A DNA stretch of 64,000 nt, taken from the NCBI GenBank assembly GCA_002429485.1, contig DIZX01000016.1, positions 14,889 to 78,888 of the forward strand, in the 5' to 3' direction. Position numbers and translations under genes: made by a program. Below are positions 1 to 64,000 of this stretch, in pieces. How positions within the stretch are numbered: the stretch's first letter is position 1; every line of letters begins with the position of its first letter. The notes under the pieces are model-generated. The model worked only from the letters and a program-made list of their open reading frames with translations. It was not told the DNA's origin and made no database searches. The stretch comes from Patescibacteria group bacterium UBA6017 (lineage in GTDB: Bacteria > Patescibacteriota > Saccharimonadia > UBA4664).

Positions 1-161
1 TCCGAGTGCGGGACTACCCCGATCTCGATCCGGATCTGGTGGGTGAGATCTTGAGCGTGCAGCACCAGTTCGCTGAGGACCGGGCAGAGGCCCGCAAACG
101 CACCGAGCAGCTCATTAACCGCTGGGCCGCCAGCCAACCCGATCCAAGGGCGACCGACTGA
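1..161 (+). CDS. 3' end of an upstream gene cut off by the window edge. Frame 3 is open from position 3 to the TGA at 159-161, which overlaps the ATG of the next gene (TGATG).
   Basis: Frame 3 is open from the window edge to 161. Its translated end is ...RVRDYPDLDPDLVGEILSVQHQFAEDRAEARKRTEQLINRWAASQPDPRATD*. The stop overlaps the start of the ATPase gene, which is typical of translational coupling. The high-GC codon usage matches the neighbouring genes. Confidence 0.4.
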   Translation, partial: RVRDYPDLDPDLVGEILSVQHQFAEDRAEARKRTEQLINRWAASQPDPRATD

Positions 162-2101
162 TGCTCACCCTTGATGGCCTGACGATCCAGGACTTCGGTC
201 CGTATCGCGGACGGCAAGAAATTAAATTCACTCGTGACCGCGGGGTATACATCTTGTACGGGCCGAATGGTCGCGGAAAGACGACGCTGCATAACGCCTT
301 TCGGTACGCGCTGTATGGCGAGATTCTTGGTCGCCGCCGAGCCGAGCAGGCCCGCGAGTTGGCCAACTCTGAGGCTCGCAAGCAGGCGGGCTTCGGCTCG
401 TTTGAGACGACGTTGGACTTTGGGCACCAGGGCGCCCGCTACCGACTGACCCGGCGGTACGACGAGCGCGAGAAACCCCACGAGTTGACGCTCCTGGAAC
501 GCGATGGCGTGCCTATGTCTCAGGATGACTCCGAGAAAGCGCTCCAGGTCATTGCGCCACACTCGGTAAGCCAGTTCTTCCTTTTCGACGGCGAGTTGCT
601 CCGTCAGTACGAAAACCTGCTTGACCGGGACAGTGAAGAAGGGGCTGCTCTGGAGCAATCGATCGAGCGCGTCCTCGGTATCCCGATCGTTGGCAATGCC
701 AAGGCTGACGTCACCGGAGTGTGGCGGCTCGCCGAGAAACAGATGGCCGAGCAGTACGCCGCCCACGATGAGACCCGGCGCATGGGCCTATCGCTCAATG
801 AGGCCCAGGAAGTACGCGCTCGGCTGCAGGAGGGTCACGACGAGATTGCCTTGCGGATCGATACAGCGAAGGAGCGTGTTGCCGAGCTAGAAGGCATGCT
901 GCGCGAGCAGCAGAAGGCCGAGCGTTTGCTAGGCAATCTCGATCGGCTCCGTACCCAGCAAGCGGACTTAGAACTTCGTGAAAAGGAGGGCGTCGATGCT
1001 CTGAACGAGCTGTCCGGCGATCTGTGGAAGGCGGTGCTGGCGCAGTCGGCAGCCGATCGGTTGGTGTCGGTCGACGCCGAGGTGCAGATAGCAGAGACTG
1101 ACCTGCGGTCCGTTGCAGCTGCGGTCAGAGACCTGGCACATCTGCAAGCCGAGCATGACTGCCCCGTCTGTCGCCGTGATGTACCCGAGGACCTACGCAA
1201 TTCGCTGATCGCAAGCTTGGAGGCAACTGCCTCGGACGCCCATCACGAGGCCGTTGACGCTCGCCTTGATCGGGCACGTAGTAAGCGCCGGACGCTGCAG
1301 GTCCTCGCTTCTGAGGACGCGCGCCTCGTCGTAGAGCGGGATCGGAACCTCCGCTCGCTGCGGTTGGAGCGGCAGGAAGTGCGGGAGGACATCGCAGGTC
1401 TCGAGCAGCAGTTGTCCGAGATCGGCGAGGACGAGTTGCGCGCCCTTACCGGTGAGCGAGATCAGCGGCAGGCGCAGATTCTGCGCGACAAGGAACGGCT
1501 TGAGGACAGTGGCGTCAAGCTCCGTGAGCAGGAGCTGGTGATAGAGGATCTGAAGCGCCGCTTGCGCAAGCAGCCCGTGCGGCCCGACCACACAATCGAG
1601 GTGAAGGACCAAGTGAGTCAGGCCTTGATGGGTCTCTTTGGCGGGGCGATTGACGCCTACCGCGTCAAGCTGCGTCGCCGGGTCGAAGAGCGGGCATCGG
1701 AAATCTTCCGCCAGCTCGCTTCCGAGCCGGACTACGTGGGGCTGCGCATCACTGATCGGTATGGGTTGGAGATCATTGACTCCGACGGCGAAGTGGTCAG
1801 GCGATCAGCCGGCTACGAGCACCTGGTTGCCCTGTCCCTGATCGCGGCCCTGCAGGACAGTGCGGCGGTGCGCGGCCCGGTGATCATGGACTACCCGTTT
1901 GGACGGCTTGACACCGACAACACGGCGCATGTCGTGGCAGCCCTGCCGCGTATGGCCCGCCAGGTCATTCTGCTGTCGTTCGATGGAGAGTTCGATCGCC
2001 ACGCGGCTCTGACTGCGCTCGGCAGCAATCTGGTGGCCGAGTATGAGCTAGAGCGCGTCACCTCGAAGCACACTCGCATCCAGCCTCGGAGGACCATCTG
2101 A
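161..2101 (+). CDS. SMC/Rad50-family ABC-type ATPase with a central CxxC zinc-hook and short coiled coils (DndD / LmuB / SbcC-like). Probably a defense-system ATPase.
   Basis: N-terminal Walker A GPNGRGKTT. FFLFDGELL motif. A long coiled-coil region rich in heptad E/R/L. Mid-protein hook HDCPVCRRDVPEDL. C-terminal signature-like SAGYEHLVALSLIAAL, Walker B PVIMDYPFGRLD and LLSFDGEF. TGATG overlap with the genes on both sides. Confidence 0.8.
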   Translation: MLTLDGLTIQDFGPYRGRQEIKFTRDRGVYILYGPNGRGKTTLHNAFRYALYGEILGRRRAEQARELANSEARKQAGFGSFETTLDFGHQGARYRLTRRYDEREKPHELTLLERDGVPMSQDDSEKALQVIAPHSVSQFFLFDGELLRQYENLLDRDSEEGAALEQSIERVLGIPIVGNAKADVTGVWRLAEKQMAEQYAAHDETRRMGLSLNEAQEVRARLQEGHDEIALRIDTAKERVAELEGMLREQQKAERLLGNLDRLRTQQADLELREKEGVDALNELSGDLWKAVLAQSAADRLVSVDAEVQIAETDLRSVAAAVRDLAHLQAEHDCPVCRRDVPEDLRNSLIASLEATASDAHHEAVDARLDRARSKRRTLQVLASEDARLVVERDRNLRSLRLERQEVREDIAGLEQQLSEIGEDELRALTGERDQRQAQILRDKERLEDSGVKLREQELVIEDLKRRLRKQPVRPDHTIEVKDQVSQALMGLFGGAIDAYRVKLRRRVEERASEIFRQLASEPDYVGLRITDRYGLEIIDSDGEVVRRSAGYEHLVALSLIAALQDSAAVRGPVIMDYPFGRLDTDNTAHVVAALPRMARQVILLSFDGEFDRHAALTALGSNLVAEYELERVTSKHTRIQPRRTI

Positions 2102-2484
2102 TGGCCGATCTCAAGAACATCGCTCTGACCATCGAGGCAACCCAGACTGCCACCGACCTCAAGCATTGGCTCGGCATCGTCGAGCAGATGGACCGCATCC
2201 GGCTAGGCTTCGCTTACGCGGTCAGGAACAGCCTGGACCTCACGCGCGATGACACTTTCGGCACCCGGGGCGGTAGTAACTACGACACCGGCGGCCTCGA
2301 CCAGGACGGCCTGATGGCCGAGACCGTAAAGATCTACTATCCGGACCCGGACGTCGCCGCCGAGCCCTACCGCGCCGTTGAGACGCTCATGAATAAGGGC
2401 CTGCGCCTACTCGGGGAGCATTGGCAGCAGGGCCTCATCGGCAGTGTCGGCGATTTGATGGCCAGCGCGGCCGACGCGGAATAG
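2101..2484 (+). CDS. Small acidic partner protein (127 aa) of the zinc-hook ATPase. Function unknown.
   Basis: Its start overlaps the ATPase stop codon (TGATG at 2099-2103). Codon usage matches the ATPase gene. A promoter-like AT-rich gap follows. No motif was recognised. Confidence 0.55.
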   Translation: MADLKNIALTIEATQTATDLKHWLGIVEQMDRIRLGFAYAVRNSLDLTRDDTFGTRGGSNYDTGGLDQDGLMAETVKIYYPDPDVAAEPYRAVETLMNKGLRLLGEHWQQGLIGSVGDLMASAADAE

Positions 2485-2624
2485 AGTCACTAATTGTGCG
2501 GATTTGTATCCAATAGCACAATCTTGACTTATCCACAGGCCTTTGAAAGAATAAGCGCTAGCGACATTGTCAGCCGGAACTACTCGCAACACTTTATCAC
2601 CGAGCTAATCGTAAGGGCGCACAC
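2485..2624 (+). promoter_or_regulatory. AT-rich intergenic region, probably holding the promoter of the four-gene Qat-like operon.
   Basis: This is the only AT-rich gap in a stretch that is otherwise about 62% GC. It contains TTGACT ... TATCCA-like hexamers and ends just before the ATG at 2625. Confidence 0.3.
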
Positions 2625-4409
2625 ATGACCGGCGAGACGAGAACTCCGGACCTTCACCTCTGGTCCGATGAACCGGCAGTAACAGATTTACTTTCCTTCA
2701 GCGCGATCGCTGACACGGTCGTTGACGCCCTCTTCGACGAGAACCTCAATCCTGTGGCGCTTGGCATTTCTGGCGCCTGGGGCAGTGGCAAGACCACCGT
2801 ACTCAACCTGATCGACCAGCGCATCAACGCTCGATCTACAGATCAGCAGACAATCGTTGTGGTCCGCGCCGACCCGTGGCGCTATGACCCGACCAAGGGC
2901 CCGAAGGAGAGCCTGATTGTTGCCGTACTGACGGCACTGCAGGGCGAATTTAAGGGCTCAGATGCGGCCCAGAAGTCCGCCGGTGAGGCGCTCAAGAGGC
3001 TTGCGAAGCGGGTCAACTGGTCGAAAGCCATCAAGATGGCAGCGACCACGGCCCTAACCGCGCAACTTCCTTCGCTGGATGCAGTTATGGGCTTGGTCAG
3101 TGACGAGCCAGAAACGCTCGGTTCCGAGAAGGGCATGGACCAGTTCCGCGAGGAGTTCGAGGCGCTCCTAAAAGAAGAGGCGCTCGCCCACGTCATGCAA
3201 GTGGTCGTCCTGGTGGACGATCTAGACCGCTGCTTGCCAGAAACCGTCGTCGAGACGCTAGAAGCCATCCGGTTGTTCTTGTCGGCGGAGAACATGTCAT
3301 TCGTCATCGCCGCGGATGAGGCCCGAGTTGCAGAGGCGATCCAGCAAAAGCTGCAGATGCCCGACCCGAGCGACGGCACGGAGAGCATTGCCAGCCTTTA
3401 CTTGCACAAGATTGTGCAGACGACGGTGCCGTTGCCAGCCCTCAGCTACTTCGATACTCGCGCCTACCTTTTCTTGCTGCTCGCCCGAATGCAGGTTGAA
3501 ACGGATGTGTTTGGCGCGCTGGTTACCTCGTGCGACGTTCTTCGTATCGACGCCGGAAGCCTTGACGACCTCGCGCTACCAGAGGGTATTGATCTCTCGT
3601 CTCCTATGGCCACAGCCTCAAGACTCACGCCTATTCTCTACGAAAAGTTCCAGGGCAATCCTCGACGCATCAAGCGCTTCATGAACGACCTATATGTTCG
3701 ACAGTCCGTGGCCGCGAGACGGGGTCACAAGCTAGAGCCCGACGCCATCGCCAAGTTGATGGTGATCGAGCGGCTATTCCCGGCTGACTTCGGCGTCCTA
3801 ATGGACTGGCTCGCGTCCGGCAATCTGCGCGGCAAACTAGATGCGCTGCAATTATTCACGAAGGGGGAGCAGCGCGAGAAGGGAAAAGCCGAAGAAACCG
3901 AATTTTCCGGCACGATGTTGCGCTGGGCCAAGCTCCCACCCGAATTCGATACGGCTATGGTCTCGGGATATCTGACACTGGCGGCTGCGTTCCAGGGCCG
4001 TCTCCTAGTAGATGAGTCGCTGTCAGAGTCTCTGCGCGACCTCGCCGCTGCACTGACCTCGAGTTCGCAGGTCGAACGCAGTTCAGTGAAGGACGGTGAG
4101 ATTAAGGCGCTCCCGCCCGGAGACGTCGCGGAGCTGCTCGCCCACTTAGGTAGACGCATGCGCGACGACTCTTCGATCCAGCTCCCGACGGTGAACGCGA
4201 TCGTATCGATCGCTACCCTGCACCCTAGCGAGTTGGGTCGAGCTCAGCGCGCACTGTTGATGTTGCCTGGCAACGATGTTCGGTCATCCAGTGTCCTTAT
4301 CTTCAAAGACCTGACCGCCGACTACGATGATGTGCTCGAGAGCTGGTCGAAGAGCTCGGACGCCACGACGAAGCGGGCGATCTTGTCCGTGCGCAGCAGG
4401 AAGGCCTGA
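2625..4409 (+). CDS. qatA: KAP-family P-loop NTPase, first gene of a Qat-type defense operon (QatA-like).
   Basis: Walker A GISGAWGSGKTT close to the N-terminus. Walker B-like VVVLVDDLDRC. Size of 594 aa. It is followed, with start/stop overlaps, by a Gly-rich protein, a QueC-like protein and a TatD-like protein. Confidence 0.75.
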   Translation: MTGETRTPDLHLWSDEPAVTDLLSFSAIADTVVDALFDENLNPVALGISGAWGSGKTTVLNLIDQRINARSTDQQTIVVVRADPWRYDPTKGPKESLIVAVLTALQGEFKGSDAAQKSAGEALKRLAKRVNWSKAIKMAATTALTAQLPSLDAVMGLVSDEPETLGSEKGMDQFREEFEALLKEEALAHVMQVVVLVDDLDRCLPETVVETLEAIRLFLSAENMSFVIAADEARVAEAIQQKLQMPDPSDGTESIASLYLHKIVQTTVPLPALSYFDTRAYLFLLLARMQVETDVFGALVTSCDVLRIDAGSLDDLALPEGIDLSSPMATASRLTPILYEKFQGNPRRIKRFMNDLYVRQSVAARRGHKLEPDAIAKLMVIERLFPADFGVLMDWLASGNLRGKLDALQLFTKGEQREKGKAEETEFSGTMLRWAKLPPEFDTAMVSGYLTLAAAFQGRLLVDESLSESLRDLAAALTSSSQVERSSVKDGEIKALPPGDVAELLAHLGRRMRDDSSIQLPTVNAIVSIATLHPSELGRAQRALLMLPGNDVRSSSVLIFKDLTADYDDVLESWSKSSDATTKRAILSVRSRKA

Positions 4410-5227
4410 TGGGAACCAGCGGAGCCTTCAAAGGAAGCGGCGGAAAGGATGCCGGCAGCCTCCGGGACGCCATCAGTGATTGGCTGGGAGGTGCCGACGA
4501 GGCTCAACAGGGTCAAGCCGACACGACCACAACAGACCAGCCGGCCGAACCCGACCACTTGAACCCCAACGCCCTCGCCCCCGCGGCTCGACTCTGGCTG
4601 CGAGGACCATCGGGCGGTTCCAAGGGTTCGGGAAGCGGAGGCGGGGGTGCAACCAGTGGGGGCGGTGGCTCCGCGGGTGGCGGTAGGTCATCTGGTGGTG
4701 TCCAGCGGACAGTCGGACGCGTTTCCGGACCTGCCGGGCGTGCAGGCGCACTGGCACGTGCCTTTGCGACGGGTGACAGCCCGGCGCTAGAAGAAGCGGG
4801 CCTTAACTACGATGAACTTCGCGCGCTCAATGATCCGCTTGAAGTGGGTCGCAAGATCACCGAGGTGGCTTTTGAAGGCCAACCTGACGGCAGTATCGAA
4901 GACGGCGAGGCACGCTTAATCGTAGCTGAGCTCGTCTCGTGGATCATGGATGCGCCTGACGGTGAGCGGCCCAGTCCCGACCAGATTGTCCGCTACTCAA
5001 TCGAACTTATGATTGCTAAAGCAGCCCTTACCGAAGTGGGCGATACGATCCGTAAGCAATCCGACCCCGTCAAGCGCCAAGAAGCTGAAGCAGAAGTGCG
5101 CCGCGGAGCCAAGGTCCTGGCAGGAAAGCTAGATCTTGATGGAGTAGGACCTAGTGCATCGGACATCGCTCGTAGTATCGAGACAAGTGTGCAGCAGCTG
5201 GTCGATATTCACGGGGACCCGACATGA
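4409..5227 (+). CDS. qatB: Glycine-rich protein of the Qat-type operon (QatB-like).
   Basis: Its ATG overlaps the qatA stop (ATGA). Starts MGTSGAFKGSGG and carries a long Gly/Ser tract (GGSKGSGSGGGGATSGGGGSAGGGRSSGG). The C-terminal half is helical. The next gene starts inside its last codons. Confidence 0.65.
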   Translation: MGTSGAFKGSGGKDAGSLRDAISDWLGGADEAQQGQADTTTTDQPAEPDHLNPNALAPAARLWLRGPSGGSKGSGSGGGGATSGGGGSAGGGRSSGGVQRTVGRVSGPAGRAGALARAFATGDSPALEEAGLNYDELRALNDPLEVGRKITEVAFEGQPDGSIEDGEARLIVAELVSWIMDAPDGERPSPDQIVRYSIELMIAKAALTEVGDTIRKQSDPVKRQEAEAEVRRGAKVLAGKLDLDGVGPSASDIARSIETSVQQLVDIHGDPT

Positions 5228-6501
5228 CCCGACTTGCTCTCGTCATGGATCGAACGCGGATACCGGCCGACACGGACGAGGTCTTCCTTTGGGATGGGGG
5301 AGCCGACCAAAGCTTCAAGACTGGGCTCACTCCCACACTTGCAGAACTAGGCGACGTACCCCCGCTCAATGCGGACGCTGTGAGGATCGCGCTTACAGCC
5401 TACGCGGCCGACCACAGCGTGAAGCGGGAACGTGGCGGTTCCAACTGGAATCGTCGGACTTTGGATCTGCTGGTACCGGTCAGTGATCCCGACGTCTGGG
5501 CAGGTGCGGCCACGGAGCTCATCGATGCTCTCAATTTCCTCACCGGTGACAATTGGAGCCTAAGATTCGTCCAGCATGAAGTTGAGGACAACCAGCACCA
5601 GCTTCTCGCCGATGCACCAGCCCGCGTCGTTTTACTCAGCGGGGGTGCCGATTCGGGAACGGGTGCGGTCATCTCTGCGAGTTCTCTTACACTCAACGAG
5701 TCGCACATTCTCGTATCTCATTCGAGTTCGGGCGCAACCAGCGGTGCGCAGAGAGCCGTCCATGACCGCCTCGAAGCTCTCTTCCCGGGAAAGCAGCCTA
5801 TCCATCGCCAAATCTTCATAGGTCGGGCCAAGAAACGAATCGATGGTACGAACTATCCAGACGAACCATCCAGCCGATCGAGATCATTCTTATTTCTGAC
5901 GCTTGGTCTGGCGGCCGCTGCCCGGTCGGGAGCCACCCTCTGGATCCCAGAGAACGGGTTTGCATCACTAAACCCTCCGCTCGGTCCTGAGCGACTGGGT
6001 GCACTCTCCACTAGGACAACGCACCCATGGTTCCTTTGGAGGCTCCAACAGGCCCTCTCGAAAGTCGGCGCGCACGCCGATCTCGAGAATCCCTTCCAAC
6101 TCGAGACGAAAGGCGAGATGTTTACGCGCGCCTCGGGTGTCCTCGGGAAAGATGGCGCGTCCGCGTTTCTCAGCACTACAAACTCGTGTTCTCACACCGA
6201 CCAGAACTACCAAGGCGTGCCGAGTGGAACTCACTGTGGTGTCTGCTTCGGATGCATCGTCAGGCGCGCTTCCTTCAAGGCCTCCGGGCTCCATGACCAG
6301 ACCCGGTACTTGAGTGCCGAGAGCCGCTACGCCACGTATACCGCGAGCCATTCCATCGTGGAAGCGGTCCGGGACTTCGTAACCCGTGGAATCGACGACG
6401 CCACTGTGCTTGCTATGCCCCTGCCTCCAGGCCTGCTAGCTGGCGGAGCAAAGGAGCTGTGCGTACGCGGCTTGAATGAAATGGAGTCCTACCTGGCATG
6501 A
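5224..6501 (+). CDS. qatC: QueC-like PP-loop ATPase (7-cyano-7-deazaguanine synthase family), QatC-like.
   Basis: PP-loop motif VVLLSGGADSGTGAV (SGGxDS). C-terminal Zn-binding-type cluster HCGVCFGCIVRR (CxxCxxC). Overlaps both of its neighbours. Confidence 0.8.
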   Translation: MTRLALVMDRTRIPADTDEVFLWDGGADQSFKTGLTPTLAELGDVPPLNADAVRIALTAYAADHSVKRERGGSNWNRRTLDLLVPVSDPDVWAGAATELIDALNFLTGDNWSLRFVQHEVEDNQHQLLADAPARVVLLSGGADSGTGAVISASSLTLNESHILVSHSSSGATSGAQRAVHDRLEALFPGKQPIHRQIFIGRAKKRIDGTNYPDEPSSRSRSFLFLTLGLAAAARSGATLWIPENGFASLNPPLGPERLGALSTRTTHPWFLWRLQQALSKVGAHADLENPFQLETKGEMFTRASGVLGKDGASAFLSTTNSCSHTDQNYQGVPSGTHCGVCFGCIVRRASFKASGLHDQTRYLSAESRYATYTASHSIVEAVRDFVTRGIDDATVLAMPLPPGLLAGGAKELCVRGLNEMESYLA

Positions 6502-7274
6502 AGTTGCCACCACTCGACACGCATGCACACGTGGCTCTCGAGGTCCCGACGCGGGACCTCGAGAGCCTCGGCGCAGCGGTGTTGATCGCTACGCGCAGCG
6601 CAGACGAGTTTGAGAGGGTTAGAGCACGGCATGACCTGGTGAGTGTTTGGGGGCTCGGGTGCCACCCTTCACTGGTTGGTGTCCAGCGATCGTTCGATAG
6701 CGAAAAATTTCGCGCCTTACTTGAATTCACACCATACGTCGCCGAAGTTGGGCTTGATGGGGATTCTCGGGTTCCGCTGGAAAATCAGACCGAAACGCTG
6801 AAAGCTATCCTTGATTGCGTTCGACAAATGCCCAGGGTCGTTTCACTGCACAGCTTCCGCGCGACCACGGACCTACTTAGGGTCCTTGATGTTCAGGATG
6901 GCACGTCGGCCCTCATCCTTCATTGGTGGCTTGGCACGAGGGAGGAGACGACGTGGGCGCTCGAGCTCGGCTGTTACTTCTCGGTCAACTACTCGATGAT
7001 TCGCTCGACGAGCCAATGGCGACAAATTCCACTCGACCGTTTACTTGTCGAGACCGACCATCCATCGGGAGACCGGTTCTCGAGCAGCCCGCGGCAGCCG
7101 GGCCGCGTTCAGGACGTCGAGCGGGCTCTCGGAAAACTCCACGGCCTAAGTGTTGAGAAGGTCCGACTCCAACTCTGGCAGAACTTCGCAGCACTGACAT
7201 CGGCGACCAGTACAGCGCAGATGCTGCCCATCCCCCTACGCAAGATGATCGCGTTCGCACAACAGTCCCAGTAG
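6498..7274 (+). CDS. qatD: TatD-family metal-dependent hydrolase/nuclease, QatD-like.
   Basis: N-terminal LDTHAHV (the TatD DxHxH metal site). HWWLGT motif. C-terminal LLVETDHPS (the TatD ETDxP motif). Its start overlaps the qatC stop. Confidence 0.8.
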   Translation: MKLPPLDTHAHVALEVPTRDLESLGAAVLIATRSADEFERVRARHDLVSVWGLGCHPSLVGVQRSFDSEKFRALLEFTPYVAEVGLDGDSRVPLENQTETLKAILDCVRQMPRVVSLHSFRATTDLLRVLDVQDGTSALILHWWLGTREETTWALELGCYFSVNYSMIRSTSQWRQIPLDRLLVETDHPSGDRFSSSPRQPGRVQDVERALGKLHGLSVEKVRLQLWQNFAALTSATSTAQMLPIPLRKMIAFAQQSQ

Positions 7275-7291
7275 ACACCTGATTGATTTTC

Positions 7292-7301
7292 GGGGGGGGG
7301 G
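7292..7301. repeat. Homopolymeric G10 tract in the gap between the convergent qatD and HTH genes.
   Basis: The sequence reads directly ttttcggggggggggtaacc. Confidence 0.9.
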
Positions 7302-7396
7302 TAACCTCTTGGCATTCTTAACCGGATACCCCCATGCCCAATCAAGAAGACATGTAGCTAGATCTGACGCGCCGAAGGCATGCGTCTACTTGATCT

Positions 7397-7846
7397 TCAT
7401 GTCCCTTTTTGATCGTGTGGTTGACGCATGACCACGCCCCGCCCACGTAACGCCCTCCAGACCGTGGCGCCAGCGACCTCGAACCGTTCGCCCAGCCGGG
7501 CCAGCGACCACCCCTCGCCGTAGAGGCGGACGGCCCGTTCGACCTGCCCTGGGTCGAGGCCTCGTTGTCGAGTCGGCACTCCGGCTCGCCTGATGATCTC
7601 GGAGACCGTCACTCGGTGGATGCCGTGGGCGGCGGCAAGATCCTTCATGTTCGCGCCCGCTACGTACGCCAGGACAATCTCGGTCTGATCGGCGTACGCC
7701 AGTCGGCGCTGTGGCGTGACGTTCAGGCGGACAGCTCCGGAGCTGCTCGGGCCCGGCAACTTCGCCCGGTCTGCCATTGCCTCGTCCGCAAGCGTGACTA
7801 TTTGGGCCGCGAGGGGGTTCGATAGACAACCCCTCAGTTCCACCAT
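7397..7846 (-). mobile_element. Helix-turn-helix protein resembling the N-terminal DNA-binding part of an IS transposase or resolvase (orfA-like). There is no catalytic DDE partner, so it is probably a mobile-element remnant at the edge of the island.
   Basis: Two HTH-like segments: NMKDLAAAHGIHRVTVSEIIRRAG and GWSLARLGERFEVAGATVWRALRGRG. No adjacent ORF with a DDE/recombinase domain. It sits exactly where GC content changes from ~62% to ~40%. Confidence 0.45.
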
Positions 7847-7925
7847 TTAGTTCTTTTTACTTTCTCCGAGTTTTCATTAGCTATTCATCTAGAGTCGTGA
7901 TGCTCTTTTTGGTATACTGCCAGGC

Positions 7926-8495
7926 ATGAATCTTATCTTCTCTACCGGTAACTCGGACAAATTCCATACAGCACATAGGGTACTTGAAGAAGCAGGCATA
8001 ACGCTTACACAAGAAAAACTCGATATAGACGAAATCCAGGCCGAGGAGGGCAATGCAATTATCCTAGACAAGTCTGCGAAGGCTTATAGCCTATTATGCC
8101 AGCCAGTAGTAGTCAGTGATGATTCGTGGTCAATCCCAGGCCTGGGCGGCTTCCCCGGACCTTACATGAAATCGATTAATGCGTGGTTCAAGGCGGAAGA
8201 TTTCGAACACCTCACTCGCCCGCTCGAAGACCGTCGAGTCTTTCTGACCAACCGGCTCGCCTACAATGATGGTCATCAGATAAAACTCTTTCACAATCAT
8301 CGTGAGGGAATTCTGCTCAAAGCAAGCCGCGGCCACAGTAGTCATCTGAGCCATCAATTTATTGTGATGGAGGGCGATAATGGGCTGAGTCAGGCCGAGG
8401 CTTACAATCAAGGCGTCGACCAAAACAACCTCGAAAGAGCCGCCATCTGGAGGCAACTAGAGGGTTGGCTAAGGTCTAACATAAAAGCTTCATAG
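7926..8495 (+). CDS. Non-canonical purine NTP pyrophosphatase (Ham1/ITPase/RdgB family).
   Basis: N-terminal STGNSDKFHTA (the TGNxxK motif). VVVSDDSW (the DDSG-like motif). About 190 aa. AT-rich codon usage. Confidence 0.7.
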   Translation: MNLIFSTGNSDKFHTAHRVLEEAGITLTQEKLDIDEIQAEEGNAIILDKSAKAYSLLCQPVVVSDDSWSIPGLGGFPGPYMKSINAWFKAEDFEHLTRPLEDRRVFLTNRLAYNDGHQIKLFHNHREGILLKASRGHSSHLSHQFIVMEGDNGLSQAEAYNQGVDQNNLERAAIWRQLEGWLRSNIKAS

Positions 8496-8504
8496 AACCT
8501 CTAA

Positions 8505-8543
8505 GCGAATCGCAGTGCTAACAGCGCCCACAATGCTCCACCA
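8505..8543. repeat. Copy 1 of a ~39-bp intergenic repeat ending in ATGCTCCACCA (tRNA-3'-end-like).
   Basis: gcgaatcgcagtgctaacagcgcccacaatgctccacca aligns with the copies at 9400-9438 and 9946-9984. Confidence 0.7.
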
Positions 8544-8598
8544 GTTTAGTTTCGTATATTTTTTCGTCCGGCGATAAGCACTTGGTATAATCGAAAGT

Positions 8599-9381
8599 AT
8601 GAATAATCCCGACTCAGACCTCCTTCAACTACTGAAGTCCGCACCAGAGCGCATCGGCTGGGATTTTAGTCGTATAAAAGATGACGTTGAGCCTCGCCCA
8701 TGGGATTATCTATCGATTGTCAAAGCCTGGTTATCTAAGTCTGACCACGTTCTAGACTTAGATACAGGTGGGGGTGAAAAATTTATTGCCTTAGCCGACT
8801 GCTACAAGTCTGGCTTTGCAACCGACTCGTCCGCCGAGCAGATTCAAGTTTGCAATCAAAATCTAGCCGTATCATTACGGAATAATATTCAGTTTGTGCA
8901 GTCCGACGCCCGCAAACTTACTGCGTTTGATGATGCCTCTTTCGATAAAGTCATCAATCGTCACGGCGCATTCTCATTGGCTGAGGCTTATAGAGTTCTC
9001 AAGCCAGGTGGGATATTTATTACTCAACAAGTTGGCGAAAAGAATACCTTGAACGTTTACGGCGCCTTTGGGTACTCGGACGCCACCGCCTATTGGCGTT
9101 CACGCGATGTCGAGACGGAGACTTGGTCGAGCATTGTAGAAGGGCTGATAAAGTCGGATTTCGAAGTGGTAGCGAAAGGCGAGTACAATTTAGATTATTA
9201 CTTCCTTGGCAACGAGAGTTTTATTTTTTGGCTGAAAGCGATCGAGATACCGTATCCTTTCGAACCGGAACAGCACGTTGAAATCATAAAAAAGTTCATT
9301 GCTGAAAACCAAACTGAACGGGGCATTAAAACCAATGAGCAGAGGCATCTGCTCATTTTACGGAAACCTAGGCATAACTAG
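8599..9381 (+). CDS. Class I SAM-dependent methyltransferase.
   Basis: Motif I VLDLDTGGGE. Acidic motif II. LKPGGIF motif. A -10-like TATAAT lies 13 nt upstream. Confidence 0.7.
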   Translation: MNNPDSDLLQLLKSAPERIGWDFSRIKDDVEPRPWDYLSIVKAWLSKSDHVLDLDTGGGEKFIALADCYKSGFATDSSAEQIQVCNQNLAVSLRNNIQFVQSDARKLTAFDDASFDKVINRHGAFSLAEAYRVLKPGGIFITQQVGEKNTLNVYGAFGYSDATAYWRSRDVETETWSSIVEGLIKSDFEVVAKGEYNLDYYFLGNESFIFWLKAIEIPYPFEPEQHVEIIKKFIAENQTERGIKTNEQRHLLILRKPRHN

Positions 9382-9399
9382 CCCAACCCCTGCATCTGA

Positions 9400-9438
9400 G
9401 CGTATCGTAGTTCGAACAACGTTAACCATGCTCCACCA
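9400..9438. repeat. Copy 2 of the ~39-bp repeat ending in ATGCTCCACCA.
   Basis: gcgtatcgtagttcgaacaacgttaaccatgctccacca is about 80% identical to copy 3. Confidence 0.7.
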
Positions 9439-9482
9439 TATAGCCATATTTACTGCGTTTCAGCGCAATATAGCATTACATC

Positions 9483-9502
9483 AAGAGCCGTGAGGCTCTT
9501 TT
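9483..9502 (+). terminator. Hairpin GAGCC-GTGA-GGCTC followed by a T-run. Intrinsic terminator module, shared with the copy at 9997-10022.
   Basis: aagagccgtgaggctcttttggtat: perfect 5-6 bp GC-rich stem, GTGA loop, T-run. Confidence 0.55.
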
Positions 9503-9551
9503 GGTATATCTCAATTTTAGAATCGAAAAATAACTTTGCTAGAATAAATGC

Positions 9552-9896
9552 ATGAAGTTTGTAAATCAATCCCAAGCAGTCGAATTCCGTAACGGTGATA
9601 CCTGTGTCGCATTAGAGTATCAGCTAAATGACGCCGATATCAACGGAGCGGTAATTCGACTATCTGGGCGCTATCCAGAGCAAGGTTTTGCTGTTAATGA
9701 AGTATCGAAAGAACTGGTGTATGTCGTCAAAGGCCAAGGGACGCTTACCGTTGGTGAGACTAGTACTCGTTTAAGTGAAGGTGACATGGCATTGCTTATG
9801 CCTGGCGAGAAGTATTTCTTCGATGGTGAGCTTGTAATGATGATGCCCTGCGCCCCAGCCTGGACGCCGCAGCAGCATAAACTGGTTAGCGATTAA
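9552..9896 (+). CDS. Cupin-domain protein.
   Basis: Small beta-barrel protein with a Gx5HxHx...E-like region (RLSGRYPEQGFAVNE ... LMPGEKYFFDGE). 114 aa. Confidence 0.5.
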   Translation: MKFVNQSQAVEFRNGDTCVALEYQLNDADINGAVIRLSGRYPEQGFAVNEVSKELVYVVKGQGTLTVGETSTRLSEGDMALLMPGEKYFFDGELVMMMPCAPAWTPQQHKLVSD

Positions 9897-9945
9897 TCAC
9901 AGACCGAGGATTCAAAGCATAGCCGACCTCAACCCCCGCTTCGGC

Positions 9946-9984
9946 GCGCATCTTGGTTCGAACAATGCTAATAATGCTCCACCA
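9946..9984. repeat. Copy 3 of the ~39-bp repeat ending in ATGCTCCACCA.
   Basis: gcgcatcttggttcgaacaatgctaataatgctccacca. Contains GGTTCGAAC (T-loop-like) and ends in CTCCACCA. Confidence 0.7.
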
Positions 9985-9996
9985 GCACTAATTAAT

Positions 9997-10022
9997 AAAA
10001 AAGAGCCGTGAGGCTCTTTTTT
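9997..10022. terminator. Bidirectional intrinsic terminator between the convergent cupin gene and guaB. Same hairpin sequence as at 9483.
   Basis: aaaaaagagccgtgaggctctttttt: A-run, GC stem, T-run. Lies between the cupin stop (9896) and the guaB stop (10077). Confidence 0.65.
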
Positions 10023-10076
10023 ATTAAATCGCAGGATTTAAGACCGCAGTTAGTAATGCTCAATAAGCCTGGCCGC

Positions 10077-11591
10077 CTAAGTGCGAACCCCAGATCCGGA
10101 CTCATCCTGGACGATATTGCTCGTACCGCCTTCTACGATTGACTGCCCCGAAACCAGCGTCAGGACTGCATTCTCGGTAAACTCTTTCAAATTCAATGAG
10201 CCTAGGTTGCACATAGTGGAGCGCAGTTTTCCGATAGTTACGCTCAGCATGTCTTTCACCGGCCCGATTACGGGTACATACCCATCAATTCCTTCTTCGA
10301 ACAGCAGGCCGTCGACGGTCTTGCCTTCGCTGTAGCGCTGCCAGTTGCGAGCTCGGTTCGATCCCTCGCCCCAATATGGCTTGAAGATGCTGTTCTTGAT
10401 GGTCACTTTCTGCGTTGGGCTCTCGTCGCTCATCGCGAAGTATCGCCCCATCATCACAAAGTCAGCGCCCATCGCCAGAGCAATAATAATCTGCGTGTCA
10501 TTAGCCAGCCCGCCATCCGAGCAGATTGGAATATAAATCCCTGTCTCTTCGAGGTATCGGTTGCGTTCAGCCACAACGTCCAATAGCGCGGAGGCCTGGC
10601 CCCGGCCAATGCCTTTTTGTTCGCGGGTAATGCAGATGGATCCGCCGCCGATGCCAACCTTGACGAAGTCGACTTTGGCTTCTTCTGCCAGATATCGAAA
10701 ACCCTCTGCCGAGACAACGTTGCCGGCGCCTATAACAATCGAATCGCCGTACTTCTCCCGAGCCCAGAGTGCGGCATCGCGTTGGTATTCAGAGAAACCA
10801 TCCGAGGAATCAAATGCAACAATATCTACTCCTGCCTCCATCAGCGCCGGCAGTCGGACTTCGTAGTCGTGAGTATTTATACCTGCGGCCGCTACTAACC
10901 TCTTTTCGTTGTCGAGCAGCTCAAGCGGGTTGTTCTTGTGGGCAACATAATCTTTCTTGAACACAATCGAGTTCAGCTTGCCGTCTTTTTCCAAAATCGG
11001 CAGAGCTTCTTTTTTGTGTTTATGGAGCAATTCATTTGCCGATCTGAGCCCAATTCCTATTTCGCCGAAAATTACCTTTTCTTTTGGCGTCATGTGCGAG
11101 CTGACTATCGAGCTAAGATCGTCTTCAAACTCCCAGAAATCGTTATCAGTAATAATTCCCTCGAACATGCCGGTGGGCGAGCCGTCGCTGGTGACCGCAA
11201 CCGTTGAGTGCCCTTCGCGGCGCATGAGATCCAGCAATTCACGCAAGGTTGCGCCTGGTTTGACGTTTAAGGTGCTCTTAACGAACCCGGCTTTGTGCAA
11301 TTTAATCTTGGAGATCATCGCGGCCTGGGCTTCGATTGTCTGCGAACAGAATACAAAAGCCGCCCCGCCCTGTCGGGCCAGGGCTACGCCCATATCAACC
11401 CCGGAGACGGCCTGCATGCTGGCAGATACCACTGGAAGATTCAACTGGAGCCGACTCGTCTCGCCCTTCTTAAATTTGGCAACGGGCGCCAAGAGGGAGA
11501 CATTCGAGGTCATATGAATCTTTTTTGTGAGCCGGGGGATTAAAAGATACTCAGAAAACGTTCGGGAAAAACCATCAAGTACATGTGACAT
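10077..11591 (-). CDS. guaB: Inosine-5'-monophosphate dehydrogenase.
   Basis: Catalytic loop GIGGGSICITREQKGIGRGQ. CBS-domain insert. N-terminal TFSEYLLIP. The ORF-track start at 11729 looks over-extended. The Met at 11591 (MSHVLDGFSRTF...) matches the conserved IMPDH N-terminus. Confidence 0.9.
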   Translation of the reverse strand: MSHVLDGFSRTFSEYLLIPRLTKKIHMTSNVSLLAPVAKFKKGETSRLQLNLPVVSASMQAVSGVDMGVALARQGGAAFVFCSQTIEAQAAMISKIKLHKAGFVKSTLNVKPGATLRELLDLMRREGHSTVAVTSDGSPTGMFEGIITDNDFWEFEDDLSSIVSSHMTPKEKVIFGEIGIGLRSANELLHKHKKEALPILEKDGKLNSIVFKKDYVAHKNNPLELLDNEKRLVAAAGINTHDYEVRLPALMEAGVDIVAFDSSDGFSEYQRDAALWAREKYGDSIVIGAGNVVSAEGFRYLAEEAKVDFVKVGIGGGSICITREQKGIGRGQASALLDVVAERNRYLEETGIYIPICSDGGLANDTQIIIALAMGADFVMMGRYFAMSDESPTQKVTIKNSIFKPYWGEGSNRARNWQRYSEGKTVDGLLFEEGIDGYVPVIGPVKDMLSVTIGKLRSTMCNLGSLNLKEFTENAVLTLVSGQSIVEGGTSNIVQDESGSGVRT

Positions 11592-11647
11592 ACCCCAGTC
11601 TAGCCTTAAATACCTCGTACTGTAAACACCGATCCGAGATGAAGTGC

Positions 11648-12253
11648 CTAGCCTCGTATAGCTGCCCAGCCCTCTCGATAGCCGTAAAATACGATCACAA
11701 ATCCAGCCAGCGGGTCTGCCCACCACCACCCCAACAGGGGATTTAAGATAATTCCTATCAGAACTGCCGCCGCCAGATAGGCATCAATGAGCGTGACCCT
11801 GCCTTCGGTCTGGAGAACGGCATTGTCCAATTTCTTCCCCACGCTCATTTTGCTAAACGCGAGCAGCAGCATGGCAATAAATGTCACTAATGTCCAAATA
11901 ATCCCGATACTTGATGGCTGCGGACGGAAACCGCTCAACAATACCGTAATCGATTGTGCCGCAATGTATGTCGCCAACAGCATGAAGGCAATGCCGATCA
12001 TTTTCATCGCACGTCGCTGGGAGTGTTCCTTGATCTTTTTAAGTTCCCAAACCACAACCACGGATGCAAAAATCTCGACCAGGCTATCAAGCCCGAAACC
12101 GGCGAGCGCTACGGAGCCCGATTTAAGCGCGGCATATACGAGAATCATTACGCCGACGACATTCCAAGATAGCGTGATGTATTCCAGCCATAAGCCTTGC
12201 CGCAGAAGTTTTGAAGTGTGAGCGAGGCTAGTCATTGCCCAGAATTGTCGCAC
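11648..12253 (-). CDS. Cation-diffusion-facilitator-like membrane protein (transmembrane domain only).
   Basis: Six predicted TM helices. SVALAGFGLDSLVE resembles the CDF metal-site motif SxALxADxxHxxxD. 201 aa, with no cytoplasmic C-terminal domain. Confidence 0.5.
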   Translation of the reverse strand: MRQFWAMTSLAHTSKLLRQGLWLEYITLSWNVVGVMILVYAALKSGSVALAGFGLDSLVEIFASVVVVWELKKIKEHSQRRAMKMIGIAFMLLATYIAAQSITVLLSGFRPQPSSIGIIWTLVTFIAMLLLAFSKMSVGKKLDNAVLQTEGRVTLIDAYLAAAVLIGIILNPLLGWWWADPLAGFVIVFYGYREGWAAIRG

Positions 12254-12329
12254 GAATAATGGTTATCCCCAAGGAGCCAGCGGCAAGATATCAAAATAAG
12301 GCATAAGACTTTTTTGTTATACTTTCCCT

Positions 12330-12731
12330 ATGCGTAAGTTTGTCTACCAGAAATTCATACGGGATAAGATCCTCGACCACATGCTCGGCCAGGGCGAGCA
12401 GCCCGAGCACCATATTTTGAATGACCAAGATTATCTCCTTGAGTTAAAGAACAAAATTCTCGAAGAAGGTTCCGAAATCACGCTTGATGATCACGATAAA
12501 CTGCTCGAGGAGCTAGCTGACTTGCAGGAAGTCATAGATTGTATGCTCAATGCTATCGGCGAGAACTCTCATGCAGTCAAAGAGATTCAGGATAAGAAAA
12601 ATTCAAAACTCGGCTCGTTTGGTAAAAGAGTCTTCATCGACACCGTAGCGATACCGGATGGCAATGAGTGGATCAAGTATCTTGAGTCCAACCCCGATCG
12701 TTATCCTGAAATAAAGGGAGATATAAATTAG
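12330..12731 (+). CDS. MazG/HisE-like nucleoside triphosphate pyrophosphohydrolase-fold protein.
   Basis: EExxE-type helical motif LLEELADLQEVIDCML. Small, all-alpha. Low-GC codon usage. Confidence 0.45.
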   Translation: MRKFVYQKFIRDKILDHMLGQGEQPEHHILNDQDYLLELKNKILEEGSEITLDDHDKLLEELADLQEVIDCMLNAIGENSHAVKEIQDKKNSKLGSFGKRVFIDTVAIPDGNEWIKYLESNPDRYPEIKGDIN

Positions 12732-12732
12732 C

Positions 12733-12990
12733 ATGATCAAACCATATCCCCTAGTCGGAGTGTACGAACACTACAAGAGCACGGCCCAGAGCCGACGCTA
12801 CTATCAAGTAATTGGCTTTGCGAAGCATACCGAGACCGAAGAAATCCTAGCCGTTTATGTGCCGCTGTATGTTATCCCGGAGCATACTGGACTTCGCCTG
12901 CAGGTGCGCCCACTCGAGATGTTCGTGGAAGACGTTGAGCTGGGCGGCAAACATATGCCGCGGTTCAGATACATCGGACCGGAACTCTAG
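12733..12990 (+). CDS. Small conserved hypothetical protein (DUF1653-like).
   Basis: Separated from the previous gene by one base. 85 aa. No catalytic motif recognised. Confidence 0.4.
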   Translation: MIKPYPLVGVYEHYKSTAQSRRYYQVIGFAKHTETEEILAVYVPLYVIPEHTGLRLQVRPLEMFVEDVELGGKHMPRFRYIGPEL

Positions 12991-13056
12991 GCCTAAAACC
13001 TCAATGTCAGCAGCAAAATATGCTACCATAAGCAAGATAACAGGTAGCCGCCAGCC

Positions 13057-13263
13057 ATGGACGTTCGAGCCAAATCCAAAGACACATCCACCTCCCGCCT
13101 CAGTGACAATTTTCTTTCTGATATCGTTCGCCCCCGCACCAAGCACGTCTCATATGGTGACGGCTTTCGGTTTGGCATCGGCCTCATCACCGCCCAACTG
13201 CTCGTCGTACTCATCGTGGGCGGCTTGGCCTGGGGCATTGTAGCGGCATTTAAGCTTCATTAG
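13057..13263 (+). CDS. Possible small membrane protein (68 aa).
   Basis: C-terminal TM helix GIGLITAQLLVVLIVGGLAWGIVAAF. Overlaps alternative-frame ORFs. Weak call. Confidence 0.25.
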   Translation: MDVRAKSKDTSTSRLSDNFLSDIVRPRTKHVSYGDGFRFGIGLITAQLLVVLIVGGLAWGIVAAFKLH

Positions 13264-13327
13264 TTGCCTGCTTTACTTGCTTAAACCCCTATATTTTGGT
13301 AATGTTCTGTCTTGTTAGATCATACGT

Positions 13328-13403
<76 letters not shown>

Positions 13404-13408
13404 TAATA

Positions 13409-13437
13409 AGTACCCGGAACCCAACGCCGGGTGCTTT
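13409..13437 (+). terminator. Hairpin plus T-run downstream of tRNA-Ala. Part of a repeat that is also found at 14529-14575.
   Basis: cccggaacccaacgccgggtgctttttatttg: stem CCCGG/CCGGG followed by a T-rich tail. Confidence 0.5.
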
Positions 13438-13616
13438 TTATTTGAGTGTATTATTTGGCAGTGCCTACGCTCAAAACCGCTTGAATATGTTATAACTATC
13501 CACACCCCATCGCCTGCACCAAGAAATGGAGAGGCCGTGGTGAGTACCTTGAGTCAGATCGACAACAACAAGACGCAGGCTGCATCAGGCACCTACTAGC
13601 CGGGAGGCGAAGTGTT

Positions 13617-14384
13617 ATGGCACGAACAGAAATAGTTTGTCCAAATTGCGTTCTTGGTCGTATTTACCTGGACGATGGGCGCTCCGCCATTTGTCCCACA
13701 TGCAAAGGGAAGCGAGTCGTACGAACGTTGGACCGACCCGTAACCGAGCTGAATGTTCTTCAAGAACTCGATCGGGTGGGAGCCGTCCTACTCGACCGAC
13801 ACTTCGTCTACAACAGCAATAGGCACGGCTCCGGCTACATCAACATGGATCCGTTGTTCCCCAATACGGGGCTTGTTGCCTCGATCTGCGCGCAGCTTGT
13901 CCGTCCGTTCGAAGGTGACTTCGATACGGTGGTGAGTCCGGCAACCGGCGGGGTGGTGCTTGCGTTTGCCAGTGCCAGCCAGACCCCCGGCAAGAAACCG
14001 GCCGCAGTCTGGGCCGACAAGAGCGGTGACGACTTTCGCTTCGAGCGGGCAGGCTTCGTCGCCCATCTGAGAGGAAAGCGGGTTCTGGTGGTCGAGGATC
14101 TACTCACCACCGGCGGCTCGGTGATAAAGGTCTGCCGCGAGGCCGAGCAGCATGGCGCCGAGATTATCGGTGTCAGCGTCATCTGCAACCGAGGCGGCAT
14201 TGCCGCTGAGCAGCTAGGTGTATCCCGCCTGGTAGCTCTCGCCAGTGTCAATTTCGCAGCTGCCGTTCCTTTCGAATGCGATCTTTGCGCCACCGGCGTT
14301 CCAATCGTCGAGGACATCGGTCACGGTATGAAATACAAGGCCGAGCATCCTGACTACACGGGTGGCTTCATCAAGCTGCTCTGA
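13617..14384 (+). CDS. Type I phosphoribosyltransferase (OPRTase-like) with an N-terminal CxxC...CxxC zinc ribbon.
   Basis: PRPP-binding motif VLVVEDLLTTGGS. N-terminal CPNC...CPTC. Higher GC than its flanks. Confidence 0.65.
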   Translation: MARTEIVCPNCVLGRIYLDDGRSAICPTCKGKRVVRTLDRPVTELNVLQELDRVGAVLLDRHFVYNSNRHGSGYINMDPLFPNTGLVASICAQLVRPFEGDFDTVVSPATGGVVLAFASASQTPGKKPAAVWADKSGDDFRFERAGFVAHLRGKRVLVVEDLLTTGGSVIKVCREAEQHGAEIIGVSVICNRGGIAAEQLGVSRLVALASVNFAAAVPFECDLCATGVPIVEDIGHGMKYKAEHPDYTGGFIKLL

Positions 14385-14493
14385 ACACCTAGCAGTAGGT
14401 GGGTACTCAGTTCCAGGGGCACCTCTGGGGCTGAGTCTCAACCCAAGGTCTCAAATATTTGAGGGCTTAGGCAGAGTACTTGTCGGCGCTGAA

Positions 14494-14575
14494 AAAGTGT
14501 AGCTAACCCCAATCTCCACCAATAAAAACACCCGGAACTTTAGCGTCGGGTGTTGTTTATTTGGGTTTGTATTAC
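14494..14575. repeat. Degenerate duplicate of the tRNA-Ala 3' end plus its downstream terminator (attR-like).
   Basis: gtgtagctaaccccaatctccaccaataaaaacacccggaactttagcgtcgggtgttgtttatttgggtttgtatta aligns with 13391-13450 (tgtagctccaccataataagtacccggaacccaacgccgggtgctttttatttgagtgtatta). Confidence 0.55.
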
Positions 14576-14614
14576 GAGAAGGGCCAGTGTGGCTTTTTTT
14601 GTTATGATCTACGA

Positions 14615-15175
14615 ATGGCGCCACAACCAAATCATCTAAGCTACCCGTCGTTTATCACAAGCTTTATCAAGATCGGATTCCAGGCCTTTGGCGGCTCGGC
14701 GACCACGGCTTCACTTATGGAGCAATTCATTGGGGATAGACTTTCGAAGCAGCAAATCCACGCGGCGTACGCCTACGCTCTCATCCTGCCCGGGGCTTCG
14801 CAGGTCGCCATTGTCTCCAACGTAGGGTACCGGCTCAAGGGTAGATGGGGAGCGCTGGTTGCGACCATCTGCTACTTACTGCCCTCGCTTAGCCTCATTA
14901 CAGCCTTTGCCGTGGTCTACTTTGGCTTCACCGGCGGAACGCATACTACAACTCACCTAAGTGGAGTTCTTGCGGCGCTTGCGGGAATCATGCTCTCAAA
15001 CTCGCAAAGGGTGGGCAAATCAAACGCCACCAGTAGCTGGATGTGGGTGCCGGTTTTATGCGCTTTCGTAGCCAGCTTCCTCCTGCATATAAACGCCACC
15101 CTAATTCTCTTATGCTCTGGAACTGCGGCAATGAGCCTGTATCTGCTAGCAAAAAGGCCGCACATATGGAGATGA
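14615..15175 (+). CDS. Chromate-transporter (CHR) family short-chain protein, first of a pair.
   Basis: KIGFQAFGGSAT (the CHR GxxxFGG motif). Multi-TM. The start was moved to the ATG at 14615 so it does not run into the upstream terminator repeat. Confidence 0.6.
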   Translation: MAPQPNHLSYPSFITSFIKIGFQAFGGSATTASLMEQFIGDRLSKQQIHAAYAYALILPGASQVAIVSNVGYRLKGRWGALVATICYLLPSLSLITAFAVVYFGFTGGTHTTTHLSGVLAALAGIMLSNSQRVGKSNATSSWMWVPVLCAFVASFLLHINATLILLCSGTAAMSLYLLAKRPHIWR

Positions 15176-15693
15176 TTGCAACCCTGGTCCATTTCTTTCT
15201 CACGATGCTCTACATTAGCCTCATAGCTTTTGGCGGTAGCGCGCAGCCGCTCTTCGAGCAGTTCACTGTTTTGCAAAATCACTGGTTATCACAAACCGAC
15301 TTCGCAGCTGTATTGGCCTTTGGCTATTCAACCCCCGGCCCCGCCGTATTTGGGACAGCTGCCTTTATCGGATACCGCCTAGCCGGACTCCCCGGAGCGG
15401 TTGTTGGGAGCGTAGGAATATTTACGGTCCCGCTCTTAGCGTCATTAATTACGGCCAAATATCTCACGACCATCCTGGAAAAACCATCTGCCAAAGCGTT
15501 CATAAGGGGCGTCGGACTGGCAGCCTCCGGATTGCTGGCAGCCACTGCACTGCATATTGCCGGCCCAAACTGGCTCCATCCAGCCAATTTTGCCATCATG
15601 CTCTTGGCATACATACTCCTTACCCGCAAACTTTCTAACCCGCTACTCCTGCTTGTGGGCGGCGGACTAGTGACTACAATTTTTGGGATATAG
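15166..15693 (+). CDS. Chromate-transporter (CHR) family short-chain protein, second of the pair.
   Basis: ISLIAFGGSAQP motif. Multi-TM. Its start overlaps the first gene's stop in ATGGAGATGA. The ORF-track start at 15043 is probably too far upstream. Confidence 0.6.
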   Translation: MEMIATLVHFFLTMLYISLIAFGGSAQPLFEQFTVLQNHWLSQTDFAAVLAFGYSTPGPAVFGTAAFIGYRLAGLPGAVVGSVGIFTVPLLASLITAKYLTTILEKPSAKAFIRGVGLAASGLLAATALHIAGPNWLHPANFAIMLLAYILLTRKLSNPLLLLVGGGLVTTIFGI

Positions 15694-15746
15694 GCCGCCT
15701 GCTTTTATTTGGCCAAGGCAGTAATCGTCAATCTGTCCAACGGCAG

Positions 15747-16208
15747 GTGAGCCATAGATGCTCTAAGATATGTGCAATTACTCCAAATGGAGCGATTGCA
15801 CATGAATATCGTCCGCAGCCTTGCTCGGACTCGAGTTTCGAAGGAGGGGAAATGCCCGCCAAACCACCCAACTACCCGGAGGCGCGAAGTCTAGTCGACC
15901 AAATTCGGACGCAAATGTCCATCATTCCCCAAGCCCGCGGCATCAGTATTATCCCCGGCGAGCAGGAACCGTATATCGTCTTTCGAGACAACGACGGAGA
16001 CCTGCGCTACGCGGATATCAGTCTGATCATCAAAGACCCTGTCGTCTTACGGCAGGTCACGTCGATGTGCTGGCAGCTGAGAGAACTTCTCCCGGACCAG
16101 CCCGACATCTTCCAAGGGGAGGCTGCATATGAGCAAGCCGAGCGAGAGCTCCGTGGTCAGTACGGCATTGAATTCTGCGGTGTCAACGGCCTCCGCATTT
16201 TGCCCTAA
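15747..16208 (+). CDS. Hypothetical protein.
   Basis: Open frame with consistent codon usage. No recognisable motif. The true start may be the internal Met (MPAKPPNYPE). Confidence 0.35.
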   Translation: MSHRCSKICAITPNGAIAHEYRPQPCSDSSFEGGEMPAKPPNYPEARSLVDQIRTQMSIIPQARGISIIPGEQEPYIVFRDNDGDLRYADISLIIKDPVVLRQVTSMCWQLRELLPDQPDIFQGEAAYEQAERELRGQYGIEFCGVNGLRILP

Positions 16209-16286
16209 TGATCACCCCGGTACTGGTGTCTTCGGACGCCGGCACCGGGCCTACCCCGACATTTCAACTGCGGTTGAAGTTTCAGG

Positions 16287-18425
16287 CTAGGCTTCCTCTT
16301 GCACACCCAACCGCTTCGATAATCGCGCCAACGGCGCCGGCGCCCACCAGTTGAGGTGACCCAGCAGACGCATAGCTGAGGGCACTAGCACCAGCCGCAC
16401 GATTGTCGCATCGATGGCTACCGCCACGCCCAAGCCTACGCCCACTTGCTGGATAATCCCGATCTTGCCGGTGGCAAACAGGCCGATTACTACCACCAGC
16501 ATCAGTGCCGCCGAGGTGATGATGCTGGCCGTTCGCTCCACGCCTACCGCCACGGCGTTGGCATTATTGCCCGTGCGGTCGTACTCTTCTTTGACCCGCG
16601 ATAGCAGGAATAATTCGTAATCCATCGCCAGCCCAAATGCGATTGCGAAGATCAGTACCGGCTGCGTGGCGTCGATGCTGCCATTTGACACAAAACCCAG
16701 CTGACTCGTGAGGTGGCCGTCCTGAAAGATCCACACCAAGACGCCGAATGCGGCCGACAGCGACAGGACGTTTAAGATGACAGCCTTGAATGGGATCACC
16801 ACACTCCCGAGCATGATGAACAGCAGGGTGGAGGTGGTTACCAGAATTATCAGACCCGCCAATGGCAGCTTGGACCCCAGCCCGTCCAGCAGGTCAACCA
16901 ACTCCGCGCTGGTGCCTCCCGAATACACCGTCCAACCCTCAGGTATAGCTACGGTCCTTGCATTGCGCACTACCTGCTGGGCTGCGGGCGACTGACTCTT
17001 ATATTGCTCACTAAAAGCCACGTTGTAGAAGTTGCCCTCGGCGCCGAGAATTTTCTGCTTGTCTAATCCGTCGACTTTGCTGAAACGAGCCAAATATTCG
17101 GATAACTTACGTTGATTGTCCGGCAAATTCGCCGGGCCATCTGCCTCAATTACTAGAGTCAATTTGGTGTCGCCGGCCCCGGCAAAGTTGGTCGCTAGCT
17201 GGTCGTTTACCTGTCGGCTCGAATAGCTGGCGGGCACCGTCTTGGCATCGGGGGTGGTAAATATGGCGGAGTAAAAGGGGATACCCAGCACTACCAGCAG
17301 CTCCACCGCCAGTCCAAACATCAGGAGCGGGCGGCGCATGATGAAGTGGCTGTAGCGGTACCAGAATCCATGCTCGGCCGGGCGAGACAGGCTTTTGTGC
17401 AGCCCCGGTAGCGCCAAGTCGTTAATATGATGGCCAATCAATCGCAAGGCCGCCGGCAGTACCGTGAGCGCCAGTATGGCCGTGGCCGCCACCGCTGCCG
17501 CGCCGCCCATGCCCATGCTGCGCAGGAAGCCTTGTGGGAACACCAAGAGCCCCAGCAGACACAGGACCACGGTGAGGGCGCTAAAGAACACCGTCCGGCC
17601 CGCCGTGCGCAAAGTAGTGGCAATTGCCTTATTGGTAGTGGCTCCGCCCGCCAGCTCTTCCCGGAACCGGCTCACAATAAACAAGCTGTAATCAATCGCC
17701 AGTCCCAATCCCATGAGGGTAATAATATTGATGGCATACACCGACACCGTGGTGTAATTCGTGATTATTCTTACCAGCAAAAATGCCACTAGAATACTCA
17801 ACCCTCCCAGGCCCAGGGGTACCAACGCGGCCACGACACTCCGAAATACCAGCACCAACAAAATCGCCAAGATCGGAAACGACAGCATTTCGGCTTTGGC
17901 CAAATCCTTGGTAACCTGGGCGCTGATCTGGTCATTGACCGCCACGAATCCTCCATACTCTACCGCCACTCCCGTCCCGCTCTTGATCTGGTTTTGGAGA
18001 TTATGGAAGGTGGTCACTTTTTCGGCCTGTGTGCCGTTCAGGGCGACCGTCGCGAAGGTCTGCCTGCCGCTAGTCGATACAAAATCCGGTGCTCCAGTTG
18101 AGAAATAGCTGGTTACGTTCGCCACTCCAGACGTAGACTTGGCCGTATCGAGTTGACGCCTCACGAATTGAGCCGTGCTTGGGTCGCTAGTGATGCTTCG
18201 GTCGCTGGCGGAAAACAAAATTACCAGATCGGACCGCTGATTCTTGAACTCACTCGACAGTGTTGACAGGGCTTTTTCGGATGAAGAGTTCGGGTCGCCA
18301 TAGCCGCCGCTCGATAGCCGGGAGAATACCGTCAGCCCGTAGCTGGCAGCTATCACGGCCAGGATTAGCCCGGCGGTTAGGACCCAGCCCGGCCGGCGAT
18401 TAGTTATGTGTGTCCATCGGTTCAT
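16287..18425 (-). CDS. MMPL-family (RND superfamily) membrane transporter.
   Basis: 712 aa. Two sets of six TM helices separated by large periplasmic domains. Typical MMPL length and topology. Paralog of 54274-56457. Confidence 0.8.
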   Translation of the reverse strand: MNRWTHITNRRPGWVLTAGLILAVIAASYGLTVFSRLSSGGYGDPNSSSEKALSTLSSEFKNQRSDLVILFSASDRSITSDPSTAQFVRRQLDTAKSTSGVANVTSYFSTGAPDFVSTSGRQTFATVALNGTQAEKVTTFHNLQNQIKSGTGVAVEYGGFVAVNDQISAQVTKDLAKAEMLSFPILAILLVLVFRSVVAALVPLGLGGLSILVAFLLVRIITNYTTVSVYAINIITLMGLGLAIDYSLFIVSRFREELAGGATTNKAIATTLRTAGRTVFFSALTVVLCLLGLLVFPQGFLRSMGMGGAAAVAATAILALTVLPAALRLIGHHINDLALPGLHKSLSRPAEHGFWYRYSHFIMRRPLLMFGLAVELLVVLGIPFYSAIFTTPDAKTVPASYSSRQVNDQLATNFAGAGDTKLTLVIEADGPANLPDNQRKLSEYLARFSKVDGLDKQKILGAEGNFYNVAFSEQYKSQSPAAQQVVRNARTVAIPEGWTVYSGGTSAELVDLLDGLGSKLPLAGLIILVTTSTLLFIMLGSVVIPFKAVILNVLSLSAAFGVLVWIFQDGHLTSQLGFVSNGSIDATQPVLIFAIAFGLAMDYELFLLSRVKEEYDRTGNNANAVAVGVERTASIITSAALMLVVVIGLFATGKIGIIQQVGVGLGVAVAIDATIVRLVLVPSAMRLLGHLNWWAPAPLARLSKRLGVQEEA

Positions 18426-18569
18426 CTTGAATCCTATTCTTGCTAATTACACGCATCCGTAAGCGTAATAATACATTATACTTAACACCGCCGAGGCTCA
18501 GGCAGCTTGACCTTATAAGCATAAGTGCGATAATTAGTTACAATAAGTAAGGTATATGTAGTAACTATT

Positions 18570-18890
18570 ATGAAGCAAAATTATCTACACGATCAGCGTG
18601 GCATCGCCATGCTACTCGAGTTGGTTCTCGTAGCCGCAGTTCTTGGCCTAGTTGGCGTTGCGGTCTATCAGTCCAGCCATCGCAACAACCCCACGGCTTC
18701 GGTCGCTGGTCAGCAAGCCGCTCCCAATAGTACCGTTGGTCTGGCCAACTCAGCTGCCGCAATTACGCAATCCGAATCAAATTCCGATTCTGTATTGAGT
18801 GCGTCCGCCGATGCATCGGCCAGCCAGGTCACCGAGTCCGATGTTGACGTATCTAACCTTGGAGGCAGCACCAGTGCGAACTCTTTCTAG
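18570..18890 (+). CDS. Small secreted or pilin-like protein with an N-terminal hydrophobic segment (uncertain).
   Basis: N-terminus RGIAMLLELVLVAAVLGLVGVAVY is loosely prepilin-like. The Ser/Ala-rich tail overlaps the next ORF by about 50 nt in another frame. Confidence 0.3.
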   Translation: MKQNYLHDQRGIAMLLELVLVAAVLGLVGVAVYQSSHRNNPTASVAGQQAAPNSTVGLANSAAAITQSESNSDSVLSASADASASQVTESDVDVSNLGGSTSANSF

Positions 18891-19773
18891 ACTCCTACTT
18901 GTTTCCGTTGCCAGTACAATGCTCATACCTAGTCTCGCTGCCGCCAGAAACGGTGCCGATGATGCCCAGGCTGCCACCCCAACCACGAGTCCCGAGGTTC
19001 ACAGTACGTCCGGCGATTCCGGCTCCGGTAAGGTTGAGCGTCTACCCGATGCTACCCCGAGGGTCAAGGTTGAAGGCGGACAGTTCTGTCTGCGCTTCAC
19101 CGATGCCACCGGCACTGTGAGCTCTGAGACTTCCGATCGCTTCAACAAGCTCAACGATAACTTTGCGACCCGTGGCCAGAAAATTGATTCTGACTTCGCG
19201 GAACTTTCTCAGAAGCAGGGGCAAAATCGAGCAGAGGCAAATTCCAAGCTCACCACCAAATTCGCCGAACTCGACGCCAAAGCCACCACCGCTGACCAAA
19301 AAGCTGCCGTAGCTCAGTACAAGGCGAGCGTGCTTGCCGCCGTGGCCAAGCGCCGCGCCGCCGTGGATGCCGCTAATGATACCTTCAAAGCCGGTTTACT
19401 CCTCGCCGTGACCGACCGCCAAGCCAAGCTCAAGGCCGCCGCTACTACGTATAAGTCCGCTGTAGCCGCCGCCCTGGCGAGCGCCAAATCCAGCTGCGCC
19501 GCCGGTACCGCTCCAGCAACGGTTCGCACCAACCTCAAGGCTGCCCTCGACGTCGCCCGTGCCAACCTGGAAACCGCCCGCAAGTCGGTCGAGAAGGTCG
19601 GACCAAACCTTGACACCCTCAAGGCCGCCCGCAAGGCCGCCGTCGATAAGGCCAACGCCGACTTCAAGGCTGCCGTTCAAGCTGCTCTCGCTAAGCTCAA
19701 GGCCGCTCTCGGTGTCACCGCGAGCAACTCACCTGAGGCCTCGCCGAGTTCATCGCCCGTCTCCACACCGTAG
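18841..19773 (+). CDS. Secreted alanine/lysine-rich repeat protein (amphipathic helical repeats).
   Basis: Signal-peptide-like MLTYLTLEAAPVRTLSRLLLVSVASTMLIPSLAAA. Repeated KAA/KAxL helical motifs. The start was chosen at the in-frame ATG at 18841; the ATG at 18919 is an alternative. Confidence 0.45.
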   Translation: MLTYLTLEAAPVRTLSRLLLVSVASTMLIPSLAAARNGADDAQAATPTTSPEVHSTSGDSGSGKVERLPDATPRVKVEGGQFCLRFTDATGTVSSETSDRFNKLNDNFATRGQKIDSDFAELSQKQGQNRAEANSKLTTKFAELDAKATTADQKAAVAQYKASVLAAVAKRRAAVDAANDTFKAGLLLAVTDRQAKLKAAATTYKSAVAAALASAKSSCAAGTAPATVRTNLKAALDVARANLETARKSVEKVGPNLDTLKAARKAAVDKANADFKAAVQAALAKLKAALGVTASNSPEASPSSSPVSTP

Positions 19774-19843
19774 CCTACCCGCTACGTTCATCAAAAAACC
19801 TCCCGCTTGATCGGGAGGTTTTTAAATTAACAAAATCAGATTG

Positions 19844-21151
19844 TTACGAGCGAATCTCGAAATCTGCTCCCAAGGCTTTGAGCTTGTCCCACAGATTTTC
19901 GTAACCCCGTTCGAGGTGGTGAATGCCGGTGAGCGTCGTTTCGCCGTCGGCTACCAGAGCAGCAATCACCTGTGCCATGCCGGCTCGGATATCGGGGATC
20001 TCCACAGCTGCACCGTGCAGCGGCGTAGCCCCCATGATCACGGCCGAGTGCCGCTGTGATCGGTTGCGGAACCGGCAGGGCAGCTCGCCGAGGCATTTGG
20101 CGAATACACCGATGTCGGCTCCCATGCGGCGCAGATCTTCGGTGTAGCCGAACCGGTCTTCGTAGACCGTCTCATGCACCACCGATATGCCCTTGGCTTG
20201 GGTGAGTGTAACCACGGTTGGCTGCTGCCAGTCGGTCGCGAACCCCGGGTAGGTGTCGGTCTCGAGCTCGATACCGACCAGTCCGCCATTCCCGCGCCGG
20301 AAACGTATCCATTCGGGGGTTACTTCGAAGTCGCCCCCGATACGCTTAATGGTGTTCAGGAATGTCACGAGTTCGCTCTGGCGGGCGCCTTCCACGATGA
20401 TTTCACCGCCGGTCGCGATAGCCAGGTTGGCAAACGATGCCGCCTCCAGCCGGTCGGGTATGACTTCGTAGCTTACTCCGTGCAGACGCTTTACGCCGTC
20501 GATCGTGAGAGTACGGTTGGCGCCAAACTCAATAATTGCACCCATCTGCTGCAAAAATTTCACGATGTCGACAATTTCCGGCTCCACGGCGGCATTCTCA
20601 ATCCGGGTGCGGCCCGAGGCTAAGACGCCGGCCAAAATAATCGTCTCGGTCGCGCCGATGCTAGGATAGGGGAGTACAATGGTGGCTCCGCGCAGCCCGC
20701 CCTTTGGTGCACGCGCCTTGTAGCTGCCTTCCGCCTCCTCGATCACGGCTCCCATTTGTATCAGAGCCTGAAGGTGGAAATCTACCGGCCTGGGCCCGAT
20801 TGCGTCGCCGCCTACTCGCGGTACCTCCGCCTCACCCGAACGATGCAGCAAGGGCGCAATCGCCAGGATCGAAATTCGGTTGGCCCGGGTCATTTTAGCC
20901 ACCTTAGTGCTGACGATTTTCGGGGTCTGGATCACAATTCGGCTGCCCTCCCGACGCACGTGCGCACCAATTGCAGCGCAAATCTCGGACGTAATCGATA
21001 TCTCCTCAATTTGCGGACAGTTGTCGAGAGTAACCTCTTCATCGGTCAAGAGGCTGGCAACCATCATCTTTGATGCTGCATTTTTTGCTCCGGCTACTCG
21101 AACGCGGCCCGACAGCGGACGTCCCCCTCGGATATGAAGTGTTTTGGTCAC
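19844..21151 (-). CDS. murA: UDP-N-acetylglucosamine 1-carboxyvinyltransferase.
   Basis: N-terminal RIRGGRPLSGRVRVAGAKNA. Length 435 aa. Typical MurA/EPSP-synthase-fold conservation throughout. Confidence 0.9.
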   Translation of the reverse strand: MTKTLHIRGGRPLSGRVRVAGAKNAASKMMVASLLTDEEVTLDNCPQIEEISITSEICAAIGAHVRREGSRIVIQTPKIVSTKVAKMTRANRISILAIAPLLHRSGEAEVPRVGGDAIGPRPVDFHLQALIQMGAVIEEAEGSYKARAPKGGLRGATIVLPYPSIGATETIILAGVLASGRTRIENAAVEPEIVDIVKFLQQMGAIIEFGANRTLTIDGVKRLHGVSYEVIPDRLEAASFANLAIATGGEIIVEGARQSELVTFLNTIKRIGGDFEVTPEWIRFRRGNGGLVGIELETDTYPGFATDWQQPTVVTLTQAKGISVVHETVYEDRFGYTEDLRRMGADIGVFAKCLGELPCRFRNRSQRHSAVIMGATPLHGAAVEIPDIRAGMAQVIAALVADGETTLTGIHHLERGYENLWDKLKALGADFEIRS

Positions 21152-21215
21152 GAGAATTATTACCTTTCAATGCTAATCATACCGTATAGTGCTTGGCTGG
21201 GGTAGAATATCTAAT

Positions 21216-22517
21216 ATGAAATCACACGTTCGCCGTTTCATTGCCAGCCTTTTCGAGCAGCAAGTCCACCGCCTCGTTATTCGTCACCATCTCAAAGTGG
21301 TCGCCGTTGGCGGAAGTGTGGGTAAAACTTCCACCAAAACTGCCATTGCTACCGTCTTGAGTGAAAAGTACCGCACCTTGGTTCATCCCGGAAACTACAA
21401 TTCCGAGCTCGGGCTGCCGCTGTCGGTGTTTGAGCTTTCCGTGCCCGGAAACTTACTCAACCTCTTCGCCTGGGCCTGGCGCCTAATCCAATCGGAGTGG
21501 CAGATCTACAGCTATCCCTATGATGTCATCGTGCTCGAACTCGGTACCGATCACCCCGGCGAAATTCCGCTGTATTTGCGCTATCTCAGTCCTGACATCG
21601 GCGTGCTGACTGCCCTCACTCCCGAGCATATGGAGAATTTTCCGGATGGGCTAGATCAGGTCGCCGTCGAAGAGCTCACTCTTGCTTCTGCCTCCAAAAT
21701 TTTCTTGGCCAACCTTGACGAAATTCCGGCCAAATACCGCCGCAAATACATCGACGCTCATCCGCACCATCATTACTACGGCCTCGATAAAACCGCCGAG
21801 TATGGCTTCGAGATGATCAGCACCGACCCTCAGACCGGAACTAGCGGCCAGCTCATCCACGCGGGCCATAAGGTGATCGAGGACCTTAAAATCGGCCTCT
21901 TTGGCGCCCATAGTATGAAAGCTGCCGTGGCCGCCTACGCGGTAGGGGATTTACTCGGCCTTTCCAAACATCAGATTGAAGCAGGCTTGGCCAAGCTCCA
22001 GCCGGTAGCTGGACGCATGAACCCGCTGGCCGGCCTAAATGGCGCAACTATTATCGATGACACCTACAATTCCAGTCCCGATGCCGCCATTGCCGCTCTG
22101 GCCTCAATCTCAGATGCCGCTGTCTCTGGCCGCCGTATCGCCATTCTCGGTTCCATGAATGAGCTCGGGTCGGATTCTCCCGGCTACCACGAGCAAGTGG
22201 GCGAGGCGGCCGCCGGAGTGGACCTGCTGATAACTATCGGTGCGGTCGCTACCCAGCACCTGGGGCCGGCCGCCGTTCGGGCGGGCCTCGACCCAACCCG
22301 TTTCATGCCCGCTATTTCGCCCTATGCCGCCGGCGAGCACGTGAAGCTCCTCCTCTCGCCCGGCGACATCGTCCTCGTGAAAGGTTCTCAGAATGGTGTC
22401 TTCGCCGAAGAGGCGGTAAAAATATTGTTGGCCGATCCATCCGACGCCGGCAAACTCGTACGCCAATCACCTGCCTGGCTTCATGTTAAGGCCAAGCAAT
22501 TCCCGGATGCTCCCTAG
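21216..22517 (+). CDS. Mur ligase family enzyme, probably UDP-MurNAc-tripeptide--D-Ala-D-Ala ligase (MurF-like).
   Basis: ATP-binding P-loop VVAVGGSVGKTSTKTAIA. Mur-ligase central and C-terminal domains. Start chosen at the ATG at 21216, which has TTGGCT-N17-TAGAAT upstream. Confidence 0.75.
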   Translation: MKSHVRRFIASLFEQQVHRLVIRHHLKVVAVGGSVGKTSTKTAIATVLSEKYRTLVHPGNYNSELGLPLSVFELSVPGNLLNLFAWAWRLIQSEWQIYSYPYDVIVLELGTDHPGEIPLYLRYLSPDIGVLTALTPEHMENFPDGLDQVAVEELTLASASKIFLANLDEIPAKYRRKYIDAHPHHHYYGLDKTAEYGFEMISTDPQTGTSGQLIHAGHKVIEDLKIGLFGAHSMKAAVAAYAVGDLLGLSKHQIEAGLAKLQPVAGRMNPLAGLNGATIIDDTYNSSPDAAIAALASISDAAVSGRRIAILGSMNELGSDSPGYHEQVGEAAAGVDLLITIGAVATQHLGPAAVRAGLDPTRFMPAISPYAAGEHVKLLLSPGDIVLVKGSQNGVFAEEAVKILLADPSDAGKLVRQSPAWLHVKAKQFPDAP

Positions 22518-22634
22518 CCCTTCGTGAAATTACGTAGAAAATGCCGACCTACCTAGGTCAGTTTTACTCTTTTCAGAAGAGTAAAATGAGGACACCATGA
22601 CAAAACCCCTGCAAATTCCAGCCAAATAAAGCGG

Positions 22635-22674
22635 CCCGCTCCGTCTGCCGAATAAATCTGGCAGACAGAGCGGG
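22635..22674. terminator. Bidirectional terminator hairpin (14-bp stem) between the convergent murF-like gene and the 22703-23194 gene.
   Basis: cccgctccgtctgcc gaataaatct ggcagacagagcggg: near-perfect 14-bp stem with a single mismatch. Confidence 0.55.
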
Positions 22675-22702
22675 CGTAATGCGAAAGCGATGACTCAGGG
22701 TT

Positions 22703-23194
22703 TCACTCGAGTCGAGCCTCAAAGTCGAGAAGCCTATGTTCCATAGGAGGTGCCTCGTGCTCGGTCCAGTAGATCTGGGCCAGCATGATGTACTTGCAGG
22801 CGCCGGCGCCGAAGCGCGACTCTATGCAGTTGCACGACCAACAGTTGCCAGGTCCAGAGGACACTGCGTGGGAGGGCTTGCCGTCGATAGAGATCGCCAG
22901 CGTGGTGTTCGGGTTCACGCGGTAGTGCTTGGGCAGCATGCTCAGAACATCTCCGAACACGATCTCGACGTAGTCGAGCCTGCCCCTCTGCGCATAGTCC
23001 TGGAGCAATCGAACGACGGTTCCTCGCTCAGCCGGGGTGAGATCGAAGAAGCCATCGCAGGCATCGGGGTTCTCGTCCAGTATGTCGCCCAGCTCGAGAT
23101 GCCAGGCAATTGCGCGGAGGTTACTTCCCTCCAAGGCCGGTGAGACAAATCCAGGGAGAACGGGATCGGTTGAGTATATCGTCGGTGAGGTCAC
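22703..23194 (-). CDS. Hypothetical Cys-rich protein, in a locally high-GC segment.
   Basis: 163 aa. CWSCNC...C cluster. ~60% GC compared with ~52% in the flanks. No recognisable family. Confidence 0.4.
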   Translation of the reverse strand: MTSPTIYSTDPVLPGFVSPALEGSNLRAIAWHLELGDILDENPDACDGFFDLTPAERGTVVRLLQDYAQRGRLDYVEIVFGDVLSMLPKHYRVNPNTTLAISIDGKPSHAVSSGPGNCWSCNCIESRFGAGACKYIMLAQIYWTEHEAPPMEHRLLDFEARLE

Positions 23195-23320
23195 AGAATT
23201 TCCTATCGAGAGAAGGACGTTCGAACTTGCACATTATTGAGCATTACCATTAAATAATCAAATTGCCAAAAGCCCTAGAACTAGCCACAAATTGAAATCC
23301 CTCTATAATAAAGTCCATAT

Positions 23321-26119
23321 ATGAAAAAATACGATCCCAAGACTATTGAACCCAACTGGCAGCAAACCTGGGCCGACACTAAGCTATATGCTGCCGTCAC
23401 GGGCGATACCGCTCGCGAAAAATACTATATGCTCACCGAATTTCCGTATCCTTCCGGCGCCGGTCTTCACGCTGGGCATACCCGCGAATATACCCTCGGC
23501 GATGTAATAGCCCGCCACAAACGCATGCAGGGCTTCAACGTGCTCTATCCTATGGGTTACGACGCTTTCGGTTTGCCCACAGAAAATTTCGCCATCAAGC
23601 ACAAAATCCGCCCCCAAGACGCCACTAGCCAAAATGTCGAGGTCTTCCGCCAGCAATTCGATTCCCTCGGCCTTAGCTTCGACTGGGATCGCGAGGTCAA
23701 CACTACCCACCCCGATTACTACCGCTGGACGCAGTGGCTATTCCTTAAATTCCACGCCGCCGGCCTCGCCTATCAAGCTGAAATGCCCATCAACTGGTGC
23801 CCGAAAGAAAAAACCGGTCTCTCCAACGAAGAAGTGGTCGACGGCAAGCACGAGCGCTGCGGCACCCCGGTCGAAAAAAAGCTCATCAAGCAATGGATGC
23901 TCAAAATCACTGCCTACGCCGACCGCCTCATCGAGGGTCTCAAGACCGTCGATTACCCCAGCCGCATCGCCGACCAGCAAGTCAACTGGATCGGCCGCTC
24001 CGAAGGCGCCGAGATTGATTTCTTGGTGGGGGAGTCGGGTGTGGCACCCAAAGACAGCCTCAAATTCACCCCCGAGCTTACCAAACTCGTCCTTGACGGC
24101 AGCAAAACCAACACCGTCCGCCTTGAGCCCAAAAACCTCCAAGTGGGCGACATTGCCAGCCTCATTACGCGATTGAGCCCCACCGACACTCAGGTTTTTG
24201 CCCAGGCCAAAGTGACCAAAATTGAAACAATGCCGCTCGGTCAAATTCCGCTCGACCTCGACGGGCACGAACCGTTCGCTTCTACCGACGAGCAGCTGGC
24301 CGCCTATCGCGGCTATTACGGCGACACGGTTGGATTCGATACCGAGTTCACGATCTACTATTTTGACTCGGTCCAGCCCACCGTCACCGTCTACACCACC
24401 CGCCCCGACACCCTCGCCGGCGCAACTTTCTTGGTGCTCGCTCCTGAGCATGCTGCGGTTGCCCAAATCACTACTCCCGACCAGCGTTCCCAGGTCGAAG
24501 CCTACGTTAAAAAGGCTCAGGGTGAATCCGAAATCGACCGTCAAAACACCGACCGCACCAAAACGGGCGTTTTCACCGGAGCCTACTCCGCGAACCCCAT
24601 TACCGGCGCCAAAGTACCAGTCTGGATTGCCGACTACGTCCTCGCCAGCTACGGCACCGGCGCCATCATGGCTGTCCCTGCCCACGACGAGCGCGATTTT
24701 GCCTTTGCCAAAGCCTTTAAGCTGGATATTCAGCAAGTAGTCTCGGGCGATGATTTGCCCGCGGTGGCCACTGGCAAGCTCATCAATTCCGGACAGTTCG
24801 ACGGGCTCGAGGGTGCCGAGGCCAAGCGGGCTATCGTCAAATATCTCGAGGACAAAGGCAGCGCCAAGACGGCCGTCAAATACAAACTCCGCGACTGGAT
24901 CTTCTCCCGCCAGCATTACTGGGGCGAGCCCATTCCGATCGTCCACTGCGAACACTGCGGCGCCGTGCCAGTGCCCGAGGATCAGCTGCCTATAACTTTG
25001 CCCGACGTGGAGCACTATGAACCTACCGAAACGGGGGAGTCCCCGCTCGCCGCCATCACCGACTGGGTCAATACTGCCTGCCCGAAGTGCGATAAACCCG
25101 CCAAGCGCGAGACCGACACAATGCCCAACTGGGCGGGTTCGAGCTGGTATTATCTGCGCTATATGGATGCCCATAATGACCAAGCCTTTGCGAGTCCTGA
25201 AGCCCTCAAATACTGGGGTGAGGTCGATTTGTATCTCGGCGGCATGGAGCACACCACGCTCCACTTGCTCTACTCGCGCTTCTGGCACCAATTCTTTTAC
25301 GACCAGGGCCTAGTGCCCACCCCCGAGCCCTACGCCGCCCGCCGCGGCCAAGGCATCGTGCTGGCCGCCGACGGCCGTAAAATGAGTAAATCCATCGGCA
25401 ACGTAGTGAATCCCACCGATATCATTGCCAGCTATGGCGCCGACACGCTGCGCCTCTACATCCTGTTTATGGCCCCCTACGACGAAACCACCCCTTGGAG
25501 CGAAGAGCGCCTGGCTGGTGCTTCGAGGTTTGTGTGGCGCGTTTGGGCGCTCGCCCAGGAGCTCATTGAGGCTCATGCCTTCACTCGAGCCATGAAGCCC
25601 GGCCCCGGCGACGCCTTCGAAACCGAAGTCGACCGTGCTACCCACAAAGCCATCAAAAAGGTCCACGATGAGCTGGGCGGCATGCGCTTCAATACCGCCG
25701 TCAGCGCCCTCATGGAATACGTGAATTTCCTCTCAGATGCCAAAACCAAGGCTCGTTTGCTCGAGCCGGCATCGGCCGCCCTAGCTTGGCGCGCCCTCAA
25801 TACCCTCGTCCAACTCCTCGCCCCTATTACCCCGCATATGTCCGAAGAGCTCTGGCACCAACTTGGCTACCCGGGCAGTGTGCACGTGGCCGGCTGGCCC
25901 GAGTATGACCCCGAGCTCATCAAGGACGACGTGGTGGTGATTGTGGTGCAGGTGAACGGCAAGGTGCGGGCCAATTTAGCTATGACACCCGACGCTACCC
26001 AGTCCGAGTTAGCTGAGGCCGCCAAGGCCGACCCCAATGTGGCCAAATACCTTCAAGACGGCCAACTGCTCAAGACCATCGTCGTTCCGCGCAAGCTCGT
26101 AAATTTCGTCGTAAAGTAG
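23321..26119 (+). CDS. leuS: Leucyl-tRNA synthetase.
   Basis: HIGH-type motif (PSGAGLHAGH). KMSKS motif (RKMSKSIGNV). CP1 editing domain. 932 aa. TATAAT -10 lies 17 nt upstream. Confidence 0.95.
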   Translation: MKKYDPKTIEPNWQQTWADTKLYAAVTGDTAREKYYMLTEFPYPSGAGLHAGHTREYTLGDVIARHKRMQGFNVLYPMGYDAFGLPTENFAIKHKIRPQDATSQNVEVFRQQFDSLGLSFDWDREVNTTHPDYYRWTQWLFLKFHAAGLAYQAEMPINWCPKEKTGLSNEEVVDGKHERCGTPVEKKLIKQWMLKITAYADRLIEGLKTVDYPSRIADQQVNWIGRSEGAEIDFLVGESGVAPKDSLKFTPELTKLVLDGSKTNTVRLEPKNLQVGDIASLITRLSPTDTQVFAQAKVTKIETMPLGQIPLDLDGHEPFASTDEQLAAYRGYYGDTVGFDTEFTIYYFDSVQPTVTVYTTRPDTLAGATFLVLAPEHAAVAQITTPDQRSQVEAYVKKAQGESEIDRQNTDRTKTGVFTGAYSANPITGAKVPVWIADYVLASYGTGAIMAVPAHDERDFAFAKAFKLDIQQVVSGDDLPAVATGKLINSGQFDGLEGAEAKRAIVKYLEDKGSAKTAVKYKLRDWIFSRQHYWGEPIPIVHCEHCGAVPVPEDQLPITLPDVEHYEPTETGESPLAAITDWVNTACPKCDKPAKRETDTMPNWAGSSWYYLRYMDAHNDQAFASPEALKYWGEVDLYLGGMEHTTLHLLYSRFWHQFFYDQGLVPTPEPYAARRGQGIVLAADGRKMSKSIGNVVNPTDIIASYGADTLRLYILFMAPYDETTPWSEERLAGASRFVWRVWALAQELIEAHAFTRAMKPGPGDAFETEVDRATHKAIKKVHDELGGMRFNTAVSALMEYVNFLSDAKTKARLLEPASAALAWRALNTLVQLLAPITPHMSEELWHQLGYPGSVHVAGWPEYDPELIKDDVVVIVVQVNGKVRANLAMTPDATQSELAEAAKADPNVAKYLQDGQLLKTIVVPRKLVNFVVK

Positions 26120-26125
26120 CCGATA

Positions 26126-26797
26126 GTGGCATCCCGCCCAGTCAACGACACTGCCACCAGTCACTACGCCATTTTGGGCGTTTCCAGAGGTGCTTCTATC
26201 GGTGACATCAAGCGTGCCTACCATGCTAAGGCCAAGTCGGCCCACCCTGATGCCGGCGGCAACGTGGCTGCTATGTCTCGCGTTAACGTTGCCTACAAGA
26301 TTCTCAGCGATCCCATTACCCGCCGCGACTACGACGCCGATCAAGCGGCCGCTGTACGCCATCATAATCAACCTTCGGCATCGTCGGCAGCCGCTCACGA
26401 GCCATCCCGATCCCAGCCGCAACGGCCTCGTGAGCAACCGATATACACCGATACTAGGGCCGATCAGGTTGACCGCGATCGAGCAGCATGGGCCAGACGT
26501 TCGGCCTGGGAAATGCTGCGCTTTACCACTCCGTTAGCCTTGGGCGCCATCATTATCCGGTTGTTCTTAACCACATATATTAGCGGCACGTCGGTAGTGC
26601 TCATTTTTAGTCTCATCACCTTCTTGCCGGTGTATCTGTTTGCCCTAAGCATAATTTTTATTACCGATCCTAGCCTACGCCTCGTGTTTGCCGACCTGGT
26701 CCGTCGTCATCCCACCACCAAGCACGATCGGACCGGCGCTCTGGCGGTCGTGCTGGCATTCTTGCCTCTGGCGGCCATCTGGGCGATTTGGCGATAA
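26126..26797 (+). CDS. DnaJ (J-domain) protein with a C-terminal membrane anchor.
   Basis: J-domain YAILGVSRGASIGDIKRAYHAKAKSAHPD (HPD motif), followed by three TM helices. Confidence 0.65.
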   Translation: MASRPVNDTATSHYAILGVSRGASIGDIKRAYHAKAKSAHPDAGGNVAAMSRVNVAYKILSDPITRRDYDADQAAAVRHHNQPSASSAAAHEPSRSQPQRPREQPIYTDTRADQVDRDRAAWARRSAWEMLRFTTPLALGAIIIRLFLTTYISGTSVVLIFSLITFLPVYLFALSIIFITDPSLRLVFADLVRRHPTTKHDRTGALAVVLAFLPLAAIWAIWR

Positions 26798-26879
26798 GCT
26801 TACGGCACTAGCAGCATCCAGATAGGGAGTGGTGTATAGTTGGGGTCGTCCGTACAACAACCCCCGACCTTAGGAAATC

Positions 26880-27206
26880 ATGTCAACCTCACGAGATTTT
26901 GGGCCATGCTGCCTATCGCCCGTCCAAGCCGCAGCGATGGGATTGCTGGCAATCGGCACTTACCCCGACCGGCGGACTTATCTGCACGTTCTTGATGGCA
27001 AATTCGGCCTCTCGCGCGCAGATTGGAAAGGAGTCCTTGAGAGCCTTCGCTACTTCGATCTCGTAGATCATCGGCCATTCGCCCACAACCTCTGGTGCAT
27101 CCTCGGGCCGACGTATGGTCTCACCGAGGCTGGACTACATCTCGAGATCGACAACCGATTGGAGCTAAGCGACTATGCGATGAGTGTAACCTCTCACTCG
27201 GCGTGA
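26880..27206 (+). CDS. Hypothetical protein.
   Basis: Open frame. No motif recognised. Confidence 0.3.
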   Translation: MSTSRDFGPCCLSPVQAAAMGLLAIGTYPDRRTYLHVLDGKFGLSRADWKGVLESLRYFDLVDHRPFAHNLWCILGPTYGLTEAGLHLEIDNRLELSDYAMSVTSHSA

Positions 27207-27402
27207 CCCAATCGTGCAAGCCTCATCCCCGCATGTACGGACGAACGCTTCTTGGTAAATTGCCAGGAAGCGTTTTTCCATGTATATTTCCCACAAGTTA
27301 TGAGTATAAATACCCAAAACAACCTGCTGGCCCTGCTGCTGCCCCTGACCACCCCGGACGGTATCGTTTGAGCTTGAGCTAAAACCAAAAAAGCCAAAAC
27401 AC

Positions 27403-27434
27403 CTCCCGACCGGAAACGAGCGGGAGTTTTTATT
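27403..27434 (+). promoter_or_regulatory. Hairpin plus T-run 27 nt upstream of the leuA ATG. Possible attenuator or leader terminator.
   Basis: acctcccgaccggaaacgagcgggagtttttattt: stem CTCCCG/CGGGAG. Lies within the 5' leader of leuA. Confidence 0.35.
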
Positions 27435-27460
27435 TATCAACATCATCACAAGGACATATT

Positions 27461-28951
27461 ATGAGCGACCAAATAATGATCTTCGACACCACCTTACGCG
27501 ACGGCGAGCAGGCCCCGGGCTGCCAACTCAACACTGTTGAAAAAATCGAGATTGCCCGCCAACTGGAAATTCTCGGCGTCGATGTGATCGAAGCCGGTTT
27601 CCCGATCTCGAGCCCCGGCGATTTTCAGAGCGTAGTCGAGGTCTCTAAGGCCGTATCCGTTCCCGTGATCTGCGCGCTCACCCGCGCCGTCCCGGGGGAT
27701 ATAGACGCCGCCGTAGAGGCCCTAAAATTTGCCAAACGCAAACGTATTCATACCGGCATCGGCGCCTCAGATATCCACATTCAACACAAATTTAACTCCA
27801 CCCGCGAAGATGTTTTGGCCCGCGGTGTCGCGGCCGTCAAGTACGCCCGGAAATTTGTCGAGGAAGTCGAATTTTACGCCGAAGACGCCGGCCGGGCCGA
27901 CAATGCCTATCTCGCTCAAATGATCGAGGCCGTGATCGCTGCGGGCGCCAGCTACGTCAATATCCCCGACACCACCGGCTACTGCACCCCCGATGAATTC
28001 GGCGCCAAGATCCGCTACCTGAAAGAGCACGTGAATAATATCGACCAGGCGATAATTTCCGTGCATTGCCACAATGATCTCGGTATGGCCACCGCCAACA
28101 CCATAGCTGCCATCCAAAATGGCGCCCGGCAAGTGCAAGTCACCATTAACGGCATCGGCGAGCGCGCGGGCAATACTTCGCTCGAAGAAATCGCCATGAT
28201 CCTCAAAACCCGCCAAGATCTCGCCGCCCATACCAACCTCGATACCACGAAAATTTATCCCACCAGCCGCCTCGTTTCGCGCCTCATGCGCATGCCGGTG
28301 CAGGCCAATAAGGCTATTGTCGGCCGCAATGCCTTTGCCCATTCCTCGGGCATTCACCAAAACGGCTTGCTCAAAAACCGCCTCACTTACGAAATAATGC
28401 AGCCCTCCGATATCGGCATCAAGGACAATTCCCTCGATCTCAGCGCCCGCAGCGGCCGCTCCGCGCTCAAGCATCACTTGGATCGCCTCGGGTATAGCCC
28501 TGAACCAACCGAGCTCGATGCGGTTTATCAGGAGTTCCTCGTGCTCGCCGACCGCAAAAAGCAAATCGCCGACGACGATTTGCGCCAACTCATGGGCGAT
28601 CACGCTGCCGCTGGCGGTATTGAAATTGTGGCCGTTGACGTTCATTCCGGCACTTCTATCGCCCCGAAGGCCACCGTAAAGCTCGCGGTAGGCGGCACCG
28701 AGCACCAGGCTACCGCCGCCGGCAACGGTCCCGTCGATGCTGCCTTCCGAGCGGTAAACGAGATCATTAAGCAGCCCGTAGTTCTTGAAGAATACCTGGT
28801 GCAAGCCATCACCCACGGCACCGACGATACCGGTAAAGTTCACGTGCAGCTGGCTCACAACGGCCACCTTTACTACGGTTTTGGCGCCGATACCGACATC
28901 ATCGTGGCCTCGGTGAAGGCCTATATTGACGCTCTGTCCAAATTAACCTAA
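27461..28951 (+). CDS. leuA: 2-isopropylmalate synthase.
   Basis: N-terminal [14 protein letters not shown] (DRE-TIM metallolyase motif). HxH metal site (SVHCHNDLG). C-terminal LeuA dimerisation/regulatory domain. Confidence 0.9.
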
Positions 28952-29010
28952 TTCACTTTTATGCGAGTTCTCCCAACTAACCCTCATTTAACTTCGGTTA
29001 ACGCCCATGT

Positions 29011-29111
29011 CGGACCTATGCCCATAATGGGACATCAAATTTTTCACAAAATATTTCCAGATACAAAATAACTTTTTCACAAGCCCATGTCCCATTATGG
29101 GCATAGGTCCG
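29011..29111. repeat. Perfect 25-bp inverted repeat with a 51-nt spacer, between leuA and yceD.
   Basis: Arm 1 at 29011-29035 is cggacctatgcccataatgggacat. Arm 2 at 29087-29111 is its exact reverse complement (atgtcccattatgggcataggtccg). Each arm is preceded by gcccatgt. The spacer contains the direct repeat tttttcacaa twice. Confidence 0.85.
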
Positions 29112-29298
29112 CAACGTGCATGCCCCCGGGGAAATATATATCTACATAACGCCCCAAAACGATCTATACGTGTATATTCCAAGATTTGCCAATATACACA
29201 ATAAACTCAAAGCGCGCACCCATTATAGGAATAATCCTAACCAACCCTACCATTTGCCAAACCACCCCAGATAAGATATAATCTCCCTCAAGAGTGCT

Positions 29299-29775
29299 AT
29301 GCACATCAACGTACGCGACATACTAGTTGAATCGGTCGGGTACAGTAGTACATACAAGATCACAGGCGAACGCCCGGATCTTGAAGCTGTCATACTGACC
29401 CGAGATATAGAGGGGGAGATTTCGATCTCTCGGCTCGATAATAGCTTGCTCGTTCGCGGGCACTTGGCTACCGAAGTCGAACTTGAATGCCATCGTTGCT
29501 TGAGCACTTTTAGCCGCCCTGCTGAGTTTAGTCTCAAGCAGGAATACGCCGAGGAGCCTGTAGACGAACAAATGCCTTTCGAGGGTGATGTCATTGACAT
29601 TGCACCGCTCGTAGAGCAAGAGATCATCTTAGGTCTTCCCATCAAAATACTTTGCCGCCTGGATTGCCCGGGTATCAAAGAGGCGCAGGGCAGGTATACT
29701 AAAGAAGACAATATTGGTGTGCGTCTTGCAGACAAGGCGCACATAACGAAAGGAACCCATCGTGGCCGTACCTAA
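29299..29775 (+). CDS. yceD: YceD/DUF177-family protein (accumulation factor for the large ribosomal subunit, usually upstream of rpmF).
   Basis: ECHRCL...C Zn-like pattern. Length 158 aa. Sits immediately upstream of rpmF. Confidence 0.65.
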   Translation: MHINVRDILVESVGYSSTYKITGERPDLEAVILTRDIEGEISISRLDNSLLVRGHLATEVELECHRCLSTFSRPAEFSLKQEYAEEPVDEQMPFEGDVIDIAPLVEQEIILGLPIKILCRLDCPGIKEAQGRYTKEDNIGVRLADKAHITKGTHRGRT

Positions 29776-29929
29776 GAAACGTACTACCAGGACTGCTCAA
29801 GGTCAGCGTCGTTCGCACCTGGCACTCAGCCCCATTCAGCTAGTGAGCACCTCCACCGGAGCCCTCGTCCCTCGCCGCCTCAAAAAGGCTGCCGAGCTCG
29901 GATTGCTCAAAACTACCAAGAAAGTCTAG
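29762..29929 (+). CDS. rpmF: 50S ribosomal protein L32 (GTG start). Not present in the supplied ORF track.
   Basis: Translation is (M)[54 protein letters not shown]. The conserved L32 N-terminus is AVPKKRTS...RRSH. Overlaps the yceD stop by 14 nt. Confidence 0.7.
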
Positions 29930-29940
29930 GCAAACTAGCT

Positions 29941-30405
29941 ATGGCCTCCAACCGTCATCTCGGCCGAATTGTCGCCATGCAGACGCTCTACGAGCACGAT
30001 TTTCGGTCTGGCGACGAGACAGAACGTGAGCTCTCGCCGATATTGCAGCGTAATCTCGACGAGTTTCGCTCCAGTATCGACGACACCAATTTCGTTGAAG
30101 ATCTCGTAGGGGGCGTCTCCGACAGCCAAACCGCCATCGACGCCATCATCGGCCCGGCCGCTCCGGAATGGCCGGTCGACCAGATCGCCAAGATCGATAA
30201 GGTCGTGCTGCGCATCGGCGTCTACGAGCTGATGATCAAACGTGACGTGCCGCCCAAGGTGGCAATTAATGAAGCCGTTGAACTCGCCAAAACCTTTGGC
30301 GGCGAAAACTCGAGCAAATTTATCAACGGTGTGCTCGGAACTATTTACCGAAACAGTGAATTTTATGAACCAGAAGAAGACCCGTCGGCCAAACCGATCG
30401 GCTAA
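29941..30405 (+). CDS. nusB: Transcription antitermination factor NusB.
   Basis: [13 protein letters not shown]... GVLGTIYR helical NusB signature. Lies in the usual context next to rpmF and rnc. Confidence 0.8.
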
Positions 30406-30862
30406 ACCAAAATCCAATCGAAATCCCAAAGCTGTTCGCGAATATACCGCGGGCGGTGTGGTGTGGCGCCGTGTCGGCGACAACTTCGAGATCCTCATGA
30501 TCCAGGATCGCCTCGGCCGCTGGACCATCCCCAAGGGGCACGTCGAGGAAGGCGAGAGCCTGGAGCAGACCGCTCTGCGCGAAGTCGCCGAAGAAACCGG
30601 CCTCACCGAGTTTCGTATGGGCGAAAAGCTCGATAAACTGCACTTTTTCTATCGCAAGGAAGGGAAACTTATTTTTATGACAACTCACGTTTATCTCATG
30701 GAGGCCATCGGCGACACCGACGCCGTTGTTGCCGAGGATTCCGAAGGCATCGTGGATGCCAAATGGTTCGGCTCCGATGAAGCTCTCGGGCTCATCGAAT
30801 ACCGCGACACCGAGAAGCTTTTCCGCCTCGGCCTTGATAAGATTCAGGCCGCAGCCCTATGA
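30365..30862 (+). CDS. NUDIX hydrolase.
   Basis: NUDIX box [22 protein letters not shown]. Start placed at the ATG at 30365 (MNQKKTRRP...), which overlaps the nusB 3' end. The ORF-track start at 30242 is probably too far upstream. Confidence 0.7.
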
Positions 30863-31560
30863 ATCCGCTGCAAGAATTCCAGGACCGCCTCGGCATTCAT
30901 TTTAACGATATCTCGCTGCTCGAGCGGGCATTTATCCACCGATCTTACCTCAATGAACATCCCAAACTTGGCTTAGAGCACAATGAGCGTATCGAGTTCC
31001 TCGGTGATGCCGTGCTTGAGCTCGTAGTTACCGACTTCCTCTACCGCACCTATCCCAACCCTGAGGGTGACCTCACGAACTGGCGCTCAGCCCTCGTGAA
31101 AACCGAATCTCTGGCGACTGTAGCCGAGACTCTGAAGATTTCGGAGTATTTCAAGCTCAGCCGTGGCGAGGCCAAGGGCAATGCCCGCTCGCACGCGCTC
31201 ATTTCGGCCAACGCCGTCGAGGCAATTATCGGTGCGACCTATCTGGATCAGGGCTACGACATGGCCAAAAAATTCATCACCGACCACATTATTTCGCGCC
31301 TGCCGGAAATTCTCGAGACCGGCACCTGGATGGACCCCAAGAGTAAATTTCAGGAAGTCGCTCAGGAGCGTTTTGGCCTCACGCCCAACTACAAAGTGAT
31401 GGAAGAAGCCGGACCCGATCACGATAAGATTTTCACCATCGGGGTCTACGTGGGCGATTCGCTTTACGGCAAGGGCTCCGGCTCATCCAAGCAGGCCGGC
31501 CAGCAGGAGGCTGCCGCCGCCGCCCTCGAGAAGCTGGTTCAAGCCAAACCCGTAGCATAA
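30859..31560 (+). CDS. rnc: Ribonuclease III.
   Basis: RNase III signature ERIEFLGDAVLELVVTDFLY. C-terminal dsRBD. Overlaps the NUDIX gene's stop. Confidence 0.9.
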   Translation: MNPLQEFQDRLGIHFNDISLLERAFIHRSYLNEHPKLGLEHNERIEFLGDAVLELVVTDFLYRTYPNPEGDLTNWRSALVKTESLATVAETLKISEYFKLSRGEAKGNARSHALISANAVEAIIGATYLDQGYDMAKKFITDHIISRLPEILETGTWMDPKSKFQEVAQERFGLTPNYKVMEEAGPDHDKIFTIGVYVGDSLYGKGSGSSKQAGQQEAAAAALEKLVQAKPVA

Positions 31561-31676
31561 GGAACTTGTAGGATATTCCTAATTCGTACCGAATATAGCC
31601 TGTTAATTTTGTAATCCTGCTATAATTTCACCAGACATACCGCCGAACCGGCGGGTGCCGGTTCCCTGACAAGGGA

Positions 31677-32585
31677 GTGAAAATGAGCGTCCACCCGCTT
31701 CGCCTGCACGTACCGTCGGTACCCAAGAGGGTCACGGGACTTGCTCCGCAAGAGCACAGGATTATTGTTTTGCCCGGCGGTTTCAAGATGCACGTTCTTG
31801 TCATCAACCCCGGCAAAGCTGATGTTGTACTGTTTCTGCATGGGGTCGGGGCTTCACCGGATCTCCTACACCACCCGCTTTCCTGCTGGGCCAAGGCCCA
31901 CGACGTCACCATGTGCGCCCTGTACTTGCCATGTCACGGCTTGAGCGACGATATTCGTTCATTTCCGGAGCTCATCGATGTCATCGGCCTGGCGGCCGAG
32001 AAGCTCGGGCTTCGCAGCGCCGTGTTCATGGGGCATTCGCTCGGAGCGCATCTTGTCGTGTGTCTGGCCGAATCCCGCCCGGATCTCATGGCATCCGGCG
32101 TCGTCCTGTCGCTGCCCACCAAGATTTATACCTCGGGGCTCCATTTCCTGGCCACAATGCCCGCATTGGGGATCGACGCCTACGTCACCTCGAATGTAGC
32201 GATGCTTGGGTCGTTCTTCCACGGGAACCCCATGGCGTTGGCTTCAGCCTTCGTCGATGCTGGCGTCCGTATGGCCAACGGCTACCGAATCTACGATGTT
32301 CTGAAGGGAGCACCCGACCTCGCAGGCATATTGCCTCACGTTTTGCAGCCCATGATCTCGCTGCACGGTGGCTTTGATCTCGCCGTACTGCCGGCCAAGT
32401 TCGCCTCCGGAGGCAACTTCGAGAGTATTGTCCTGCCAGGGATGCCTCACAACTTCCTGTGGTTGGACTGGACCATTCCGGTAGTCTCGGATGCCCTCGG
32501 AAGGGCTCTGCAGTCAGTCCGCGTCCAGCCGCTGGCTGAGGTCATCACCCTCCCTAACCGCCTTCTCGGCGCCGCCGTTTCTTAG
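31677..32585 (+). CDS. Alpha/beta-hydrolase fold protein (paralog 1).
   Basis: HGVGASPDLL. LPCHGLSDD. Nucleophile elbow GHSLGAHLV. GTG start, with a -10-like TATAAT upstream. Confidence 0.65.
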   Translation: MKMSVHPLRLHVPSVPKRVTGLAPQEHRIIVLPGGFKMHVLVINPGKADVVLFLHGVGASPDLLHHPLSCWAKAHDVTMCALYLPCHGLSDDIRSFPELIDVIGLAAEKLGLRSAVFMGHSLGAHLVVCLAESRPDLMASGVVLSLPTKIYTSGLHFLATMPALGIDAYVTSNVAMLGSFFHGNPMALASAFVDAGVRMANGYRIYDVLKGAPDLAGILPHVLQPMISLHGGFDLAVLPAKFASGGNFESIVLPGMPHNFLWLDWTIPVVSDALGRALQSVRVQPLAEVITLPNRLLGAAVS

Positions 32586-32820
32586 CCGGCGCCATCTAGT
32601 TTGTCTGTCGCTGAGTATGAGCCCCGACAGCCCGACGCAACGCCATATCCCTTTCGGGGGGTGTGGCGTTTGTCAGTTTAGGGGCTTTGTAGAGCAGTCT
32701 AAATTATTCGCGTGTATCTTGCATAATTCTTATGATTATGCTATTATCAACCTCAGGCATTATCCCGATTTCACTTTTGAGTCGGCGAAACGCCGGTTCA
32801 CTGACAGTAGGGAGAGGACC

Positions 32821-33618
32821 ATGGAGGTCCAGCAATACCCAGTCGTCCTAAAGGGTGGCCCTGTCATTATGACTGCCTGCATCAACCCTGGCAAAACTCG
32901 CCACGCCGTGTTCCTTCATGGGCTCGGTGCCTCGCCCCGTGCCATGTACCCGTTTCTCGAGTACGTTGCCGTAAAGGAGGGTGTTACGATCATTGCGCCT
33001 CGTCTGCCATGTCACGGTAAAAGTGACGACGTGGATACGGCGGATGAATTCATTGCTCGTCTCGGCGAGTGGGGTGAGGCCGTCGGGCTCTCAGGTGACT
33101 TGGTTGTCGGTCACTCTCTCGGTGCTCTTGTGCTTCCGCACATTGCAAAGCGTTTCCCGAACCAGATCGGGGCTGGGATTTGTCTTGCCTTGCCTACTGA
33201 GCCACTCTCGGGCAGGCTCGATCTGTACAGACGCCTTGTGCATGTCGGAACTGACGTCACCATCACTACTAGTGTCGCCTTGATTGAGGCCTTTCGGTAC
33301 GGTGACGGCCCAAGGTTCAGCAGGGCCGTCCAAAGCACTGCATCTGAGGGTTTCCGGCTGCGCCAAATGATGAAGGTGCTTCAGGGACTTTCGGATGTTG
33401 AGCTAGTCCTTGATGGGCTCGATATTCCGATCGCGCTCATGTGGGGGGAGCGCGACAGCGCCACTCCGCCACAAACCGAGCGCCTAGATCACCCAATCGT
33501 TCTTCCTGGCCAGCATCACTGTTTTCTGATGCTGCGCGAAGATTGGGAGCCGATTCGGGCTGAATTCCACGCCAAGCTCGAGTATCTCTCTCCCTCTCAA
33601 TCCGCCACGGCCTCATGA
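32821..33618 (+). CDS. Alpha/beta-hydrolase fold protein (paralog 2, tandem duplicate).
   Basis: HGLGASPRAMYPF. LPCHGKSDD. GHSLGALVLP. Strong RBS GGGAGAGGA before the ATG at 32821. The ORF-track start at 32491 is over-extended into the intergenic region. Confidence 0.65.
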   Translation: MEVQQYPVVLKGGPVIMTACINPGKTRHAVFLHGLGASPRAMYPFLEYVAVKEGVTIIAPRLPCHGKSDDVDTADEFIARLGEWGEAVGLSGDLVVGHSLGALVLPHIAKRFPNQIGAGICLALPTEPLSGRLDLYRRLVHVGTDVTITTSVALIEAFRYGDGPRFSRAVQSTASEGFRLRQMMKVLQGLSDVELVLDGLDIPIALMWGERDSATPPQTERLDHPIVLPGQHHCFLMLREDWEPIRAEFHAKLEYLSPSQSATAS

Positions 33619-33788
33619 CGCCGCGGCCCCATCGTCAACCCGACTACACCTTCTGGGTGCAGTCAATCAGACGAAAATGCCATCCCTGCCAACGCGGGGG
33701 TGGCATTTGTCATTTCTGTCTAACCGAATTTATCCCCATCTCCTCCACCTGATACAATAATGCTAATGGTGTTTGGAGCAGACTCAGC

Positions 33789-36275
33789 GTGTTTCTTCGG
33801 CGAGTAACAATTACCGGCTTCAAATCATTTGCCAATAAAACCGTGATCGATCTCGAGCACGGTATCACTGGCGTGGTCGGCCCCAACGGCTCGGGCAAGA
33901 GCAATATTGCCGACGCCATCCGCTGGGCGATGGGGGAGCAGGGCAAGGCTCGCTTGCGGCTGGGTGATCGCGATGAAGTGGTCTTTGCCGGCACCGACAA
34001 GCGCGCCAAGGCGAGCTTCGCCGAAGTAATTCTATTGTTTGACAATGAAGACGGTTCATTTCCGCTCGATCTTACCGAGGTAGAAATTTCGCGGCGAATG
34101 TACCGCAGCGGCGAAACGGACTATCGGCTGGCCGGCCGTAGCGCGCGGTTGAGCGATATTCAGGCGCTGCTGGCCGGGGCCGGGGTGGGCGCGAGCAGTT
34201 ACGCCGTAATTGGCCAGGGGATGATTGATTCGATTCTGATGAGCTCGCCATCCGAACGCAAACTGCTGTTTGAGGAGGCAGCAGGCATCCGCGGGCCTGA
34301 GCTCGGGCGCGAGGCCGCTGTACGAAAACTCACAGCCACAGCCGGCAATCTCACGCGTCTGCGCGATATTTCGGCGGAGCTGGCGCCTCGCCTTGGCGCC
34401 CTGGAGCGGGCCGTGGCCGCCGCCGACGAGCAGACCCGCCTCACGTCGCGAGTAACTGAGCTGCGTACTGCCGTGGCGAGTGCCCAGCATGCCCACTGGA
34501 CGCTCGTGGAAGCCGGTGAGGCCCATCGGTCGGCAGAGCTGCTGCAATCGGCTCACCGCCTGCGCCACGAGCTGCGCGCGCTCGAACGCACCCGTGAGCA
34601 GCAGGATCGTGCCGAAGCGCAGGCCCTTGGCCAGCGCCAGCAGCTCCAATCTGGGCTGGCCGCCCTCGAGCTCCGTCGCGACTCAGCTGCCGCGGACCTC
34701 GCCGCCTCCCAGTCCGCCACCAGCGCCGCCGCTCGCAATATCCAGTCGGCCGGCGAGCTCAAAATACGCCTCGCCCGCGCCGAAGCCGACCTGGCTGCGG
34801 CCGAGGGCCGACTCAAGGACTCTCGCGCCGAGCTGGCTGCCAGTGCCGTAGGCGCCGCCCGCGCCGATAAGGCCGTGGACAAAGCTGCCCACGAGGTTGC
34901 GGCAGCTCAATCCGCTTTGGTGGCCGTCCGCAACGGGATCAACGATGGCTCTCGCGACCAATATCTGGATCACGCCCTCCAAATACTCAAAACGCTGGCC
35001 CTCGGGCTGGGAACGCCGCAGTACGATGAAGGTCGGGTGCGCCTGCTTGTACACAAGGCCGGGCGCCTACTCAGTCATGCTACCCGCAGCGGTGCGGCCG
35101 AGCTTCTTGCCGAGCTCAAAACCGCCCAGAAACACCTTGAAGCCGCGATGTCGCGCCGCGAAACCGCCGTGGAGCACCAGACCAACGTGTCTATTACCGG
35201 CCGTTCGCTTGAGATTGATATTACCCATCTGGAGGGTGAAGTTGTCCGGCTAACTCAACGCCGAAATGATATTTTGACCGAGCTGAAGCCGCTAGAATTG
35301 GCTTCATCTCAGCTCAAATCACTTCAGTCAGCCGAGCACACTGCCGTTAAGACCTTGCAGGACATCACCAAACAGCTCGAAGTTCAACGTTCTCAACTCG
35401 CCGATCTAAGTGTCGGTTCCGGTGATATCTCTGTCCATTCCAAGACCCTCACTGCCCTCGAACTCACGAGAGCCGCCATTTCCAATGTTGCCCGCGATCA
35501 TACTCAGGCCGGGCAAAACCGACTCGCTGCCGCGTCCGAACTGGCTGCCACCGTCCGCCGTGCCGCCGAGTGGGCCGTCACTATTACCTCCTCGGACGCT
35601 CATGAAGACCTCGCAGTCCTGACCGATCAGCTCGCCCGCGCCGAAACTCTCCTCGAGGCCCGCACTCAGGTGTATCAGGAGCAATTGGTCGAATACGAGG
35701 AGGTCTCCACTCGCCAAACCGAGCTTGCCGCCCAAATTAGCGACCTCGAATCTGCCGAATCCGACCTGCGAGCCCTCGTGACCGAGCTCGATACGCTCAT
35801 CCGCTCGCGTTTCAAGGAAAATTTCCAAGCCTTGGCTGAGCAATTCAAGATCTACTTTGGCCGCCTCTTCAACGGCGGCACCGCTTCGCTCGAGCTCGCC
35901 GAGACTGACGATGGCACTTATGGCATTACTATCAAGGCCAGTCCCAACGGTAAGCGCCTCACGACTATAGCGGCCCTGTCCGGCGGCGAACGAGCCTTGG
36001 CTGGTGTGGCCCTAGTGGCCGCCATTATGCGCGTCAACCCCAGCCCCTTCGTGGTCCTCGACGAAATCGACGCCGCCCTCGACGAGGCCAATTCGGGCCG
36101 TCTCGCCGGCATTCTCACCGAACTTCAGCAGTATTCGCAGCTCATCGTCATTACCCACAACCGCCAGACCATGAAGGCCGCCCGCGTGCTCTTTGGGGTT
36201 ACAATCAATGAGCATCACATCTCGCACCTCATCTCCATGCGCCTCGAACAAGCCACCCAGCTCGCCGCCCGCTGA
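33789..36275 (+). CDS. smc: Chromosome segregation SMC protein (short form, 828 aa).
   Basis: N-terminal ITGFKSFANKT...VVGPNGSGKSNI Walker A. Long coiled coils. C-terminal LSGGERALAGVALV (signature) and VVLDEIDAALD (Walker B). GTG start. Confidence 0.85.
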   Translation: MFLRRVTITGFKSFANKTVIDLEHGITGVVGPNGSGKSNIADAIRWAMGEQGKARLRLGDRDEVVFAGTDKRAKASFAEVILLFDNEDGSFPLDLTEVEISRRMYRSGETDYRLAGRSARLSDIQALLAGAGVGASSYAVIGQGMIDSILMSSPSERKLLFEEAAGIRGPELGREAAVRKLTATAGNLTRLRDISAELAPRLGALERAVAAADEQTRLTSRVTELRTAVASAQHAHWTLVEAGEAHRSAELLQSAHRLRHELRALERTREQQDRAEAQALGQRQQLQSGLAALELRRDSAAADLAASQSATSAAARNIQSAGELKIRLARAEADLAAAEGRLKDSRAELAASAVGAARADKAVDKAAHEVAAAQSALVAVRNGINDGSRDQYLDHALQILKTLALGLGTPQYDEGRVRLLVHKAGRLLSHATRSGAAELLAELKTAQKHLEAAMSRRETAVEHQTNVSITGRSLEIDITHLEGEVVRLTQRRNDILTELKPLELASSQLKSLQSAEHTAVKTLQDITKQLEVQRSQLADLSVGSGDISVHSKTLTALELTRAAISNVARDHTQAGQNRLAAASELAATVRRAAEWAVTITSSDAHEDLAVLTDQLARAETLLEARTQVYQEQLVEYEEVSTRQTELAAQISDLESAESDLRALVTELDTLIRSRFKENFQALAEQFKIYFGRLFNGGTASLELAETDDGTYGITIKASPNGKRLTTIAALSGGERALAGVALVAAIMRVNPSPFVVLDEIDAALDEANSGRLAGILTELQQYSQLIVITHNRQTMKAARVLFGVTINEHHISHLISMRLEQATQLAAR

Positions 36276-36360
36276 GCATACTCTAGCCGTATCTGTTGAC
36301 TTATCCCCCAAAAATCGGTAAACTCAACTTCGTTGTATCGAATTTATTAGGAACTACCTT

Positions 36361-36750
36361 TTGTTAGTAATTCGCCTAGCCCGCACCGGCCGAACTAAAT
36401 ACCCCACCTACCGCATTGTCGCTGCCGAATCTGCTCGCGCCGCCACGGGTAAGTTTGTAGCTGTCCTCGGACACTACAACCCTCATACCAAAGAAATCGT
36501 CATCAAGCGTGACGAAATCGCCAAGCACCTCGGCAATGGCGCTCAGCCGTCAAATACCGTCGTAAAGCTTCTGATTCGCGAAAAAGTTGAGCTGCCCGCC
36601 TGGGTTAAGCTCAAGACTAAGGCTCCCAAGCCGACTGAAGCTGTCGCCGAAGAAGCCGCTGCCGAAACCGCCCCAGCTGCCGACACCGAAGTTACTCCGG
36701 CCGAAGCCGAAGCTGACGCTGCTGCCGAAAACACCGACGCCGACAAGTAA
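36361..36750 (+). CDS. rpsP: 30S ribosomal protein S16, with an Ala/Glu-rich C-terminal tail.
   Basis: MLVIRLARTGRTKYPTYRIVAAESARAATGKF matches the S16 N-terminus. TTG start. ~45-aa low-complexity acidic tail. Confidence 0.85.
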   Translation: MLVIRLARTGRTKYPTYRIVAAESARAATGKFVAVLGHYNPHTKEIVIKRDEIAKHLGNGAQPSNTVVKLLIREKVELPAWVKLKTKAPKPTEAVAEEAAAETAPAADTEVTPAEAEADAAAENTDADK

Positions 36751-36827
36751 TCCCTTCGTAGGGGTTCTTGCTCTGTAAAAAATGGTATGATATTTTCATC
36801 ATCCATAATTCTGATAGGAGTGGTGCT

Positions 36828-37235
36828 ATGCCTGACATGGATAAAGAATTTGTAGAATACGTAGTGAGAGCGCTCGTTAGTCACCCAGATGACGTAAGCG
36901 TCCGCAGGTCCGTCGACGATATGGGAGTATTACTGGAATTATCAGTGAACCCCGAAGACATGGGCAAGGTCATCGGTAAGGCCGGGGCCACCGCCAAGAG
37001 TATCCGTACGCTGCTTCGAGTATTAGGCTCGCGCAACGACGCTCGCGTCAACCTCAAGATTATCGAGCCCGAAGGTAGCGAATATCAAGACGACCGCCAG
37101 GACAGCCCTGCCGCCCCCGTAGCCCCGGCTCAAACGGCTCCAGAGGCTCCCGCGGCCCCTCAGCCCGACGCCGATTCCGAGATGGTTGCCCGCACCAAGC
37201 GCGAGTTTGCCGACCTCGACGATCTCGACCTCTAG
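36828..37235 (+). CDS. KH-domain RNA-binding protein (UPF0109/YlqC-like), with an acidic Pro/Ala-rich tail.
   Basis: KH motif VIGKAGATAKSIRTLL. RBS TAGGAGTGG upstream of the ATG at 36828. Canonical position between rpsP and trmD. Confidence 0.7.
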   Translation: MPDMDKEFVEYVVRALVSHPDDVSVRRSVDDMGVLLELSVNPEDMGKVIGKAGATAKSIRTLLRVLGSRNDARVNLKIIEPEGSEYQDDRQDSPAAPVAPAQTAPEAPAAPQPDADSEMVARTKREFADLDDLDL

Positions 37236-37247
37236 AAACCTCCAATT

Positions 37248-37931
37248 ATGAAAATCGACATTATCACACTGTTTCCGGACATGTTCAAAGGTCCCTTCGA
37301 CATGAGCATGATTTGGAAAGCCCAGGATAGGGGATTAGCGCAGATTAACCTCATTAACTTGCGCGATTTTGGCTTGGGAACGCGCCATACCGTCGATGAT
37401 ACCCCTTATGGTGGCGGGGATGGCATGGTCCTCAAGCCTGAGCCGGTGGTGGCAGCTATTGAGGCTGCCCGAACCGCCAATCCCGGTGCGCGCGTGATTG
37501 CCCTCACGCCCAGCGGCCATCGATACAGCCAAGCCATGGCTGCTGAGCTGTCCGAGCTGCCGGGCCTCATTCTGCTGGCCGGCCACTACGAAGGCTTCGA
37601 TGAACGCATACTTACCTACGTGGACGACCAGGTTTCTATTGGCGACTACGTGCTTACCGGCGGCGAACTGCCCGCCATGGTGATCTTAGACAGCGTCGTG
37701 CGGCTGATTCCCGGCGTTTTGGGTGGGGAGGCTAGTGCCGCCGACGAATCGTTCAGCGAGCCCGACCTGCTCGAGTATCCACACTACACCCGTCCGCAAG
37801 AATTCCGCGGTGAAGCCGTGCCGGAAGTGCTGCAAAACGGCCACCATGCCGAAATCGCTAAATGGCGCCGCGCTCAAGCCCAAGCCAAAACCGCCAAATT
37901 CCGCCCCGATTTGCTCAAAAACTCAAACTAA
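37248..37931 (+). CDS. trmD: tRNA (guanine37-N1)-methyltransferase.
   Basis: MKIDIITLFPDMF N-terminus. SPOUT-fold motifs (GGGDGMV, GHYEGFDERI). 227 aa. Confidence 0.9.
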   Translation: MKIDIITLFPDMFKGPFDMSMIWKAQDRGLAQINLINLRDFGLGTRHTVDDTPYGGGDGMVLKPEPVVAAIEAARTANPGARVIALTPSGHRYSQAMAAELSELPGLILLAGHYEGFDERILTYVDDQVSIGDYVLTGGELPAMVILDSVVRLIPGVLGGEASAADESFSEPDLLEYPHYTRPQEFRGEAVPEVLQNGHHAEIAKWRRAQAQAKTAKFRPDLLKNSN

Positions 37932-39079
37932 TTTTCGAAATGATTCCAAAGCTGGCTAGATAGGTCGGCAAACATGGCCGGGGCGTTTCCGGGAGAATTC
38001 CATGGCCCGCTTGTTACCACTACCAAGTAATTAGTTTTTGGTCCGTACACAATCCCTGCGTCGTGGACTACTCCGTCGAGGTCGCCGGTTTTGTGTGCAA
38101 TCACCGTTCCGGCCGGCAAGCCTACCGGTAGGCGGTTGTTTACTCGTTGGTCCTTGAGCAGCCCCAAAAACTTATCGCTCGAGCTGGCCGACACCAACGT
38201 TCCGCTGTACAGGCGGGTCAACAGTGTGGCTACGTCGCCAGCCGATGTCCTTTGTGGGTCAGCCAAGCTAGTTTGCTTGTAGCCCTCTACCCCCAGCGCC
38301 TGGTCTTGCGCGCCCCATCCCAGTATCGTCCCCAGCGCTCGCCCACAGGCGTTGTCGGAGACGTTAATCATTACCGTCAAACACCCGTCAATATTGCGCC
38401 CGGTGTCGCCACCTGCCGCTTTGCCGTAGGTCAGTTGCCCCAAGTCTATTTGCTGGTAAATCCGCTGCGCCACAAACAGTTTATACAGGCTTGCACTTGT
38501 GATTTGCCGGTCTGGATTAATGCTGGCCGTTTCGCCAGTGGTCATATTTTTTACAACGATACCGAATTTATCAGCATTTGCTGCCGTGAACGTGTCCAAT
38601 AGCTGCTGCAGCCCGGTTCTTTGCGGTGTCGGCACGACGGCTGCTGCGGCAGCGGGCTTTACGGCGGCGTTTGGCGCGGGTGCGCTGCGCTCGGAGGCCC
38701 TGGCCGTTGAGTTCGAAGGAGTCGTTAGTGCGCCCACCATCACCGTCGAGGCCACCAGTGCCGTTGCTACCAACCCAAATGCAATCGCCGGCCGTTTCCA
38801 GGCAATCTGCGGCAATCGCAACGATGGCATCTGCCATACGGGAGTAGCCTCCATCGCTGCTGCCTGCATGTTTACTACCGCCTCGCGAGGGGTCGGCATT
38901 ACCGGCCGACGAATGCCGTCCATGCCCACCGTGTAGGCTCGAGGCTGAGGCGACAAGGCCGCCACAGCCGGTTTCGGCTGCGACAATACTATCGTCTGCT
39001 GGCGGCGCACACTTGGCCGCACTCCATCCATCACATGAATCATATATACAGTATAACCATAAGCTTCATATCGCTTCAA
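37928..39079 (-). CDS. Class A beta-lactamase-fold serine hydrolase with an N-terminal membrane anchor/linker.
   Basis: SxxK (SLYK), SDN (VSDNACG) and KTG (HKTGDLDG) motifs in the correct order and spacing. Confidence 0.6.
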   Translation of the reverse strand: MKRYEAYGYTVYMIHVMDGVRPSVRRQQTIVLSQPKPAVAALSPQPRAYTVGMDGIRRPVMPTPREAVVNMQAAAMEATPVWQMPSLRLPQIAWKRPAIAFGLVATALVASTVMVGALTTPSNSTARASERSAPAPNAAVKPAAAAAVVPTPQRTGLQQLLDTFTAANADKFGIVVKNMTTGETASINPDRQITSASLYKLFVAQRIYQQIDLGQLTYGKAAGGDTGRNIDGCLTVMINVSDNACGRALGTILGWGAQDQALGVEGYKQTSLADPQRTSAGDVATLLTRLYSGTLVSASSSDKFLGLLKDQRVNNRLPVGLPAGTVIAHKTGDLDGVVHDAGIVYGPKTNYLVVVTSGPWNSPGNAPAMFADLSSQLWNHFEN

Positions 39080-39115
39080 GTCGCAGTTTTTTCGTAACGT
39101 ATACTAGTAGATGAA

Positions 39116-39532
39116 ATGGAGATTATGATGAAATTTGCCAACCTGCTGCCAGCTACTACCGTCTACGCTCACTGCGATCTGCCCTGCGGTGTTTACGATC
39201 CCGCCCAAGCCCGCATTGAGGCCGAATCAGTCCTCGCCATCTGCAAGAAATACCAGCAATACACCGACAAGGCCGATGAAGTCTTCCGCACTCGCTGCAT
39301 CGTCATCAAAGATGAGCGTGCCGAGCTCGTGAAACGCCATCTCTGGGTGTTGTGGACGGATTACTTCAAGCCCGAGCATCTCGAAGCTCACCCTCAGATC
39401 CACGACCTTTTCTGGCGCGCCACCAAGCAAGCTGGCCAGGCCAAGCACCACACCGATGTCGAAACTGCTCAAAAATTGCTCGAGCTCATCGCCGAGATCA
39501 CCGAAGTCTTCAACGCCACCAAGAAGGCCTAA
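39116..39532 (+). CDS. sodN: Nickel superoxide dismutase precursor.
   Basis: Ni-hook HCDLPCGVYDP directly after an ~18-aa propeptide (MEIMMKFANLLPATTVYA). Four-helix-bundle length of 138 aa. Confidence 0.8.
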   Translation: MEIMMKFANLLPATTVYAHCDLPCGVYDPAQARIEAESVLAICKKYQQYTDKADEVFRTRCIVIKDERAELVKRHLWVLWTDYFKPEHLEAHPQIHDLFWRATKQAGQAKHHTDVETAQKLLELIAEITEVFNATKKA

Positions 39533-39538
39533 ACCTTC

Positions 39539-39820
39539 ATGTCGATTTGGCCCCTCGGAATATATAGGGTAGCGGGGGACAGTATGCTGCCGACATATCA
39601 GCCGGGCGACACCCTCCTGGGCCTGCGCTGGTTCACATCGCGGCCCGGCCAGGTGGTGGTGGCCATAGAGTCCGGACGGCCTGTCATCAAGCGCATCGTC
39701 TCTATCGAGGACACCGCTATCACCCTCGCCGGAGACAATCCCGCCGCCTCCACCGACTCGCGCCACTTCGGCCCTGTCCATAAAAAACAACTAGAAGCCA
39801 AAATACTTGTTAAGATATAA
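39539..39820 (+). CDS. S26-family signal-peptidase-like protease, probably the Ni-SOD maturation peptidase (SodX-like).
   Basis: Catalytic Ser motif GDSMLPT. Lys motif IKRIV. Lies immediately downstream of sodN. Confidence 0.7.
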   Translation: MSIWPLGIYRVAGDSMLPTYQPGDTLLGLRWFTSRPGQVVVAIESGRPVIKRIVSIEDTAITLAGDNPAASTDSRHFGPVHKKQLEAKILVKI

Positions 39821-39823
39821 CCT

Positions 39824-40267
39824 ATGATTCTCAAACCCTTCAAGTACGCCTTCCGAGAGCTGATCATGAACCGCCGCAAACAGATCCCGTTTTGGGTCTT
39901 AGCCGGTTTCTTGCCCACCTTCCTCATAGCCAGACTGCTCGTCGCGAGGTTCCCCGGACTTTTCCTGCACATCCGAGGCACGCACGTGCATCACTTCATC
40001 TACGGGTTCTTTGTGCTGGCTATCATCGGCTTTATTTCCATCCTCTCCGAGCGCGGGCGGCGTATTCAGGCCTTCGTATACGGAGTAGGCCTCGCCCTGG
40101 CCTTTGACGAGTTTGGCATGTGGATGCACCTCACGAACAACTACAATATCGACACCTCCGAGGACGCCCTCGCCTGGATCTTCGCCTTCCTGATATTCCT
40201 CGTCTACGGCATTGGCATGATCCGCCGAGCCATCCCGCACATGAAGCGGCTTCGCCCAGGTCGCTAA
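39824..40267 (+). CDS. Hypothetical membrane protein (four TM helices).
   Basis: Hydrophobic segments with His-rich loops. No recognisable family. Confidence 0.45.
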   Translation: MILKPFKYAFRELIMNRRKQIPFWVLAGFLPTFLIARLLVARFPGLFLHIRGTHVHHFIYGFFVLAIIGFISILSERGRRIQAFVYGVGLALAFDEFGMWMHLTNNYNIDTSEDALAWIFAFLIFLVYGIGMIRRAIPHMKRLRPGR

Positions 40268-40329
40268 GCATTGCCGCTGAGCTCAAAATCTTGTATTATA
40301 TGACGGTCGCAAAAATCTATTACGCACAA

Positions 40330-40404
40330 TGGGGTGTGGCCAAGCGGTAAGGCATCTGATTCTGGATCAGAGGATCCTAGGTTCGAATCCTAGCACCCCA
40401 GCCA
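40330..40404 (+). tRNA. tRNA-Gln (anticodon CTG).
   Basis: TGGGGTGTGGCCAAGCGGTAAGGCATCTGATTCTGGATCAGAGGATCCTAGGTTCGAATCCTAGCACCCCAGCCA. Acceptor stem pairs with 66-72. Anticodon loop TTCTGGA. T-loop TTCGAAT. Encoded CCA. Confidence 0.85.
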
Positions 40405-40418
40405 TTGCACTTATGCTT
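40398..40418. repeat. 21-bp direct repeat (attL-like) overlapping the 3' end of tRNA-Gln.
   Basis: ccagccattgcacttatgctt is identical to 43587-43607. Confidence 0.85.
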
Positions 40419-40604
40419 GAACAACGGCTTGCTCAAGCCGTTGTCTTGTTATTATCGTCATCACGTTAAGTGATTCACGTTCCCAACCCATCTGAATACT
40501 CAAGCGAGTTTTTAGCACTCAGGTGGATCCCCGGCCATCGTTCCGGGGCGGAACGATGGCCGGGCTGTCTGGTCGAACGAGCCCCTAACACGTACGTGCC
40601 CGAA

Positions 40605-41378
40605 CTATGTGAGTTGCGCAGCCTCAAATGCTCGCAGGTTGTCCTCTAAATGCTCAGGCGATTTAGTCCCCGTAAGGACTAGCCCACGAGGGCAGTTATC
40701 GAAGATAAACCTGAATGCCTCGCGCTCAAGCTCGGCTCGGCTCTTTTGTGAGTCGTTGTCTATCAGTTCGCCCATGTTGAACGGACGATTGATGACAACC
40801 GTTTTCCCTCGCTCCAACGCGAGTCTAATGATGGGGAGGAAGGCGGCATTCTTTTGGTTGAAGGGCAGTTGAACGACCTCATATGCGTCGTCTCCACAGA
40901 CCATCTCCCCACTTTCGATATCGCTTACACTTGCGCCGAATCGGGTGATGCCCTGTTCTCGGGCGTAACTCCAGGCTCGCTTTAGGCCGTCGCTTAGGAG
41001 CACGGCCGGAGTTGTTTTGTGAAGCTGAAGCACGTCAATCTGGCCTAGTCTCGTGAGGCTTTGGTCTAGACTCGACCGGAGTGCATCATAGGTATGGTCT
41101 ACGTACGACTGTTGGTCTTCCGCCCGCCAATGCTCTCCGAACTTTGTAGCGATTGTGATATTGCTACGTTGCCCTTGATTCAGCGTTCGCAGCCAATCAC
41201 CCAACCTTGCTTCACTCAGGCCGTAAGATGGCGCTGTATCGTAGTAGCTAATGCCCTGGGAGAAGGCAGACTCGAGAAACGTGGCTGCCGCTTGATCTGA
41301 CGGAATGGGTGATGGCTTGAACCCCCAAGTTCTTCCGATGCCGATAAGACCACACGCTAGTTCTAGGTTGTTTGACAT
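40605..41378 (-). CDS. Aldo/keto reductase family oxidoreductase.
   Basis: AKR N-terminus LGIGRTWGF...YYDTAPSYG. TIM-barrel length of 257 aa. Confidence 0.75.
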   Translation of the reverse strand: MSNNLELACGLIGIGRTWGFKPSPIPSDQAAATFLESAFSQGISYYDTAPSYGLSEARLGDWLRTLNQGQRSNITIATKFGEHWRAEDQQSYVDHTYDALRSSLDQSLTRLGQIDVLQLHKTTPAVLLSDGLKRAWSYAREQGITRFGASVSDIESGEMVCGDDAYEVVQLPFNQKNAAFLPIIRLALERGKTVVINRPFNMGELIDNDSQKSRAELEREAFRFIFDNCPRGLVLTGTKSPEHLEDNLRAFEAAQLT

Positions 41379-41461
41379 GTTTTAAGGGTACTATAAGGTA
41401 TGAGCCTTTACAACCCTGGCATAATATATTATTATATTTTTCCACCGACGAGATACCAGGA

Positions 41462-42586
41462 ATGGGGATCAAAATGCCTCAGCAGTTTGACGTCACGGTT
41501 GTAGGGGCCGGCATAGCCGGCCTGATGCTCACCAAGAAGCTCTCCGAGTTGGGCCTCAAAGTGGCCCTGGTCGAGAAGGAAGCCCAAATGGCTGGAGGGC
41601 CCTCAACTAAGAACGAAGGGTGGCTGCACCGAGGAACCTACCACGCGACGTCGATTAGCGATAAGGACACCGCTATTCAGGTTGCGAGGCGCTGCATTTA
41701 CGGGCACGAGCAGATCCGAGGGTACGCGCCCGAAGCTATCGAGGATATCGACCTCGCCTCGTATGCGTTGGTGAAGGACCCGGAGCGAACGATGGAGGTC
41801 ATCTCTCGATGGGATGAAGCCGGTGTTCGCTACACGAGGGTACCGCTCAAGGAGCTCGCGAGACTGGAGTCGAATGTTAGGACAGGTGAGTTTGCAGACG
41901 TGTTTCAGGTCTACGATCTGGGCATTAACACTCGCCTGCTCTACCGAAAGCTCCTCGCGGCTAGCATGCGAGCCGGTATCGAGATTTTCTTGAATGCCGA
42001 AGTGGTGTTCAATAGCCTCGAGGAGGCGCTGATCGAGAGAGAGGGAGAGAAAATCCCAATAACGTCACGGCTGTTCGTTTATACGGCCGGGTACGGAGTT
42101 CGGGATATCCTCAGGTCAAACTTTGGCATTCTGGTGCCTCTGCGGTACTGGAAGAGCCATCTCACGGTGTTCCCGCGTCTCACGAGGTCATCAGTGTTTT
42201 GTCTCGACCCGCATGAAGCGGGGATGATGAACCACGGCGACTACAGCATCGTGGGGCTCAACGAGGACGCCATGGTGCACGAGAGCCCAGACTTCGAGAT
42301 TTTGGAGGAGGGCAAGGAGAAGGTTTACGCAGCTGCTAGTCGCCTATTCCACAACCTGGACGGCGCTAGAAGCCTGACCGTCGCCTGCATCAAAACCGAC
42401 CTGGCAGACAAGCCCGCTGCTGTCCGCTCGCTCGGCGTCTCAGTTACGGAGCCCTTACGCGGCCACTTCGTCGTACTGCCCGGCAAGATGACCGAGACGC
42501 CCTATATTACCGACGTCGTGGCGAAAATGGTCTATGATAGGATCGATGACGAGATGATCGCTCAGCGCCCGATGGATACCATTTAG
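41462..42586 (+). CDS. FAD-dependent oxidoreductase (GxGxxG dinucleotide-binding fold).
   Basis: FDVTVVGAGIAGLMLTKKL Rossmann motif followed by VALVEKE. Start placed at the ATG at 41462. Confidence 0.65.
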   Translation: MGIKMPQQFDVTVVGAGIAGLMLTKKLSELGLKVALVEKEAQMAGGPSTKNEGWLHRGTYHATSISDKDTAIQVARRCIYGHEQIRGYAPEAIEDIDLASYALVKDPERTMEVISRWDEAGVRYTRVPLKELARLESNVRTGEFADVFQVYDLGINTRLLYRKLLAASMRAGIEIFLNAEVVFNSLEEALIEREGEKIPITSRLFVYTAGYGVRDILRSNFGILVPLRYWKSHLTVFPRLTRSSVFCLDPHEAGMMNHGDYSIVGLNEDAMVHESPDFEILEEGKEKVYAAASRLFHNLDGARSLTVACIKTDLADKPAAVRSLGVSVTEPLRGHFVVLPGKMTETPYITDVVAKMVYDRIDDEMIAQRPMDTI

Positions 42587-42617
42587 CCAACCAGGATACG
42601 GAGGTAGAAAGACATAT

Positions 42618-43244
42618 ATGACTCACGAAGACGTTTTGACAATGATCGATGAACAACGGGCATCAAGGGGGTTCTACGGAGTTTCGGAGCTCTTGGAGTG
42701 GGCCGCGCAGAGCGACAACACCTTTCTTGACCCGTTCTCGATCCTGATCAGTCGGACAGTCAAGCTCGGTCGAGACAATGTTTTCTACCCCAATGTCATA
42801 CTCGAGGTGAAGAACGGCGGAGAGCTGACTCTCGGAAATAGCAATGTGCTCTACCCGAGCACTCTCATGATCGCCGAGCGAGGCAAGATTTTCATTGCCA
42901 ACGGCAACCAGCTCGGCGACGGCGGGTGCAGTCTGAAGGCGAACATGCCCGACGCTGTCATCACCGTGGGCGACAACGGCCGCTACATGAGCGGCGCCCA
43001 GGTGATAGGCCGAACCGCGCTTGGCTCCGGCTCTCAGGTACTCGGCCTGATCACCGTCCAAAACTGCACGCTAGAAGGTGGTGGTGACTACCGGTCTGCC
43101 GACCCCGACGCACGAGCAGGTCTCCTGAAAGGGTCAGGCCTAGCCAGAAATATCACCGTTCCTGTGGGCAAGGTGCTCAATGGTTCGAGGATGTTCGAAG
43201 AGTCCCAGACCGAAGACCAATCGAAGTACCACCCCAAGAAGTAG
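42618..43244 (+). CDS. Hypothetical protein with repetitive beta-strand (beta-helix-like) segments.
   Basis: Repeated short G/N-rich strands (LGNSNVLY, IANGNQLGDGG, VGDNGRYMSGAQVIG). A terminator hairpin follows at 43272-43330. Confidence 0.45.
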   Translation: MTHEDVLTMIDEQRASRGFYGVSELLEWAAQSDNTFLDPFSILISRTVKLGRDNVFYPNVILEVKNGGELTLGNSNVLYPSTLMIAERGKIFIANGNQLGDGGCSLKANMPDAVITVGDNGRYMSGAQVIGRTALGSGSQVLGLITVQNCTLEGGGDYRSADPDARAGLLKGSGLARNITVPVGKVLNGSRMFEESQTEDQSKYHPKK

Positions 43245-43586
43245 CCGGGGCCTCTGTACTATCCATTCGCACCCTCCCACTACAACGACGTAACGGGAGG
43301 GTGCTCAACCCTTTGGAATTATTTTTTATAAATCCTTACGAAACGAGGGGTAAAGCGCATTCATGCGCTTGTGGGTAATGAAGGGACTCTCAATTATGCA
43401 AAGCTCCCGGCACTTATCGAGATCCCGTATGAAAACCGGATAAAACGTCCGCTCATCGAACAACTTCGACGCCAAAAGGTTGGTAGGGGAGACGCGATCT
43501 GGTCATAGTAAAACCCTAGCGCCTCCAATCTTTCGGCCAACTGAACTAAGCTGGAGTAGATCTGGTTCCACCTGAGGGATAGCTCG

Positions 43587-43607
43587 CCAGCCATTGCACT
43601 TATGCTT
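43587..43607. repeat. 21-bp direct repeat (attR-like), identical to 40398-40418. The sequence just upstream of it weakly resembles the tRNA-Gln T-arm.
   Basis: ccagccattgcacttatgctt. Preceded by ggttccacctgagggatagctcg (compare ggttcgaatcctagcacc in the tRNA). Confidence 0.85.
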
Positions 43608-43627
43608 TTACCTTCTACAATGTAATT

Positions 43628-44266
43628 ATGCCACCAGTCACACCTGAACCAGAAAAATCAGCCGAACTGCCCACTGCCGAGCCAATCAAGAAAAAACATA
43701 TTGTTAGGAACATAATCCTTGCGCTGGTTGCCGTCGCCTTCCTGGGCGTAGCGGGTGTAGTTGCTTATATAGGTTTCGTCCTTGTTACTGCGTCAAATGA
43801 CTGCTCTTCCCGGACTGCTGAGCTAGAGACTATGGTTAAGCAAAATATTGCGTACCTGGATGGCATCACAATTCTTGATGGGCAACGACAAAATGCCTCC
43901 GGAGCCCCAGATGGTGACTGCTTAACGGGTCATGGCGGCCCGGCTACTGTTTTCTACCCTGTCTCAGGAAACGTCACAGATGTAAACGCGCAAGTTACCC
44001 GAAATATTAAGCAACGCGGTTTTGAGATGTCGTCGAAGTTCTATAACGATGGCCCGGGTAACACATCCGTAACGGACATTTGGACGACCGCAACGGACGG
44101 TAAAAATTCTTTAGAAATTAGGTACAAACTCAGTCAACCGTATAACTGTCCTGACACCAACCCCGCCTGCGCCGGTGAAGGAATTATCGAACAAGCCAAA
44201 CTCCTAACTTATCCAACTAGGCAAGTTACAGTTATATTGGGTGGAGTAATTGTCAGGCCCTATTGA
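43628..44266 (+). CDS. Membrane-anchored hypothetical protein with an extracytoplasmic Cys-containing domain.
   Basis: N-terminal TM helix IILALVAVAFLGVAGVVAYIGFVLV. 212 aa. Confidence 0.45.
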   Translation: MPPVTPEPEKSAELPTAEPIKKKHIVRNIILALVAVAFLGVAGVVAYIGFVLVTASNDCSSRTAELETMVKQNIAYLDGITILDGQRQNASGAPDGDCLTGHGGPATVFYPVSGNVTDVNAQVTRNIKQRGFEMSSKFYNDGPGNTSVTDIWTTATDGKNSLEIRYKLSQPYNCPDTNPACAGEGIIEQAKLLTYPTRQVTVILGGVIVRPY

Positions 44267-44470
44267 GGGCTATCACAAGCCCTATCAGGACCGAAACCCC
44301 TAGCCGAAATCGCGCTAAACGGCCCCTCGATTGTTAGGAAATTCGACCACAGCCCCAGCCAAGAAACTAGGTTACATTGCTAGGAAACGTAGGCCGACGC
44401 GTCGGGTGAGCTAACCAATAGGTGTTTAACCTCGGTGATAATGGCCAGCCAAAGCACTTTTTGCGGTTAA

Positions 44471-45460
44471 TTAGAGCGTGAGCGCCATCACGGCTTTGAT
44501 GGTATGCATGCGGTTTTCCGCTTGATCAAACACGATGCTGTGTTTGCTTCTAAATACCTCATCAGTCACTTCCAGCGCTTCTAGACCATATTCTTGCTTC
44601 ATATGTAGACCTGTTTCGGTCATTGTGTCATGAAACGCTGGCAAGCAGTGCATAAATTTAACGTCGGGCTTGTTCGTGGTTTTGATCATAGCCATATTTA
44701 CCTGGAAGTCACGCAGCAGTTCGATGCGTTCGGCATATTTATCTTCCTCGCCCATCGAGACCCATATATCGGTGTATATCGCATCGGCACCCGCCACGGC
44801 TTTGGCGATATCGTCCGTAATGGTAACCTTTGCGCCGCTCTTTTTCGCAAATTCATTAGCCTGCGCCACTAGAGTTTCATCCGGGAATAGTGATTTCGGT
44901 GCCGCAATTCTAAAGTCCAACCCCATCTGGGCCGACCCGAGCAGCAGGCTGTTGGCCATATTGTTGCGGCCATCACCCACAAATACCAGCGACAAGCCCC
45001 TCAACTCGCCCACATGCTCCTCGAGCGTCATGAAGTCGGCCAAAATCTGGGTGGGGTGAAATTCATCCGTGAGGCCGTTCCACACCGGTACCCCGGCGTG
45101 CTCCGCCAACCCCTCGACTGTCGAGTGAGCGAAGCCACGAAACTCGATGCCGTCAAACATCCGCCCCAGCACCTTGGCGGTGTCTTCCACGGATTCCTTC
45201 TTGCCGAGCTGAATATCATTCTTGCCCAAAAATTCCGGCGCAATGCCGAGATCGTTCGCTGCTACGGTAAAGGCGCACCTAGTCCTAGTAGAGGTTTTTT
45301 CGAACAACAGCGCGATATTTTTGCCCTCACAGTCGCGGTGCGGGGTGCCTGCCTGCTTGAGTTTCTTATACTGCCTGGCCGTGTCGATCAATAACTGTAT
45401 TTCTTCGGGGGTATAGTCGCTCAATGTTAAGAGAGAGCGGCCTTTTAGCTGACTTTTCAA
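44471..45460 (-). CDS. Ornithine carbamoyltransferase.
   Basis: STRTR carbamoyl-phosphate motif ([10 protein letters not shown]). HCLPA motif. ~330 aa ATCase/OTCase fold. Confidence 0.9.
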
Positions 45461-45578
45461 TTGTTCTCCTCCAATTACTTTCTCACATACTCAACGCATT
45501 AAATCATATCAAGTAACTGGTTGCCTATGTCTAGATCAAGCCAGACATTATAATGCTACTGGTAAACAAGAGAACATC

Positions 45579-45893
45579 GTGACTATCGAAGAACTCCAGA
45601 CCCGCGCAGTAGAAGTTGCGGTTAAATACAGGCAGAAGAACGAAGATGACGGCCACGCAAAATGGGATGCTTCCGCCTACATGGCCGGTTTTGTTGGCGA
45701 CGTAGGCGACCTATCTAAACTCATCATGGCCCGCTCGAATCTTCGACACATCGACGATGTTGATAAAAAGATAGCTCATGAACTAAGAGACTGTCTCTGG
45801 TCGGTACTCGTATTGGCGCATCATCTCGAGGTAGATATTGAACAAGAATTTACAAATACTATGAAAGAGCTCGACGCGCGCCTGGCCGCTTAG
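45579..45893 (+). CDS. MazG-like nucleotide pyrophosphohydrolase (small single-domain form).
   Basis: EExxE/D helical metal motifs (FVGDVGDLSK ... HELRDCLWSVLVLAHHLEVD). 104 aa. Confidence 0.55.
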   Translation: MTIEELQTRAVEVAVKYRQKNEDDGHAKWDASAYMAGFVGDVGDLSKLIMARSNLRHIDDVDKKIAHELRDCLWSVLVLAHHLEVDIEQEFTNTMKELDARLAA

Positions 45894-46021
45894 CTAAGCC
45901 AAGCTCTCGACATTGGCCGCCGATGCGGCTACTCTTTGATATAACTCTAGGCTTAATGATTGTTTAAATTTTGGTCCTTAAGGTATAATCCCTCTACAGA
46001 AGCATAAAAAGGAGATAGAGA

Positions 46022-46294
46022 TTGAAGAATAAATGGTTGGCAGGAATTCTGAATATATTGCCTGGCGTAGGCTATCTGTATGTCGGCGTACGTACCCCAT
46101 TTGCGGTCATATTGCTGCTAATTCTTCCTGCAATTATCATTGGTGGCACTCTTGATCCAGCTCTAAATTCCAGTGCGGACACAAATTCTTCAATGAGCTG
46201 GGGCGTAGCCCTATTTTTCGGAGTGCCAATTGTGGCTTTTGTCGTAGATGCCTACTTGGCGGCAAAAGAGCACAACGGCCGAATAAAGAATTAG
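46022..46294 (+). CDS. Small membrane protein (two TM helices).
   Basis: Hydrophobic helices. 90 aa. Weak call. Confidence 0.35.
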   Translation: MKNKWLAGILNILPGVGYLYVGVRTPFAVILLLILPAIIIGGTLDPALNSSADTNSSMSWGVALFFGVPIVAFVVDAYLAAKEHNGRIKN

Positions 46295-46395
46295 CCGATA
46301 TTCAATGAGCACAGAATCGGCCCGACCTCGTCGATGATGATCCTCCATAGCACTTACGTTTAAAATATAATATCCTTTGACAAAGGGAGCATGCT

Positions 46396-46890
46396 TTGCT
46401 AAAACTCAACCAGCGCGGCTTTACTGCATTTGAGACGATCGTCGTCCTCCTCCTACTCGGAATATTAGGGATAGCAATATATCTTGCGTACTTAAATACT
46501 CCAGTTGCTCGTAAACCTTATAGCACGCCTGCCGCTAGTAAATATAAAAGCATCTGTGACTTCAATAATAATGAGGTAGGCTGTGGGCTCAATTCATTTA
46601 AAGTTCTCGCCCCAAGCGGAAACGAAAAAATATGTATCGGTAAAAACTACGATATCAAATGGGCCGCACCTGATGATGTGAGCACCGTTACAATTACCCT
46701 TCGAGAAGATGGTCTTTCCGGGCAAGAGTATAAGCTGGGTATATTCCCGGCCAGCCAAAAGCATTTCGTCTGGGGTGTAACTGGCATACCTGCAGGCTCT
46801 GTGTACAAGATATGGATCAATACGGTATATAAAAGCTCATCAGTGAATAACGTGAGCAGCGGACTACTTACCATTCAGGGGTGTAGCTAA
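46396..46890 (+). CDS. Type IV pilin/pseudopilin-like protein with an N-terminal prepilin cleavage/methylation motif.
   Basis: QRGFTAFETIVVLLLLGILG: G/FTxxE with Glu at +5, followed by a hydrophobic helix. C-terminal Cys pair. Confidence 0.65.
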   Translation: MLKLNQRGFTAFETIVVLLLLGILGIAIYLAYLNTPVARKPYSTPAASKYKSICDFNNNEVGCGLNSFKVLAPSGNEKICIGKNYDIKWAAPDDVSTVTITLREDGLSGQEYKLGIFPASQKHFVWGVTGIPAGSVYKIWINTVYKSSSVNNVSSGLLTIQGCS

Positions 46891-46931
46891 TATTTTTTGT
46901 ATCGCCGAGTAACCCTTCAGACACAATCTTT

Positions 46932-47246
46932 ATGTATAATTCTCTTATGAATAAAGTCGACTATCGGTGGATCGGCGTTGGCGCACTGGGAGTATTTGCG
47001 GCAATAAGCCTAGCTGTGTCATCTTCGCTGCTCCGCATGCTTTCGCCAAGTTATAGCTCGGTAATCATTCTTCTTGGCGCCGTAGTAACCATAATCCTCG
47101 CGGAGATATGGGGCGTTATGTATTGGAGAGCCTCTCGAAGCATATTGTCGACGACGACACTCGCTATGATTAATGTCGCAATTTTATGCAACCTAATCTA
47201 TTTAACGCCGGTATTTAGAATTATTTTCAGTCGGCTTTTTAGCTAA
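46932..47246 (+). CDS. Small membrane protein.
   Basis: Three hydrophobic segments. 104 aa. Confidence 0.35.
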   Translation: MYNSLMNKVDYRWIGVGALGVFAAISLAVSSSLLRMLSPSYSSVIILLGAVVTIILAEIWGVMYWRASRSILSTTTLAMINVAILCNLIYLTPVFRIIFSRLFS

Positions 47247-47358
47247 CAGTGCACTAACTCAATTGAATCGCTTGGTATTAGTACGTAGGTGTAACGAAAT
47301 CCAACCCCTACCGTTATATATACCAGTAGATCAAAATAATTGAGGTTAATTACTTTCA

Positions 47359-47817
47359 ATGTCCCCAGCAAAACTAATCCGTACCACGGCAATCGCCGGC
47401 GCTCTATCCGTAGCCGGTCTGCTCGCCGCTAATGTAGTATTAACCTCGGTTGCAATGCCTGGCGCACAGCCATCAGCAGTAGCTTCCGCCAAGGGCGGCA
47501 CCGGTGGTGGTGGTAGCATCAAGCCCAGCCTCCCAGCCGATTTCCCGATCGCCTTCCCGCTGCCCACCGGTACGCTGTTTGGTTCGACCGGAGTTTCCCC
47601 GACTTGGTCCGTGGGCCTGAACGTCAATGGTTCCTACAGTACCGTATTGCCCGACCTGCGTAGCTTCTATGTAGCTCAGGGGTTCACCGACCTCAACCCT
47701 ACCAGTGTAATACCCTTTGGCTTCGAGAACGCCAGCTACACCATTCAGGTAGTCGGCCGCTCTCACGACCACCTGGACACTAGCACCGATGTGACGATCG
47801 TAGTTAACCAGAAGTAA
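47359..47817 (+). CDS. Secreted hypothetical protein.
   Basis: Signal-peptide-like N-terminus TAIAGALSVAGLLAANVVLTSVAMPGAQP, followed by a Gly-rich linker. Confidence 0.4.
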   Translation: MSPAKLIRTTAIAGALSVAGLLAANVVLTSVAMPGAQPSAVASAKGGTGGGGSIKPSLPADFPIAFPLPTGTLFGSTGVSPTWSVGLNVNGSYSTVLPDLRSFYVAQGFTDLNPTSVIPFGFENASYTIQVVGRSHDHLDTSTDVTIVVNQK

Positions 47818-47894
47818 CTGGTTCTAGATCGGTAACACTAAAAACCCCGACGCAAGTCGGGGTTTTTAGTGTTTGATATTTGACGGTAAAAAAG

Positions 47895-48509
47895 TTATGA
47901 GGTTAGCTTTCGTTCTCTGTCGCTGGCCGCTTTGAGCCCGGCATCAATTGATTGAGCGGCCTGAACACTAGCCTTAGCCCGAGCATCTTGGAGTACTTTG
48001 GTGCAGTACTCGAGCGCACGGTAGCTTTCCGGCGACGTGCGCCCGACATCGTAAATGTAGGAGTCAATTGTGACGGCTACCAATTTGGAGTCGGCGTGAG
48101 TTTCCACAAGATGCCGCACTTCATCGCTGCGGCGCATCATCATTTGGTCGCGGTAAGCCGGTTGAACCGCCACGGTAATCTGCTCGCTCGCTCGTTTAAG
48201 CGAATACGTGAGGTCTCCGGGGTAGCTGCTTCGTGCCACACTGGTCACAAAAATTCCGCCGATAAGTGCTGCCGAAAAACCAACCGCGGTCATCCAGGGC
48301 ATCCAGCGCTTGGGTTCATTGCTCGTAGCAATAATCTGCCTGGCCAGTTCCCGCTTGAGTTCGGATGAGTGGTGGATTTGAGCCGGGTGGGGGAGCTCAT
48401 GCAGGGCAGCACCTAGCTGGGCTAATTGCGCAGCCTCATCGTGTGATGCACCGGCCTTCCTCAGCTCGGTCTCCAGTTGGTTTGTGTTGTTCGAGTTCAT
48501 CCTACTCAT
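47895..48509 (-). CDS. Probable anti-sigma factor (single-pass membrane protein) downstream of the ECF sigma gene.
   Basis: Helical N-terminus, then a TM helix WMPWMTAVGFSAALIGGIFV, then an extracytoplasmic domain. Start placed at the internal Met (48509). Adjacent to the sigma gene. Confidence 0.45.
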   Translation of the reverse strand: MSRMNSNNTNQLETELRKAGASHDEAAQLAQLGAALHELPHPAQIHHSSELKRELARQIIATSNEPKRWMPWMTAVGFSAALIGGIFVTSVARSSYPGDLTYSLKRASEQITVAVQPAYRDQMMMRRSDEVRHLVETHADSKLVAVTIDSYIYDVGRTSPESYRALEYCTKVLQDARAKASVQAAQSIDAGLKAASDRERKLTS

Positions 48510-49017
48510 GCTCCGTGAGTGTAATTTGTAACTTTTTAAGTGCTCGGTGCTGCAGTACGCGAACGTTACCTTCATTCAATCCTAGCACTTCGCCAGTCTC
48601 CTTGGCCGATAATCCCTCGATGAAGCGCAATTCCACGACAGACCGAAGTTTTTTGGGCAGTCGGCCGACCGCCAGCTTGAGGCTTTTGGCGTCGTCGTTT
48701 CGGGTAACATCCTCGAGCAGATTCTCTGAGCTCACTAAGTGTTCCACGCTATCGCACATCGGGACCTCTTTGTGCTTGCGCCAGTGGTCGATGAGCAGGT
48801 TCTGCGCGATGCGGTAGAGCCAGGCTTTATACGAACCGCCATTGAATTTTTCCTTACTGCGCCACGCTTTTGCGAAAGTTTCGCTGGTCAGATCTTCCGC
48901 CAACAAAGGCTCCGATGTTCGCCACAACAGGTACCTTTTGATGGCATCGGCGTGAGCAACATAGGCCTCTTCGAATTGCGACTCTCGATCAATCAGGCTA
49001 TCCACGAACTCTTTCAC
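48502..49017 (-). CDS. ECF-type RNA polymerase sigma-70 family factor.
   Basis: Region 2 (YLLWRTSEPLLAEDLTSETFAKAW...WLYRIAQNLLIDHWR) and region 4 HTH (LSAKETGEVLGLNEGNVRVLQHRALKKL). Confidence 0.7.
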   Translation of the reverse strand: MKEFVDSLIDRESQFEEAYVAHADAIKRYLLWRTSEPLLAEDLTSETFAKAWRSKEKFNGGSYKAWLYRIAQNLLIDHWRKHKEVPMCDSVEHLVSSENLLEDVTRNDDAKSLKLAVGRLPKKLRSVVELRFIEGLSAKETGEVLGLNEGNVRVLQHRALKKLQITLTEHE

Positions 49018-49154
49018 TCATTAAGACGTATCAACTCGCAATACGTTACACTTGGCTAGCAAAAAATAATCAAAATTGACTTTTTTCTCTCTTGGCCACG
49101 CTATGTCGACATCATAGCACCTTTATCTCGGTTCAGATGTGATCCGTCAGAGCC

Positions 49155-51194
49155 TTAGGCGACGCCGGCGACTAGGGGTTCCGCAAACTGGCTGTTGTAT
49201 AGCGAAGCGTAGAAGCCGTTTTGGCCCAGCAGCTGATCGTGAGTGCCTTGCTCCACGATATTGCCGTCCTGCATGACCAGGATGAGATCGGCGTTTCGTA
49301 TCGTTGAAAGACGATGAGCGATCACAAAGCTCGTGCGGCCTTTCATGAGTCGCTCCATGGCCGACTGGATCAGTGTTTCGGTGCGGGTGTCGACCGAACT
49401 CGTGGCTTCATCCAGTATCAGCATTGGCGTATCGGCTAGCATCGCGCGCGCAATAGTAATCAGCTGCTTCTCTCCTTGAGAAACGTTGTCCGCCTCCTCG
49501 TTCAGCTCCATCTTGTATCCGCCCGGAAGTGCGTGAATAAAGTGATCGGCATGCGCCGCCTCTGCCGCCTTCACTACTTCCTTGTGTGTAGCCTTGGATT
49601 TCCCATAGGCGATATTATCTTCGATTGTGCCATTAAACAGCCAGGTATCTTGCAGTACCATGCCGAAGAGGCGGCGCAAGTCGGAGCGCCTCATATCTCG
49701 GATATCAACGCCATCCACTCGAATTGAACCCTCGCTTACATCGTAGAATCTCATTAGCAGGTTTACGATAGTCGTTTTGCCTGCTCCGGTCGGGCCGACA
49801 ATTGCAACGCGCTGTCCGGGTCGGATGCTGGCATTCAGACCTTTAATGATGGTCTTCTCCGGCGAATATCCAAAGACTACATTCTCGAACTCCACGCCTC
49901 CTCTAGCTTTGCCGAGGGCCACCGGTTGCGCTGCCTCAGCCACCTCTTCCTCTTCGGCCAAAAATTCGAATACCCGCTCGGCAGCAGCAGCGGTCGATTG
50001 CAGGACGTTCGCAATATTAGCAGTTTGCGCTATGGGCTGAGTAAATTGGTTCATGTACTGTATGAAGGCCTGAATGTCTCCAATATTAATCTTGCCGTTG
50101 ACCGCCAGCCACCCGCCCAGCACGGCCACCGCGACATAGCCCAAATTGCCGACAAATTGCATGATTGGCATCATCAGCCCCGACAAGAACTGAGACCTCC
50201 AGGCGCTGCCGTAGAGCTCGGTGTTGATTGAGCGAAAAGCCGCCACCGACCGCTGCTCGCCATTGAACGCCTTCATCACCGTATGTCCGGACAGCATCTC
50301 TTCCACGTGGCCGTTGATCTTGCCCAGAGACACCTGCTGCTGCACGAAGTAACCCTGCGAGCGTCCGACGATCAGCTTAATCAGGACGATGCTGACCGGC
50401 AGAACCAGCAACGCCACCACCGTCATTTGCCAACTGATTGTGAGCATTATAATCAGTATCCCGATGATGGTCGTCACGGAGGTTACGATTTGGCTCAGGC
50501 TTTGGTTTAGGGTCTGGCTGACGGTATCTACATCGTTGGTAACCCGGCTCAACACCTCGCCGTGGGTTCGGTTGTCGAAATACCGCAGCGGCAGCAGGCT
50601 GATTTTCAGGGAGATATCCCGCCGCAAGTTGAAGGTGACCTTCTGTGATACTCCGGACATTATCCAGCCCTGAAGATAACTAAAGAGTGCACTGAGGAGG
50701 TATAGCCCCACCAGCAACATTGCCAGCCCGCCGATGCCGCCGAAATCAATCGTTGGCCGCTTGGACAGATCAAGGGATTTTATCGTTTCAAGTTCTTTGG
50801 CGGGAATTCTTTGTATGTCGCTCGGCGGCATGAGTTTCAGTAGCTTAGCTCCGGTCATCCCAGGAGGAAGCTGCATCCCCCGAGGGAGCTTACTGACAAC
50901 TTGATCGTAGACTTTTCCGTCTACGTAGCCGGAGACTATTTTGTTCGTAACATTGCCTAAAATCTTCGGGCTTACGATGGCAAACATGGTGCTGGCGATA
51001 GCAAAAATCAGGACAGCGGTAATTGACAGCCGAAACGGCCGTAGGTACTTCACTAGCGTCCGCATAGTCCCTTTGAAGTTTTTTGGTTTTTCGGCTGGTC
51101 CGCCCATCATTGGGCCGCGACCCATTCCCATACCCATGGCGGGGCGCGGATTCTGAGGGGCTATCGGTGCTGAGTTTGGACGAGCAGTACTCAT
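49155..51194 (-). CDS. ABC exporter, fused permease and ATPase (heterodimer partner B).
   Basis: Six TM helices plus an NBD with Walker A GPTGAGKTT, signature LSQGEKQLITIARA and Walker B LILDEATS. Confidence 0.9.
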   Translation of the reverse strand: MSTARPNSAPIAPQNPRPAMGMGMGRGPMMGGPAEKPKNFKGTMRTLVKYLRPFRLSITAVLIFAIASTMFAIVSPKILGNVTNKIVSGYVDGKVYDQVVSKLPRGMQLPPGMTGAKLLKLMPPSDIQRIPAKELETIKSLDLSKRPTIDFGGIGGLAMLLVGLYLLSALFSYLQGWIMSGVSQKVTFNLRRDISLKISLLPLRYFDNRTHGEVLSRVTNDVDTVSQTLNQSLSQIVTSVTTIIGILIIMLTISWQMTVVALLVLPVSIVLIKLIVGRSQGYFVQQQVSLGKINGHVEEMLSGHTVMKAFNGEQRSVAAFRSINTELYGSAWRSQFLSGLMMPIMQFVGNLGYVAVAVLGGWLAVNGKINIGDIQAFIQYMNQFTQPIAQTANIANVLQSTAAAAERVFEFLAEEEEVAEAAQPVALGKARGGVEFENVVFGYSPEKTIIKGLNASIRPGQRVAIVGPTGAGKTTIVNLLMRFYDVSEGSIRVDGVDIRDMRRSDLRRLFGMVLQDTWLFNGTIEDNIAYGKSKATHKEVVKAAEAAHADHFIHALPGGYKMELNEEADNVSQGEKQLITIARAMLADTPMLILDEATSSVDTRTETLIQSAMERLMKGRTSFVIAHRLSTIRNADLILVMQDGNIVEQGTHDQLLGQNGFYASLYNSQFAEPLVAGVA

Positions 51195-52990
51195 AGCGCT
51201 TCCCCGGTTGAGAGCTGGCCGCCCTGGTAGGCTTGGTCATCTGTTTCGCTTAAGGCCCGGGCCAGCTCGGCCTCGGACAGTTGAGACGAGGCTATCTCGC
51301 GGTAAACAGCGCAGGTTCGCAGGAGTTCGCTATGAGTACCCTGACCGACGATACTCCCGGCCTCAAGTACCACAATCTTTTCGGCTTGGATGATTGTGCT
51401 GATCCGTTGGGCCACAATCAGTACAGTCTTGCCCTTAGTCTCCTTCTCCAGCGCCTTGCGCAAATTGGCGTCGGTCTTAAAGTCTAGCGAAGAAAAACTA
51501 TCATCGAAGATGTATATTTCCGGTTTCTTCGCGAGAGCCCTGGCTATTGCCAGACGCTGCTTCTGGCCGCCCGAAACGTTGGCTCCCCCCTGAGAAATCG
51601 GGCTCTCCAACCCATCCTCAAGCTGGCCGATAAAGTCGGATGCCTGGGCGATCTCGGCCGCGTGGCTCACTTCATCGCGAGTCGCCTTCGGGTCTCCGTA
51701 CTTGATGTTATCCTCGACGTTACCCGAAAAGAGCACCGCCTTCTGGGACACGTAGCCGATCCTAGCTCGCAGGTCTTCCTGGCGCATATCTCGGACATTA
51801 ACCTCGTCAACCAGAATAGTCCCATCGGTCACATCATAAAAACGGGGGATTAGATTCACTAGCGTGGACTTGCCGCTGCCGGTACTGCCGACAAACGCCG
51901 TTGTCTCACCGGGTACGGCAGTAAAGTTGAGGTGGTGCAGCACCGGCTCTTCTGCGCCGGCGTAGCCAAATGTCACGTCCTTAAACTCAACCAAGCCCTT
52001 GTTCAGGGGGGCTTTTATCGGGCGCTTGGGATCTTTGATCGTTGCTTCGGTATCCAGGACTTCCGCCACGCGTTCGGCCGAAACTGACGCACGCGGTACC
52101 ATAATGAAAATAATCGAGATCATGAGGAAGGCAAAAATAGCCTGCATGGCGTACTGCATAAACGCCAGCATGTCGCCGATCTGCAAGCTGCCCATATTGA
52201 TTTGCTGCGCTCCCACCCAGACTACCGCTATCGAGGTGAGGTTCAGGATCAGCATCATGGCCGGCTGCATAATGACCATCAGCCGGTTTACGAACAGGTT
52301 AACGTCGGTGAGGTCCTGATTGGCGTTCTTAAATTTAGCCTCTTCGTAGCTTTCCGTATTAAAGGCCCGGATCACCCGCAGACCCGTCAATATCTCCCGA
52401 GTGACCAGGTTGAGCCGATCCACCAGCTTCTGTAACTGGGTAAACTTAGGGATAGCAGTGATGAACAGGGTCGCAATGATGAGAATGAGCGTCCCGATTG
52501 CAATGGCCATAATCCAGGCCATGGAAGGTGCCAGCTGGTAGGCCTTAATAATCGCGCCGACTCCCATGAACGGGGCCATGAGCGCCAGGCGCAGGAGCAT
52601 GCCCAATACCGTCTGTATTTGCTGAATATCGTTAGTGCAACGCGTGATGAGGGAAGCGGTTGAAAAGGTATTAAACTCCAGTAGCGAGAAGCTTTCCACC
52701 TTGGTAAAGATCTCATCGCGCAGGCGCATAGCAAATCCGGTCGCTACTTTCGAGGCCAAATATCCGACGCCCACCATGCACGCTCCGCCGAAAAGGGCGA
52801 TCAGCAGCATTATCAGCCCATTACTAAATATTACGTTGCTGTCTTGGCCTACGATTCCCTGGTTTATGATCCTGGCCATGTAGTCGGGCAGGGCCAATGT
52901 TGCCGTCGTCTGCCCGTAGGTGAGTATCAGCATCAGTATCAGGAACCATTTATAGGGAGCAAAGTATTTGAGTAGTTTCAGCGTCTTCAT
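51191..52990 (-). CDS. ABC exporter, fused permease and ATPase (heterodimer partner A).
   Basis: TMD plus an NBD with Walker A GSTGSGKST, signature VSGGQKQRLAIARA and Walker B IFDDSFSSLD. Start/stop overlaps with its neighbours. Confidence 0.9.
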   Translation of the reverse strand: MKTLKLLKYFAPYKWFLILMLILTYGQTTATLALPDYMARIINQGIVGQDSNVIFSNGLIMLLIALFGGACMVGVGYLASKVATGFAMRLRDEIFTKVESFSLLEFNTFSTASLITRCTNDIQQIQTVLGMLLRLALMAPFMGVGAIIKAYQLAPSMAWIMAIAIGTLILIIATLFITAIPKFTQLQKLVDRLNLVTREILTGLRVIRAFNTESYEEAKFKNANQDLTDVNLFVNRLMVIMQPAMMLILNLTSIAVVWVGAQQINMGSLQIGDMLAFMQYAMQAIFAFLMISIIFIMVPRASVSAERVAEVLDTEATIKDPKRPIKAPLNKGLVEFKDVTFGYAGAEEPVLHHLNFTAVPGETTAFVGSTGSGKSTLVNLIPRFYDVTDGTILVDEVNVRDMRQEDLRARIGYVSQKAVLFSGNVEDNIKYGDPKATRDEVSHAAEIAQASDFIGQLEDGLESPISQGGANVSGGQKQRLAIARALAKKPEIYIFDDSFSSLDFKTDANLRKALEKETKGKTVLIVAQRISTIIQAEKIVVLEAGSIVGQGTHSELLRTCAVYREIASSQLSEAELARALSETDDQAYQGGQLSTGEAL

Positions 52991-53415
52991 AATTTACCGG
53001 GCTCCTGGAGCAAGCTCAAGATTCGGTCAAGCTCGAGCATATCTTTGAGCTCCAATCTATCCAGCATAGCTCCAGTTTGCATCATCTTCATATTTAACAA
53101 CTCGACCAGCTTACGCCCGGCCTCGGCCGATAACTCGAGGCGGATACCTCTACGGTCATTATCGTCCGGCGTTCGGACCAGCCATCCGGACTCAACCAGC
53201 CGATCAGCCAGTAGCGTAGCGGAACCGGGAGAGATAAGCAGCTCATCCGCCAGTTCACGCATCCGGACCGGCTGCTCATTTTTGACAAAGAACAAGGCCT
53301 GCATCTGGTGCATGGTGAGATTCTCTACCCCCATGCCGCCGGCCCCCTGCTGCCGGGTACGGCGACTAATTTGGTAAAGGTGGGTGATTATGGAGCGCTT
53401 AATATCTTCGTGCAT
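52987..53415 (-). CDS. MarR-family transcriptional regulator.
   Basis: Winged-helix region LTMHQMQALFFV...RLVESGWLVRTPDDNDRRGIRLELSAEG. First gene of the ABC-exporter operon. Confidence 0.8.
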   Translation of the reverse strand: MHEDIKRSIITHLYQISRRTRQQGAGGMGVENLTMHQMQALFFVKNEQPVRMRELADELLISPGSATLLADRLVESGWLVRTPDDNDRRGIRLELSAEAGRKLVELLNMKMMQTGAMLDRLELKDMLELDRILSLLQEPGKL

Positions 53416-53500
53416 GCCGCATCAATCAATTACGTTTGATATACGAATAGTTTGTATCTAAAAGTAATATACAAATTAACCAAAATCTCGTCAACCGATA

Positions 53501-53815
53501 GTGCTAACTATAAGCGTTATAGTGTATCATTATCTGCATATGACCAAGCAAAAGACCAACTCGACCTTCGATAATATTGCCATGGCTGCCGCCGTTGCAA
53601 TGCCGCTGATGACCATTCCTCAGCTAGCCAGTGTGCTCAAGGGCCACGTAGAAGGCGTTTCATTGCTCACATGGTCACTGTACACGTTAGTATCCCTTGT
53701 CTTTGCCATTATGGGTTATAAGCGTAGGGACAAAACTCTGATTGTGGCTTATGTCCCTATGTTTCTTCTCGAAGTCGGTATAGTGGGCGGCTTATTGGTG
53801 GTGCATACTAAGTAG
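53501..53815 (+). CDS. PQ-loop/SemiSWEET-like small membrane transporter.
   Basis: Three TM helices with MPLMTIPQLASVLKG (PQ motif) in the first helix. ~100 aa. Confidence 0.5.
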   Translation: MLTISVIVYHYLHMTKQKTNSTFDNIAMAAAVAMPLMTIPQLASVLKGHVEGVSLLTWSLYTLVSLVFAIMGYKRRDKTLIVAYVPMFLLEVGIVGGLLVVHTK

Positions 53816-53884
53816 ACGAAAAAGCCAAAACGGGTCCCATTGATTTGTATTACAATACGAATTAAGTAAGAAGCGGAGCTAGTT

Positions 53885-54265
53885 ATGTTTAAGCAAATTC
53901 ACGCATTCAGCGGTTTTTCGGTTGATAATTTAACCGCGGCCAAGGAGTTCTACGGCAAAACGCTCGGGCTTGAGGTGGAAGAAACACCCATGGGAGTCTA
54001 CCTCAAAGTAGCCGGCGGTAATCCCATTTTTGTGTACCCCAAAGACGACCATACTCCAGCCAGCTTCACGATTCTCAACTTCCCGGTTGAGGATATCGAT
54101 GCCGCGACTGAATGGCTGGCAAGCAAGGGAGTAACCTTCGAGCACTACGACAACATGACCGATGAAAAAGGTATTGCTCGAGGCATTTCTGCAAACCGTG
54201 GCCCCGACATTGCCTGGTTCAAGGATCCGGCCGGGAATATTCTGTCGGTACTGCAGGAGGGGTAA
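53885..54265 (+). CDS. VOC-family (glyoxalase/bleomycin-resistance fold) protein.
   Basis: Paired beta-alpha-beta-beta-beta modules. 126 aa. Confidence 0.6.
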   Translation: MFKQIHAFSGFSVDNLTAAKEFYGKTLGLEVEETPMGVYLKVAGGNPIFVYPKDDHTPASFTILNFPVEDIDAATEWLASKGVTFEHYDNMTDEKGIARGISANRGPDIAWFKDPAGNILSVLQEG

Positions 54266-54273
54266 GCCGCCGG

Positions 54274-56457
54274 CTACCGTCGCTTGTGCGAAAGTTTTGA
54301 TGGCCACCAGATGTTTCGCCCAATATCGTAAGACATTGCCGGGACCAGTAGTGAGCGCACGATTAGGGTGTCAAGCAGAACGCCGAACGATACAATGAAG
54401 GCAAGTTGTACCAAGAATAAGATCGGTATAATCGCCAGCGCCGCGAAGGTTGCCGCCAGTACTAGCCCCGCCGAGGTGATCACGCTGCCGGTAACACCCA
54501 GGCCGCGCAAAATGCCTGGCCTAGTCCCGATCTTGAATGATTCTTCCCGCACGCGAGTCATGAGGAAAATATTGTAATCAACACCTAGCGCCACCAGGAA
54601 AACGAAGCCAAATAGCGGCACAGTGGGGTCTGCCCCAGGGAAGTTGAAGACGTGATTGAAGACCAGCGCTGAAACTCCCATTGTGGCTGCAAAACTAATT
54701 ACTACGCTCAAAATCAGCAGTATCGGCGCCAGTACCGACCTCAAGAGCAACATTAATATTAGGAGAATCACTACCAGCACTATCGGGATTATCTTATAAA
54801 GATCGGCGCGAGCAGTGTCGTTACTATCAATGGCAATGGCGGTCACTCCTCCTACCGTCACGGCTGGGTCGGTGCCCGGCAATGATCTCCTCAAATTTCG
54901 GACTACCTGCTCGGCGGAGGCCGAGTCGGCTTGATCAATTAGGGTCGCATTGATGAGCACTTTGCCATCGACTACCCTTGGATCTGACCGAGTTAAGGCC
55001 GTTGGATTTCCGGAGCCGGCGTAGATGTAGGCCGCGCCAATTCCGGTAGTCGCCTGCACCGCCTTAAGTGTTTCCTGCGCCTTGGCCTGGTCGGCAATAA
55101 TTACTACCGGGCTCCCAGAGCCGGCATCGAAGTGATCAGCTAGTACTTTCTGACCATCAACCGCCTCGGACTTCGACAGAATCAGCGCGGTTTGCGAAAC
55201 GCCGGACGCCTTGAGCTGCGGCAACCCGAGTATGCAGCCAGCAAGTACCGCTAGCGCAAATAACCAGGTTAGTCGTGGCCTACGGGCGATCAGGCTACCG
55301 ATTCTACGCCATAGCCCGGGAGCCCCCTCGAGACCCGAAACTTCATTGTCTGTATCGGCGTGCGGGTGCTCGGGATTAACCTTGGGAGTCATGGGCCAAT
55401 AAGCTTTGCGGCCGAAAGCGTACAGCAGTGCCGGCAGCAAAGTCATGGCAGCGAGAAATGAGAACAATATGCCGATCGCAGCAATTGGGCCTAGGCTGCG
55501 GTTCGAATTCAGATCAGAGAAGAGCAGGCAAAGGAGGGCTAAGATCACCGTGGCAGCCGAGGCGGCAATCGGCTCAATCGAATTCTTTATGGCATGAATT
55601 ATCGCGACCCATTTATTCTCCACATGCTCGAGAGCCTCGCGATAACGAGCGGATAGCAGCAATGAGTAGTCCGTGGCAGCGCCGATCACCAAGATAGACA
55701 AAATACCCTGACTTTGCCCGTTAAGCTTGATCCATCCCCAACTAGCCATTGCGTACACTAGCAAGATTGCGGCAGTGAGGGCGAACATGGCCGTAAACAG
55801 CACTACGAATGGTAAAACGATCGAACGATAAACCAGCAATAGGATTATAAAGACGGCTCCGACCGCGACGAGCAGAAGGATGCCGTCAATCCCGCCAAAG
55901 GCAGTTATTAGGTCAGCCGAAAGTCCGGCCGGCCCGGTAACATAGCTGGCTGTACCTTCCGGAGCAGTATCCTTTGCGGTCCGGCGTAGTTCCTTCACAA
56001 CCGCACCGACTTTCTCGGTATTTGAGATAGGAACAATATATTCCACTGCTTTGCCATCCGCCGAAGGGATTGGCCCCGCTACAGCCGTGGACTGTCCGGA
56101 AGCTGGAGATTCGACTCCGCTAACAGTCCCGAGGCTAATACCTAGCTTTGCGAACTGTGATAACTGGGCGGAAGTAATCCGGGCGGGCGACTCGACGACT
56201 ACTATTGCCGGTATTGATTTAGAGGCTGCAAATTTAGCTTGGACTGCCTGAACCTTGGTGCTTTCAGCACTGGCCGGCAGGAACGAAGCTTGGTCATTAC
56301 TCGATACGGAGGACAACTTGCCGAAGGTTGGACCGCCTATTCCGGCAGCAATGAACCAGGCCACGATGATGACTGCGGGCAACAAGATTCTCGCCCATCG
56401 GGACGGCTGGCGTTCAGATGACGATTTGCTACGATTTGAATCTGAAGTTGTGGTCAT
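54274..56457 (-). CDS. MMPL-family (RND superfamily) membrane transporter, paralog 2.
   Basis: 727 aa, 12 TM helices with two large loops. Similar to 16287-18425. Confidence 0.8.
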   Translation of the reverse strand: MTTTSDSNRSKSSSERQPSRWARILLPAVIIVAWFIAAGIGGPTFGKLSSVSSNDQASFLPASAESTKVQAVQAKFAASKSIPAIVVVESPARITSAQLSQFAKLGISLGTVSGVESPASGQSTAVAGPIPSADGKAVEYIVPISNTEKVGAVVKELRRTAKDTAPEGTASYVTGPAGLSADLITAFGGIDGILLLVAVGAVFIILLLVYRSIVLPFVVLFTAMFALTAAILLVYAMASWGWIKLNGQSQGILSILVIGAATDYSLLLSARYREALEHVENKWVAIIHAIKNSIEPIAASAATVILALLCLLFSDLNSNRSLGPIAAIGILFSFLAAMTLLPALLYAFGRKAYWPMTPKVNPEHPHADTDNEVSGLEGAPGLWRRIGSLIARRPRLTWLFALAVLAGCILGLPQLKASGVSQTALILSKSEAVDGQKVLADHFDAGSGSPVVIIADQAKAQETLKAVQATTGIGAAYIYAGSGNPTALTRSDPRVVDGKVLINATLIDQADSASAEQVVRNLRRSLPGTDPAVTVGGVTAIAIDSNDTARADLYKIIPIVLVVILLILMLLLRSVLAPILLILSVVISFAATMGVSALVFNHVFNFPGADPTVPLFGFVFLVALGVDYNIFLMTRVREESFKIGTRPGILRGLGVTGSVITSAGLVLAATFAALAIIPILFLVQLAFIVSFGVLLDTLIVRSLLVPAMSYDIGRNIWWPSKLSHKRR

Positions 56458-56716
56458 GGCATCCTTTGGGAATTAGATGTGGCTAGAGTCTAATATTAGC
56501 CCAAGTCGCCTCCTGAAGTAAGCTGGTCCATCCCAGGAGAGACTAGTCGTCATTCGGCGGCTGCCGCCGCGTCGGGGTCGGAGTCGGAGAGGGGGCGGCT
56601 GTGGCTGCGGGCCTGGGGGTGGTTGGAGAGGGAGTGCTCTGAACCGTCTTTTTGGGTGTCGGAGTGGGTGCAGGCGGCGGGGGGTGATTACTTCGAAATC
56701 CTGGTAGGGTAGGGAA

Positions 56717-57550
56717 TTATAATGCTCTACCACAGCCACTACTCGGTACTGACCCGGTTGGCGAAACAGCGAGTGCCAAGCTCACCGCCCCGAGGACATA
56801 GACATTAAACGGCCAGCTCTGGATCTTGCCGGTTTGGCGGTTTGCGCCCTGGCCAAATGCCTCGGTGAGTACGTGAGACTCGGGCACGCCCTGCCGGTGC
56901 AAGTTTCCTGCCATTCCTTTCATGAACGGCGGCGGGCCGCAGATGTAGAACGCCTTAACCACTAACATGCCCCTTACCACTCGGTCAATCAGCTCCGGCG
57001 ATATGAACCCGGTCGTCACCAGTTGGCCCTGCAGCCTATCTGTCGCCCCTTGACCAATCACGAACACCACTCGGAAATTAGGGTTCACACTGCTGAGCCG
57101 TTTAAGCTCATCAACGAAGGGAATATCGTCTTGATTTCGGCAACTATATACGAGCGTGACAGTGTTTGAGGCCTCAATCTTAGTGAGATACCGAATCATG
57201 CTGATGAACGGCGTGATACCGATGCCTCCAGCCAGAAATACTGCCTCGGAGTCCCGAGCCTGGTCGAATACAAATCCGCCAAACGGACCGCGGACCGCTA
57301 CATCATCACCGGGCATAATCCGGCTCAGAGCACCGGTGTAGTGACCACCATTGCGGATACTAAATTGGAGCAGCCCCGCTTCGGTTGGTGAACTAACTAT
57401 CGAAAAGCACCGAGCAGCCGAGGGGCGAGCCCCCTGATAGAAATTAATCGCCGCATACTGTCCCGGCACAAACGCAAATGGACGTTCATCATCGCCAAGA
57501 CGGAGAGTCAACAGACTCGTCGATGGTGTCAGGGCCTCATTTGAGACCAC
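56717..57550 (-). CDS. FNR-like FAD/NAD(P)-binding oxidoreductase.
   Basis: FAD motif RCFSIVSSP. GPFGGF. NAD(P) motif VFLAGGIGITPFISM. Confidence 0.65.
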   Translation of the reverse strand: MVSNEALTPSTSLLTLRLGDDERPFAFVPGQYAAINFYQGARPSAARCFSIVSSPTEAGLLQFSIRNGGHYTGALSRIMPGDDVAVRGPFGGFVFDQARDSEAVFLAGGIGITPFISMIRYLTKIEASNTVTLVYSCRNQDDIPFVDELKRLSSVNPNFRVVFVIGQGATDRLQGQLVTTGFISPELIDRVVRGMLVVKAFYICGPPPFMKGMAGNLHRQGVPESHVLTEAFGQGANRQTGKIQSWPFNVYVLGAVSLALAVSPTGSVPSSGCGRAL

Positions 57551-57770
57551 CGTGTACTTGTGTATATGTCGGACATTATATCATCCAAGCCGGTAGGGTT
57601 TGAGGCTCTCAGACTCTAATTGAACCAATAATATGTGTTTATAATGGCTGGGTTTTGACGTTGAGAATCCGTTTTTTACTTAAGCCAACAGATATGCAGC
57701 GTCTTGCTAAATCCAGATAGCAACAGCATAATAATCTCGTCCTAGTAGTTCTGAAGTTCTTTGAAACGGA

Positions 57771-59237
57771 GTGCTGATGCCCAAGAGTCACGACCCGCGG
57801 ATCGCGGCCGAGCTCGCTCGTCCCGGTTCCCTAGCAATGCCAGGTTTTCTCGCAATGGTCGCTGCCTACGAAGCGCTCGCAGCCGGCATCGACGGCGGAG
57901 TGAAGTTGGCTGGGCATTTCAACTCCCCAGACAAACAATCGGTCCTGCGCCTGTACGCCGACATGGCGATCACGGCAGCATCGCCGTGGAACACGTTCAT
58001 CGGCAACCCCGCTGCTCAGAGGGAGGCGTTCCGCACCAGCGGTGGCTCACTTATCAACGGGCTCGTCAACTTCTGGACCGACGCCAGGCACCACAATGGG
58101 TTCCCGCTTCTTTCGGACGGATCGTTCGAAGTTGGCGTGAACAGCGGTGACACTCCGGGGGATGTGGTCTTCAGCAATGGGCTCATCGAGCTCATTCTCT
58201 ACCGCCCCACAACCAAGAAGGTCCGAGCGGTTCCGCTGCTCGCGGTGCCTCCACCCATCGGCAAGCTCCCCATCATGGACCTTACCAAGGGGAAGAGCTG
58301 GATCCAGTTCATGGTGAACTCCGGCTACTCGGTTTACGCGATTAGCTGGGTCAACCCTGACAACTCGATGGGCGACATGTCCTTCGAGGACTACATCCTT
58401 AAGGGGGTAGTCGCAGCCTTGGAGGCCATCCCGGACCCCAAAGTCAACGTGGCTGCACTTTGCCTCGGCGGGACCATGGCCGCCATCACGGCAGCACTCA
58501 AGGGCAAGGTTAACACCGCCTCATTCTTCGTTACCTACACCGACTTCAGTGGCAACACCGGGCCGATGGGAGCGATGATCACCGACAAGGCTCTGGGCAA
58601 GATGAGCGCCAAGAACCCCTACAACGAGGTCGTAACGGCGAAGCAGATGAGAGATGCCTTTCGGGCTCTGAACATGCTTGAGCTCTTCTGGGGTCCGGCT
58701 GTCCAGCAATGGCTCCTCGGCCAGAAGCCCGGCCCATCAGCCCTCCTCGACTGGAATGCTGACGGAACCAATCTCTTCGCCAAGATGCACCTCCAGTACT
58801 TGAGGGCGTGCTATCTCGACAATCTCTTCGCGAAGCGCAAGCTCGTGATCGGCGGCCAGACCATCGGTATTTCGGACATCGACGTCGACACCTACTGGGT
58901 TGGCGGCGAGCTCGATCACATCGTGAAGTGGGGCAGCTGCTTCTTCGGGGCCTCTCAAACGAGCGGCGATCGTCGGCTGGTCCTCGCCCCTCGTGGGCAT
59001 CTCGGCTCTATCGTCGACCCACCCTCGGACAGGGCGTCTTACCTGGTAGGGCCATCCACTTACACCGATGACGCGTCGTGGAAGGCGAACGCGGTCAAGG
59101 TCTCGGGATCATCTTGGTGGGCTGATCACGCAAACTGGCTGGAGCCACGCTCCGGACCACTCGTTGATGCACCTATCCTGGACCCGGCCGACATTCTGTA
59201 CGCCGCCCCCGGCAAGAATGTCTTGGTCAAGGCCTAG
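57771..59237 (+). CDS. PhaC-like alpha/beta hydrolase (polyhydroxyalkanoate-synthase-type lipase box).
   Basis: Lipase box with Cys nucleophile ALCLGGTMAA (G-x-C-x-G-G). Alpha/beta-hydrolase length of 488 aa. The N-terminal start is uncertain. Confidence 0.5.
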   Translation: MLMPKSHDPRIAAELARPGSLAMPGFLAMVAAYEALAAGIDGGVKLAGHFNSPDKQSVLRLYADMAITAASPWNTFIGNPAAQREAFRTSGGSLINGLVNFWTDARHHNGFPLLSDGSFEVGVNSGDTPGDVVFSNGLIELILYRPTTKKVRAVPLLAVPPPIGKLPIMDLTKGKSWIQFMVNSGYSVYAISWVNPDNSMGDMSFEDYILKGVVAALEAIPDPKVNVAALCLGGTMAAITAALKGKVNTASFFVTYTDFSGNTGPMGAMITDKALGKMSAKNPYNEVVTAKQMRDAFRALNMLELFWGPAVQQWLLGQKPGPSALLDWNADGTNLFAKMHLQYLRACYLDNLFAKRKLVIGGQTIGISDIDVDTYWVGGELDHIVKWGSCFFGASQTSGDRRLVLAPRGHLGSIVDPPSDRASYLVGPSTYTDDASWKANAVKVSGSSWWADHANWLEPRSGPLVDAPILDPADILYAAPGKNVLVKA

Positions 59238-59401
59238 GCAACACAGTTACACCCATGGGGTGAGTGGGGTCCGCCCGGACTCCACTCACCCCATCTTTCT
59301 TTGGTACGAGATCACAGGCGATGATAAACATAAGTGTTATAATCAACAAAATTCTTAATTGCCGCCGAGGAGAGACCAGCCCTTCGGTAGCCAGGGAAAA
59401 T

Positions 59402-60811
59402 ATGAATCAGCATACCTCTTCGTCCAGGCCCATCCGCTCTGCCCTGCAGCACCTCATGATCCGCGACGTTCCGTCGTACGCCAATCGGTTCGCTTACTCG
59501 CTCGGTTTCCTTTCAGCTATTTCATTCCTTCTACTGGTGATCACGGGTATCATCATGGCCGCCGCGGGGCCGCACTGGTGGATCGCCAGTCCCTTGGGCC
59601 AGTATTTGCGCAGCTTCCATCTCTGGGCTACCCAAGCATTTGTGGTGTTTATCTTGCTGCATTTGACGATCGTTCTTCTGACCTCGGGGTATAAAGGCGC
59701 TCGTAAGTTCACCTGGGTGCTGGGCGTTTTCATGTTCTTGTTTGCCTTGGCCGAAGCCGAATTTGGCTATGTTTTGCGCGGTGATTTCTCGTCGCAGTAT
59801 CGCAGCCTGCAGGGAGCTGACCTGTACAACGGCAGCGGCATCGGGTGGGTGCTTAATAATCTCAATACCGGCCAAGTCATGGGCATCCATATCGCCGTTT
59901 TGCCGTTGACGTTAATTGCCCTCATACTTGCCCACTACTTCTTGGTCCGTGTTCTGGGCATTGGTAAACCCTCACCGTCCGCCGACGCCTACCCCGTAGT
60001 CAAGGCCAACCACGCCCTCTTGTTTTGGCGGGGCGGAACGGTGGTTGCGCTCGTAGCTTTGCTGGCGGTCGTGTTCCCTTCCCCGTACTTGTCACCGCTG
60101 ACGATCAGTAAGATTGCAAAGGATGACCCGACGCTGATTTCACAGACTCTCGTCAAGGAATTTGACGGTTCGTCGGACACAGCAACCTACGTAAACAATA
60201 TCGCCCCCTACACTTTTAACTCTCAGAGCGTATTCATCCAAACCCCGTACAATCAGCTTAAGGCGACTCAGTCCACCCCCAACCAGCTGACCTTGTTCCA
60301 GGCGGAGCCAGCCGAGCTGCAAAAAACACAACTTGAAGCTGCCACGGCATTTTATGCCAGCGACCCGGTAAGCAAGGTCCTTCCCAAGGGCAATTACGCA
60401 ATCGCAGTCGTCGATAGTCTTACTAATATGGCCCAAAGCGGCCTGTACGAAGCGGCCCTGCGCGATAATAACGGCACGGGATACCAGACAACCTACGTAG
60501 TTCGGTTCCTCGCCGATACGGGAATCCCCGACGAAACCGCAACCAGCTTAAGGATGACGACCGATCAATACGGTATGGTGCGCGAGGAAGCCAACAGCCC
60601 GACACCGGGCGCGTGGTGGCTTGCACCCATCGGGCTGCTCAATCACACCGTTTTGGCCAAAGATGAGGACAATGGAGACCGCGACGGCGCCATCATTATC
60701 GGTACCAGCTTGCTCCTGTTGCTCGCCTTCCCTTTCATTCCGTTCGTCAACCGTCTACCCGAACTTCTTCGAATCTATAAGCTGATCTGGCTCAAGCCAC
60801 GCTCGAAGTAA
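59402..60811 (+). CDS. Cytochrome-b-like di-haem membrane domain fused to a large extracytoplasmic domain.
   Basis: TM helices with conserved His pairs (FHLWATQAFVVFILLHLTIVL, GIHIAVLPLTLIALILAHYF). Start placed at the ATG at 59402 (MNQHTSS...). Confidence 0.5.
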   Translation: MNQHTSSSRPIRSALQHLMIRDVPSYANRFAYSLGFLSAISFLLLVITGIIMAAAGPHWWIASPLGQYLRSFHLWATQAFVVFILLHLTIVLLTSGYKGARKFTWVLGVFMFLFALAEAEFGYVLRGDFSSQYRSLQGADLYNGSGIGWVLNNLNTGQVMGIHIAVLPLTLIALILAHYFLVRVLGIGKPSPSADAYPVVKANHALLFWRGGTVVALVALLAVVFPSPYLSPLTISKIAKDDPTLISQTLVKEFDGSSDTATYVNNIAPYTFNSQSVFIQTPYNQLKATQSTPNQLTLFQAEPAELQKTQLEAATAFYASDPVSKVLPKGNYAIAVVDSLTNMAQSGLYEAALRDNNGTGYQTTYVVRFLADTGIPDETATSLRMTTDQYGMVREEANSPTPGAWWLAPIGLLNHTVLAKDEDNGDRDGAIIIGTSLLLLLAFPFIPFVNRLPELLRIYKLIWLKPRSK

Positions 60812-60896
60812 TCGCTGACGCCCCAACGATATTGGACGCGAACATATCTACGCTCATTCTCATCCAATTCTAAGTAAAGGGGAGTACATTTGCATC

Positions 60897-61337
60897 ATGA
60901 AAAAACTCTTACTAGGTGCATTTGTAGTCGGAAGCTATATCTTATATAGCATCCATCAGCGAGGCGACGGCTCATCTGCCGTAGTGCCGCCATCGATTCA
61001 ATCGACACCACCGGCATCCAGCTCAAACTCGACTCCAACCAGTACCGTTGCCTATAAAGACGGCCAGTATACCGGGCAGGCCGCTGATGCCTATTACGGC
61101 AACATTCAGGTGAAGGTCACCATTTCGGGGGGCAAGCTGTCTAATGTCGAATTCTTGCAGTACCCGAATGACCGCTCGACCTCGGTGCGTATCAACTCAC
61201 AGGCTATGCCCTACCTCAAGCAAGAGGCCATACAGGCTCAAAGCGCGAGCGTAGATGGTGTTTCGGGTGCCACCGACACCAGCCAGGCCTTCATTCAATC
61301 ACTAACGTCGGCCCTCAAGACCGCTCAATCAGCTTGA
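60897..61337 (+). CDS. FMN-binding domain protein (membrane-anchored, NqrC/RnfG-like module).
   Basis: N-terminal TM helix. YKDGQYTG...VDGVSGATDTSQAF, the FMN_bind motif whose Thr is normally flavinylated. Confidence 0.65.
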   Translation: MKKLLLGAFVVGSYILYSIHQRGDGSSAVVPPSIQSTPPASSSNSTPTSTVAYKDGQYTGQAADAYYGNIQVKVTISGGKLSNVEFLQYPNDRSTSVRINSQAMPYLKQEAIQAQSASVDGVSGATDTSQAFIQSLTSALKTAQSA

Positions 61338-62077
61338 AACAGACCCGCCAATTGATGGGCATGCCGGTGACCCTCATTATCGAAGATAATATTGCTTCAC
61401 CCGATATATTTGATCAAGCCTACGCTTATTTTTCCTCGGTCGATGAGACATATAGCCCCTATAAATCGTCCAGCGAGGTGTCGCGGATAAATGCCGGGTT
61501 GGCCGAATCCAATCGTAGCCCTGGGATGCAGGAAATAATGCGGTTATGCAAGGACACCTCAACGGCCACCAACGGCTATTTTGACGCCTGGCACCAAGGC
61601 AAGTTTGACCCGTCGGGGCTCGTTAAGGGCTGGGCGATAAATAATTCAGCCAAGCTGCTCCGCGGCCTCGGCTGTCGCAATTATTATGTTGAAGCGGGGG
61701 GTGATATTCAGGTAAGCGGCTTAAATGCGGCCGGTGAGCCCTGGCAAATCGGCATCCGCAATCCGTTTGACCGCCAGCAGAACGTCAAGGTCTTATCGGT
61801 AACCACACAGGGTATAGCCACATCCGGACTCTATATCCGGGGGGAGCATATCTATAATCCGCTCAATGATGGGGCGCCTTTGAAAGACGTAGCCTCTTTG
61901 ACGGTGATCGGCCCAAATATTTACGAGGCCGACCGATTCGCGACCGCCGCCTTTGCGATGGGCGCCGGTGGTATCCGGTTTATTGATGCACTGCCGGGCT
62001 TTGAGGCGTATATGATAGATAATGCCGGCGTGGCTACCCTCACCCGGGGTTTTGAAAGGTACGTGAAGAGCGAATGA
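61334..62077 (+). CDS. ApbE-family FAD:protein FMN transferase.
   Basis: MGMPVTLII N-terminus. FDPSGLVKGWA. C-terminal metal motif (ATSGLY...DRFATAAF). Overlaps both flanking genes. Confidence 0.7.
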   Translation: MKQTRQLMGMPVTLIIEDNIASPDIFDQAYAYFSSVDETYSPYKSSSEVSRINAGLAESNRSPGMQEIMRLCKDTSTATNGYFDAWHQGKFDPSGLVKGWAINNSAKLLRGLGCRNYYVEAGGDIQVSGLNAAGEPWQIGIRNPFDRQQNVKVLSVTTQGIATSGLYIRGEHIYNPLNDGAPLKDVASLTVIGPNIYEADRFATAAFAMGAGGIRFIDALPGFEAYMIDNAGVATLTRGFERYVKSE

Positions 62078-63591
62078 TGAATTATATCGACAGTCGACTT
62101 GACCGTATCACTATGTACCGCTTATTGGTGCTATACCTGGAGGTGCTGCTGGGTGCCGCTATGCTGCTGAGCGCCCTGGGGTTCCTGTCGTTCAACCCGC
62201 TGTCCATTGCCTTTTCCGCCGGGTTTCTAGTCGGAATCTGCCTGCTTGCGAACCGGATTTTTGCTTCGGTATTTAATGCGCCCGCCAACCCCGAGTCATC
62301 ACTGATTACTGCCCTGATTCTGGCGTTGATTATCACCCCGCCGGCCAGTATTCAAGGCTACGTCTTTTTGACGGCTGCCGCCGGGCTCGCGATCGCCTCA
62401 AAGTATCTCCTGACAATCCGCGGACGGCACATCTTCAATCCGGCTGCTGTCGCGGTGGCGCTTACCGCAATCGCGGCCGGTGAGTCTGCCAGCTGGTGGG
62501 TGGGCAGCGCAGTGCTTGCCCCGGTAGTGATCATTGGCGGCCTCATGCTGATTCGAAAAGTCCGGCGCGGCCAGATGGTGGCATCCTTTGTTCTTACCGC
62601 AATCGCCGCAACGGCCGCATTCGCCCTACTGGGCCATGGTGATATTGTCGGCGCCATCCAAAAAACCTTCCTGCAATCATCTCTGCTCTTCTTGGCCTTC
62701 GTAATGCTTACCGAACCCCTAACGTCGCCCGCGCGTCTGCATCAACAGCGTTGGTACGGCATGCTCACCGGCCTCCTTTTCCCGCCCCAAGTCCATATCC
62801 TTTCCCTCTATTCCACGCCCGAGCTAGTGCTATTGGTCGGTAACGTTTACGCCTATTTCGTTAATCCCAAGGTTAAGTTGGTACCTAGACTATTGAAGAA
62901 AATTGCCTGGGGTCCAAATACGGCTGATTTCGTCTTTGCTCTCGATCAACCGATTACATATGAGCCAGGCCAATATATGGAGTTTACTTTGCCGCACGAG
63001 AAGCCAGACCAACGGGGGAGTCGGCGCTACTTCACCGTTGCCTCTTCCCCGACCGAAGATACCCTCAGGCTAGGCGTAAAATTTTATCCCCAAGGCAGTA
63101 CCTACAAGCGGGCCCTCCTCACGATGACCAAGGCCACTCCCTTTGCCGCAGCACAGTTGGGTGGCGACTTCGTGCTCCCCGACGACCCTACCCGCAAACT
63201 TGCCTTCATCGCCGGGGGTATTGGCGTCACGCCGTTTAGAAGCATGATTAAATATCTGACCGATACCAACGACCCCAGATCTGTCATTATGCTGTATTCC
63301 GAACGCACAGCGTCCGATCTGGCTTACATTGACGTATTTGCGGCCGCTCAGACCAATCCCGAGACCAAGATCGTCTACGCAATTACCGATGCAGCCGCTG
63401 CCGTGCCCGCCGGGATGCATTCCGGGTCGATTACGCCAGCCTTCATCCAGGCCGAAATACCCGATTACCATGAACGATTATTCTACATATCTGGCCCTCA
63501 CACCATGGTGACTGCTATGAAGGCTGCCTTGAGCGCCCTGGGCGTACCGGATCATAATATCAAGATTGATTTCTTCCCAGGCTACGCCTAA
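62074..63591 (+). CDS. Polytopic membrane domain fused to an FNR-like FAD/NAD(P)-binding reductase domain.
   Basis: About 250 aa with 6-8 TM helices, then RRYFTVASSP (FAD), GGDFVLP, and IAGGIGVTPFRSM (NAD). Paralogous to 56717-57550. Confidence 0.65.
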   Translation: MMNYIDSRLDRITMYRLLVLYLEVLLGAAMLLSALGFLSFNPLSIAFSAGFLVGICLLANRIFASVFNAPANPESSLITALILALIITPPASIQGYVFLTAAAGLAIASKYLLTIRGRHIFNPAAVAVALTAIAAGESASWWVGSAVLAPVVIIGGLMLIRKVRRGQMVASFVLTAIAATAAFALLGHGDIVGAIQKTFLQSSLLFLAFVMLTEPLTSPARLHQQRWYGMLTGLLFPPQVHILSLYSTPELVLLVGNVYAYFVNPKVKLVPRLLKKIAWGPNTADFVFALDQPITYEPGQYMEFTLPHEKPDQRGSRRYFTVASSPTEDTLRLGVKFYPQGSTYKRALLTMTKATPFAAAQLGGDFVLPDDPTRKLAFIAGGIGVTPFRSMIKYLTDTNDPRSVIMLYSERTASDLAYIDVFAAAQTNPETKIVYAITDAAAAVPAGMHSGSITPAFIQAEIPDYHERLFYISGPHTMVTAMKAALSALGVPDHNIKIDFFPGYA

Positions 63592-63694
63592 TTTCTGCAT
63601 TGCCTTCCTACCGAGCATCACAGAACAAACTATTTACATAAGACATAGTTGATGGTTTAATTTAACTACGCATCCACTGACCAAGGAGGTTGTT

Positions 63695-64000
63695 ATGACT
63701 ATTGTAGGAGGAATTCCTGGTAGTAACTCTCAACTCGACGGCTCATCTGCGTTGCCAGTACCTTGGGGTATCGATCGAGGCCTTCCCCATCAGGATACGC
63801 TTCCCGGAGTCTTCCCCGAACCGGTGAAAACGTCCTGCCCGTGTGACGGAGGAGTCCACGACGTCAGCTATGGAACCCGTCAAGAGGGTGAATGCCAGCT
63901 GCACATCGTGCACACTCGTATTCCTCTGGTGGCGGGTCGGTCTGGAAAGGTGGAGCCGTTCACTCAGCAAGAGCTGCTCACGAAGGCGGGCAGAGAAATC
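63695..64000 (+). CDS. 5' part of a hypothetical gene running off the end of the window.
   Basis: Strong SD AAGGAGG lies 6 nt before the ATG at 63695. The frame stays open to the window end (MTIVGGIPGSNSQLDGSSALPVPWGIDRGLPHQD...). Confidence 0.4.
   Translation, partial: MTIVGGIPGSNSQLDGSSALPVPWGIDRGLPHQDTLPGVFPEPVKTSCPCDGGVHDVSYGTRQEGECQLHIVHTRIPLVAGRSGKVEPFTQQELLTKAGREI

Follow-up and report, generated by a model that had tools for sequence, protein, structure and literature searches.

The only Pbe system that has been tested experimentally is dndCDEA-pbeABCD of Haloterrigena jeotgali A29 (PMC6459918; Xiong et al. 2019, Nat Commun). It gives about 10^4-fold protection, and no other Pbe system is known in which antiviral activity depends on modification and on each of the four pbe genes. 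Loss of its phosphorothioate modification abolished defence without toxicity. Cleavage of viral DNA was not observed, an awkward result for a nuclease effector, even though the locus described here keeps its HKD residues intact. A computational study from the Aravind lab (PMC10853773; NAR 2024), in the part of it available to us, treats PbeABCD and the CxC-DndE system as one and the same and reports a variant with a methylase and MTaX1. Methylase-linked Pbe is predicted in this literature, where no experimental test of it was found.

The locus described here lies at the start of a 64-kb stretch of DNA, referred to below as the window. Judged from the sequence, positions 1-2484 correspond, with a probability of about 85%, to the 3' part (pbeB'-pbeC-pbeD) of a methylation-linked PbeABCD system, also known as the CxC-ABC-ATPase/DndE-anchored defence system. 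Because it is the tail end of the known PbeABCD type, a Dnd relative paired with a cytosine methylase, the locus is a fresh example of an already described system and not a new one. The parts that define Pbe membership are all present, namely a hook ATPase (PbeC), a DndE cognate, PbeA, a small PbeB and a methylase/MTaX1 modification module. Automated annotation had left the module unnamed; it can now be given a name and a full set of genes, with residues to test.

Operon layout and upstream genes

Direct reading of window positions 1-2484 agrees with the original prediction of three ORFs chained by TGATG overlaps at 159-163 and 2099-2103. The frame that enters at the window edge stays open until its TGA and is followed by ORFs of 646 and 127 amino acids (Table 1). 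The DNA beyond the edge is supplied by a near-identical public contig, L001, on which window position 1 corresponds to 9841, with one mismatch in 12.1 kb. This upstream extension, a check that the original prediction had proposed, recovers the full first gene of 70 codons together with pbeA, mtaX1 and a methylase gene. On L001, the five genes mtaX1-pbeA-pbeB-pbeC-pbeD form a translationally coupled operon in which every junction overlaps, three of the four through TGATG and one through ATGCCTGA. A divergent gene for an M.PvuII-like N4-cytosine methylase adjoins the operon, together with a DUF1643 gene and an ORF of 91 aa. The complete unit of methylase group and five-gene operon spans about 7.4 kb (L001 4961-12324).

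None of the five operon ORFs is disrupted, and conservation holds for each catalytic or motif residue that was checked. Since PbeC and PbeD each have more than 100 homologues and the gene order is kept in 30 other loci, these genes are real and not chance ORFs.

Table 1. Coordinates of the Pbe features; positions refer to the window except where contig L001 is named.
Feature	Position	Strand	Description
pbeB 3' part	1..161	+	last 52 codons at nt 3-158, then stop TGA 159-161
pbeC	161..2101	+	646-aa coiled-coil ABC ATPase assigned to the zinc-hook "CxC" clade, sister clade of DndD
PbeC Walker A / P-loop GPNGRGKTT, residues 34-42	260..286	+	direct sequence reading
PbeC CPVC, residues 334-337	1160..1171	+	sole two cysteines of the protein
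PbeC C-terminal ABC head motifs, SAGYE 549-553 to Walker B VIMD 574-577	1805..1891	+	
pbeD	2101..2484	+	127-aa acidic protein of predicted DndE fold (tandem ribbon-helix-helix), cognate partner of PbeC
Spacer ending the Pbe operon	2485..2624		140 nt, AT-richer
pbeA	L001 7649-9796, outside the window		putative HKD nuclease fused to SF2 helicase

The spacer that ends the operon contains a promoter-like, sigma-70-like site at 2524-2552 (+) ahead of qatA, one site being found against 0.1 expected. No intrinsic terminator was found after pbeD. The DNA remains homologous to that of the closest relative, L053, up to the pbeD stop codon and no further (L001 12324, window position 2484), and no tRNA gene was found at the island borders in L001. 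Qat does not lie beside Pbe in the other loci inspected. It is a separate neighbouring system, and the earlier view of the Pbe genes as a defence module distinct from Qat stands.

The zinc-hook ATPase PbeC

PbeC matches the PADLOC PbeC model PDLC02747 over its full length (E 4e-192), and its 25 best PADLOC matches are all PbeC or DndD models. This comparison against Lmu and Dnd models had been suggested as a check, and its best match is PbeC. On these sequence grounds, the ATPase is PbeC, a member of the zinc-hook "CxC" sister clade of DndD. Pfam annotates AAA_23 and SMC_N, with a sub-threshold Rad50_zn_hook at residues 329-355 (19.1 versus 24.3). Homologues of the module are labelled "AAA family ATPase", "DndD" or "hypothetical protein".

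Among 34 PbeC homologues, the Walker A residues N36, G39 and K40 are invariant, as are S549, G551 and D577, and E553 is nearly so. C334 and C337 are likewise invariant, down to 26% identity, and a mid-protein CxxC is found in 34 of the 34. An AlphaFold2 monomer model (pLDDT 87) contains long helices at 159-330 and 343-519, with the CPVC loop, flanked by 285-330 and 343-356, as the sole break between them; the region from SAGYE to VIMD lies within its strand/helix head half. Sequence, conservation and model all bear out the 646-aa ATPase of the original prediction, with its GPNGRGKTT motif, central CPVC and C-terminal signature and Walker B. The coiled coil, put at about 400 residues there, comes to about 360 in the model. 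With the CxxC loop predicted at its apex, this length fits the anticipated ABC ATPase with a Rad50-like zinc hook, a protein much smaller than an SMC.

The PbeC family profile matches the Rad50 hook structures 1l8d and 5gox. Foldseek searches with the model return Rad50 as the best match, followed by SMC, JetC and LmuB, with 9uxh and 9hqx among the LmuB-like matches. None of five neighbouring DndD-type paralogues has a CxxC, including the two that NCBIfam confirms as DndD. A literal CxC occurs in more distant members of the family, such as L046 and L036, whereas PbeC here has CxxC. The monomer model and the motif conservation predict that PbeC binds zinc and dimerises through its hook.

PbeA, PbeB and PbeD

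PbeA matches the PADLOC PbeA model (E 7e-193), and the PLD_Helicase model also matches. Its N-terminus resembles NCBIfam NF042964, "phospholipase D-like anti-phage protein" (E 8e-26), and its helicase part resembles TIGR04095, "DNA phosphorothioation system restriction enzyme" (E 5e-93; 312.7 bits, below the cutoff of 600). Across 23 homologues there is no variation in the H144-x-K146...G-S-x-N165 motif or in helicase motifs I, II (DExH, D392/E393), III and VI. Searching the PDB by sequence with the N-terminal domain gave nothing meaningful, so the HKD assignment rests on motif conservation, PADLOC PLD_Helicase and NF042964. PbeA, a predicted HKD nuclease with an SF2 helicase encoded upstream of pbeB just outside the window, is the likely effector. 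The original prediction had instead placed the effector in the truncated upstream gene or left it unknown.

The window edge does truncate the first gene, as the original prediction stated. Its product is neither a large protein nor the effector that had been considered there, but the 70-aa acidic PbeB (L001 9789-10001; pI 4.5), of which 52 residues lie inside the window. Profile searches returned no family match for PbeB. Of 29 loci, 27 have an ORF of 62-82 aa in this position, flanked by pbeA and pbeC; the ORFs can be aligned and diverge fast. PbeB shows no obvious disorder and can be aligned across loci.

PbeD has a pI of 4.5, in keeping with the acidic downstream protein predicted from the sequence. 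Encoded directly downstream of the ATPase, it superposes on DndE structures and is assigned as a DndE cognate with two RHH domains. It has no match to NCBIfam DndE (TIGR03184), and sequence profiles alone name neither PbeB nor PbeD.

Methylase and MTaX1

The alignment of the adjoining methylase with M.PvuII (1boo; E 4e-122) covers the whole protein; the enzyme has an SPPF motif and is of the circularly permuted N4-cytosine type. MTaX1 matches PF20296 (E 3e-14). None of the dnd modification genes (dndCDEA) was seen across about 74 kb, comprising 10 kb upstream and the Pfam-annotated genes of the window. Since dndCDEA is absent from this stretch and an M.PvuII-like N4C methylase and MTaX1 are present, the locus is assigned to the methylase variant of Pbe. 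Neither R.PvuII nor C.PvuII was detected. The target site may be CAGCTG-like, a guess from the M.PvuII similarity only; the window contains 24 CAGCTG sites against 18.9 +/- 3.9 expected, which is no depletion.

Conservation and spread of the locus

The order PbeA-(PbeB)-PbeC-PbeD recurs in 30 other loci. MTaX1 lies directly upstream in 15 of these, and an N6_N4 methylase is found within 10 kb in 20. Five of the 30 instead have a DndD-type ATPase and a DndE-like ORF, with DndD/DndE confirmed in two. The methylase varies in position and orientation between loci, whereas mtaX1-pbeABCD is fixed and overlapping. In four loci the methylase is accompanied by a DUF1643 gene, which the available part of PMC10853773 does not mention.

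The arrangement with methylase and MTaX1 is found again in distant taxa, with protein identities of 32-90%, and one locus, L028, is a decayed, fragmented Pbe copy. The distribution of the locus is patchy, island-borne and marked by foreign GC content. Its closest relatives are actinobacterial, and the copy itself appears to lie in a Saccharibacteria-like genome.

Proposed mechanism

The proposed mechanism joins the gene identities, motifs, folds and conserved synteny found here to the antiviral activity, four-gene requirement and modification dependence that the literature reports for the phosphorothioate-linked homologue. Taken on their own, the mechanistic steps are put forward tentatively for the methylase-linked copy, at somewhat less than even odds. 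The methylase would mark host DNA with m4C, perhaps at a CAGCTG-like site. PbeC would dimerise via its CxxC zinc hook and use ATP to clamp or scan DNA, and the two RHH domains of PbeD would supply DNA or sequence recognition alongside it. MTaX1 may help to tell modified from unmodified DNA. On unmarked invading DNA, the complex would engage PbeA, whose SF2 motor and intact HKD site would block replication and/or cut DNA. The small acidic PbeB would act as an obligatory regulatory or adaptor subunit.

A further reading, which is speculative and seems doubtful, is that the zinc-hook ABC ATPase and its DndE-like partner couple DNA scanning to the m4C mark, either reading or directing it, and that restriction stalls replication without classical cleavage. 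Under the same reading, a Saccharibacteria-like epibiont would have acquired the island, with Pbe and Qat, from the Actinobacteria on which it lives.

At about 7.4 kb, the locus is a compact example of the methylation-coupled Pbe subtype. It is suited to asking whether Pbe can use m4C in place of phosphorothioate, whether the HKD nuclease of PbeA is used, and which roles the zinc hook and the small PbeB play. Should the tentative host assignment be right, the locus would also illustrate the acquisition of a defence island by a CPR epibiont from its host phylum.

Alternative explanations

Several readings depart from a restriction system guided by methylation. PbeC and PbeD are the sister clade and the cognate of DndD and DndE, two proteins that serve modification, and 20 of 30 loci combine the module with the methylase; the ATPase/RHH pair might accordingly search DNA and bring the N4C methylase to chosen sites, leaving PbeA and MTaX1 as a separate restriction arm. 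This division of labour seems unlikely. In the tested archaeal system, deletion of pbeC or pbeD abolished defence while a separate dndCDEA supplied the phosphorothioate (PT) modification (PMC6459918), and the present locus has a full M.PvuII-like methylase that stands alone as an enzyme, is divergently transcribed and varies in position and orientation between loci. Equally unlikely is abortive infection, in which PbeB restrains PbeA until a phage trigger removes it and the HKD nuclease destroys host DNA, with methylation as an accessory only. Such a model is proposed in the available part of PMC10853773, and it suits a small, acidic, fast-diverging PbeB of conserved position and the lack of viral DNA cleavage in the tested system (PMC6459918). 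However, a PT-modified virus escaped that system, and activity needed host PT modification, which points to self/non-self discrimination by modification (PMC6459918); the tight linkage to a methylase and MTaX1 also fits the logic of restriction-modification better. The module could instead be a non-functional remnant, a "solitary" Pbe that lost its phosphorothioate partner. PMC6459918 considers that Pbe modules without dnd genes may be inactive, naming this as an option for the 58% of pbeAC pairs that have no dndCD close by, and no dnd genes occur in the roughly 74 kb surveyed here. We regard decay as improbable, given five of five intact ORFs with conserved catalytic and motif residues, the recurrence of the same architecture in distant taxa at 32-90% identity, and the different appearance of the decayed copy L028.

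The identity of the ATPase itself leaves far less room. Its fold is that of a generic coiled-coil ABC ATPase, Foldseek relates it to Rad50, SMC, JetC and LmuB, and its N-terminal head matches Rad50 and SbcC profiles weakly, so that a Lamassu-like system, canonical Dnd modification or a housekeeping SbcC/Rad50/RecN repair ATPase could each be entertained. We consider all of these very improbable. No LmuB is found among the 25 best PADLOC matches, and the neighbouring genes give no LmuA or LmuC matches. The canonical DndD model (NCBIfam TIGR03185) scores 178.7 bits against a cutoff of 245.85, with no DndE match, whereas true DndD and DndE in L014, L015 and L044 reach 458-680 and 112-129 bits; the DndD-type paralogues checked also have no CxxC. 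The operon partners expected for Dnd phosphorothioation (DndC, DndA, DndB) are absent from L001 and from the Pfam-annotated genes of the window. A Rad50/SbcC repair complex has only the zinc-hook feature in common with the locus: the scores are 20-35 bits against cutoffs of 847-1087, no SbcD/Mre11 lies nearby, and there is no RecN context. The gene beside pbeC is pbeB and not a housekeeping gene, and the patchy, island-borne distribution with foreign GC content also argues against a housekeeping role. An SMC protein proper is rejected on the CxxC loop at the apex and a coiled coil of only about 360 residues, as in the criterion given in the available part of PMC10853773. Hma (helicase-methylase-ATPase, PADLOC 2021; the helicase HmaA, the m5C methylase HmaB, the ATPase HmaC) is rejected because its methylase is m5C, that of this locus being N4C-type, and its HMMs differ; no Hma model is found among the listed PADLOC matches of the helicase or the ATPase. 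For MADS, the sole model seen is a weak mad8 match to QatA and not to the Pbe proteins. Of the three affiliations that the original prediction had offered, the Dnd-like one survives, and the Lamassu-like and unclassified ones give way to the PADLOC assignments of PbeC and PbeA and to the architecture described in the available part of PMC10853773.

Comparison with known systems

DndD-DndE is organized similarly to PbeC-PbeD, with a coiled-coil ABC ATPase of about 650 aa followed by a small tandem-RHH protein, often from overlapping genes. In contrast to DndABCDE, PbeC has an apex CxxC, and its partners are PbeA, PbeB and MTaX1 and not DndA, DndB or DndC. Rad50/SbcC likewise has an ABC head interrupted by an antiparallel coiled coil whose apex bears a CxxC hook, but the coiled coil of PbeC is much shorter, Mre11/SbcD is missing and the context is a defence island. 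Lamassu LmuB is also an SMC-like defence ATPase and resembles PbeC in structure; the small partner here has the DndE fold. The methylase is like M.PvuII from end to end, and the PbeA motor resembles HsdR and Res subunits of type I and III enzymes. Unlike in PvuII restriction-modification and the type I and III systems, the nuclease is an HKD domain, not PD-(D/E)xK, and by analogy the ABC ATPase/RHH pair and the small protein would also be needed here.

The H. jeotgali system has the same pbeA-B-C-D order. Its PbeB and PbeD have 66 and 152 aa against 70 and 127 aa here, and PADLOC PbeA and PbeC match over their full length. It is archaeal and uses phosphorothioate made by dndCDEA, whereas the present copy is bacterial, is accompanied by MTaX1 and an m4C methylase resembling M.PvuII, and has no dnd genes in its neighbourhood. 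The closest likeness is to the CxC-DndE system with cytosine methylase and MTaX1 (PMC10853773, Fig. 4A iv). As far as the available part of that paper describes it, the two have in common the HKD-SF2 helicase, the small protein, the zinc-hook ATPase, the DndE cognate, the N4-cytosine methylase and MTaX1, and both are without PT genes. The present copy differs in having a CxxC hook, not a literal CxC, an alignable PbeB without obvious disorder, and a DUF1643 gene with the methylase. Every component of the described variant is present here, and nothing essential differs.

Organization of the Pbe operon

The window opens with the 3' part of pbeB, followed by pbeC and pbeD, and direct sequence reading agrees with the predicted layout of three ORFs joined by TGATG overlaps (159-163 and 2099-2103). 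An exact-sequence look-up placed the ATPase gene on JGI 3300011992 Ga0120146_1000002 (L001), a metagenome contig of 231 kb in which position 9841 corresponds to window position 1 and a single mismatch occurs across the 12.1-kb overlap. This contig supplies the upstream extension that had been proposed, and the apparently truncated first gene proves to be a complete 70-aa ORF, pbeB, preceded by pbeA and mtaX1 (see table). Because all four junctions of these five genes overlap (TGATG at three, ATGCCTGA at one), mtaX1-pbeABCD forms a single translationally coupled operon. For this unit, the comparisons described here show the identities of the genes, the intactness of their motifs, the folds and the synteny.

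Coordinates of the Pbe operon and associated features (L001, near-identical contig; L053, closest relative of the module; other L numbers, related loci)
Feature	Location	Strand	Remark
Very large ORF	L001 1-4379		>1800 aa by gene call; just upstream of island
L001/L053 DNA homology	about L001 4961 to exactly 12324		ends at pbeD stop
DUF1643 protein	L001 4974-5800 (-)		also L004 5320-5826, L012 12271-12843, L021 7852-8547
N6_N4 methylase (323 aa), 91-aa ORF, DUF1643 protein	upstream on L001	opposite to ATPase	divergent transcription
MTaX1-domain protein, 207 aa	L001 7026-7649	same as ATPase	PF20296, E 3e-14
PbeA, helicase, 715 aa	L001 7649-9796	same as ATPase
PbeB, 70 aa	L001 9789-10001	same as ATPase
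pbeB 3' end	window edge (open) to TGA 159-161	+	sequence reading
pbeC, 646 aa	window 161-2101	+	sequence reading
pbeD, 127 aa	window 2101-2484	+	sequence reading
Inverted repeat	window 2493-2522		pbeD-qatA spacer
Promoter-like site	window 2524-2552		pbeD-qatA spacer
QatABCD	window 2625-7274		directly downstream of Pbe
HTH gene, 149 aa	window 7397-7846	-	after Qat
LeuRS	window 23321-26119
SMC_N/AAA_23 ORF, 828 aa	window 33789-36275		directly downstream of RNase III
L053 module neighbourhood	L053 2122-21323		ENA ERZ25039553 contig_8272
Distant Pbe/MTaX1 copies	L005 3984-6996, 16295-17080; L006 14266-16597		in other defence islands
Fragmented module	L028 2897-7955		PbeA in three ORFs, PbeC in two

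PbeC and its relation to DndD

PbeC matches the PADLOC PbeC model PDLC02747 over its full length (E 4e-192) and scores 178.7 bits against NCBIfam DndD, under the cutoff of 245.85; true DndD proteins of related loci score 458-680 bits. The Lamassu, canonical Dnd and SbcC/Rad50 identities are ruled out; the original prediction is confirmed in its three-ORF observation and partly supported in its interpretation. The P-loop GPNGRGKTT spans residues 34-42, the C-terminal half carries SAGYE (549-553) and VIMD (574-577), and the only cysteines, C334 and C337, form CPVC. Across 34 homologues, down to 26% identity, N36/G39/K40, C334, C337, S549/G551 and D577 are invariant, as is F139-E145 after Q138 (QFFLFDGE), with G144 nearly so.

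An AlphaFold2 model (pLDDT 87.3) predicts a split ABC head and two long helices, 159-330 and 343-519. As the CPVC loop is their sole break, the model indicates a coiled coil with CxxC at its apex; the Walker A motif and central CPVC stand as predicted, and the coiled coil is modelled at ~360 aa rather than about 400. All 34 PbeC-type homologues have a mid-protein CxxC, with CxC in more distant members; none of five DndD-type paralogues examined nearby, of which two are confirmed DndD proteins, has either motif. The family profile also hits two Rad50 zinc-hook structures, 1l8d and 5gox, and Pfam Rad50_zn_hook aligns to residues 329-355 below threshold. Structural matches are led by Rad50, then SMC, JetC, MukB and LmuB, a likeness that reflects the generic coiled-coil ABC fold. 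To our knowledge, neither DndD nor PbeC has a solved structure.

PbeA, PbeB and PbeD

PbeA matches PADLOC model PDLC02707 (E 7e-193). Its motor domain matches ResIII, SWI2_SNF2, Helicase_C and the NCBIfam 'DNA phosphorothioation system restriction enzyme' (E 5e-93), and its N-terminus the 'phospholipase D-like anti-phage protein' (E 8e-26). Both the HKD signature H144-x-K146-x-G...F-x-G-S-x-N165 and helicase motifs I (GxGKT), II (DExH), III (SAT) and VI (QRxGR) are invariant in 23 homologues.

PbeD is acidic, as predicted (pI 4.5), and gives no match in sequence-family searches. For 44 of the 48 related loci, an iterated profile seeded with its homologues retrieves a small ORF directly 3' of the ATPase gene; among the products are proteins above the DndE equivalog cutoff. 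PbeB, also acidic, has no family match; its slot is filled in 27/29 loci by a nearly always acidic ORF of 62-82 aa, and these ORFs are alignable, with a common [DE]-D-R motif.

Methylase and accessory genes

Over its full length the methylase aligns with M.PvuII, an N4-cytosine methyltransferase (PDB 1boo; E 4e-122); motif IV (SPPF) is N-terminal and FGGSNTTG C-terminal. A check of L001 and of the window's Pfam-annotated genes revealed no PAPS-reductase-like or cysteine-desulfurase genes. A DUF1643 gene accompanies the methylase/Pbe module at differing positions in four loci, and in L001 the 91-aa ORF beside it is very acidic. DUF1643 is not mentioned in the available sections of the Dnd/Pbe paper PMC10853773; its product may be an accessory component of the module.

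Distribution and genomic setting

Related loci number 48 (L004-L051), three found by exact look-up and 45 by scanning one genome per species. PbeA lies directly upstream of a PbeC-type ATPase in 30. MTaX1 directly precedes PbeA in 15 of these, and 20 have a same-family N6_N4 methylase within 10 kb, variable in position and orientation. Five of the 30, from Gammaproteobacteria-type MAGs, instead have a DndD-type ATPase and DndE-like ORF nearby, confirmed as DndD and DndE in L014 and L015. The methylase/MTaX1 layout recurs in Polymorphospora rubra at 71% identity and, in other defence islands, on two unrelated contigs at 32-35%. One such distant copy has as neighbours an MTaX1-HNH fusion, which fits MTaX1 as a DNA-modification reader, and a Piwi (pAgo)-SIR2 pair; another adjoins Cas1 and a RES-domain gene.

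The closest relative, L053, shares 90% PbeC protein identity and 80.6% nucleotide identity over 6.6 kb. The limits of this homology define the unit as the methylase block plus mtaX1-pbeABCD. In line with the prediction of a second defence system, QatABCD is a separate neighbouring system. The L053 module is bracketed by genes for a phage-type integrase and FtsK/SpoIIIE, with DUF397 and HTH_31/DUF5753 genes also present; this setting resembles an integrative (conjugative) element of actinomycetes and suggests how the module moves.

Qat itself is divergent (QatA 289 bits against a cutoff of 600, QatC 279.9 against 280, QatD 138 against 230), and the 272-aa protein at the QatB position has no match at all. 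In the 140-nt pbeD-qatA spacer, the promoter-like site is closely preceded by an inverted repeat, ATTGTGC-N16-GCACAAT. Read by eye and below the repeat finder's length threshold, this repeat could be an operator or, given its 7-nt arms, chance.

GC content is 63-66% in the Pbe unit, 59-62% in Qat and 45-56% in the flanks. The very large upstream ORF is host-like at about 54% GC and has no Pfam or PADLOC match. The Pbe genes have their nearest relatives in Actinobacteria (Streptomyces, Micromonospora, Polymorphospora, Segeticoccus, Cellulomonas), while LeuRS, which carries an ASCH-domain insert, has its closest named relatives in Candidatus Saccharimonadia/Saccharibacteria/Patescibacteria MAGs (58-75% identity). 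A defence island may have passed from host to epibiont. The Saccharibacteria-like assignment must stay tentative, since LeuA, EPSP synthase, OTCase, PhaC, cytochrome b and MMPL proteins, unusual in CPR bacteria, are encoded in the window as well. The SMC_N/AAA_23 ORF occupies the classic rnc-smc position, although typical bacterial SMC proteins are much longer.

Proposed mechanism and relation to known Pbe systems

The dndCDEA-pbeABCD system of a haloarchaeon cuts plaquing about 10^4-fold in experiments, requires all four pbe genes and depends on host PT modification; the virus adsorbs and viral DNA replication is blocked without visible cleavage (PMC6459918). According to the same paper, 155 of 320 'solitary' pbeAC pairs adjoin methyltransferases. 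By analogy with the tested system, the present locus would be antiviral, need every pbe gene and depend on modification. The M.PvuII-like enzyme would place m4C on host DNA, hook-dimerised PbeC with PbeD would scan DNA using ATP, MTaX1 would assist in reading the mark, and PbeA would attack unmarked DNA through its motor and possibly its nuclease, with PbeB a putative regulatory or adaptor subunit.

PbeCD might alternatively serve in targeting the methylase. The module might also be an abortive-infection trigger working through PbeB, or an inactive remnant. The fragmented L028 module appears decayed and exemplifies an inactive copy; the window copy is intact by contrast.

The locus is a hitherto unannotated copy of a system already described. 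Our literature search found no paper with an experimental test of a methylase-linked Pbe system, and the interest of the locus lies mainly in this methylation-coupled subtype and in its apparent host. PMC10853773 describes PbeA as a fusion of HKD endonuclease and SF2 helicase, PbeB as a small, rapidly evolving protein, PbeC as a zinc-hook sister clade of DndD and PbeD as a DndE cognate. It also describes some Pbe systems whose phosphorothioation genes give way to an MTaX1 gene and to cytosine-N4 methylases of circularly permuted type, and the architecture found here matches that variant, as described there, exactly.

What the first reader, a model, noticed from the sequence alone, without database searches (positions are those of the whole stretch)
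2485..7274. Complete four-gene Qat-type defense operon (KAP NTPase, Gly-rich protein, QueC-like, TatD-like)
Four consecutive genes have overlapping stop/start codons (ATGA at 4409, 5224 and 6498). They encode, in order: a KAP P-loop NTPase (GISGAWGSGKTT); a protein starting MG... with a long Gly/Ser tract; a QueC-family PP-loop enzyme (SGGADS plus CxxCxxC); and a TatD-family hydrolase (DTHAH ... ETDHP). This is the published QatABCD architecture (QueC-like associated with ATPase and TatD). From recollection, recent work suggests QueC-like proteins in such systems conjugate a 7-deazaguanine-type moiety onto a partner protein, and the Gly-rich MG-initiated QatB here would be the natural acceptor. 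The operon sits in a ~62% GC island, which is foreign to the ~52% GC host backbone.
Basis: partly seen in the sequence, partly recalled or inferred. Interest (0 to 1): 0.65.

Follow-up and report, generated by a model that had tools for sequence, protein, structure and literature searches.

The report
Divergent QatABCD anti-phage operon
This is an intact four-gene QatABCD anti-phage defence operon of a divergent, actinobacterial type that standard annotation models only partly recognise, and it sits in a horizontally acquired defence island in the chromosome of a Saccharimonadia (candidate phyla radiation) bacterium.

Summary
Four intact, co-directional, overlapping genes at 2625-7274 encode a KAP NTPase (QatA), an MGTS-initiated Gly-rich protein (QatB), a QueC-like PP-loop enzyme (QatC) and a TatD-type nuclease (QatD).

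QatA, QatC and QatD hit PADLOC and NCBIfam Qat models. QatC matches crystallised QatC (E~1e-46) and has every QatC-specific motif, but none of the canonical QueC catalytic motifs. QatB escapes all curated models. It is linked to canonical QatB by its N-terminal motif, by 28/28 synteny, by a bridging sequence set (hhalign 98.8%, E 1e-16) and by NCBIfam QatB hits on intermediates.

Corrections:
- qatA starts at 2625, not 2485.
- The qatA/qatB junction is TGATG, not ATGA.
- GC is about 59-60% against 54%, not 62% against 52%.

Added context:
- The cassette belongs to an Actinomycetota-centred Qat clade that falls below NCBIfam cut-offs and is absent from a published Qat survey.
- It lies next to a PbeABCD/methylase system in a ~13 kb high-GC island.
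- The host backbone is Candidatus Saccharimonadia, whose known hosts are Actinobacteria, so host-to-epibiont transfer is likely.

Verdict: a new member of a known system, of moderate interest.

The parts
2485..2624 (+). Intergenic gap upstream of qatA (45.7% GC) with one sigma-70-like promoter match at 2524-2552 (TTGACT-17-AAGAAT, TG extension). It probably holds the operon's own promoter.
   Evidence: Only a consensus match (2 sites found against 1.5 expected in the scanned region), so function is inferred, not shown.
2625..4409 (+). qatA: KAP-family P-loop NTPase, 594 aa, with Walker A at 50-57, Walker B at 194-201 and a Qat-type C-terminal domain.
   Evidence: Pfam KAP_NTPase 1.5e-46. PADLOC QatA 2e-77. 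NCBIfam QatA 289 bits, below the 600 cut-off. Motifs. 49-79% identical in 28 syntenic loci.
4409..5227 (+). qatB: 272 aa. It has the N-terminal MGTS motif (Gly2), a largely disordered tail to about residue 98 that includes a Gly/Ser tract (66-98), and an all-alpha C-terminal domain (99-268). It is the presumed protein substrate of QatC.
   Evidence: No curated model hit and no PDB sequence or fold hit. Family alignment with invariant G2, S4, F7, G9, W25. AF2 model. hhalign to canonical QatB E 8e-5. Bridging set: 10/45 hit NCBIfam QatB and hhalign 98.8%, E 1.3e-16. 28/28 synteny.
5224..6501 (+). qatC: QueC-like PP-loop ATP pyrophosphatase, 425 aa. Motifs: SGGADS 139-144, TRTTHP 263-268, RSRSFLF, PENG, PFQLETK, and a Cys4 zinc site C322/C338/C341/C344 followed by RR.
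   Evidence: PADLOC QatC 6e-78. NCBIfam QatC 279.9 bits against a 280 cut-off. PDB QatC 9zee_B 1.8e-46 and 9vlk_A 6.2e-46 with motifs aligned. Motif positions and the absence of canonical QueC motifs.
6498..7274 (+). qatD: TatD-family (type II, HxH) metal-dependent nuclease, 258 aa. Metal ligands are H9, H11, E83, H118, H142 and D187.
   Evidence: Pfam TatD_DNase 2.4e-29. PADLOC QatD 1e-37. NCBIfam QatD 138 bits, below the 230 cut-off. Aligns to the A. baumannii QatD crystal sequence 9xsn_A at 5.9e-20 with all ligands conserved.
6533..6567 (+). Perfect 16-bp inverted repeat (3-nt loop) inside the 5' end of qatD. It is specific to this locus and its role is unknown.
   Evidence: z -5.26, 0/200 shuffles; absent from 29 relatives.

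Best explanation
The region is a complete QatABCD anti-phage defence operon of a divergent lineage centred on Actinomycetota, carried on a horizontally acquired island.

How it most likely works, taken from experiments on Pseudomonas, E. coli and Acinetobacter homologues and inferred for this locus:
1. The four genes are transcribed from a promoter in the 140-bp gap upstream of qatA and are translationally coupled through overlapping stop/start codons.
2. QatB loses Met1, which exposes Gly2 of the conserved MGTS motif.
3. [quoted passage not shown]
4. QatC, a PP-loop ATP pyrophosphatase, adenylates a carboxylate substrate and transfers it to the Gly2 amine. The substrate is 7-carboxy-7-deazaguanine in the only positive mass-spectrometry report. 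Two other groups regard it as unidentified.
5. The modified QatBC complex is the core of defence. QatA (an oligomeric DNA-binding KAP NTPase) and QatD (an NTP-inhibited 3'-5' exonuclease/AP endonuclease that binds QatB weakly) broaden the range of phages restricted.

Shown here: gene content, order, integrity, catalytic and recognition motifs, homology of all four proteins to Qat proteins, and conservation of the cassette.

Inferred: expression, complex formation, the modification, and the phage phenotype in this organism.
For: - Family matches for QatA, QatC and QatD.
- QatC is 1e-46 to crystallised QatC, with SGGxDS, the invariant T-x-T (TRTTHP) and the Cys4 site aligned.
- All QatC-cluster motifs listed in PMC13329287 are present and the canonical QueC motifs are absent.
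- QatD metal ligands align with 9XSN.
- QatB has the MGTS N-terminus that was shown to be essential, invariant G2 across its family, and a disordered tail plus helical domain in the AF2 model.
- QatB is collinear with canonical QatB by hhalign (E 8e-5).
- Transitive link for QatB: 10/45 distant family members hit NCBIfam QatB and nothing else, and the bridging set against canonical QatB gives 98.8%, E 1.3e-16. The canonical set was validated against PDB QatB 9zee_A and 9vll_A.
- 28/28 related loci keep the A-B-C-D order.
- All four ORFs are full length relative to homologues.
Against: - QatB has no direct hit to any curated QatB model (best E 1.7), to PDB QatB by sequence or to any fold in the PDB copy searched. 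That copy ends on 2026-04-08 and probably predates the QatBC entries.
- NCBIfam scores are below equivalog cut-offs for QatA (289/600), QatD (138/230) and, marginally, QatC (279.9/280).
- The QatB N-terminal recognition segment differs from the canonical one: LRDxIxxWL with W25, instead of PLIPSW with W18. The tail is longer, about 98 residues against the reported 30-90.
- No experiment exists for this clade.
- The chemistry of the QatC reaction is itself unsettled.
- Whether a reduced Saccharimonadia genome can supply a 7-deazaguanine precursor was not tested.
Confidence: 0.88

Rival explanations
1. The QueC-like gene is a genuine queuosine/preQ0 biosynthesis enzyme and the cluster is metabolic, with TatD as a housekeeping nuclease, rather than a defence system.
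For: Pfam QueC hits the C-terminal part weakly (2.9e-5, 24 bits). A Mycobacterium plasmid homologue is annotated 'queuosine biosynthesis protein queC'.
Against: - The canonical QueC catalytic motifs YxQxHxxE, VPxRN and YPDC are absent, and the QatC-specific motifs are all present.
- The best matches are QatC models and QatC crystal structures.
- The neighbours are QatA, QatB and QatD in 28/28 loci.
- There is no other PP-loop ORF in the window.
- E. coli QatC does not complement a queC deletion (PMC13329287).
Confidence: 0.02
2. Qat here is functionally coupled to the adjacent PbeABCD/methylase module as one composite modification-dependent system, rather than being an independent cassette.
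For: The genes are co-directional and only 140 bp apart, within one high-GC island.
Against: - None of 28 related Qat cassettes has PbeC or PbeD nearby.
- The two modules differ in GC: 63-67% against 57-64%.
- The AT-rich gap carries a promoter-like site.
- The Pbe/CxC-DndE-methylase-MTaX1 arrangement is a described self-contained system (PMC10853773).
- qatBC alone suffices for defence in tested homologues.
Confidence: 0.06
3. The cassette is an inactive relic or passenger in the reduced Saccharimonadia genome: acquired but not functional there, for example for lack of substrate or expression.
For: - The origin is foreign.
- A locus-specific 16-bp perfect hairpin lies inside qatD.
- A strain variant has a ~110-nt disruption in neighbouring pbeD.
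- Supply of a 7-deazaguanine precursor in the host is unverified.
Against: - All four ORFs are intact and full length with every catalytic residue conserved.
- The same protein sequences recur in several samples and assemblies.
- Reduced genomes tend to purge useless DNA (general knowledge).
Confidence: 0.1
4. The island is an assembly chimera: actinobacterial DNA mis-joined into a Saccharimonadia contig.
For: There are abrupt GC shifts at both edges, and the relatives are all Actinomycetota.
Against: - Backbone flanks the island on both sides within a 231-kb contig.
- The same junctions occur in an independent ENA assembly (34 kb).
- A Logan contig crosses the right junction, from qatA to the methyltransferase.
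Confidence: 0.03

Closest known systems
QatABCD of Pseudomonas aeruginosa / E. coli / Acinetobacter baumannii (Gao et al. 2020 system; structures 9ZEE, 9VLK/9VLL, 9XSN)
   Same: - Identical four-gene order and translational coupling.
- QatA is a KAP NTPase.
- QatB has the MGTS N-terminus, a disordered tail and a helical domain.
- QatC has SGGxDS, T-x-T-HP, the Cys4 zinc site, and the long loop (NPPLGPERLGALSTRTTHP against NVPLDPRRLGACSTRTTHP) that packs on QatB.
- QatD has the HxH type II TatD metal ligands.
   Different: - Only about 30-35% identity for QatC.
- QatB is undetectable by curated models and by direct PDB sequence search.
- The QatB recognition segment is LRDxIxxWL (W25) rather than PLIPSW (W18), and a Gly/Ser-rich linker makes the tail about 98 residues long.
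- QatC is about 25-40 residues shorter.
- The clade is centred on Actinomycetota, which a 631-sequence QatD survey does not list.
- This copy sits in a Saccharimonadia chromosome.
Type IV CBASS Cap9-CdnD deazaguanylation (PDB 9NTO)
   Same: A QueC-family PP-loop enzyme acts on the Gly2 amine of a partner protein that starts MG(G/T)S and presents it on a flexible N-terminal tail.
   Different: - There is no CD-NTase, no Cap10/TGT-like gene and no CBASS effector here.
- QatC is about twice the size of Cap9.
- QatC replaces the CDG-recognising Tyr/Asp pair with two Thr (T263, T265 here).
- QatB is unrelated to CD-NTases.
Canonical QueC (7-cyano-7-deazaguanine synthase, PF06508 cluster 1)
   Same: Rossmann-like PP-loop fold, the SGGxDS pyrophosphate loop and a C-terminal Cys4 zinc site.
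   Different: - It lacks YxQxHxxE, VPxRN and YPDC.
- It has N- and C-terminal extensions.
- It is not next to queD, queE or queF.
- Tested QatC does not complement a queC deletion.
PbeABCD / CxC ABC-ATPase-DndE system with cytosine methylase and MTaX1 (neighbour, not part of Qat)
   Same: It occupies the same island immediately upstream. It is a defence module with a DndD-like ATPase (window 161-2101) and a DndE-like small protein (2101-2484).
   Different: The proteins are unrelated, it is a separate transcription unit, and it never accompanies Qat in 28 related loci.

Membership tests
QatABCD defence system | Four co-directional adjacent genes in the order KAP NTPase - QatB - QueC-like - TatD-like | tested here: met
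   ORFs 2625-4409, 4409-5227, 5224-6501 and 6498-7274 have overlapping stops and starts. The same order is found in 28/28 related loci.
QatABCD defence system | QatA: KAP-family P-loop NTPase with intact Walker A/B and a Qat-type C-terminal region | tested here: met
   Pfam KAP_NTPase 1.5e-46. PADLOC QatA 2e-77 covering residues 154-583. GAWGSGKT and VVLVDDLD.
QatABCD defence system | QatC: QueC-family PP-loop enzyme with SGGxDS, a Cys4 zinc site, invariant Thr-x-Thr in place of the QueC Tyr/Asp pair, and N- and C-terminal extensions | tested here: met
   Aligned to 9zee_B and 9vlk_A at about 1e-46 over residues 38-385. SGGADS 139-144, TRTTHP 263-268, C322/C338/C341/C344 followed by RR, RSRSFLF, PENG, PFQLETK. 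425 aa against about 220 aa for QueC.
QatABCD defence system | QatB: conserved extreme N-terminal M-G-T-S (Gly2 acceptor) on a disordered tail, followed by an all-alpha domain homologous to crystallised QatB | tested here: met
   - MGTSGAF N-terminus, with G2 invariant in 36/36 family members.
- AF2 model: tail to about residue 98, then 8 helices with pLDDT 80-95.
- Homology is indirect but consistent: hhalign to canonical QatB E 8e-5; the bridging set is 98.8%, E 1.3e-16; 10/45 bridging sequences hit NCBIfam QatB.
- Direct model and PDB hits are absent.
QatABCD defence system | QatD: TatD-family TIM-barrel nuclease with the type II HxH motif and a binuclear metal site | tested here: met
   Pfam TatD_DNase 2.4e-29. 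PADLOC QatD 1e-37. H9, H11, E83, H118, H142 and D187 align with H8, H10, E86, H124 and H148 of 9XSN.
QatABCD defence system | (Operational, not biological) proteins score above the NCBIfam equivalog cut-offs used by PGAP | tested here: not met
   QatA 289.2/600, QatC 279.9/280, QatD 138.1/230, QatB no hit. Accordingly, the same cassette on the Arthrobacter sp. U41 plasmid is annotated 'P-loop NTPase fold / hypothetical / hypothetical / TatD family hydrolase'. This reflects the sequence range those models cover, not a missing feature. Even some proteobacterial QatA and QatB genes are left unnamed.
QatABCD defence system | QatB and QatC form a 1:1 complex with the QatB N-terminus in the QatC active site | not testable with these tools
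   No multimer prediction is available. The only indirect support is that the QatC loop which contacts QatB in the crystal is conserved.
QatABCD defence system | Confers phage resistance that depends on QatB Gly2 and the QatC PP-loop | not testable with these tools
   This needs experiments. It is shown only for the P. aeruginosa and E. coli systems.
Canonical QueC (queuosine/preQ0 biosynthesis) | Catalytic signature YxQxHxxE, VPxRN, YPDC | tested here: not met
   None of the three motifs is present in the 425-aa protein.
Canonical QueC (queuosine/preQ0 biosynthesis) | Genomic association with queD, queE, queF or folE | tested here: not met
   The neighbours are QatA, QatB, QatD, an HTH gene, a Ham1-like gene and the Pbe genes. 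QatC is the only SGGxDS ORF in the 64-kb window. The whole genome was not examined.
Type IV CBASS (Cap9/Cap10/CD-NTase) | The QueC-like gene is adjacent to a CD-NTase and a TGT-like Cap10 | tested here: not met
   No such domains were found in any neighbouring gene.

The most novel reading that the evidence does not exclude
The ~13-kb Pbe/methylase + Qat defence island was transferred from an actinobacterial host lineage (Micrococcales-like; the closest relative is Agromyces) into its Saccharimonadia epibiont. The Qat module works there against phages shared by the two partners, even though the reduced genome has no 7-deazaguanine (CDG) pathway of its own. That would mean the first substrate of QatC in this clade is not CDG, or is scavenged from the host cell.
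Probability: 0.15. Interest if true: 0.7.

Novelty: new member of a known kind. Interest (0 to 1): 0.4.

Why it matters
Qat is an actively studied defence system whose chemistry is still unresolved: the first substrate of QatC is disputed, and the step after QatB modification is unknown.

This locus matters in three ways:
- It represents an Actinomycetota-centred clade that is about 30-35% identical to the studied systems. It keeps every catalytic and recognition residue that mutagenesis has shown to be essential, while the QatB tail and helical domain have diverged beyond the reach of current models. That contrast separates what is indispensable (Gly2/MGTS, the T-x-T-HP loop, SGGxDS, the Cys4 site) from what is free to vary.
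- It shows that current annotation (PGAP, and probably DefenseFinder/PADLOC calls that require QatB) under-counts Qat in Actinomycetota.
- Its location in a Saccharimonadia chromosome is a concrete candidate case of defence-island transfer from host to epibiont. It offers a natural test of whether Qat needs an endogenous 7-deazaguanine supply.

Tried and rejected
- Island boundaries: no flanking direct repeats, integrase or adjacent tRNA were found. The boundaries therefore rest on composition alone.
- Donor of the Pbe module: tblastn of PbeC against plasmids gave nothing closer than 28%, so nothing can be said.
- Source organism by exact-cluster look-up: no names were attached. The host was inferred from LeuS and MurA instead.
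- A possible functional link between Qat and the adjacent Ham1-like NTP pyrophosphatase was rejected. That gene has backbone-like or lower GC (48.6%) and never accompanies Qat in the relatives.
- The hairpin in qatD as a repeat element was rejected: it is a single copy and arose in place.
- Literature searches found no statement on queuosine or 7-deazaguanine metabolism in Saccharibacteria, and only indirect hints for Actinobacteria. The question of CDG supply stays open.

Full report
OBSERVATION. The window holds four intact, co-directional ORFs at 2625-4409 (594 aa), 4409-5227 (272 aa), 5224-6501 (425 aa) and 6498-7274 (258 aa). The first available start of the first gene is ATG 2625, which matches the full length of homologues. 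Bases 2485-2624 are a 45.7% GC gap with one sigma-70-like match, TTGACT-17-AAGAAT, at 2524-2552 (a consensus match only). The junctions are TGATG (1-nt overlap) for the first pair and ATGA (4-nt overlap) for the other two. All quoted motifs are present at defined residues. GC is 59.2% for the stated interval and 60.5% for 1-7900, against 54.3% for the rest of the window and 48.9% for the adjoining 4 kb.

IDENTITY OF QatA, QatC AND QatD. Pfam gives KAP_NTPase (1.5e-46), QueC (weak, C-terminal part only) and TatD_DNase (2.4e-29). PADLOC gives QatA 2e-77, QatC 6e-78 and QatD 1e-37. In NCBIfam the best and essentially only relevant hits are the Qat equivalogs, but all fall below cut-off: QatA 289/600, QatC 279.9/280, QatD 138/230.

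QatC matches the two crystallised QatC sequences (9zee_B 1.8e-46, 9vlk_A 6.2e-46), with SGGxDS, the STRTTHP loop and the cysteine cluster in register. It carries every motif that defines the QatC cluster in PMC13329287:
- AAD
- RxRxxxF
- ExG
- HP
- P(x)4TK
- CGxCxxC..RR

It lacks the canonical QueC motifs YxQxHxxE, VPxRN and YPDC, and it is the only SGGxDS-containing ORF in the 64 kb. QatD aligns with the A. baumannii QatD crystal sequence 9xsn_A (5.9e-20). The HxH pair, the bridging Glu and the two further His ligands are all conserved.

IDENTITY OF QatB. This was the one uncertain component. It has no hit in Pfam, PADLOC (best E 1.7) or NCBIfam. It has no hit to any PDB sequence, either alone or as a family profile. 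Its AF2 model (mean pLDDT 72.7; residues 99-268 mostly 80-95) finds no fold match in a PDB copy that ends on 2026-04-08, which probably predates release of the QatBC structures. Five independent lines nevertheless identify it as QatB.

1. It begins MGTS. This is the motif reported as highly conserved and essential in QatB: G2D abolishes defence, Met1 is removed, and Gly2 lies in the QatC active site. G2, S4, F7, G9 and W25 are invariant in 36 family members.
2. The predicted architecture is a largely disordered tail followed by an all-alpha domain, as in the crystal structures.
3. In 28 of 28 genomic loci that encode a relative, the gene lies between QatA-like and QatC/QatD-like genes on the same strand.
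4. A canonical QatB alignment was built from annotated plasmid operons and validated against PDB QatB chains (9vll_A 5e-96, 9zee_A 4e-67). It aligns collinearly with the window's family over 226 columns (hhalign E 8.3e-5, probability 61%).
5. An exhaustive HMM search with the family profile found 214 representatives. Of 45 distant full-length ones, 10 hit NCBIfam QatB (best 3e-8) and no other family, and some hit PADLOC QatB. As a profile, these 45 match canonical QatB at 98.8% probability, E 1.3e-16, across the helical domain.

I therefore regard QatB homology as established through intermediates.

It differs from canonical QatB in two ways:
- The segment after the MGTS motif reads GxFxGSGGKDAxxLRDxIxxWL (predicted helix 13-27, W25) instead of xSSxGPxxxSPLIPSW.
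- A Gly/Ser-rich linker (66-98, 79% G+S) brings the tail to about 98 residues, at or above the reported range of 30-90.

LINEAGE. Relatives of all four proteins are almost exclusively from Actinomycetota: Agromyces, Leifsonella, Arthrobacter, Nocardia, Gordonia, Rhodococcus, Microbacterium and others. The closest cassette is in Agromyces sp. ISL-38 (A 79%, B 76%, C 74%, D 69% identity). A neighbour-joining QatC tree (no support values) places the window copy as sister to Agromyces. It sits within a Micrococcales subclade, inside an otherwise actinobacterial clade that is well separated from the proteobacterial and Deinococcus QatC.

Public annotation misses this clade:
- The same cassette on an Arthrobacter plasmid is annotated as 'P-loop NTPase fold protein', two 'hypothetical protein' genes and 'TatD family hydrolase'.
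- A Mycobacterium plasmid copy is called 'queuosine biosynthesis protein queC'.
- A survey of 631 QatD sequences lists Pseudomonadota 91.7%, Bacillota 6.8% and three minor phyla, but no Actinomycetota.
- A survey of the actinobacterial antiviral arsenal does not mention Qat in its main text.

CONTEXT. The window starts inside another operon. The ORF at 161-2101 is a DndD-like ABC ATPase with a CxxC zinc hook (PADLOC 'PbeC' 4e-192). The ORF at 2101-2484 is a 127-aa protein in the position of its DndE-like partner. The longer source contig (JGI 3300011992 Ga0120146_1000002, 231 kb) carries the following upstream:
- a divergently transcribed type II N4/N6 methyltransferase
- an MTaX1-domain gene
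- a helicase, 'PbeA' (7e-193)
- a 70-aa gene

This is exactly the CxC-ABC ATPase/DndE (PbeABCD) + methylase + MTaX1 arrangement described in PMC10853773. None of the 28 related Qat loci has Pbe genes, so the adjacency is local: a two-system defence island, not a composite system.

By composition the island runs from about L043:4,700 to 17,750, which ends at window ~7,900. The methylase/Pbe part is 61-67% GC and the Qat part 57-64%, against 51-57% and 44-49% in the flanks. It includes a convergent 66% GC HTH gene at 7397-7846. No integrase, flanking repeats or adjacent tRNA were found.

HOST. The backbone carries murA, murF, leuS, leuA, smc, ABC exporters and MMPL transporters. The closest named relatives of LeuS and MurA are all Candidatus Saccharimonadia, Saccharibacteria or Patescibacteria. 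MurA is 81% identical to a Saccharimonadia MAG protein. Actinobacteria are the experimentally established hosts of Saccharibacteria, and some phages are targeted by CRISPR spacers of both partners (PMC10746230). Three observations make transfer from an actinobacterial lineage into the epibiont the most economical reading (my estimate, about 0.75):
- the GC island
- the actinobacterial nesting of QatC
- both junctions recurring in independent assemblies

Direction and donor are inferred, not proven. CPR genomes are reported to carry few defence systems per genome but at high density, and a few defence islands have been reported in them (PMC12259885). So the general phenomenon is not new.

MECHANISM. 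By homology with the studied systems, the steps are as follows.
- QatB and QatC form a 1:1 complex that is the minimal defence unit.
- QatC is an essential ATP-dependent PP-loop enzyme. Its CDG-recognising Tyr/Asp pair is replaced by two invariant Thr, here T263 and T265.
- The Met-processed QatB N-terminus sits in the QatC active site.
- One group detected an NDG-modified GTSKAY peptide at low level. Two other groups could not reconstitute the reaction and consider the first substrate unidentified.
- QatA binds DNA and oligomerises.
- QatD is a Mg-dependent 3'-5' exonuclease and Ca-dependent AP endonuclease that is inhibited by physiological NTP levels and binds QatB weakly.

For this locus, only the sequence prerequisites of these steps are shown. 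Expression, complex formation, modification and phenotype are inferred.

VERDICT. The locus is a new, divergent member of a known system. The points of interest beyond that are the poorly annotated actinobacterial Qat clade with a divergent QatB, and the presence of the cassette, together with a Pbe/methylase system, in a Saccharimonadia chromosome.

Noticed in passing
window 1-2484 (continues upstream on L043:4,974-12,324): A second defence module lies immediately upstream of Qat. Within the window it comprises the end of a 70-aa gene (stop at 159-161), a DndD-like CxC ABC ATPase 'PbeC' (161-2101; PADLOC 4e-192; CPVC zinc hook) and a 127-aa DndE-position protein (2101-2484; no model hit). On the longer contig these are preceded by a PbeA helicase, an MTaX1 gene and a divergent type II N4/N6 methyltransferase. 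This matches the published CxC-DndE/PbeABCD-with-methylase arrangement (PMC10853773).
   Followed up: partly
window 12000-64000 (e.g. leuS 23321-26119, murA 19844-21151): The chromosomal backbone belongs to Candidatus Saccharimonadia (CPR/Patescibacteria) according to LeuS and MurA relatives, whereas the Qat cassette's relatives are Actinomycetota, the known hosts of Saccharibacteria. This points to host-to-epibiont transfer of a ~13-kb defence island.
   Followed up: partly
window 6533-6567: A perfect 16-bp inverted repeat with a 3-nt loop lies inside qatD codons 12-24 (RNA fold z -5.3). It is absent from 29 related cassettes. The left arm has been rewritten to the exact reverse complement of the conserved right arm, as expected from a template-switch mutation. 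Any function is unknown.
   Followed up: partly
window 7397-7846 (- strand): A 149-aa HTH protein (66% GC) is convergent with qatD and lies inside the high-GC island. Weak homologues sit in the same convergent position directly after qatD in 2 of 28 related loci (L016 and L021). A further weak hit in L036 lies about 3.7 kb downstream. It may be a regulator or a remnant of a mobile element.
   Followed up: partly
window 7926-9896: Directly after the island come a Ham1/RdgB-like non-canonical purine NTP pyrophosphatase, a SAM methyltransferase and a cupin. Their GC is only 45-49%, below the backbone mean of 54%. None of them co-occurs with Qat in the relatives. This may be a separate low-GC insertion.
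   Followed up: partly
L004:391-500 (JGI 3300013758 contig), equivalent to window ~2220-2240: A strain variant from another sample carries a ~110-nt insertion or duplication inside the DndE-position gene (pbeD), which splits it. Its Qat genes are 99.96% identical at the DNA level.
   Followed up: no
L040 (JACEFY010000001.1, 'Stenotrophomonas maltophilia strain P13'): This is the only non-actinobacterial genome carrying this Qat clade. Its QatC nests beside Microbacterium in the tree, so it is either contamination of the assembly or a recent transfer.
   Followed up: no
L043:1-4379 (upstream of the island, outside the window): A giant ORF of more than 1,800 aa with no Pfam hit borders the island on the left. 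Large unannotated proteins of this kind are typical of CPR genomes.
   Followed up: no
L009, L012, L013 (Vibrio, Xenorhabdus, Moraxella plasmids): Even in proteobacterial operons where PGAP names qatC and qatD, the QatA and QatB genes are left as 'P-loop NTPase fold protein' and 'hypothetical protein'. QatA and QatB model coverage is therefore generally incomplete, not only for this clade.
   Followed up: no

What the first reader, a model, noticed from the sequence alone, without database searches (positions are those of the whole stretch)
7830..10025. Array of three AT-rich single-gene cassettes, each followed by the same tRNA-3'-end-like 39-bp repeat and a shared GAGCCGTGAGGCTC terminator hairpin
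Three small genes lie head-to-tail in a ~40% GC segment: Ham1/ITPase (7926-8495), a SAM-methyltransferase (8599-9381) and a cupin (9552-9896). Each is followed within 10-50 nt by an imperfect ~39-bp direct repeat, GCGnATCnnnGTTCGAACAAnGnTAAnnATGCTCCACCA, at 8505-8543, 9400-9438 and 9946-9984. The repeat contains a GGTTCGAAC T-loop-like core and ends in CTCCACCA, like the 3' end of the tRNA-Ala in this window. A weaker fourth trace, gttccaccatttag, lies at 7836-7852. Copies 2 and 3 are each followed by the identical hairpin AAGAGCCGTGAGGCTCTTTT (9483-9502, 9997-10022). A degenerate version, agagtcgtgatgctcttttt, precedes the first cassette at 7891-7910. After each hairpin comes ggtata(c/t/a), which could serve as a -10 element for the next gene. 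The pattern suggests serial insertion of small cassettes at a tRNA-like attachment sequence, or an integron-like cassette array with a conserved 3' recombination/terminator module.
Basis: seen in the sequence. Interest (0 to 1): 0.6.

Follow-up and report, generated by a model that had tools for sequence, protein, structure and literature searches.

The report
Gene-cassette array at a tRNA-Ala site
Three small genes in this tiny-genome symbiont (Candidatus Saccharimonadia) are separate mobile single-gene cassettes, each inserted at the last 9-12 bases of a tRNA-Ala gene. The locus works like an integron-style gene reservoir, but no recombinase gene was found anywhere near it.

Summary
Three exact ATGCTCCACCA copies lie behind three consecutive genes (0.85 matches expected by chance, allowing one mismatch), inside a longer repeat unit I call R.

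Related Saccharimonadia contigs show what R is. It is a junction made of three parts:
- a conserved, non-tRNA arm of about 58 nt (R-left);
- a 9-12-nt core, (AAT)GCTCCACCA, identical to the 3' end of tRNA-Ala genes;
- R-right, holding a spacer, a terminator hairpin and a leaderless promoter.

In relatives, intact tRNA-Ala(CGC) or tRNA-Ala(GGC) genes head arrays of up to about ten such units, and the tRNA is followed directly by R-right. One relative has four cassettes between tRNA-Ala(GGC) and the flank that directly follows this tRNA in another relative, where the site is empty.

The window's methyltransferase and cupin cassettes recur in other genomes between different neighbours. For the methyltransferase cassette, homology breaks exactly at the core.

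The window's fourth trace (7811-7845) is the tRNA-side junction. It is now cut off by a 13-kb high-GC defence island.

R has no tRNA fold and no attC-like hairpin, and it occurs nowhere outside the arrays. No integrase lies within about -28 to +54 kb.

Verdict: serial site-specific insertion at a tRNA 3' end. This is a known kind, in an unusual miniature form without its own integrase.

The parts
7811..7845 (+). R0, the tRNA-side junction (attL type). It is a remnant of a tRNA-Ala T-arm and acceptor, GAGGGGGTTCGATAGACAACCCCTCAG, plus the core GTTCCACCA (1 mismatch). The tRNA body upstream is missing, and a high-GC island abuts here.
   Evidence: Alignment to tRNA-Ala(CGC) of relative L022 scores 33, against a null maximum of 28-32. 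It is not similar to R-left of R1-R3. The sequence after it is homologous to R2-right (82% over 39 columns, 0 of 1000 shuffles).
7846..8543 (+). Cassette 1 (Ham1/ITPase-like). R-right runs 7846-7925, with hairpin 7891-7906 and TGGTATACT at 7910-7918, 7 nt before the ATG. The ORF is 7926-8495. The variant R-left is 8498-8534 and the core 8535-8543.
   Evidence: The variant R-left (GTGCTAACAGCGCnCACA) recurs in L150 at 1856-1886, 97% identical.
8544..9438 (+). Cassette 2 (SAM-methyltransferase, 260 aa). R-right runs 8544-8598, without a hairpin and with TGGTATAAT at 8583-8591, 7 nt before the ATG. The ORF is 8599-9381 and its stop codon lies inside R-left. R-left is 9371-9429 and the core 9430-9438.
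   Evidence: The same cassette, 96% identical, is in L147 (5095-6038) between other neighbours. Homology ends exactly at the core on the right. On the left it begins at the core, and the R-left before it differs.
9439..9984 (+). Cassette 3 (cupin, 114 aa). R-right runs 9439-9551, with hairpin 9484-9499, TGGTATATC at 9502-9510, and TGCTAGAAT at 9537-9545, 6 nt before the ATG. The ORF is 9552-9896. R-left is 9916-9975 and the core 9976-9984.
   Evidence: Its R-right is 92-94% identical to the DNA that directly follows the true tRNA-Ala(GGC) in L147 and tRNA-Ala(CGC) in L150. The cupin block 9462-9983 is 87% identical to L150 2303-2823, which lies between other genes.
9985..10076 (+). Terminal flank of the array, with a two-way terminator hairpin (10002-10017; full stem 9992-10027) shared with the convergent IMPDH gene. 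There may be a decayed further core at 10051-10068.
   Evidence: It is conserved (79% over 91 columns) next to IMPDH in relative L109, behind a different gene. The decayed core is family D3.
1..7810 (.). Right part of a high-GC (about 61%) defence island of about 13 kb that abuts R0. It carries PbeC, QatA, QatC, QatD and an HTH gene (7397-7777, minus strand). It is not part of the cassette system but cuts off the head of the array.
   Evidence: Its left end carries no tRNA or R-like sequence.
13328..13403 (+). tRNA-Ala(GGC), an unoccupied potential target in this genome. The same gene heads a cassette array in L147.

Best explanation
The region is the tail of a cassette array anchored at a tRNA-Ala gene in a Candidatus Saccharimonadia genome.

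Each cassette is a core-to-core segment of 0.55-0.9 kb. It holds R-right (spacer, terminator, leaderless TGnTAnnnT promoter), one ORF, R-left (a conserved arm of about 58 nt) and the core (AAT)GCTCCACCA.

Cassettes enter by site-specific recombination between their own R-left/core/R-right site (attP-like) and the identical 9-12-nt 3' end of a tRNA-Ala gene, or an earlier core.
- The tRNA stays intact and gains R-right as its new flank.
- Older cassettes are pushed outward.
- Every internal R is R-left of one cassette joined at the core to R-right of the next.

Shown here: the anatomy, the breakpoints at the core, an occupied and an empty site, and cassette reshuffling between genomes.

Inferred: a circular intermediate, and a recombinase acting in trans, most likely a tyrosine integrase that prefers the tRNA 3' end. 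R-left and R-right would be its binding arms.

In this window the head tRNA survives only as R0. Either the neighbouring high-GC island removed the 5' part of the tRNA, or R0 is that island's own right-end junction.
For: 1. Organism and robustness. The closest genome is a Ca. Saccharimonadia MAG, and the junctions of the array recur in several assemblies.

2. R family. There are 17 profile hits at E of 0.02 or lower, and every one lies in an array in the window, L109, L147, L150 or L151. The only other hit, in L075, has E = 0.1. All array hits are on the tRNA strand. None is found in the other roughly 61 kb of the window, in L108, or in other Saccharimonadia and outgroup loci; 1.49 Mb was searched.

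3. Heads of arrays.
- In L150, tRNA-Ala(CGC) at 688-763 is followed directly by R-right.
- In L147 and L148, tRNA-Ala(GGC) at 7284-7359 is followed by the same R-right, 92% identical to window 9430-9507.

4. Occupied against empty site. In L109, tRNA-Ala(GGC) is followed by ATGCACTTATGCTTAAAC and a hairpin. In L147 that flank lies 2.7 kb away, after four cassettes, joined to an R-left at the core (16 of the first 17 nt identical).

5. Same cassette, different neighbours.
- MT260 is 96% identical over 944 nt between the window and L147. Similarity stops exactly after CCACCA on the right, and starts at the core on the left.
- The cupin cassette is 87% identical between the window and L150.

6. 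Same junction, different gene. L109 has another gene in front of the R3 and IMPDH junction.

7. Core identity. The L109 tRNA-Ala(GGC) ends in AATGCTCCACCA, the same 12 nt as the R core.

8. R0. It is tRNA-like on the left and R-right on the right.

9. Foreign composition. The array is 46% G+C against 54.6% for the rest of the window.

10. Promoters. They sit 6-7 nt before the ATG in 8 cassette genes.
Against: - No integrase or other recombinase is seen in the window, in L014 or L108 (reaching 20.9 kb left of the window), or in L147, L150 or L109.
- No circular or excised form was observed.
- The window itself has no intact head tRNA.
- Relative L022 has tRNA-Ala(CGC) and the same IMPDH, with three other genes between them, but no R. 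It has only the hairpin.
- Only four or five related genomes or contigs could be read. All are metagenome assemblies, and L150 contains a scaffold gap.
- The left boundary of the cupin block in L150 falls inside R-right, not at a core.
Confidence: 0.8

Rival explanations
1. There is no dedicated recombinase. R units serve as portable homology, and cassettes are swapped by ordinary homologous recombination after natural transformation. The arrays would grow by unequal crossing-over.
For: R-left and R-right are long enough (about 60-110 nt) and similar enough (74-94%) to support recombination. No integrase was found near any array. From my own knowledge, Saccharibacteria are naturally transformable.
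Against: Every junction that could be resolved breaks at the 9-12-nt core. This holds even where the two sides share nothing else: a tRNA body against R-left, or the native tRNA flank against R-right. Homologous recombination cannot place a cassette between a tRNA and its native flank using 9-12 nt of identity, and it would scatter the breakpoints.
Confidence: 0.1
2. It is a true integron: attC-bounded cassettes captured by an IntI integrase.
For: The array holds single-ORF cassettes, mostly in one orientation, each followed by a similar repeat.
Against: Neither strand of R folds into an attC-like hairpin. Single-stranded DNA energies are -3 to -10 kcal/mol, with z-scores between -1.2 and +1.3. 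By inspection of the sequences there are no GTTRRRY / RYYYAAC core sites. No intI was found. The cassettes carry their own promoters and terminators. The target is the end of a tRNA gene.
Confidence: 0.02
3. R is a regulatory or RNA element of the 3' UTR, not a recombination scar. It could be a species-specific terminator module, or a tRNA-like tail recognised by RNase P, RNase Z or the CCA-adding enzyme.
For: It always lies just behind an ORF, on the coding strand of most cassettes, ends in CCACCA, and is followed by a terminator. The hairpin itself is a generic terminator.
Against: There is no Rfam, tRNA or tmRNA match, even with relaxed thresholds. The consensus fold of 12 copies is -2.2 kcal/mol with no compensatory pair. 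R is absent behind core genes. R also follows cassettes whose ORF is on the other strand (L147 106 aa, L150 87 aa). This view cannot explain the occupied and empty sites.
Confidence: 0.04
4. The repeats are decayed scars of ordinary large islands or prophages that once integrated at tRNA-Ala. Each island would have been whittled down to one gene, so no cassette-level mobility exists.
For: Tandem partial-tRNA repeats left by successive integrations are well known (PMC3146451; 10.1101/2020.12.28.424599).
Against: Units are uniformly small and complete, with promoter, one ORF, R-left and core. About 15 were seen in three genomes. R-left is conserved over about 58 nt that is not tRNA. Identical cassettes recur, core to core, in different arrays. 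No integrase fragments lie between them.
Confidence: 0.04

Closest known systems
Tandem genomic islands at tRNA or tmRNA genes. Examples are the Dehalococcoides ssrA-specific islands (PMC3146451) and the Prochlorococcus tRNA-anchored islands and tycheposons (bioRxiv 10.1101/2020.12.28.424599).
   Same: Integration happens at the 3' end of a tRNA-type gene. The gene is kept intact. A direct repeat of its end marks each boundary. Newer insertions push older ones outward. The region varies between close strains. tRNA-Ala(GGC) is also one of the Prochlorococcus targets.
   Different: Those islands are multi-gene elements, and most encode their own integrase (DsiB in Dehalococcoides; the tycheposon tyrosine recombinase). 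Here the units are 0.55-0.9 kb with one ORF and no integrase. The repeat shares only 9-12 nt with the tRNA but about 130 nt of conserved non-tRNA arms.
Cis-mobilizable elements (CIMEs) and accretion of integrative elements. The term is used in PMC3146451; beyond that, the concept is from my own knowledge.
   Same: Both are bounded by att sites, carry no recombination or transfer genes, and lie in tandem with other elements at the same site.
   Different: CIMEs are regarded as deletion derivatives of larger elements and are few per site. Here there are up to about ten uniform single-gene units per 11 kb, each with its own expression signals.
Chromosomal integron cassette arrays (attC / IntI).
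   Same: The functional logic is the same: an array of single-ORF cassettes, each ending in a family of similar recombination repeats, with cassette content differing between close relatives, acting as a gene reservoir.
   Different: There is no attC hairpin, no intI or attI, and no shared Pc promoter. Each cassette has its own promoter and terminator, and the insertion point is the end of a tRNA gene.
REP/BIME-type intergenic repeats and shared terminators.
   Same: Both are short repeats behind genes that include a G+C-rich hairpin and a T run.
   Different: R is confined to tRNA-Ala-anchored arrays and has no conserved fold apart from the separate terminator.

Membership tests
Site-specific integrative elements targeting the 3' end of a tRNA gene (tandem arrays) | An intact target tRNA gene at one end of the array, joined at its 3' end to element DNA | tested here: inconclusive
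   Met in relatives: L150 tRNA-Ala(CGC), and L147/L148 tRNA-Ala(GGC), each followed directly by R-right. Not met in the window itself, where only the 35-nt remnant R0 is present.
Site-specific integrative elements targeting the 3' end of a tRNA gene (tandem arrays) | A direct repeat of the tRNA 3' end at every distal boundary, on the same strand | tested here: met
   The core (AAT)GCTCCACCA lies at all boundaries. It matches 9 nt of tRNA-Ala(CGC) and tRNA-Ala(GGC), and 12 nt of the L109 tRNA-Ala(GGC).
Site-specific integrative elements targeting the 3' end of a tRNA gene (tandem arrays) | Empty and occupied versions of the same site in related genomes | tested here: met
   In L109 the tRNA-Ala(GGC) is followed by its native flank. 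In L147 the same tRNA and flank are separated by four cassettes (2.7 kb).
Site-specific integrative elements targeting the 3' end of a tRNA gene (tandem arrays) | An integrase encoded by the element | tested here: not met
   No recombinase domain was found in any cassette, in the window, or in L014, L108, L147 or L150.
Tycheposons | A lineage-specific site-specific integrase at one end, plus hallmark mobility and replication genes (definition in 10.1101/2020.12.28.424599) | tested here: not met
   The cassettes hold one cargo ORF only.
Integron | An attC site: an imperfect palindrome that folds as single-stranded DNA, with R''/L''/L'/R' boxes | tested here: not met
   Single-stranded DNA folds of both strands are no better than shuffles. 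The consensus fold is -2.2 kcal/mol.
Integron | An intI gene with attI and a Pc promoter next to the array | tested here: not met
   No tyrosine recombinase was found from about -28.7 kb to +54 kb of the array. The head of the array is a tRNA gene.
Integron | An array of single-ORF cassettes whose content differs between relatives | tested here: met
   Window, L109, L147 and L150.
Cis-mobilizable elements (CIME) | Flanked by functional att sites, with no integration or transfer genes | tested here: inconclusive
   The anatomy fits. Whether the att sites function, or are mobilised by a helper, could not be tested.
tRNA, tmRNA or tRNA-like RNA | A cloverleaf or acceptor/T-arm fold detectable by a covariance model | tested here: not met
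   There is no Rfam hit at E up to 10 in a 2.3-kb search. ARAGORN finds nothing at 100% or 90% of its default thresholds; at lower settings it lists many weak calls across the region, none on the + strand ending at a core. No covariation is seen. Outside the 12-nt core, R is not significantly tRNA-like.
Dispersed intergenic repeat or species-wide terminator motif | Copies behind many unrelated core genes across the genome | tested here: not met
   No R copies lie outside the arrays in 1.49 Mb, including 61 kb of this window and 21 kb to its left. The whole genome could not be searched.

The most novel reading that the evidence does not exclude
Some Saccharimonadia (Candidate Phyla Radiation, genomes of about 1 Mb) may run a dedicated cassette system that is integron-like but unrelated to integrons. 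In it, tRNA-Ala genes would serve as the docking site. Single genes would travel as minimal elements made only of an attP-like site, each with a built-in terminator and leaderless promoter. A recombinase encoded elsewhere would shuffle them. The result would be a strain-variable reservoir, rich in nucleotide-salvage and small-molecule enzymes: nucleoside phosphorylase, ITPase, phosphoribosyltransferase, kinase-like proteins, HD hydrolase and methyltransferases.
Probability: 0.45. Interest if true: 0.78.

Novelty: new variant of a known kind. Interest (0 to 1): 0.6.

Why it matters
Episymbiotic CPR bacteria have tiny genomes. How they gain and exchange accessory genes is poorly understood.

This locus shows a concrete route with defined sequences: a 9-12-nt target at the end of tRNA-Ala, conserved arms of about 58 nt and about 55-110 nt, and cassettes of one gene that carry their own expression signals.

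If a trans-acting recombinase is behind it, three things follow:
- it would be a second, independent invention of the integron principle;
- it would explain strain-level variation in nucleotide-salvage capacity;
- it would offer a natural docking site for genetic tools in Saccharibacteria.

If it is only an unusually tidy record of classical tRNA-site integrations, it is still a clear example in a phylum where I found none described in the literature library searched.

Tried and rejected
- **Metagenome pattern scan.** Scanning metagenome contigs for GTTCGAACAAN{6,10}ATGCTCCACCA gave 5 hits, all apparently chance matches inside coding sequence (4 distinct sequences). That collection does not hold the window's own sample, nor L109's, so the result says nothing about how common R is.\n- **Viral scans.** Searches for the R box, the junction with R-right, and the MT260 protein found nothing. 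The hairpin alone gave 35 unrelated contigs, so it is a generic terminator.\n- **IMPDH as a synteny anchor.** Relatives at 82-85% identity carry IMPDH in unrelated places. Only the relatives at 96% identity were useful (L022, L109).\n- **Concatenated query.** Joining the three cassette proteins into one query for the search for homologous proteins returned only distant methyltransferase fusions, and not even the query proteins themselves. The larger family shows that position simply varies. The firm breakpoint is the core.\n- **Left end of the high-GC island.** It has no R or tRNA-like sequence.\n- **Other tRNAs.** There are no 3'-end repeats of tRNA-Ala(GGC) or tRNA-Gln(CTG) elsewhere in the window.


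Full report
**1. The observation**

The three ORFs are a Ham1-like protein (7926-8495), a SAM-methyltransferase (8599-9381) and a cupin (9552-9896).

- ATGCTCCACCA occurs exactly three times on the + strand, at 8533, 9428 and 9974. Allowing one mismatch there are 6 matches against 0.85 expected, and none of 100 shuffles reached 6.
- The repeat finder extends the repeat to 55 nt.
- The hairpin AGAGCCGTGAGGCTCT is exact at 9484 and 10002, and has two changes at 7891.
- The segment has 46% G+C. The left flank has 60.7% and the rest of the window 54.6%.
- The same arrangement is present in JGI, ENA and Logan assemblies, so it is not an assembly artefact.

**2. The organism and the left flank**

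The IMPDH gene next to the array is 96% identical to that of a Candidatus Saccharimonadia MAG (L022).

To the left of 7810 lies a 60-65% G+C island of about 13 kb. It carries a type II methyltransferase, PbeA, PbeC, QatA, QatC, QatD and an HTH gene. Its left end has no tRNA or repeat.

Further left come Saccharimonadia-type genes, and then a 65-75% G+C stretch with conjugation-type genes.

No recombinase domain was found from about -28.7 kb to +54 kb of the array.

**3. What the repeat is not**

- It matches no Rfam family, even in a 2.3-kb search at E up to 10. ARAGORN finds nothing at 100% or 90% of its default thresholds; at lower settings it lists many weak calls across the region, none on the + strand ending at a core.
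- Neither strand folds better than shuffles as DNA or RNA, apart from the separate terminator hairpin.
- Twelve distinct copies give a consensus fold of -2.2 kcal/mol with no compensatory pair.
- The hairpin alone is a generic terminator, found in 35 unrelated viral contigs.

**4. The relatives that explain it**

*L109* (IMPDH 96% identical). It has the same last repeat and hairpin next to IMPDH, but a different gene in front.

*L147 and L148* (two assemblies, 99.97% identical to each other). I reached these through a variant of the methyltransferase that is at least 90% identical.
- They share the window's right-hand core genes.
- They carry ten hits to the R profile (seven full-length, three partial or diverged) in 11 kb, all on the + strand, on both sides of tRNA-Ala(GGC).

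*L150*, reached through a cupin variant. It starts with tRNA-Ala(CGC), followed by an array that includes the cupin cassette between other genes. It ends at the homologue of the window gene 12330-12731.

A profile of the repeat finds copies only in these arrays within 1.49 Mb.

**5. Anatomy**

The family consensus is GGCATA(A/G)CTA(A/G)CCCCAACCCCCGC.TC.G.GCGTATCG.AGTTCGAACAACGTTAA.AATGCTCCACCA.

Alignments of junctions show three parts:
- **R-left**, about 58 nt, which travels with the gene upstream.
- **The core**, GCTCCACCA. It extends to AATGCTCCACCA in most copies and is identical to the last 9-12 nt of tRNA-Ala genes. The L109 tRNA-Ala(GGC) ends in exactly these 12 nt.
- **R-right**, which travels with the gene downstream and holds a spacer, usually a terminator hairpin, and a promoter.

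Outside the core, R-left is not significantly similar to tRNA-Ala; only the heptamer GTTCGAA matches.

The DNA directly after the true tRNA-Ala(GGC) of L147 and the true tRNA-Ala(CGC) of L150 is the same R-right that follows the core at window 9438, at 92-94% identity.

**6. Evidence for insertion at the core**

(a) *Occupied and empty site.* In L109, tRNA-Ala(GGC) is followed by ATGCACTTATGCTTAAAC and a hairpin. In L147 this flank lies 2.7 kb downstream of the tRNA, after four cassettes, and is joined to an R-left at the core.

(b) *The methyltransferase cassette.* Window 8544-9438 is 96% identical to L147 5142-6038.
- To the right, similarity stops immediately after CCACCA.
- To the left, the R-left differs: a variant type in the window and the standard type in L147. 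Everything after the core is the same.

(c) *The cupin cassette.* It lies between the methyltransferase and IMPDH in the window, and between two other genes in L150.

(d) *The variant R-left.* The variant behind the window's Ham1 gene recurs behind an unrelated gene in L150, 97% identical over 31 nt.

**7. The fourth trace**

Window 7811-7845 (R0) is not a member of the R-left family. It aligns to the T-arm and acceptor end of tRNA-Ala(CGC) with a score of 33, against a null maximum of 28-32. Its right side is R-right.

It is therefore the tRNA-side junction of the array. In L022 and L150, an intact tRNA-Ala(CGC) stands at the equivalent place. Here the body of the tRNA is gone and the high-GC island begins.

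I could not tell whether the island truncated the gene, or whether R0 is the island's own right-end junction with the intact tRNA far to the left.

**8. Expression design**

Eight cassette genes have an extended -10 element (TGnTAnnnT) ending 6-7 nt before the ATG, which fits leaderless transcripts. TGGTATA occurs in the window only in the array.

R-left begins with stop codons in two frames. The methyltransferase ORF ends inside it, and the ORF called for the L109 gene reads through a TAG-to-TAT change.

The terminator directly after the core would also end the tRNA transcript. That last point is an inference.

**9. Cargo**

- Window: ITPase-like protein, methyltransferase, cupin.
- L147: nucleoside phosphorylase, epimerase, a 715-aa protein, a kinase-like AAA_18 protein, and several small unknown proteins.
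- L150: small unknown proteins within the array. An inositol monophosphatase and a phosphoribosyltransferase follow the last R and are not bounded by one.
- L022: a GT2 glycosyltransferase, an HD hydrolase and a methyltransferase stand at the same place, but they are not flanked by R.

**10. Mechanism and standing**

The best-supported reading is serial site-specific recombination between an attP-like R on a cassette and the tRNA-Ala 3' end.
- Shown: anatomy, breakpoints, and occupied and empty sites.
- Inferred: a circular intermediate and a recombinase acting in trans.

Tandem integration at tRNA or tmRNA ends is well known, as in the Dehalococcoides ssrA islands (PMC3146451) and the Prochlorococcus islands and tycheposons (10.1101/2020.12.28.424599).

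What is unusual here:
- the size of the unit (one gene);
- the lack of any integrase in cis;
- the long conserved non-tRNA arms;
- the built-in terminator and promoter;
- the host, a CPR bacterium.

Four searches of the paper library found nothing describing this in Saccharibacteria or Patescibacteria.

I file it as a new variant of a known kind. It works like an integron but fails every defining test for one.

Noticed in passing
window 1-7810, continuing left to L108 15550 (window about -5300): A 60-65% G+C island of about 13 kb sits in a roughly 55% G+C Saccharimonadia genome. It carries a type II methyltransferase, PbeA and PbeC, QatA, an unmatched gene in the QatB position, QatC and QatD, plus a two-HTH gene (7397-7777, minus strand). 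No integrase and no flanking repeat are present at its left end.
   Followed up: partly
L108 1-8000 (about 13-21 kb left of the window): This stretch has 65-75% G+C and carries a VirD4/TrwB-like protein (757 aa), a Replic_Relax protein, a DNA methyltransferase and an HTH plus ImmA-type peptidase pair. The best plasmid matches of the 757-aa protein are Embleya and Streptomyces (42-44% aa). This looks like DNA acquired from actinobacterial hosts by an episymbiont.
   Followed up: partly
window 10077-11591 (minus strand): Outside Saccharimonadia, the closest relatives of this IMPDH are from Fibrobacterota (about 77% aa). In Saccharimonadia relatives at 82-85% identity the gene lies in unrelated contexts. 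It was probably acquired horizontally and relocated.
   Followed up: partly
L111 7833-8729: A second example of a small island at a tRNA with no integrase. tRNA-Gln(TTG) is followed by a 73-aa gene and a Fic gene, then a 24-nt repeat of the tRNA 3' end (23 of 24 identical), directly next to IMPDH.
   Followed up: partly
window 7910-7925, 8583-8598, 9537-9551; also L147, L150, L022: Extended -10 elements (TGnTAnnnT) end 6-7 nt before the ATG of many cassette genes, with no Shine-Dalgarno sequence. This is a leaderless design.
   Followed up: partly
window 9371-9381; L109 (reverse strand) about 150-215: R-left begins with stop codons in two frames (ATAACTAG or ATAGCTAA). The methyltransferase ORF ends inside the repeat. 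In L109, a TAG-to-TAT change lets the ORF called there run on to a TAA further inside R.
   Followed up: no
window 10051-10068: TAGTAATGCTCAATAAGC resembles the end of R (TAATAATGCTCCACCAGC, 78%). It may be a decayed older core 64 nt beyond the last one, next to the IMPDH stop codon.
   Followed up: no
window 9484-9499 and 10002-10017; IMG/VR loci L112-L146: The terminator AGAGCC-GNGA-GGCTCT-TTTT occurs in 35 unrelated viral contigs. Identical hairpins are therefore weak evidence of common origin.
   Followed up: yes
window 7397-7846 (minus strand): The longest ORF of the HTH gene starts at 7846 and overlaps R0. One assembly's gene call (126 aa, in L012) puts the start at 7777, and I take that as the likelier start.
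   Followed up: no
L022 4260-6864: This close relative has tRNA-Ala(CGC), three other genes (GT2 glycosyltransferase, HD hydrolase, methyltransferase) and the same IMPDH. It has no R copy, only the hairpin with TGGTATAGT. The hotspot is also filled by DNA that lacks the repeat.
   Followed up: partly
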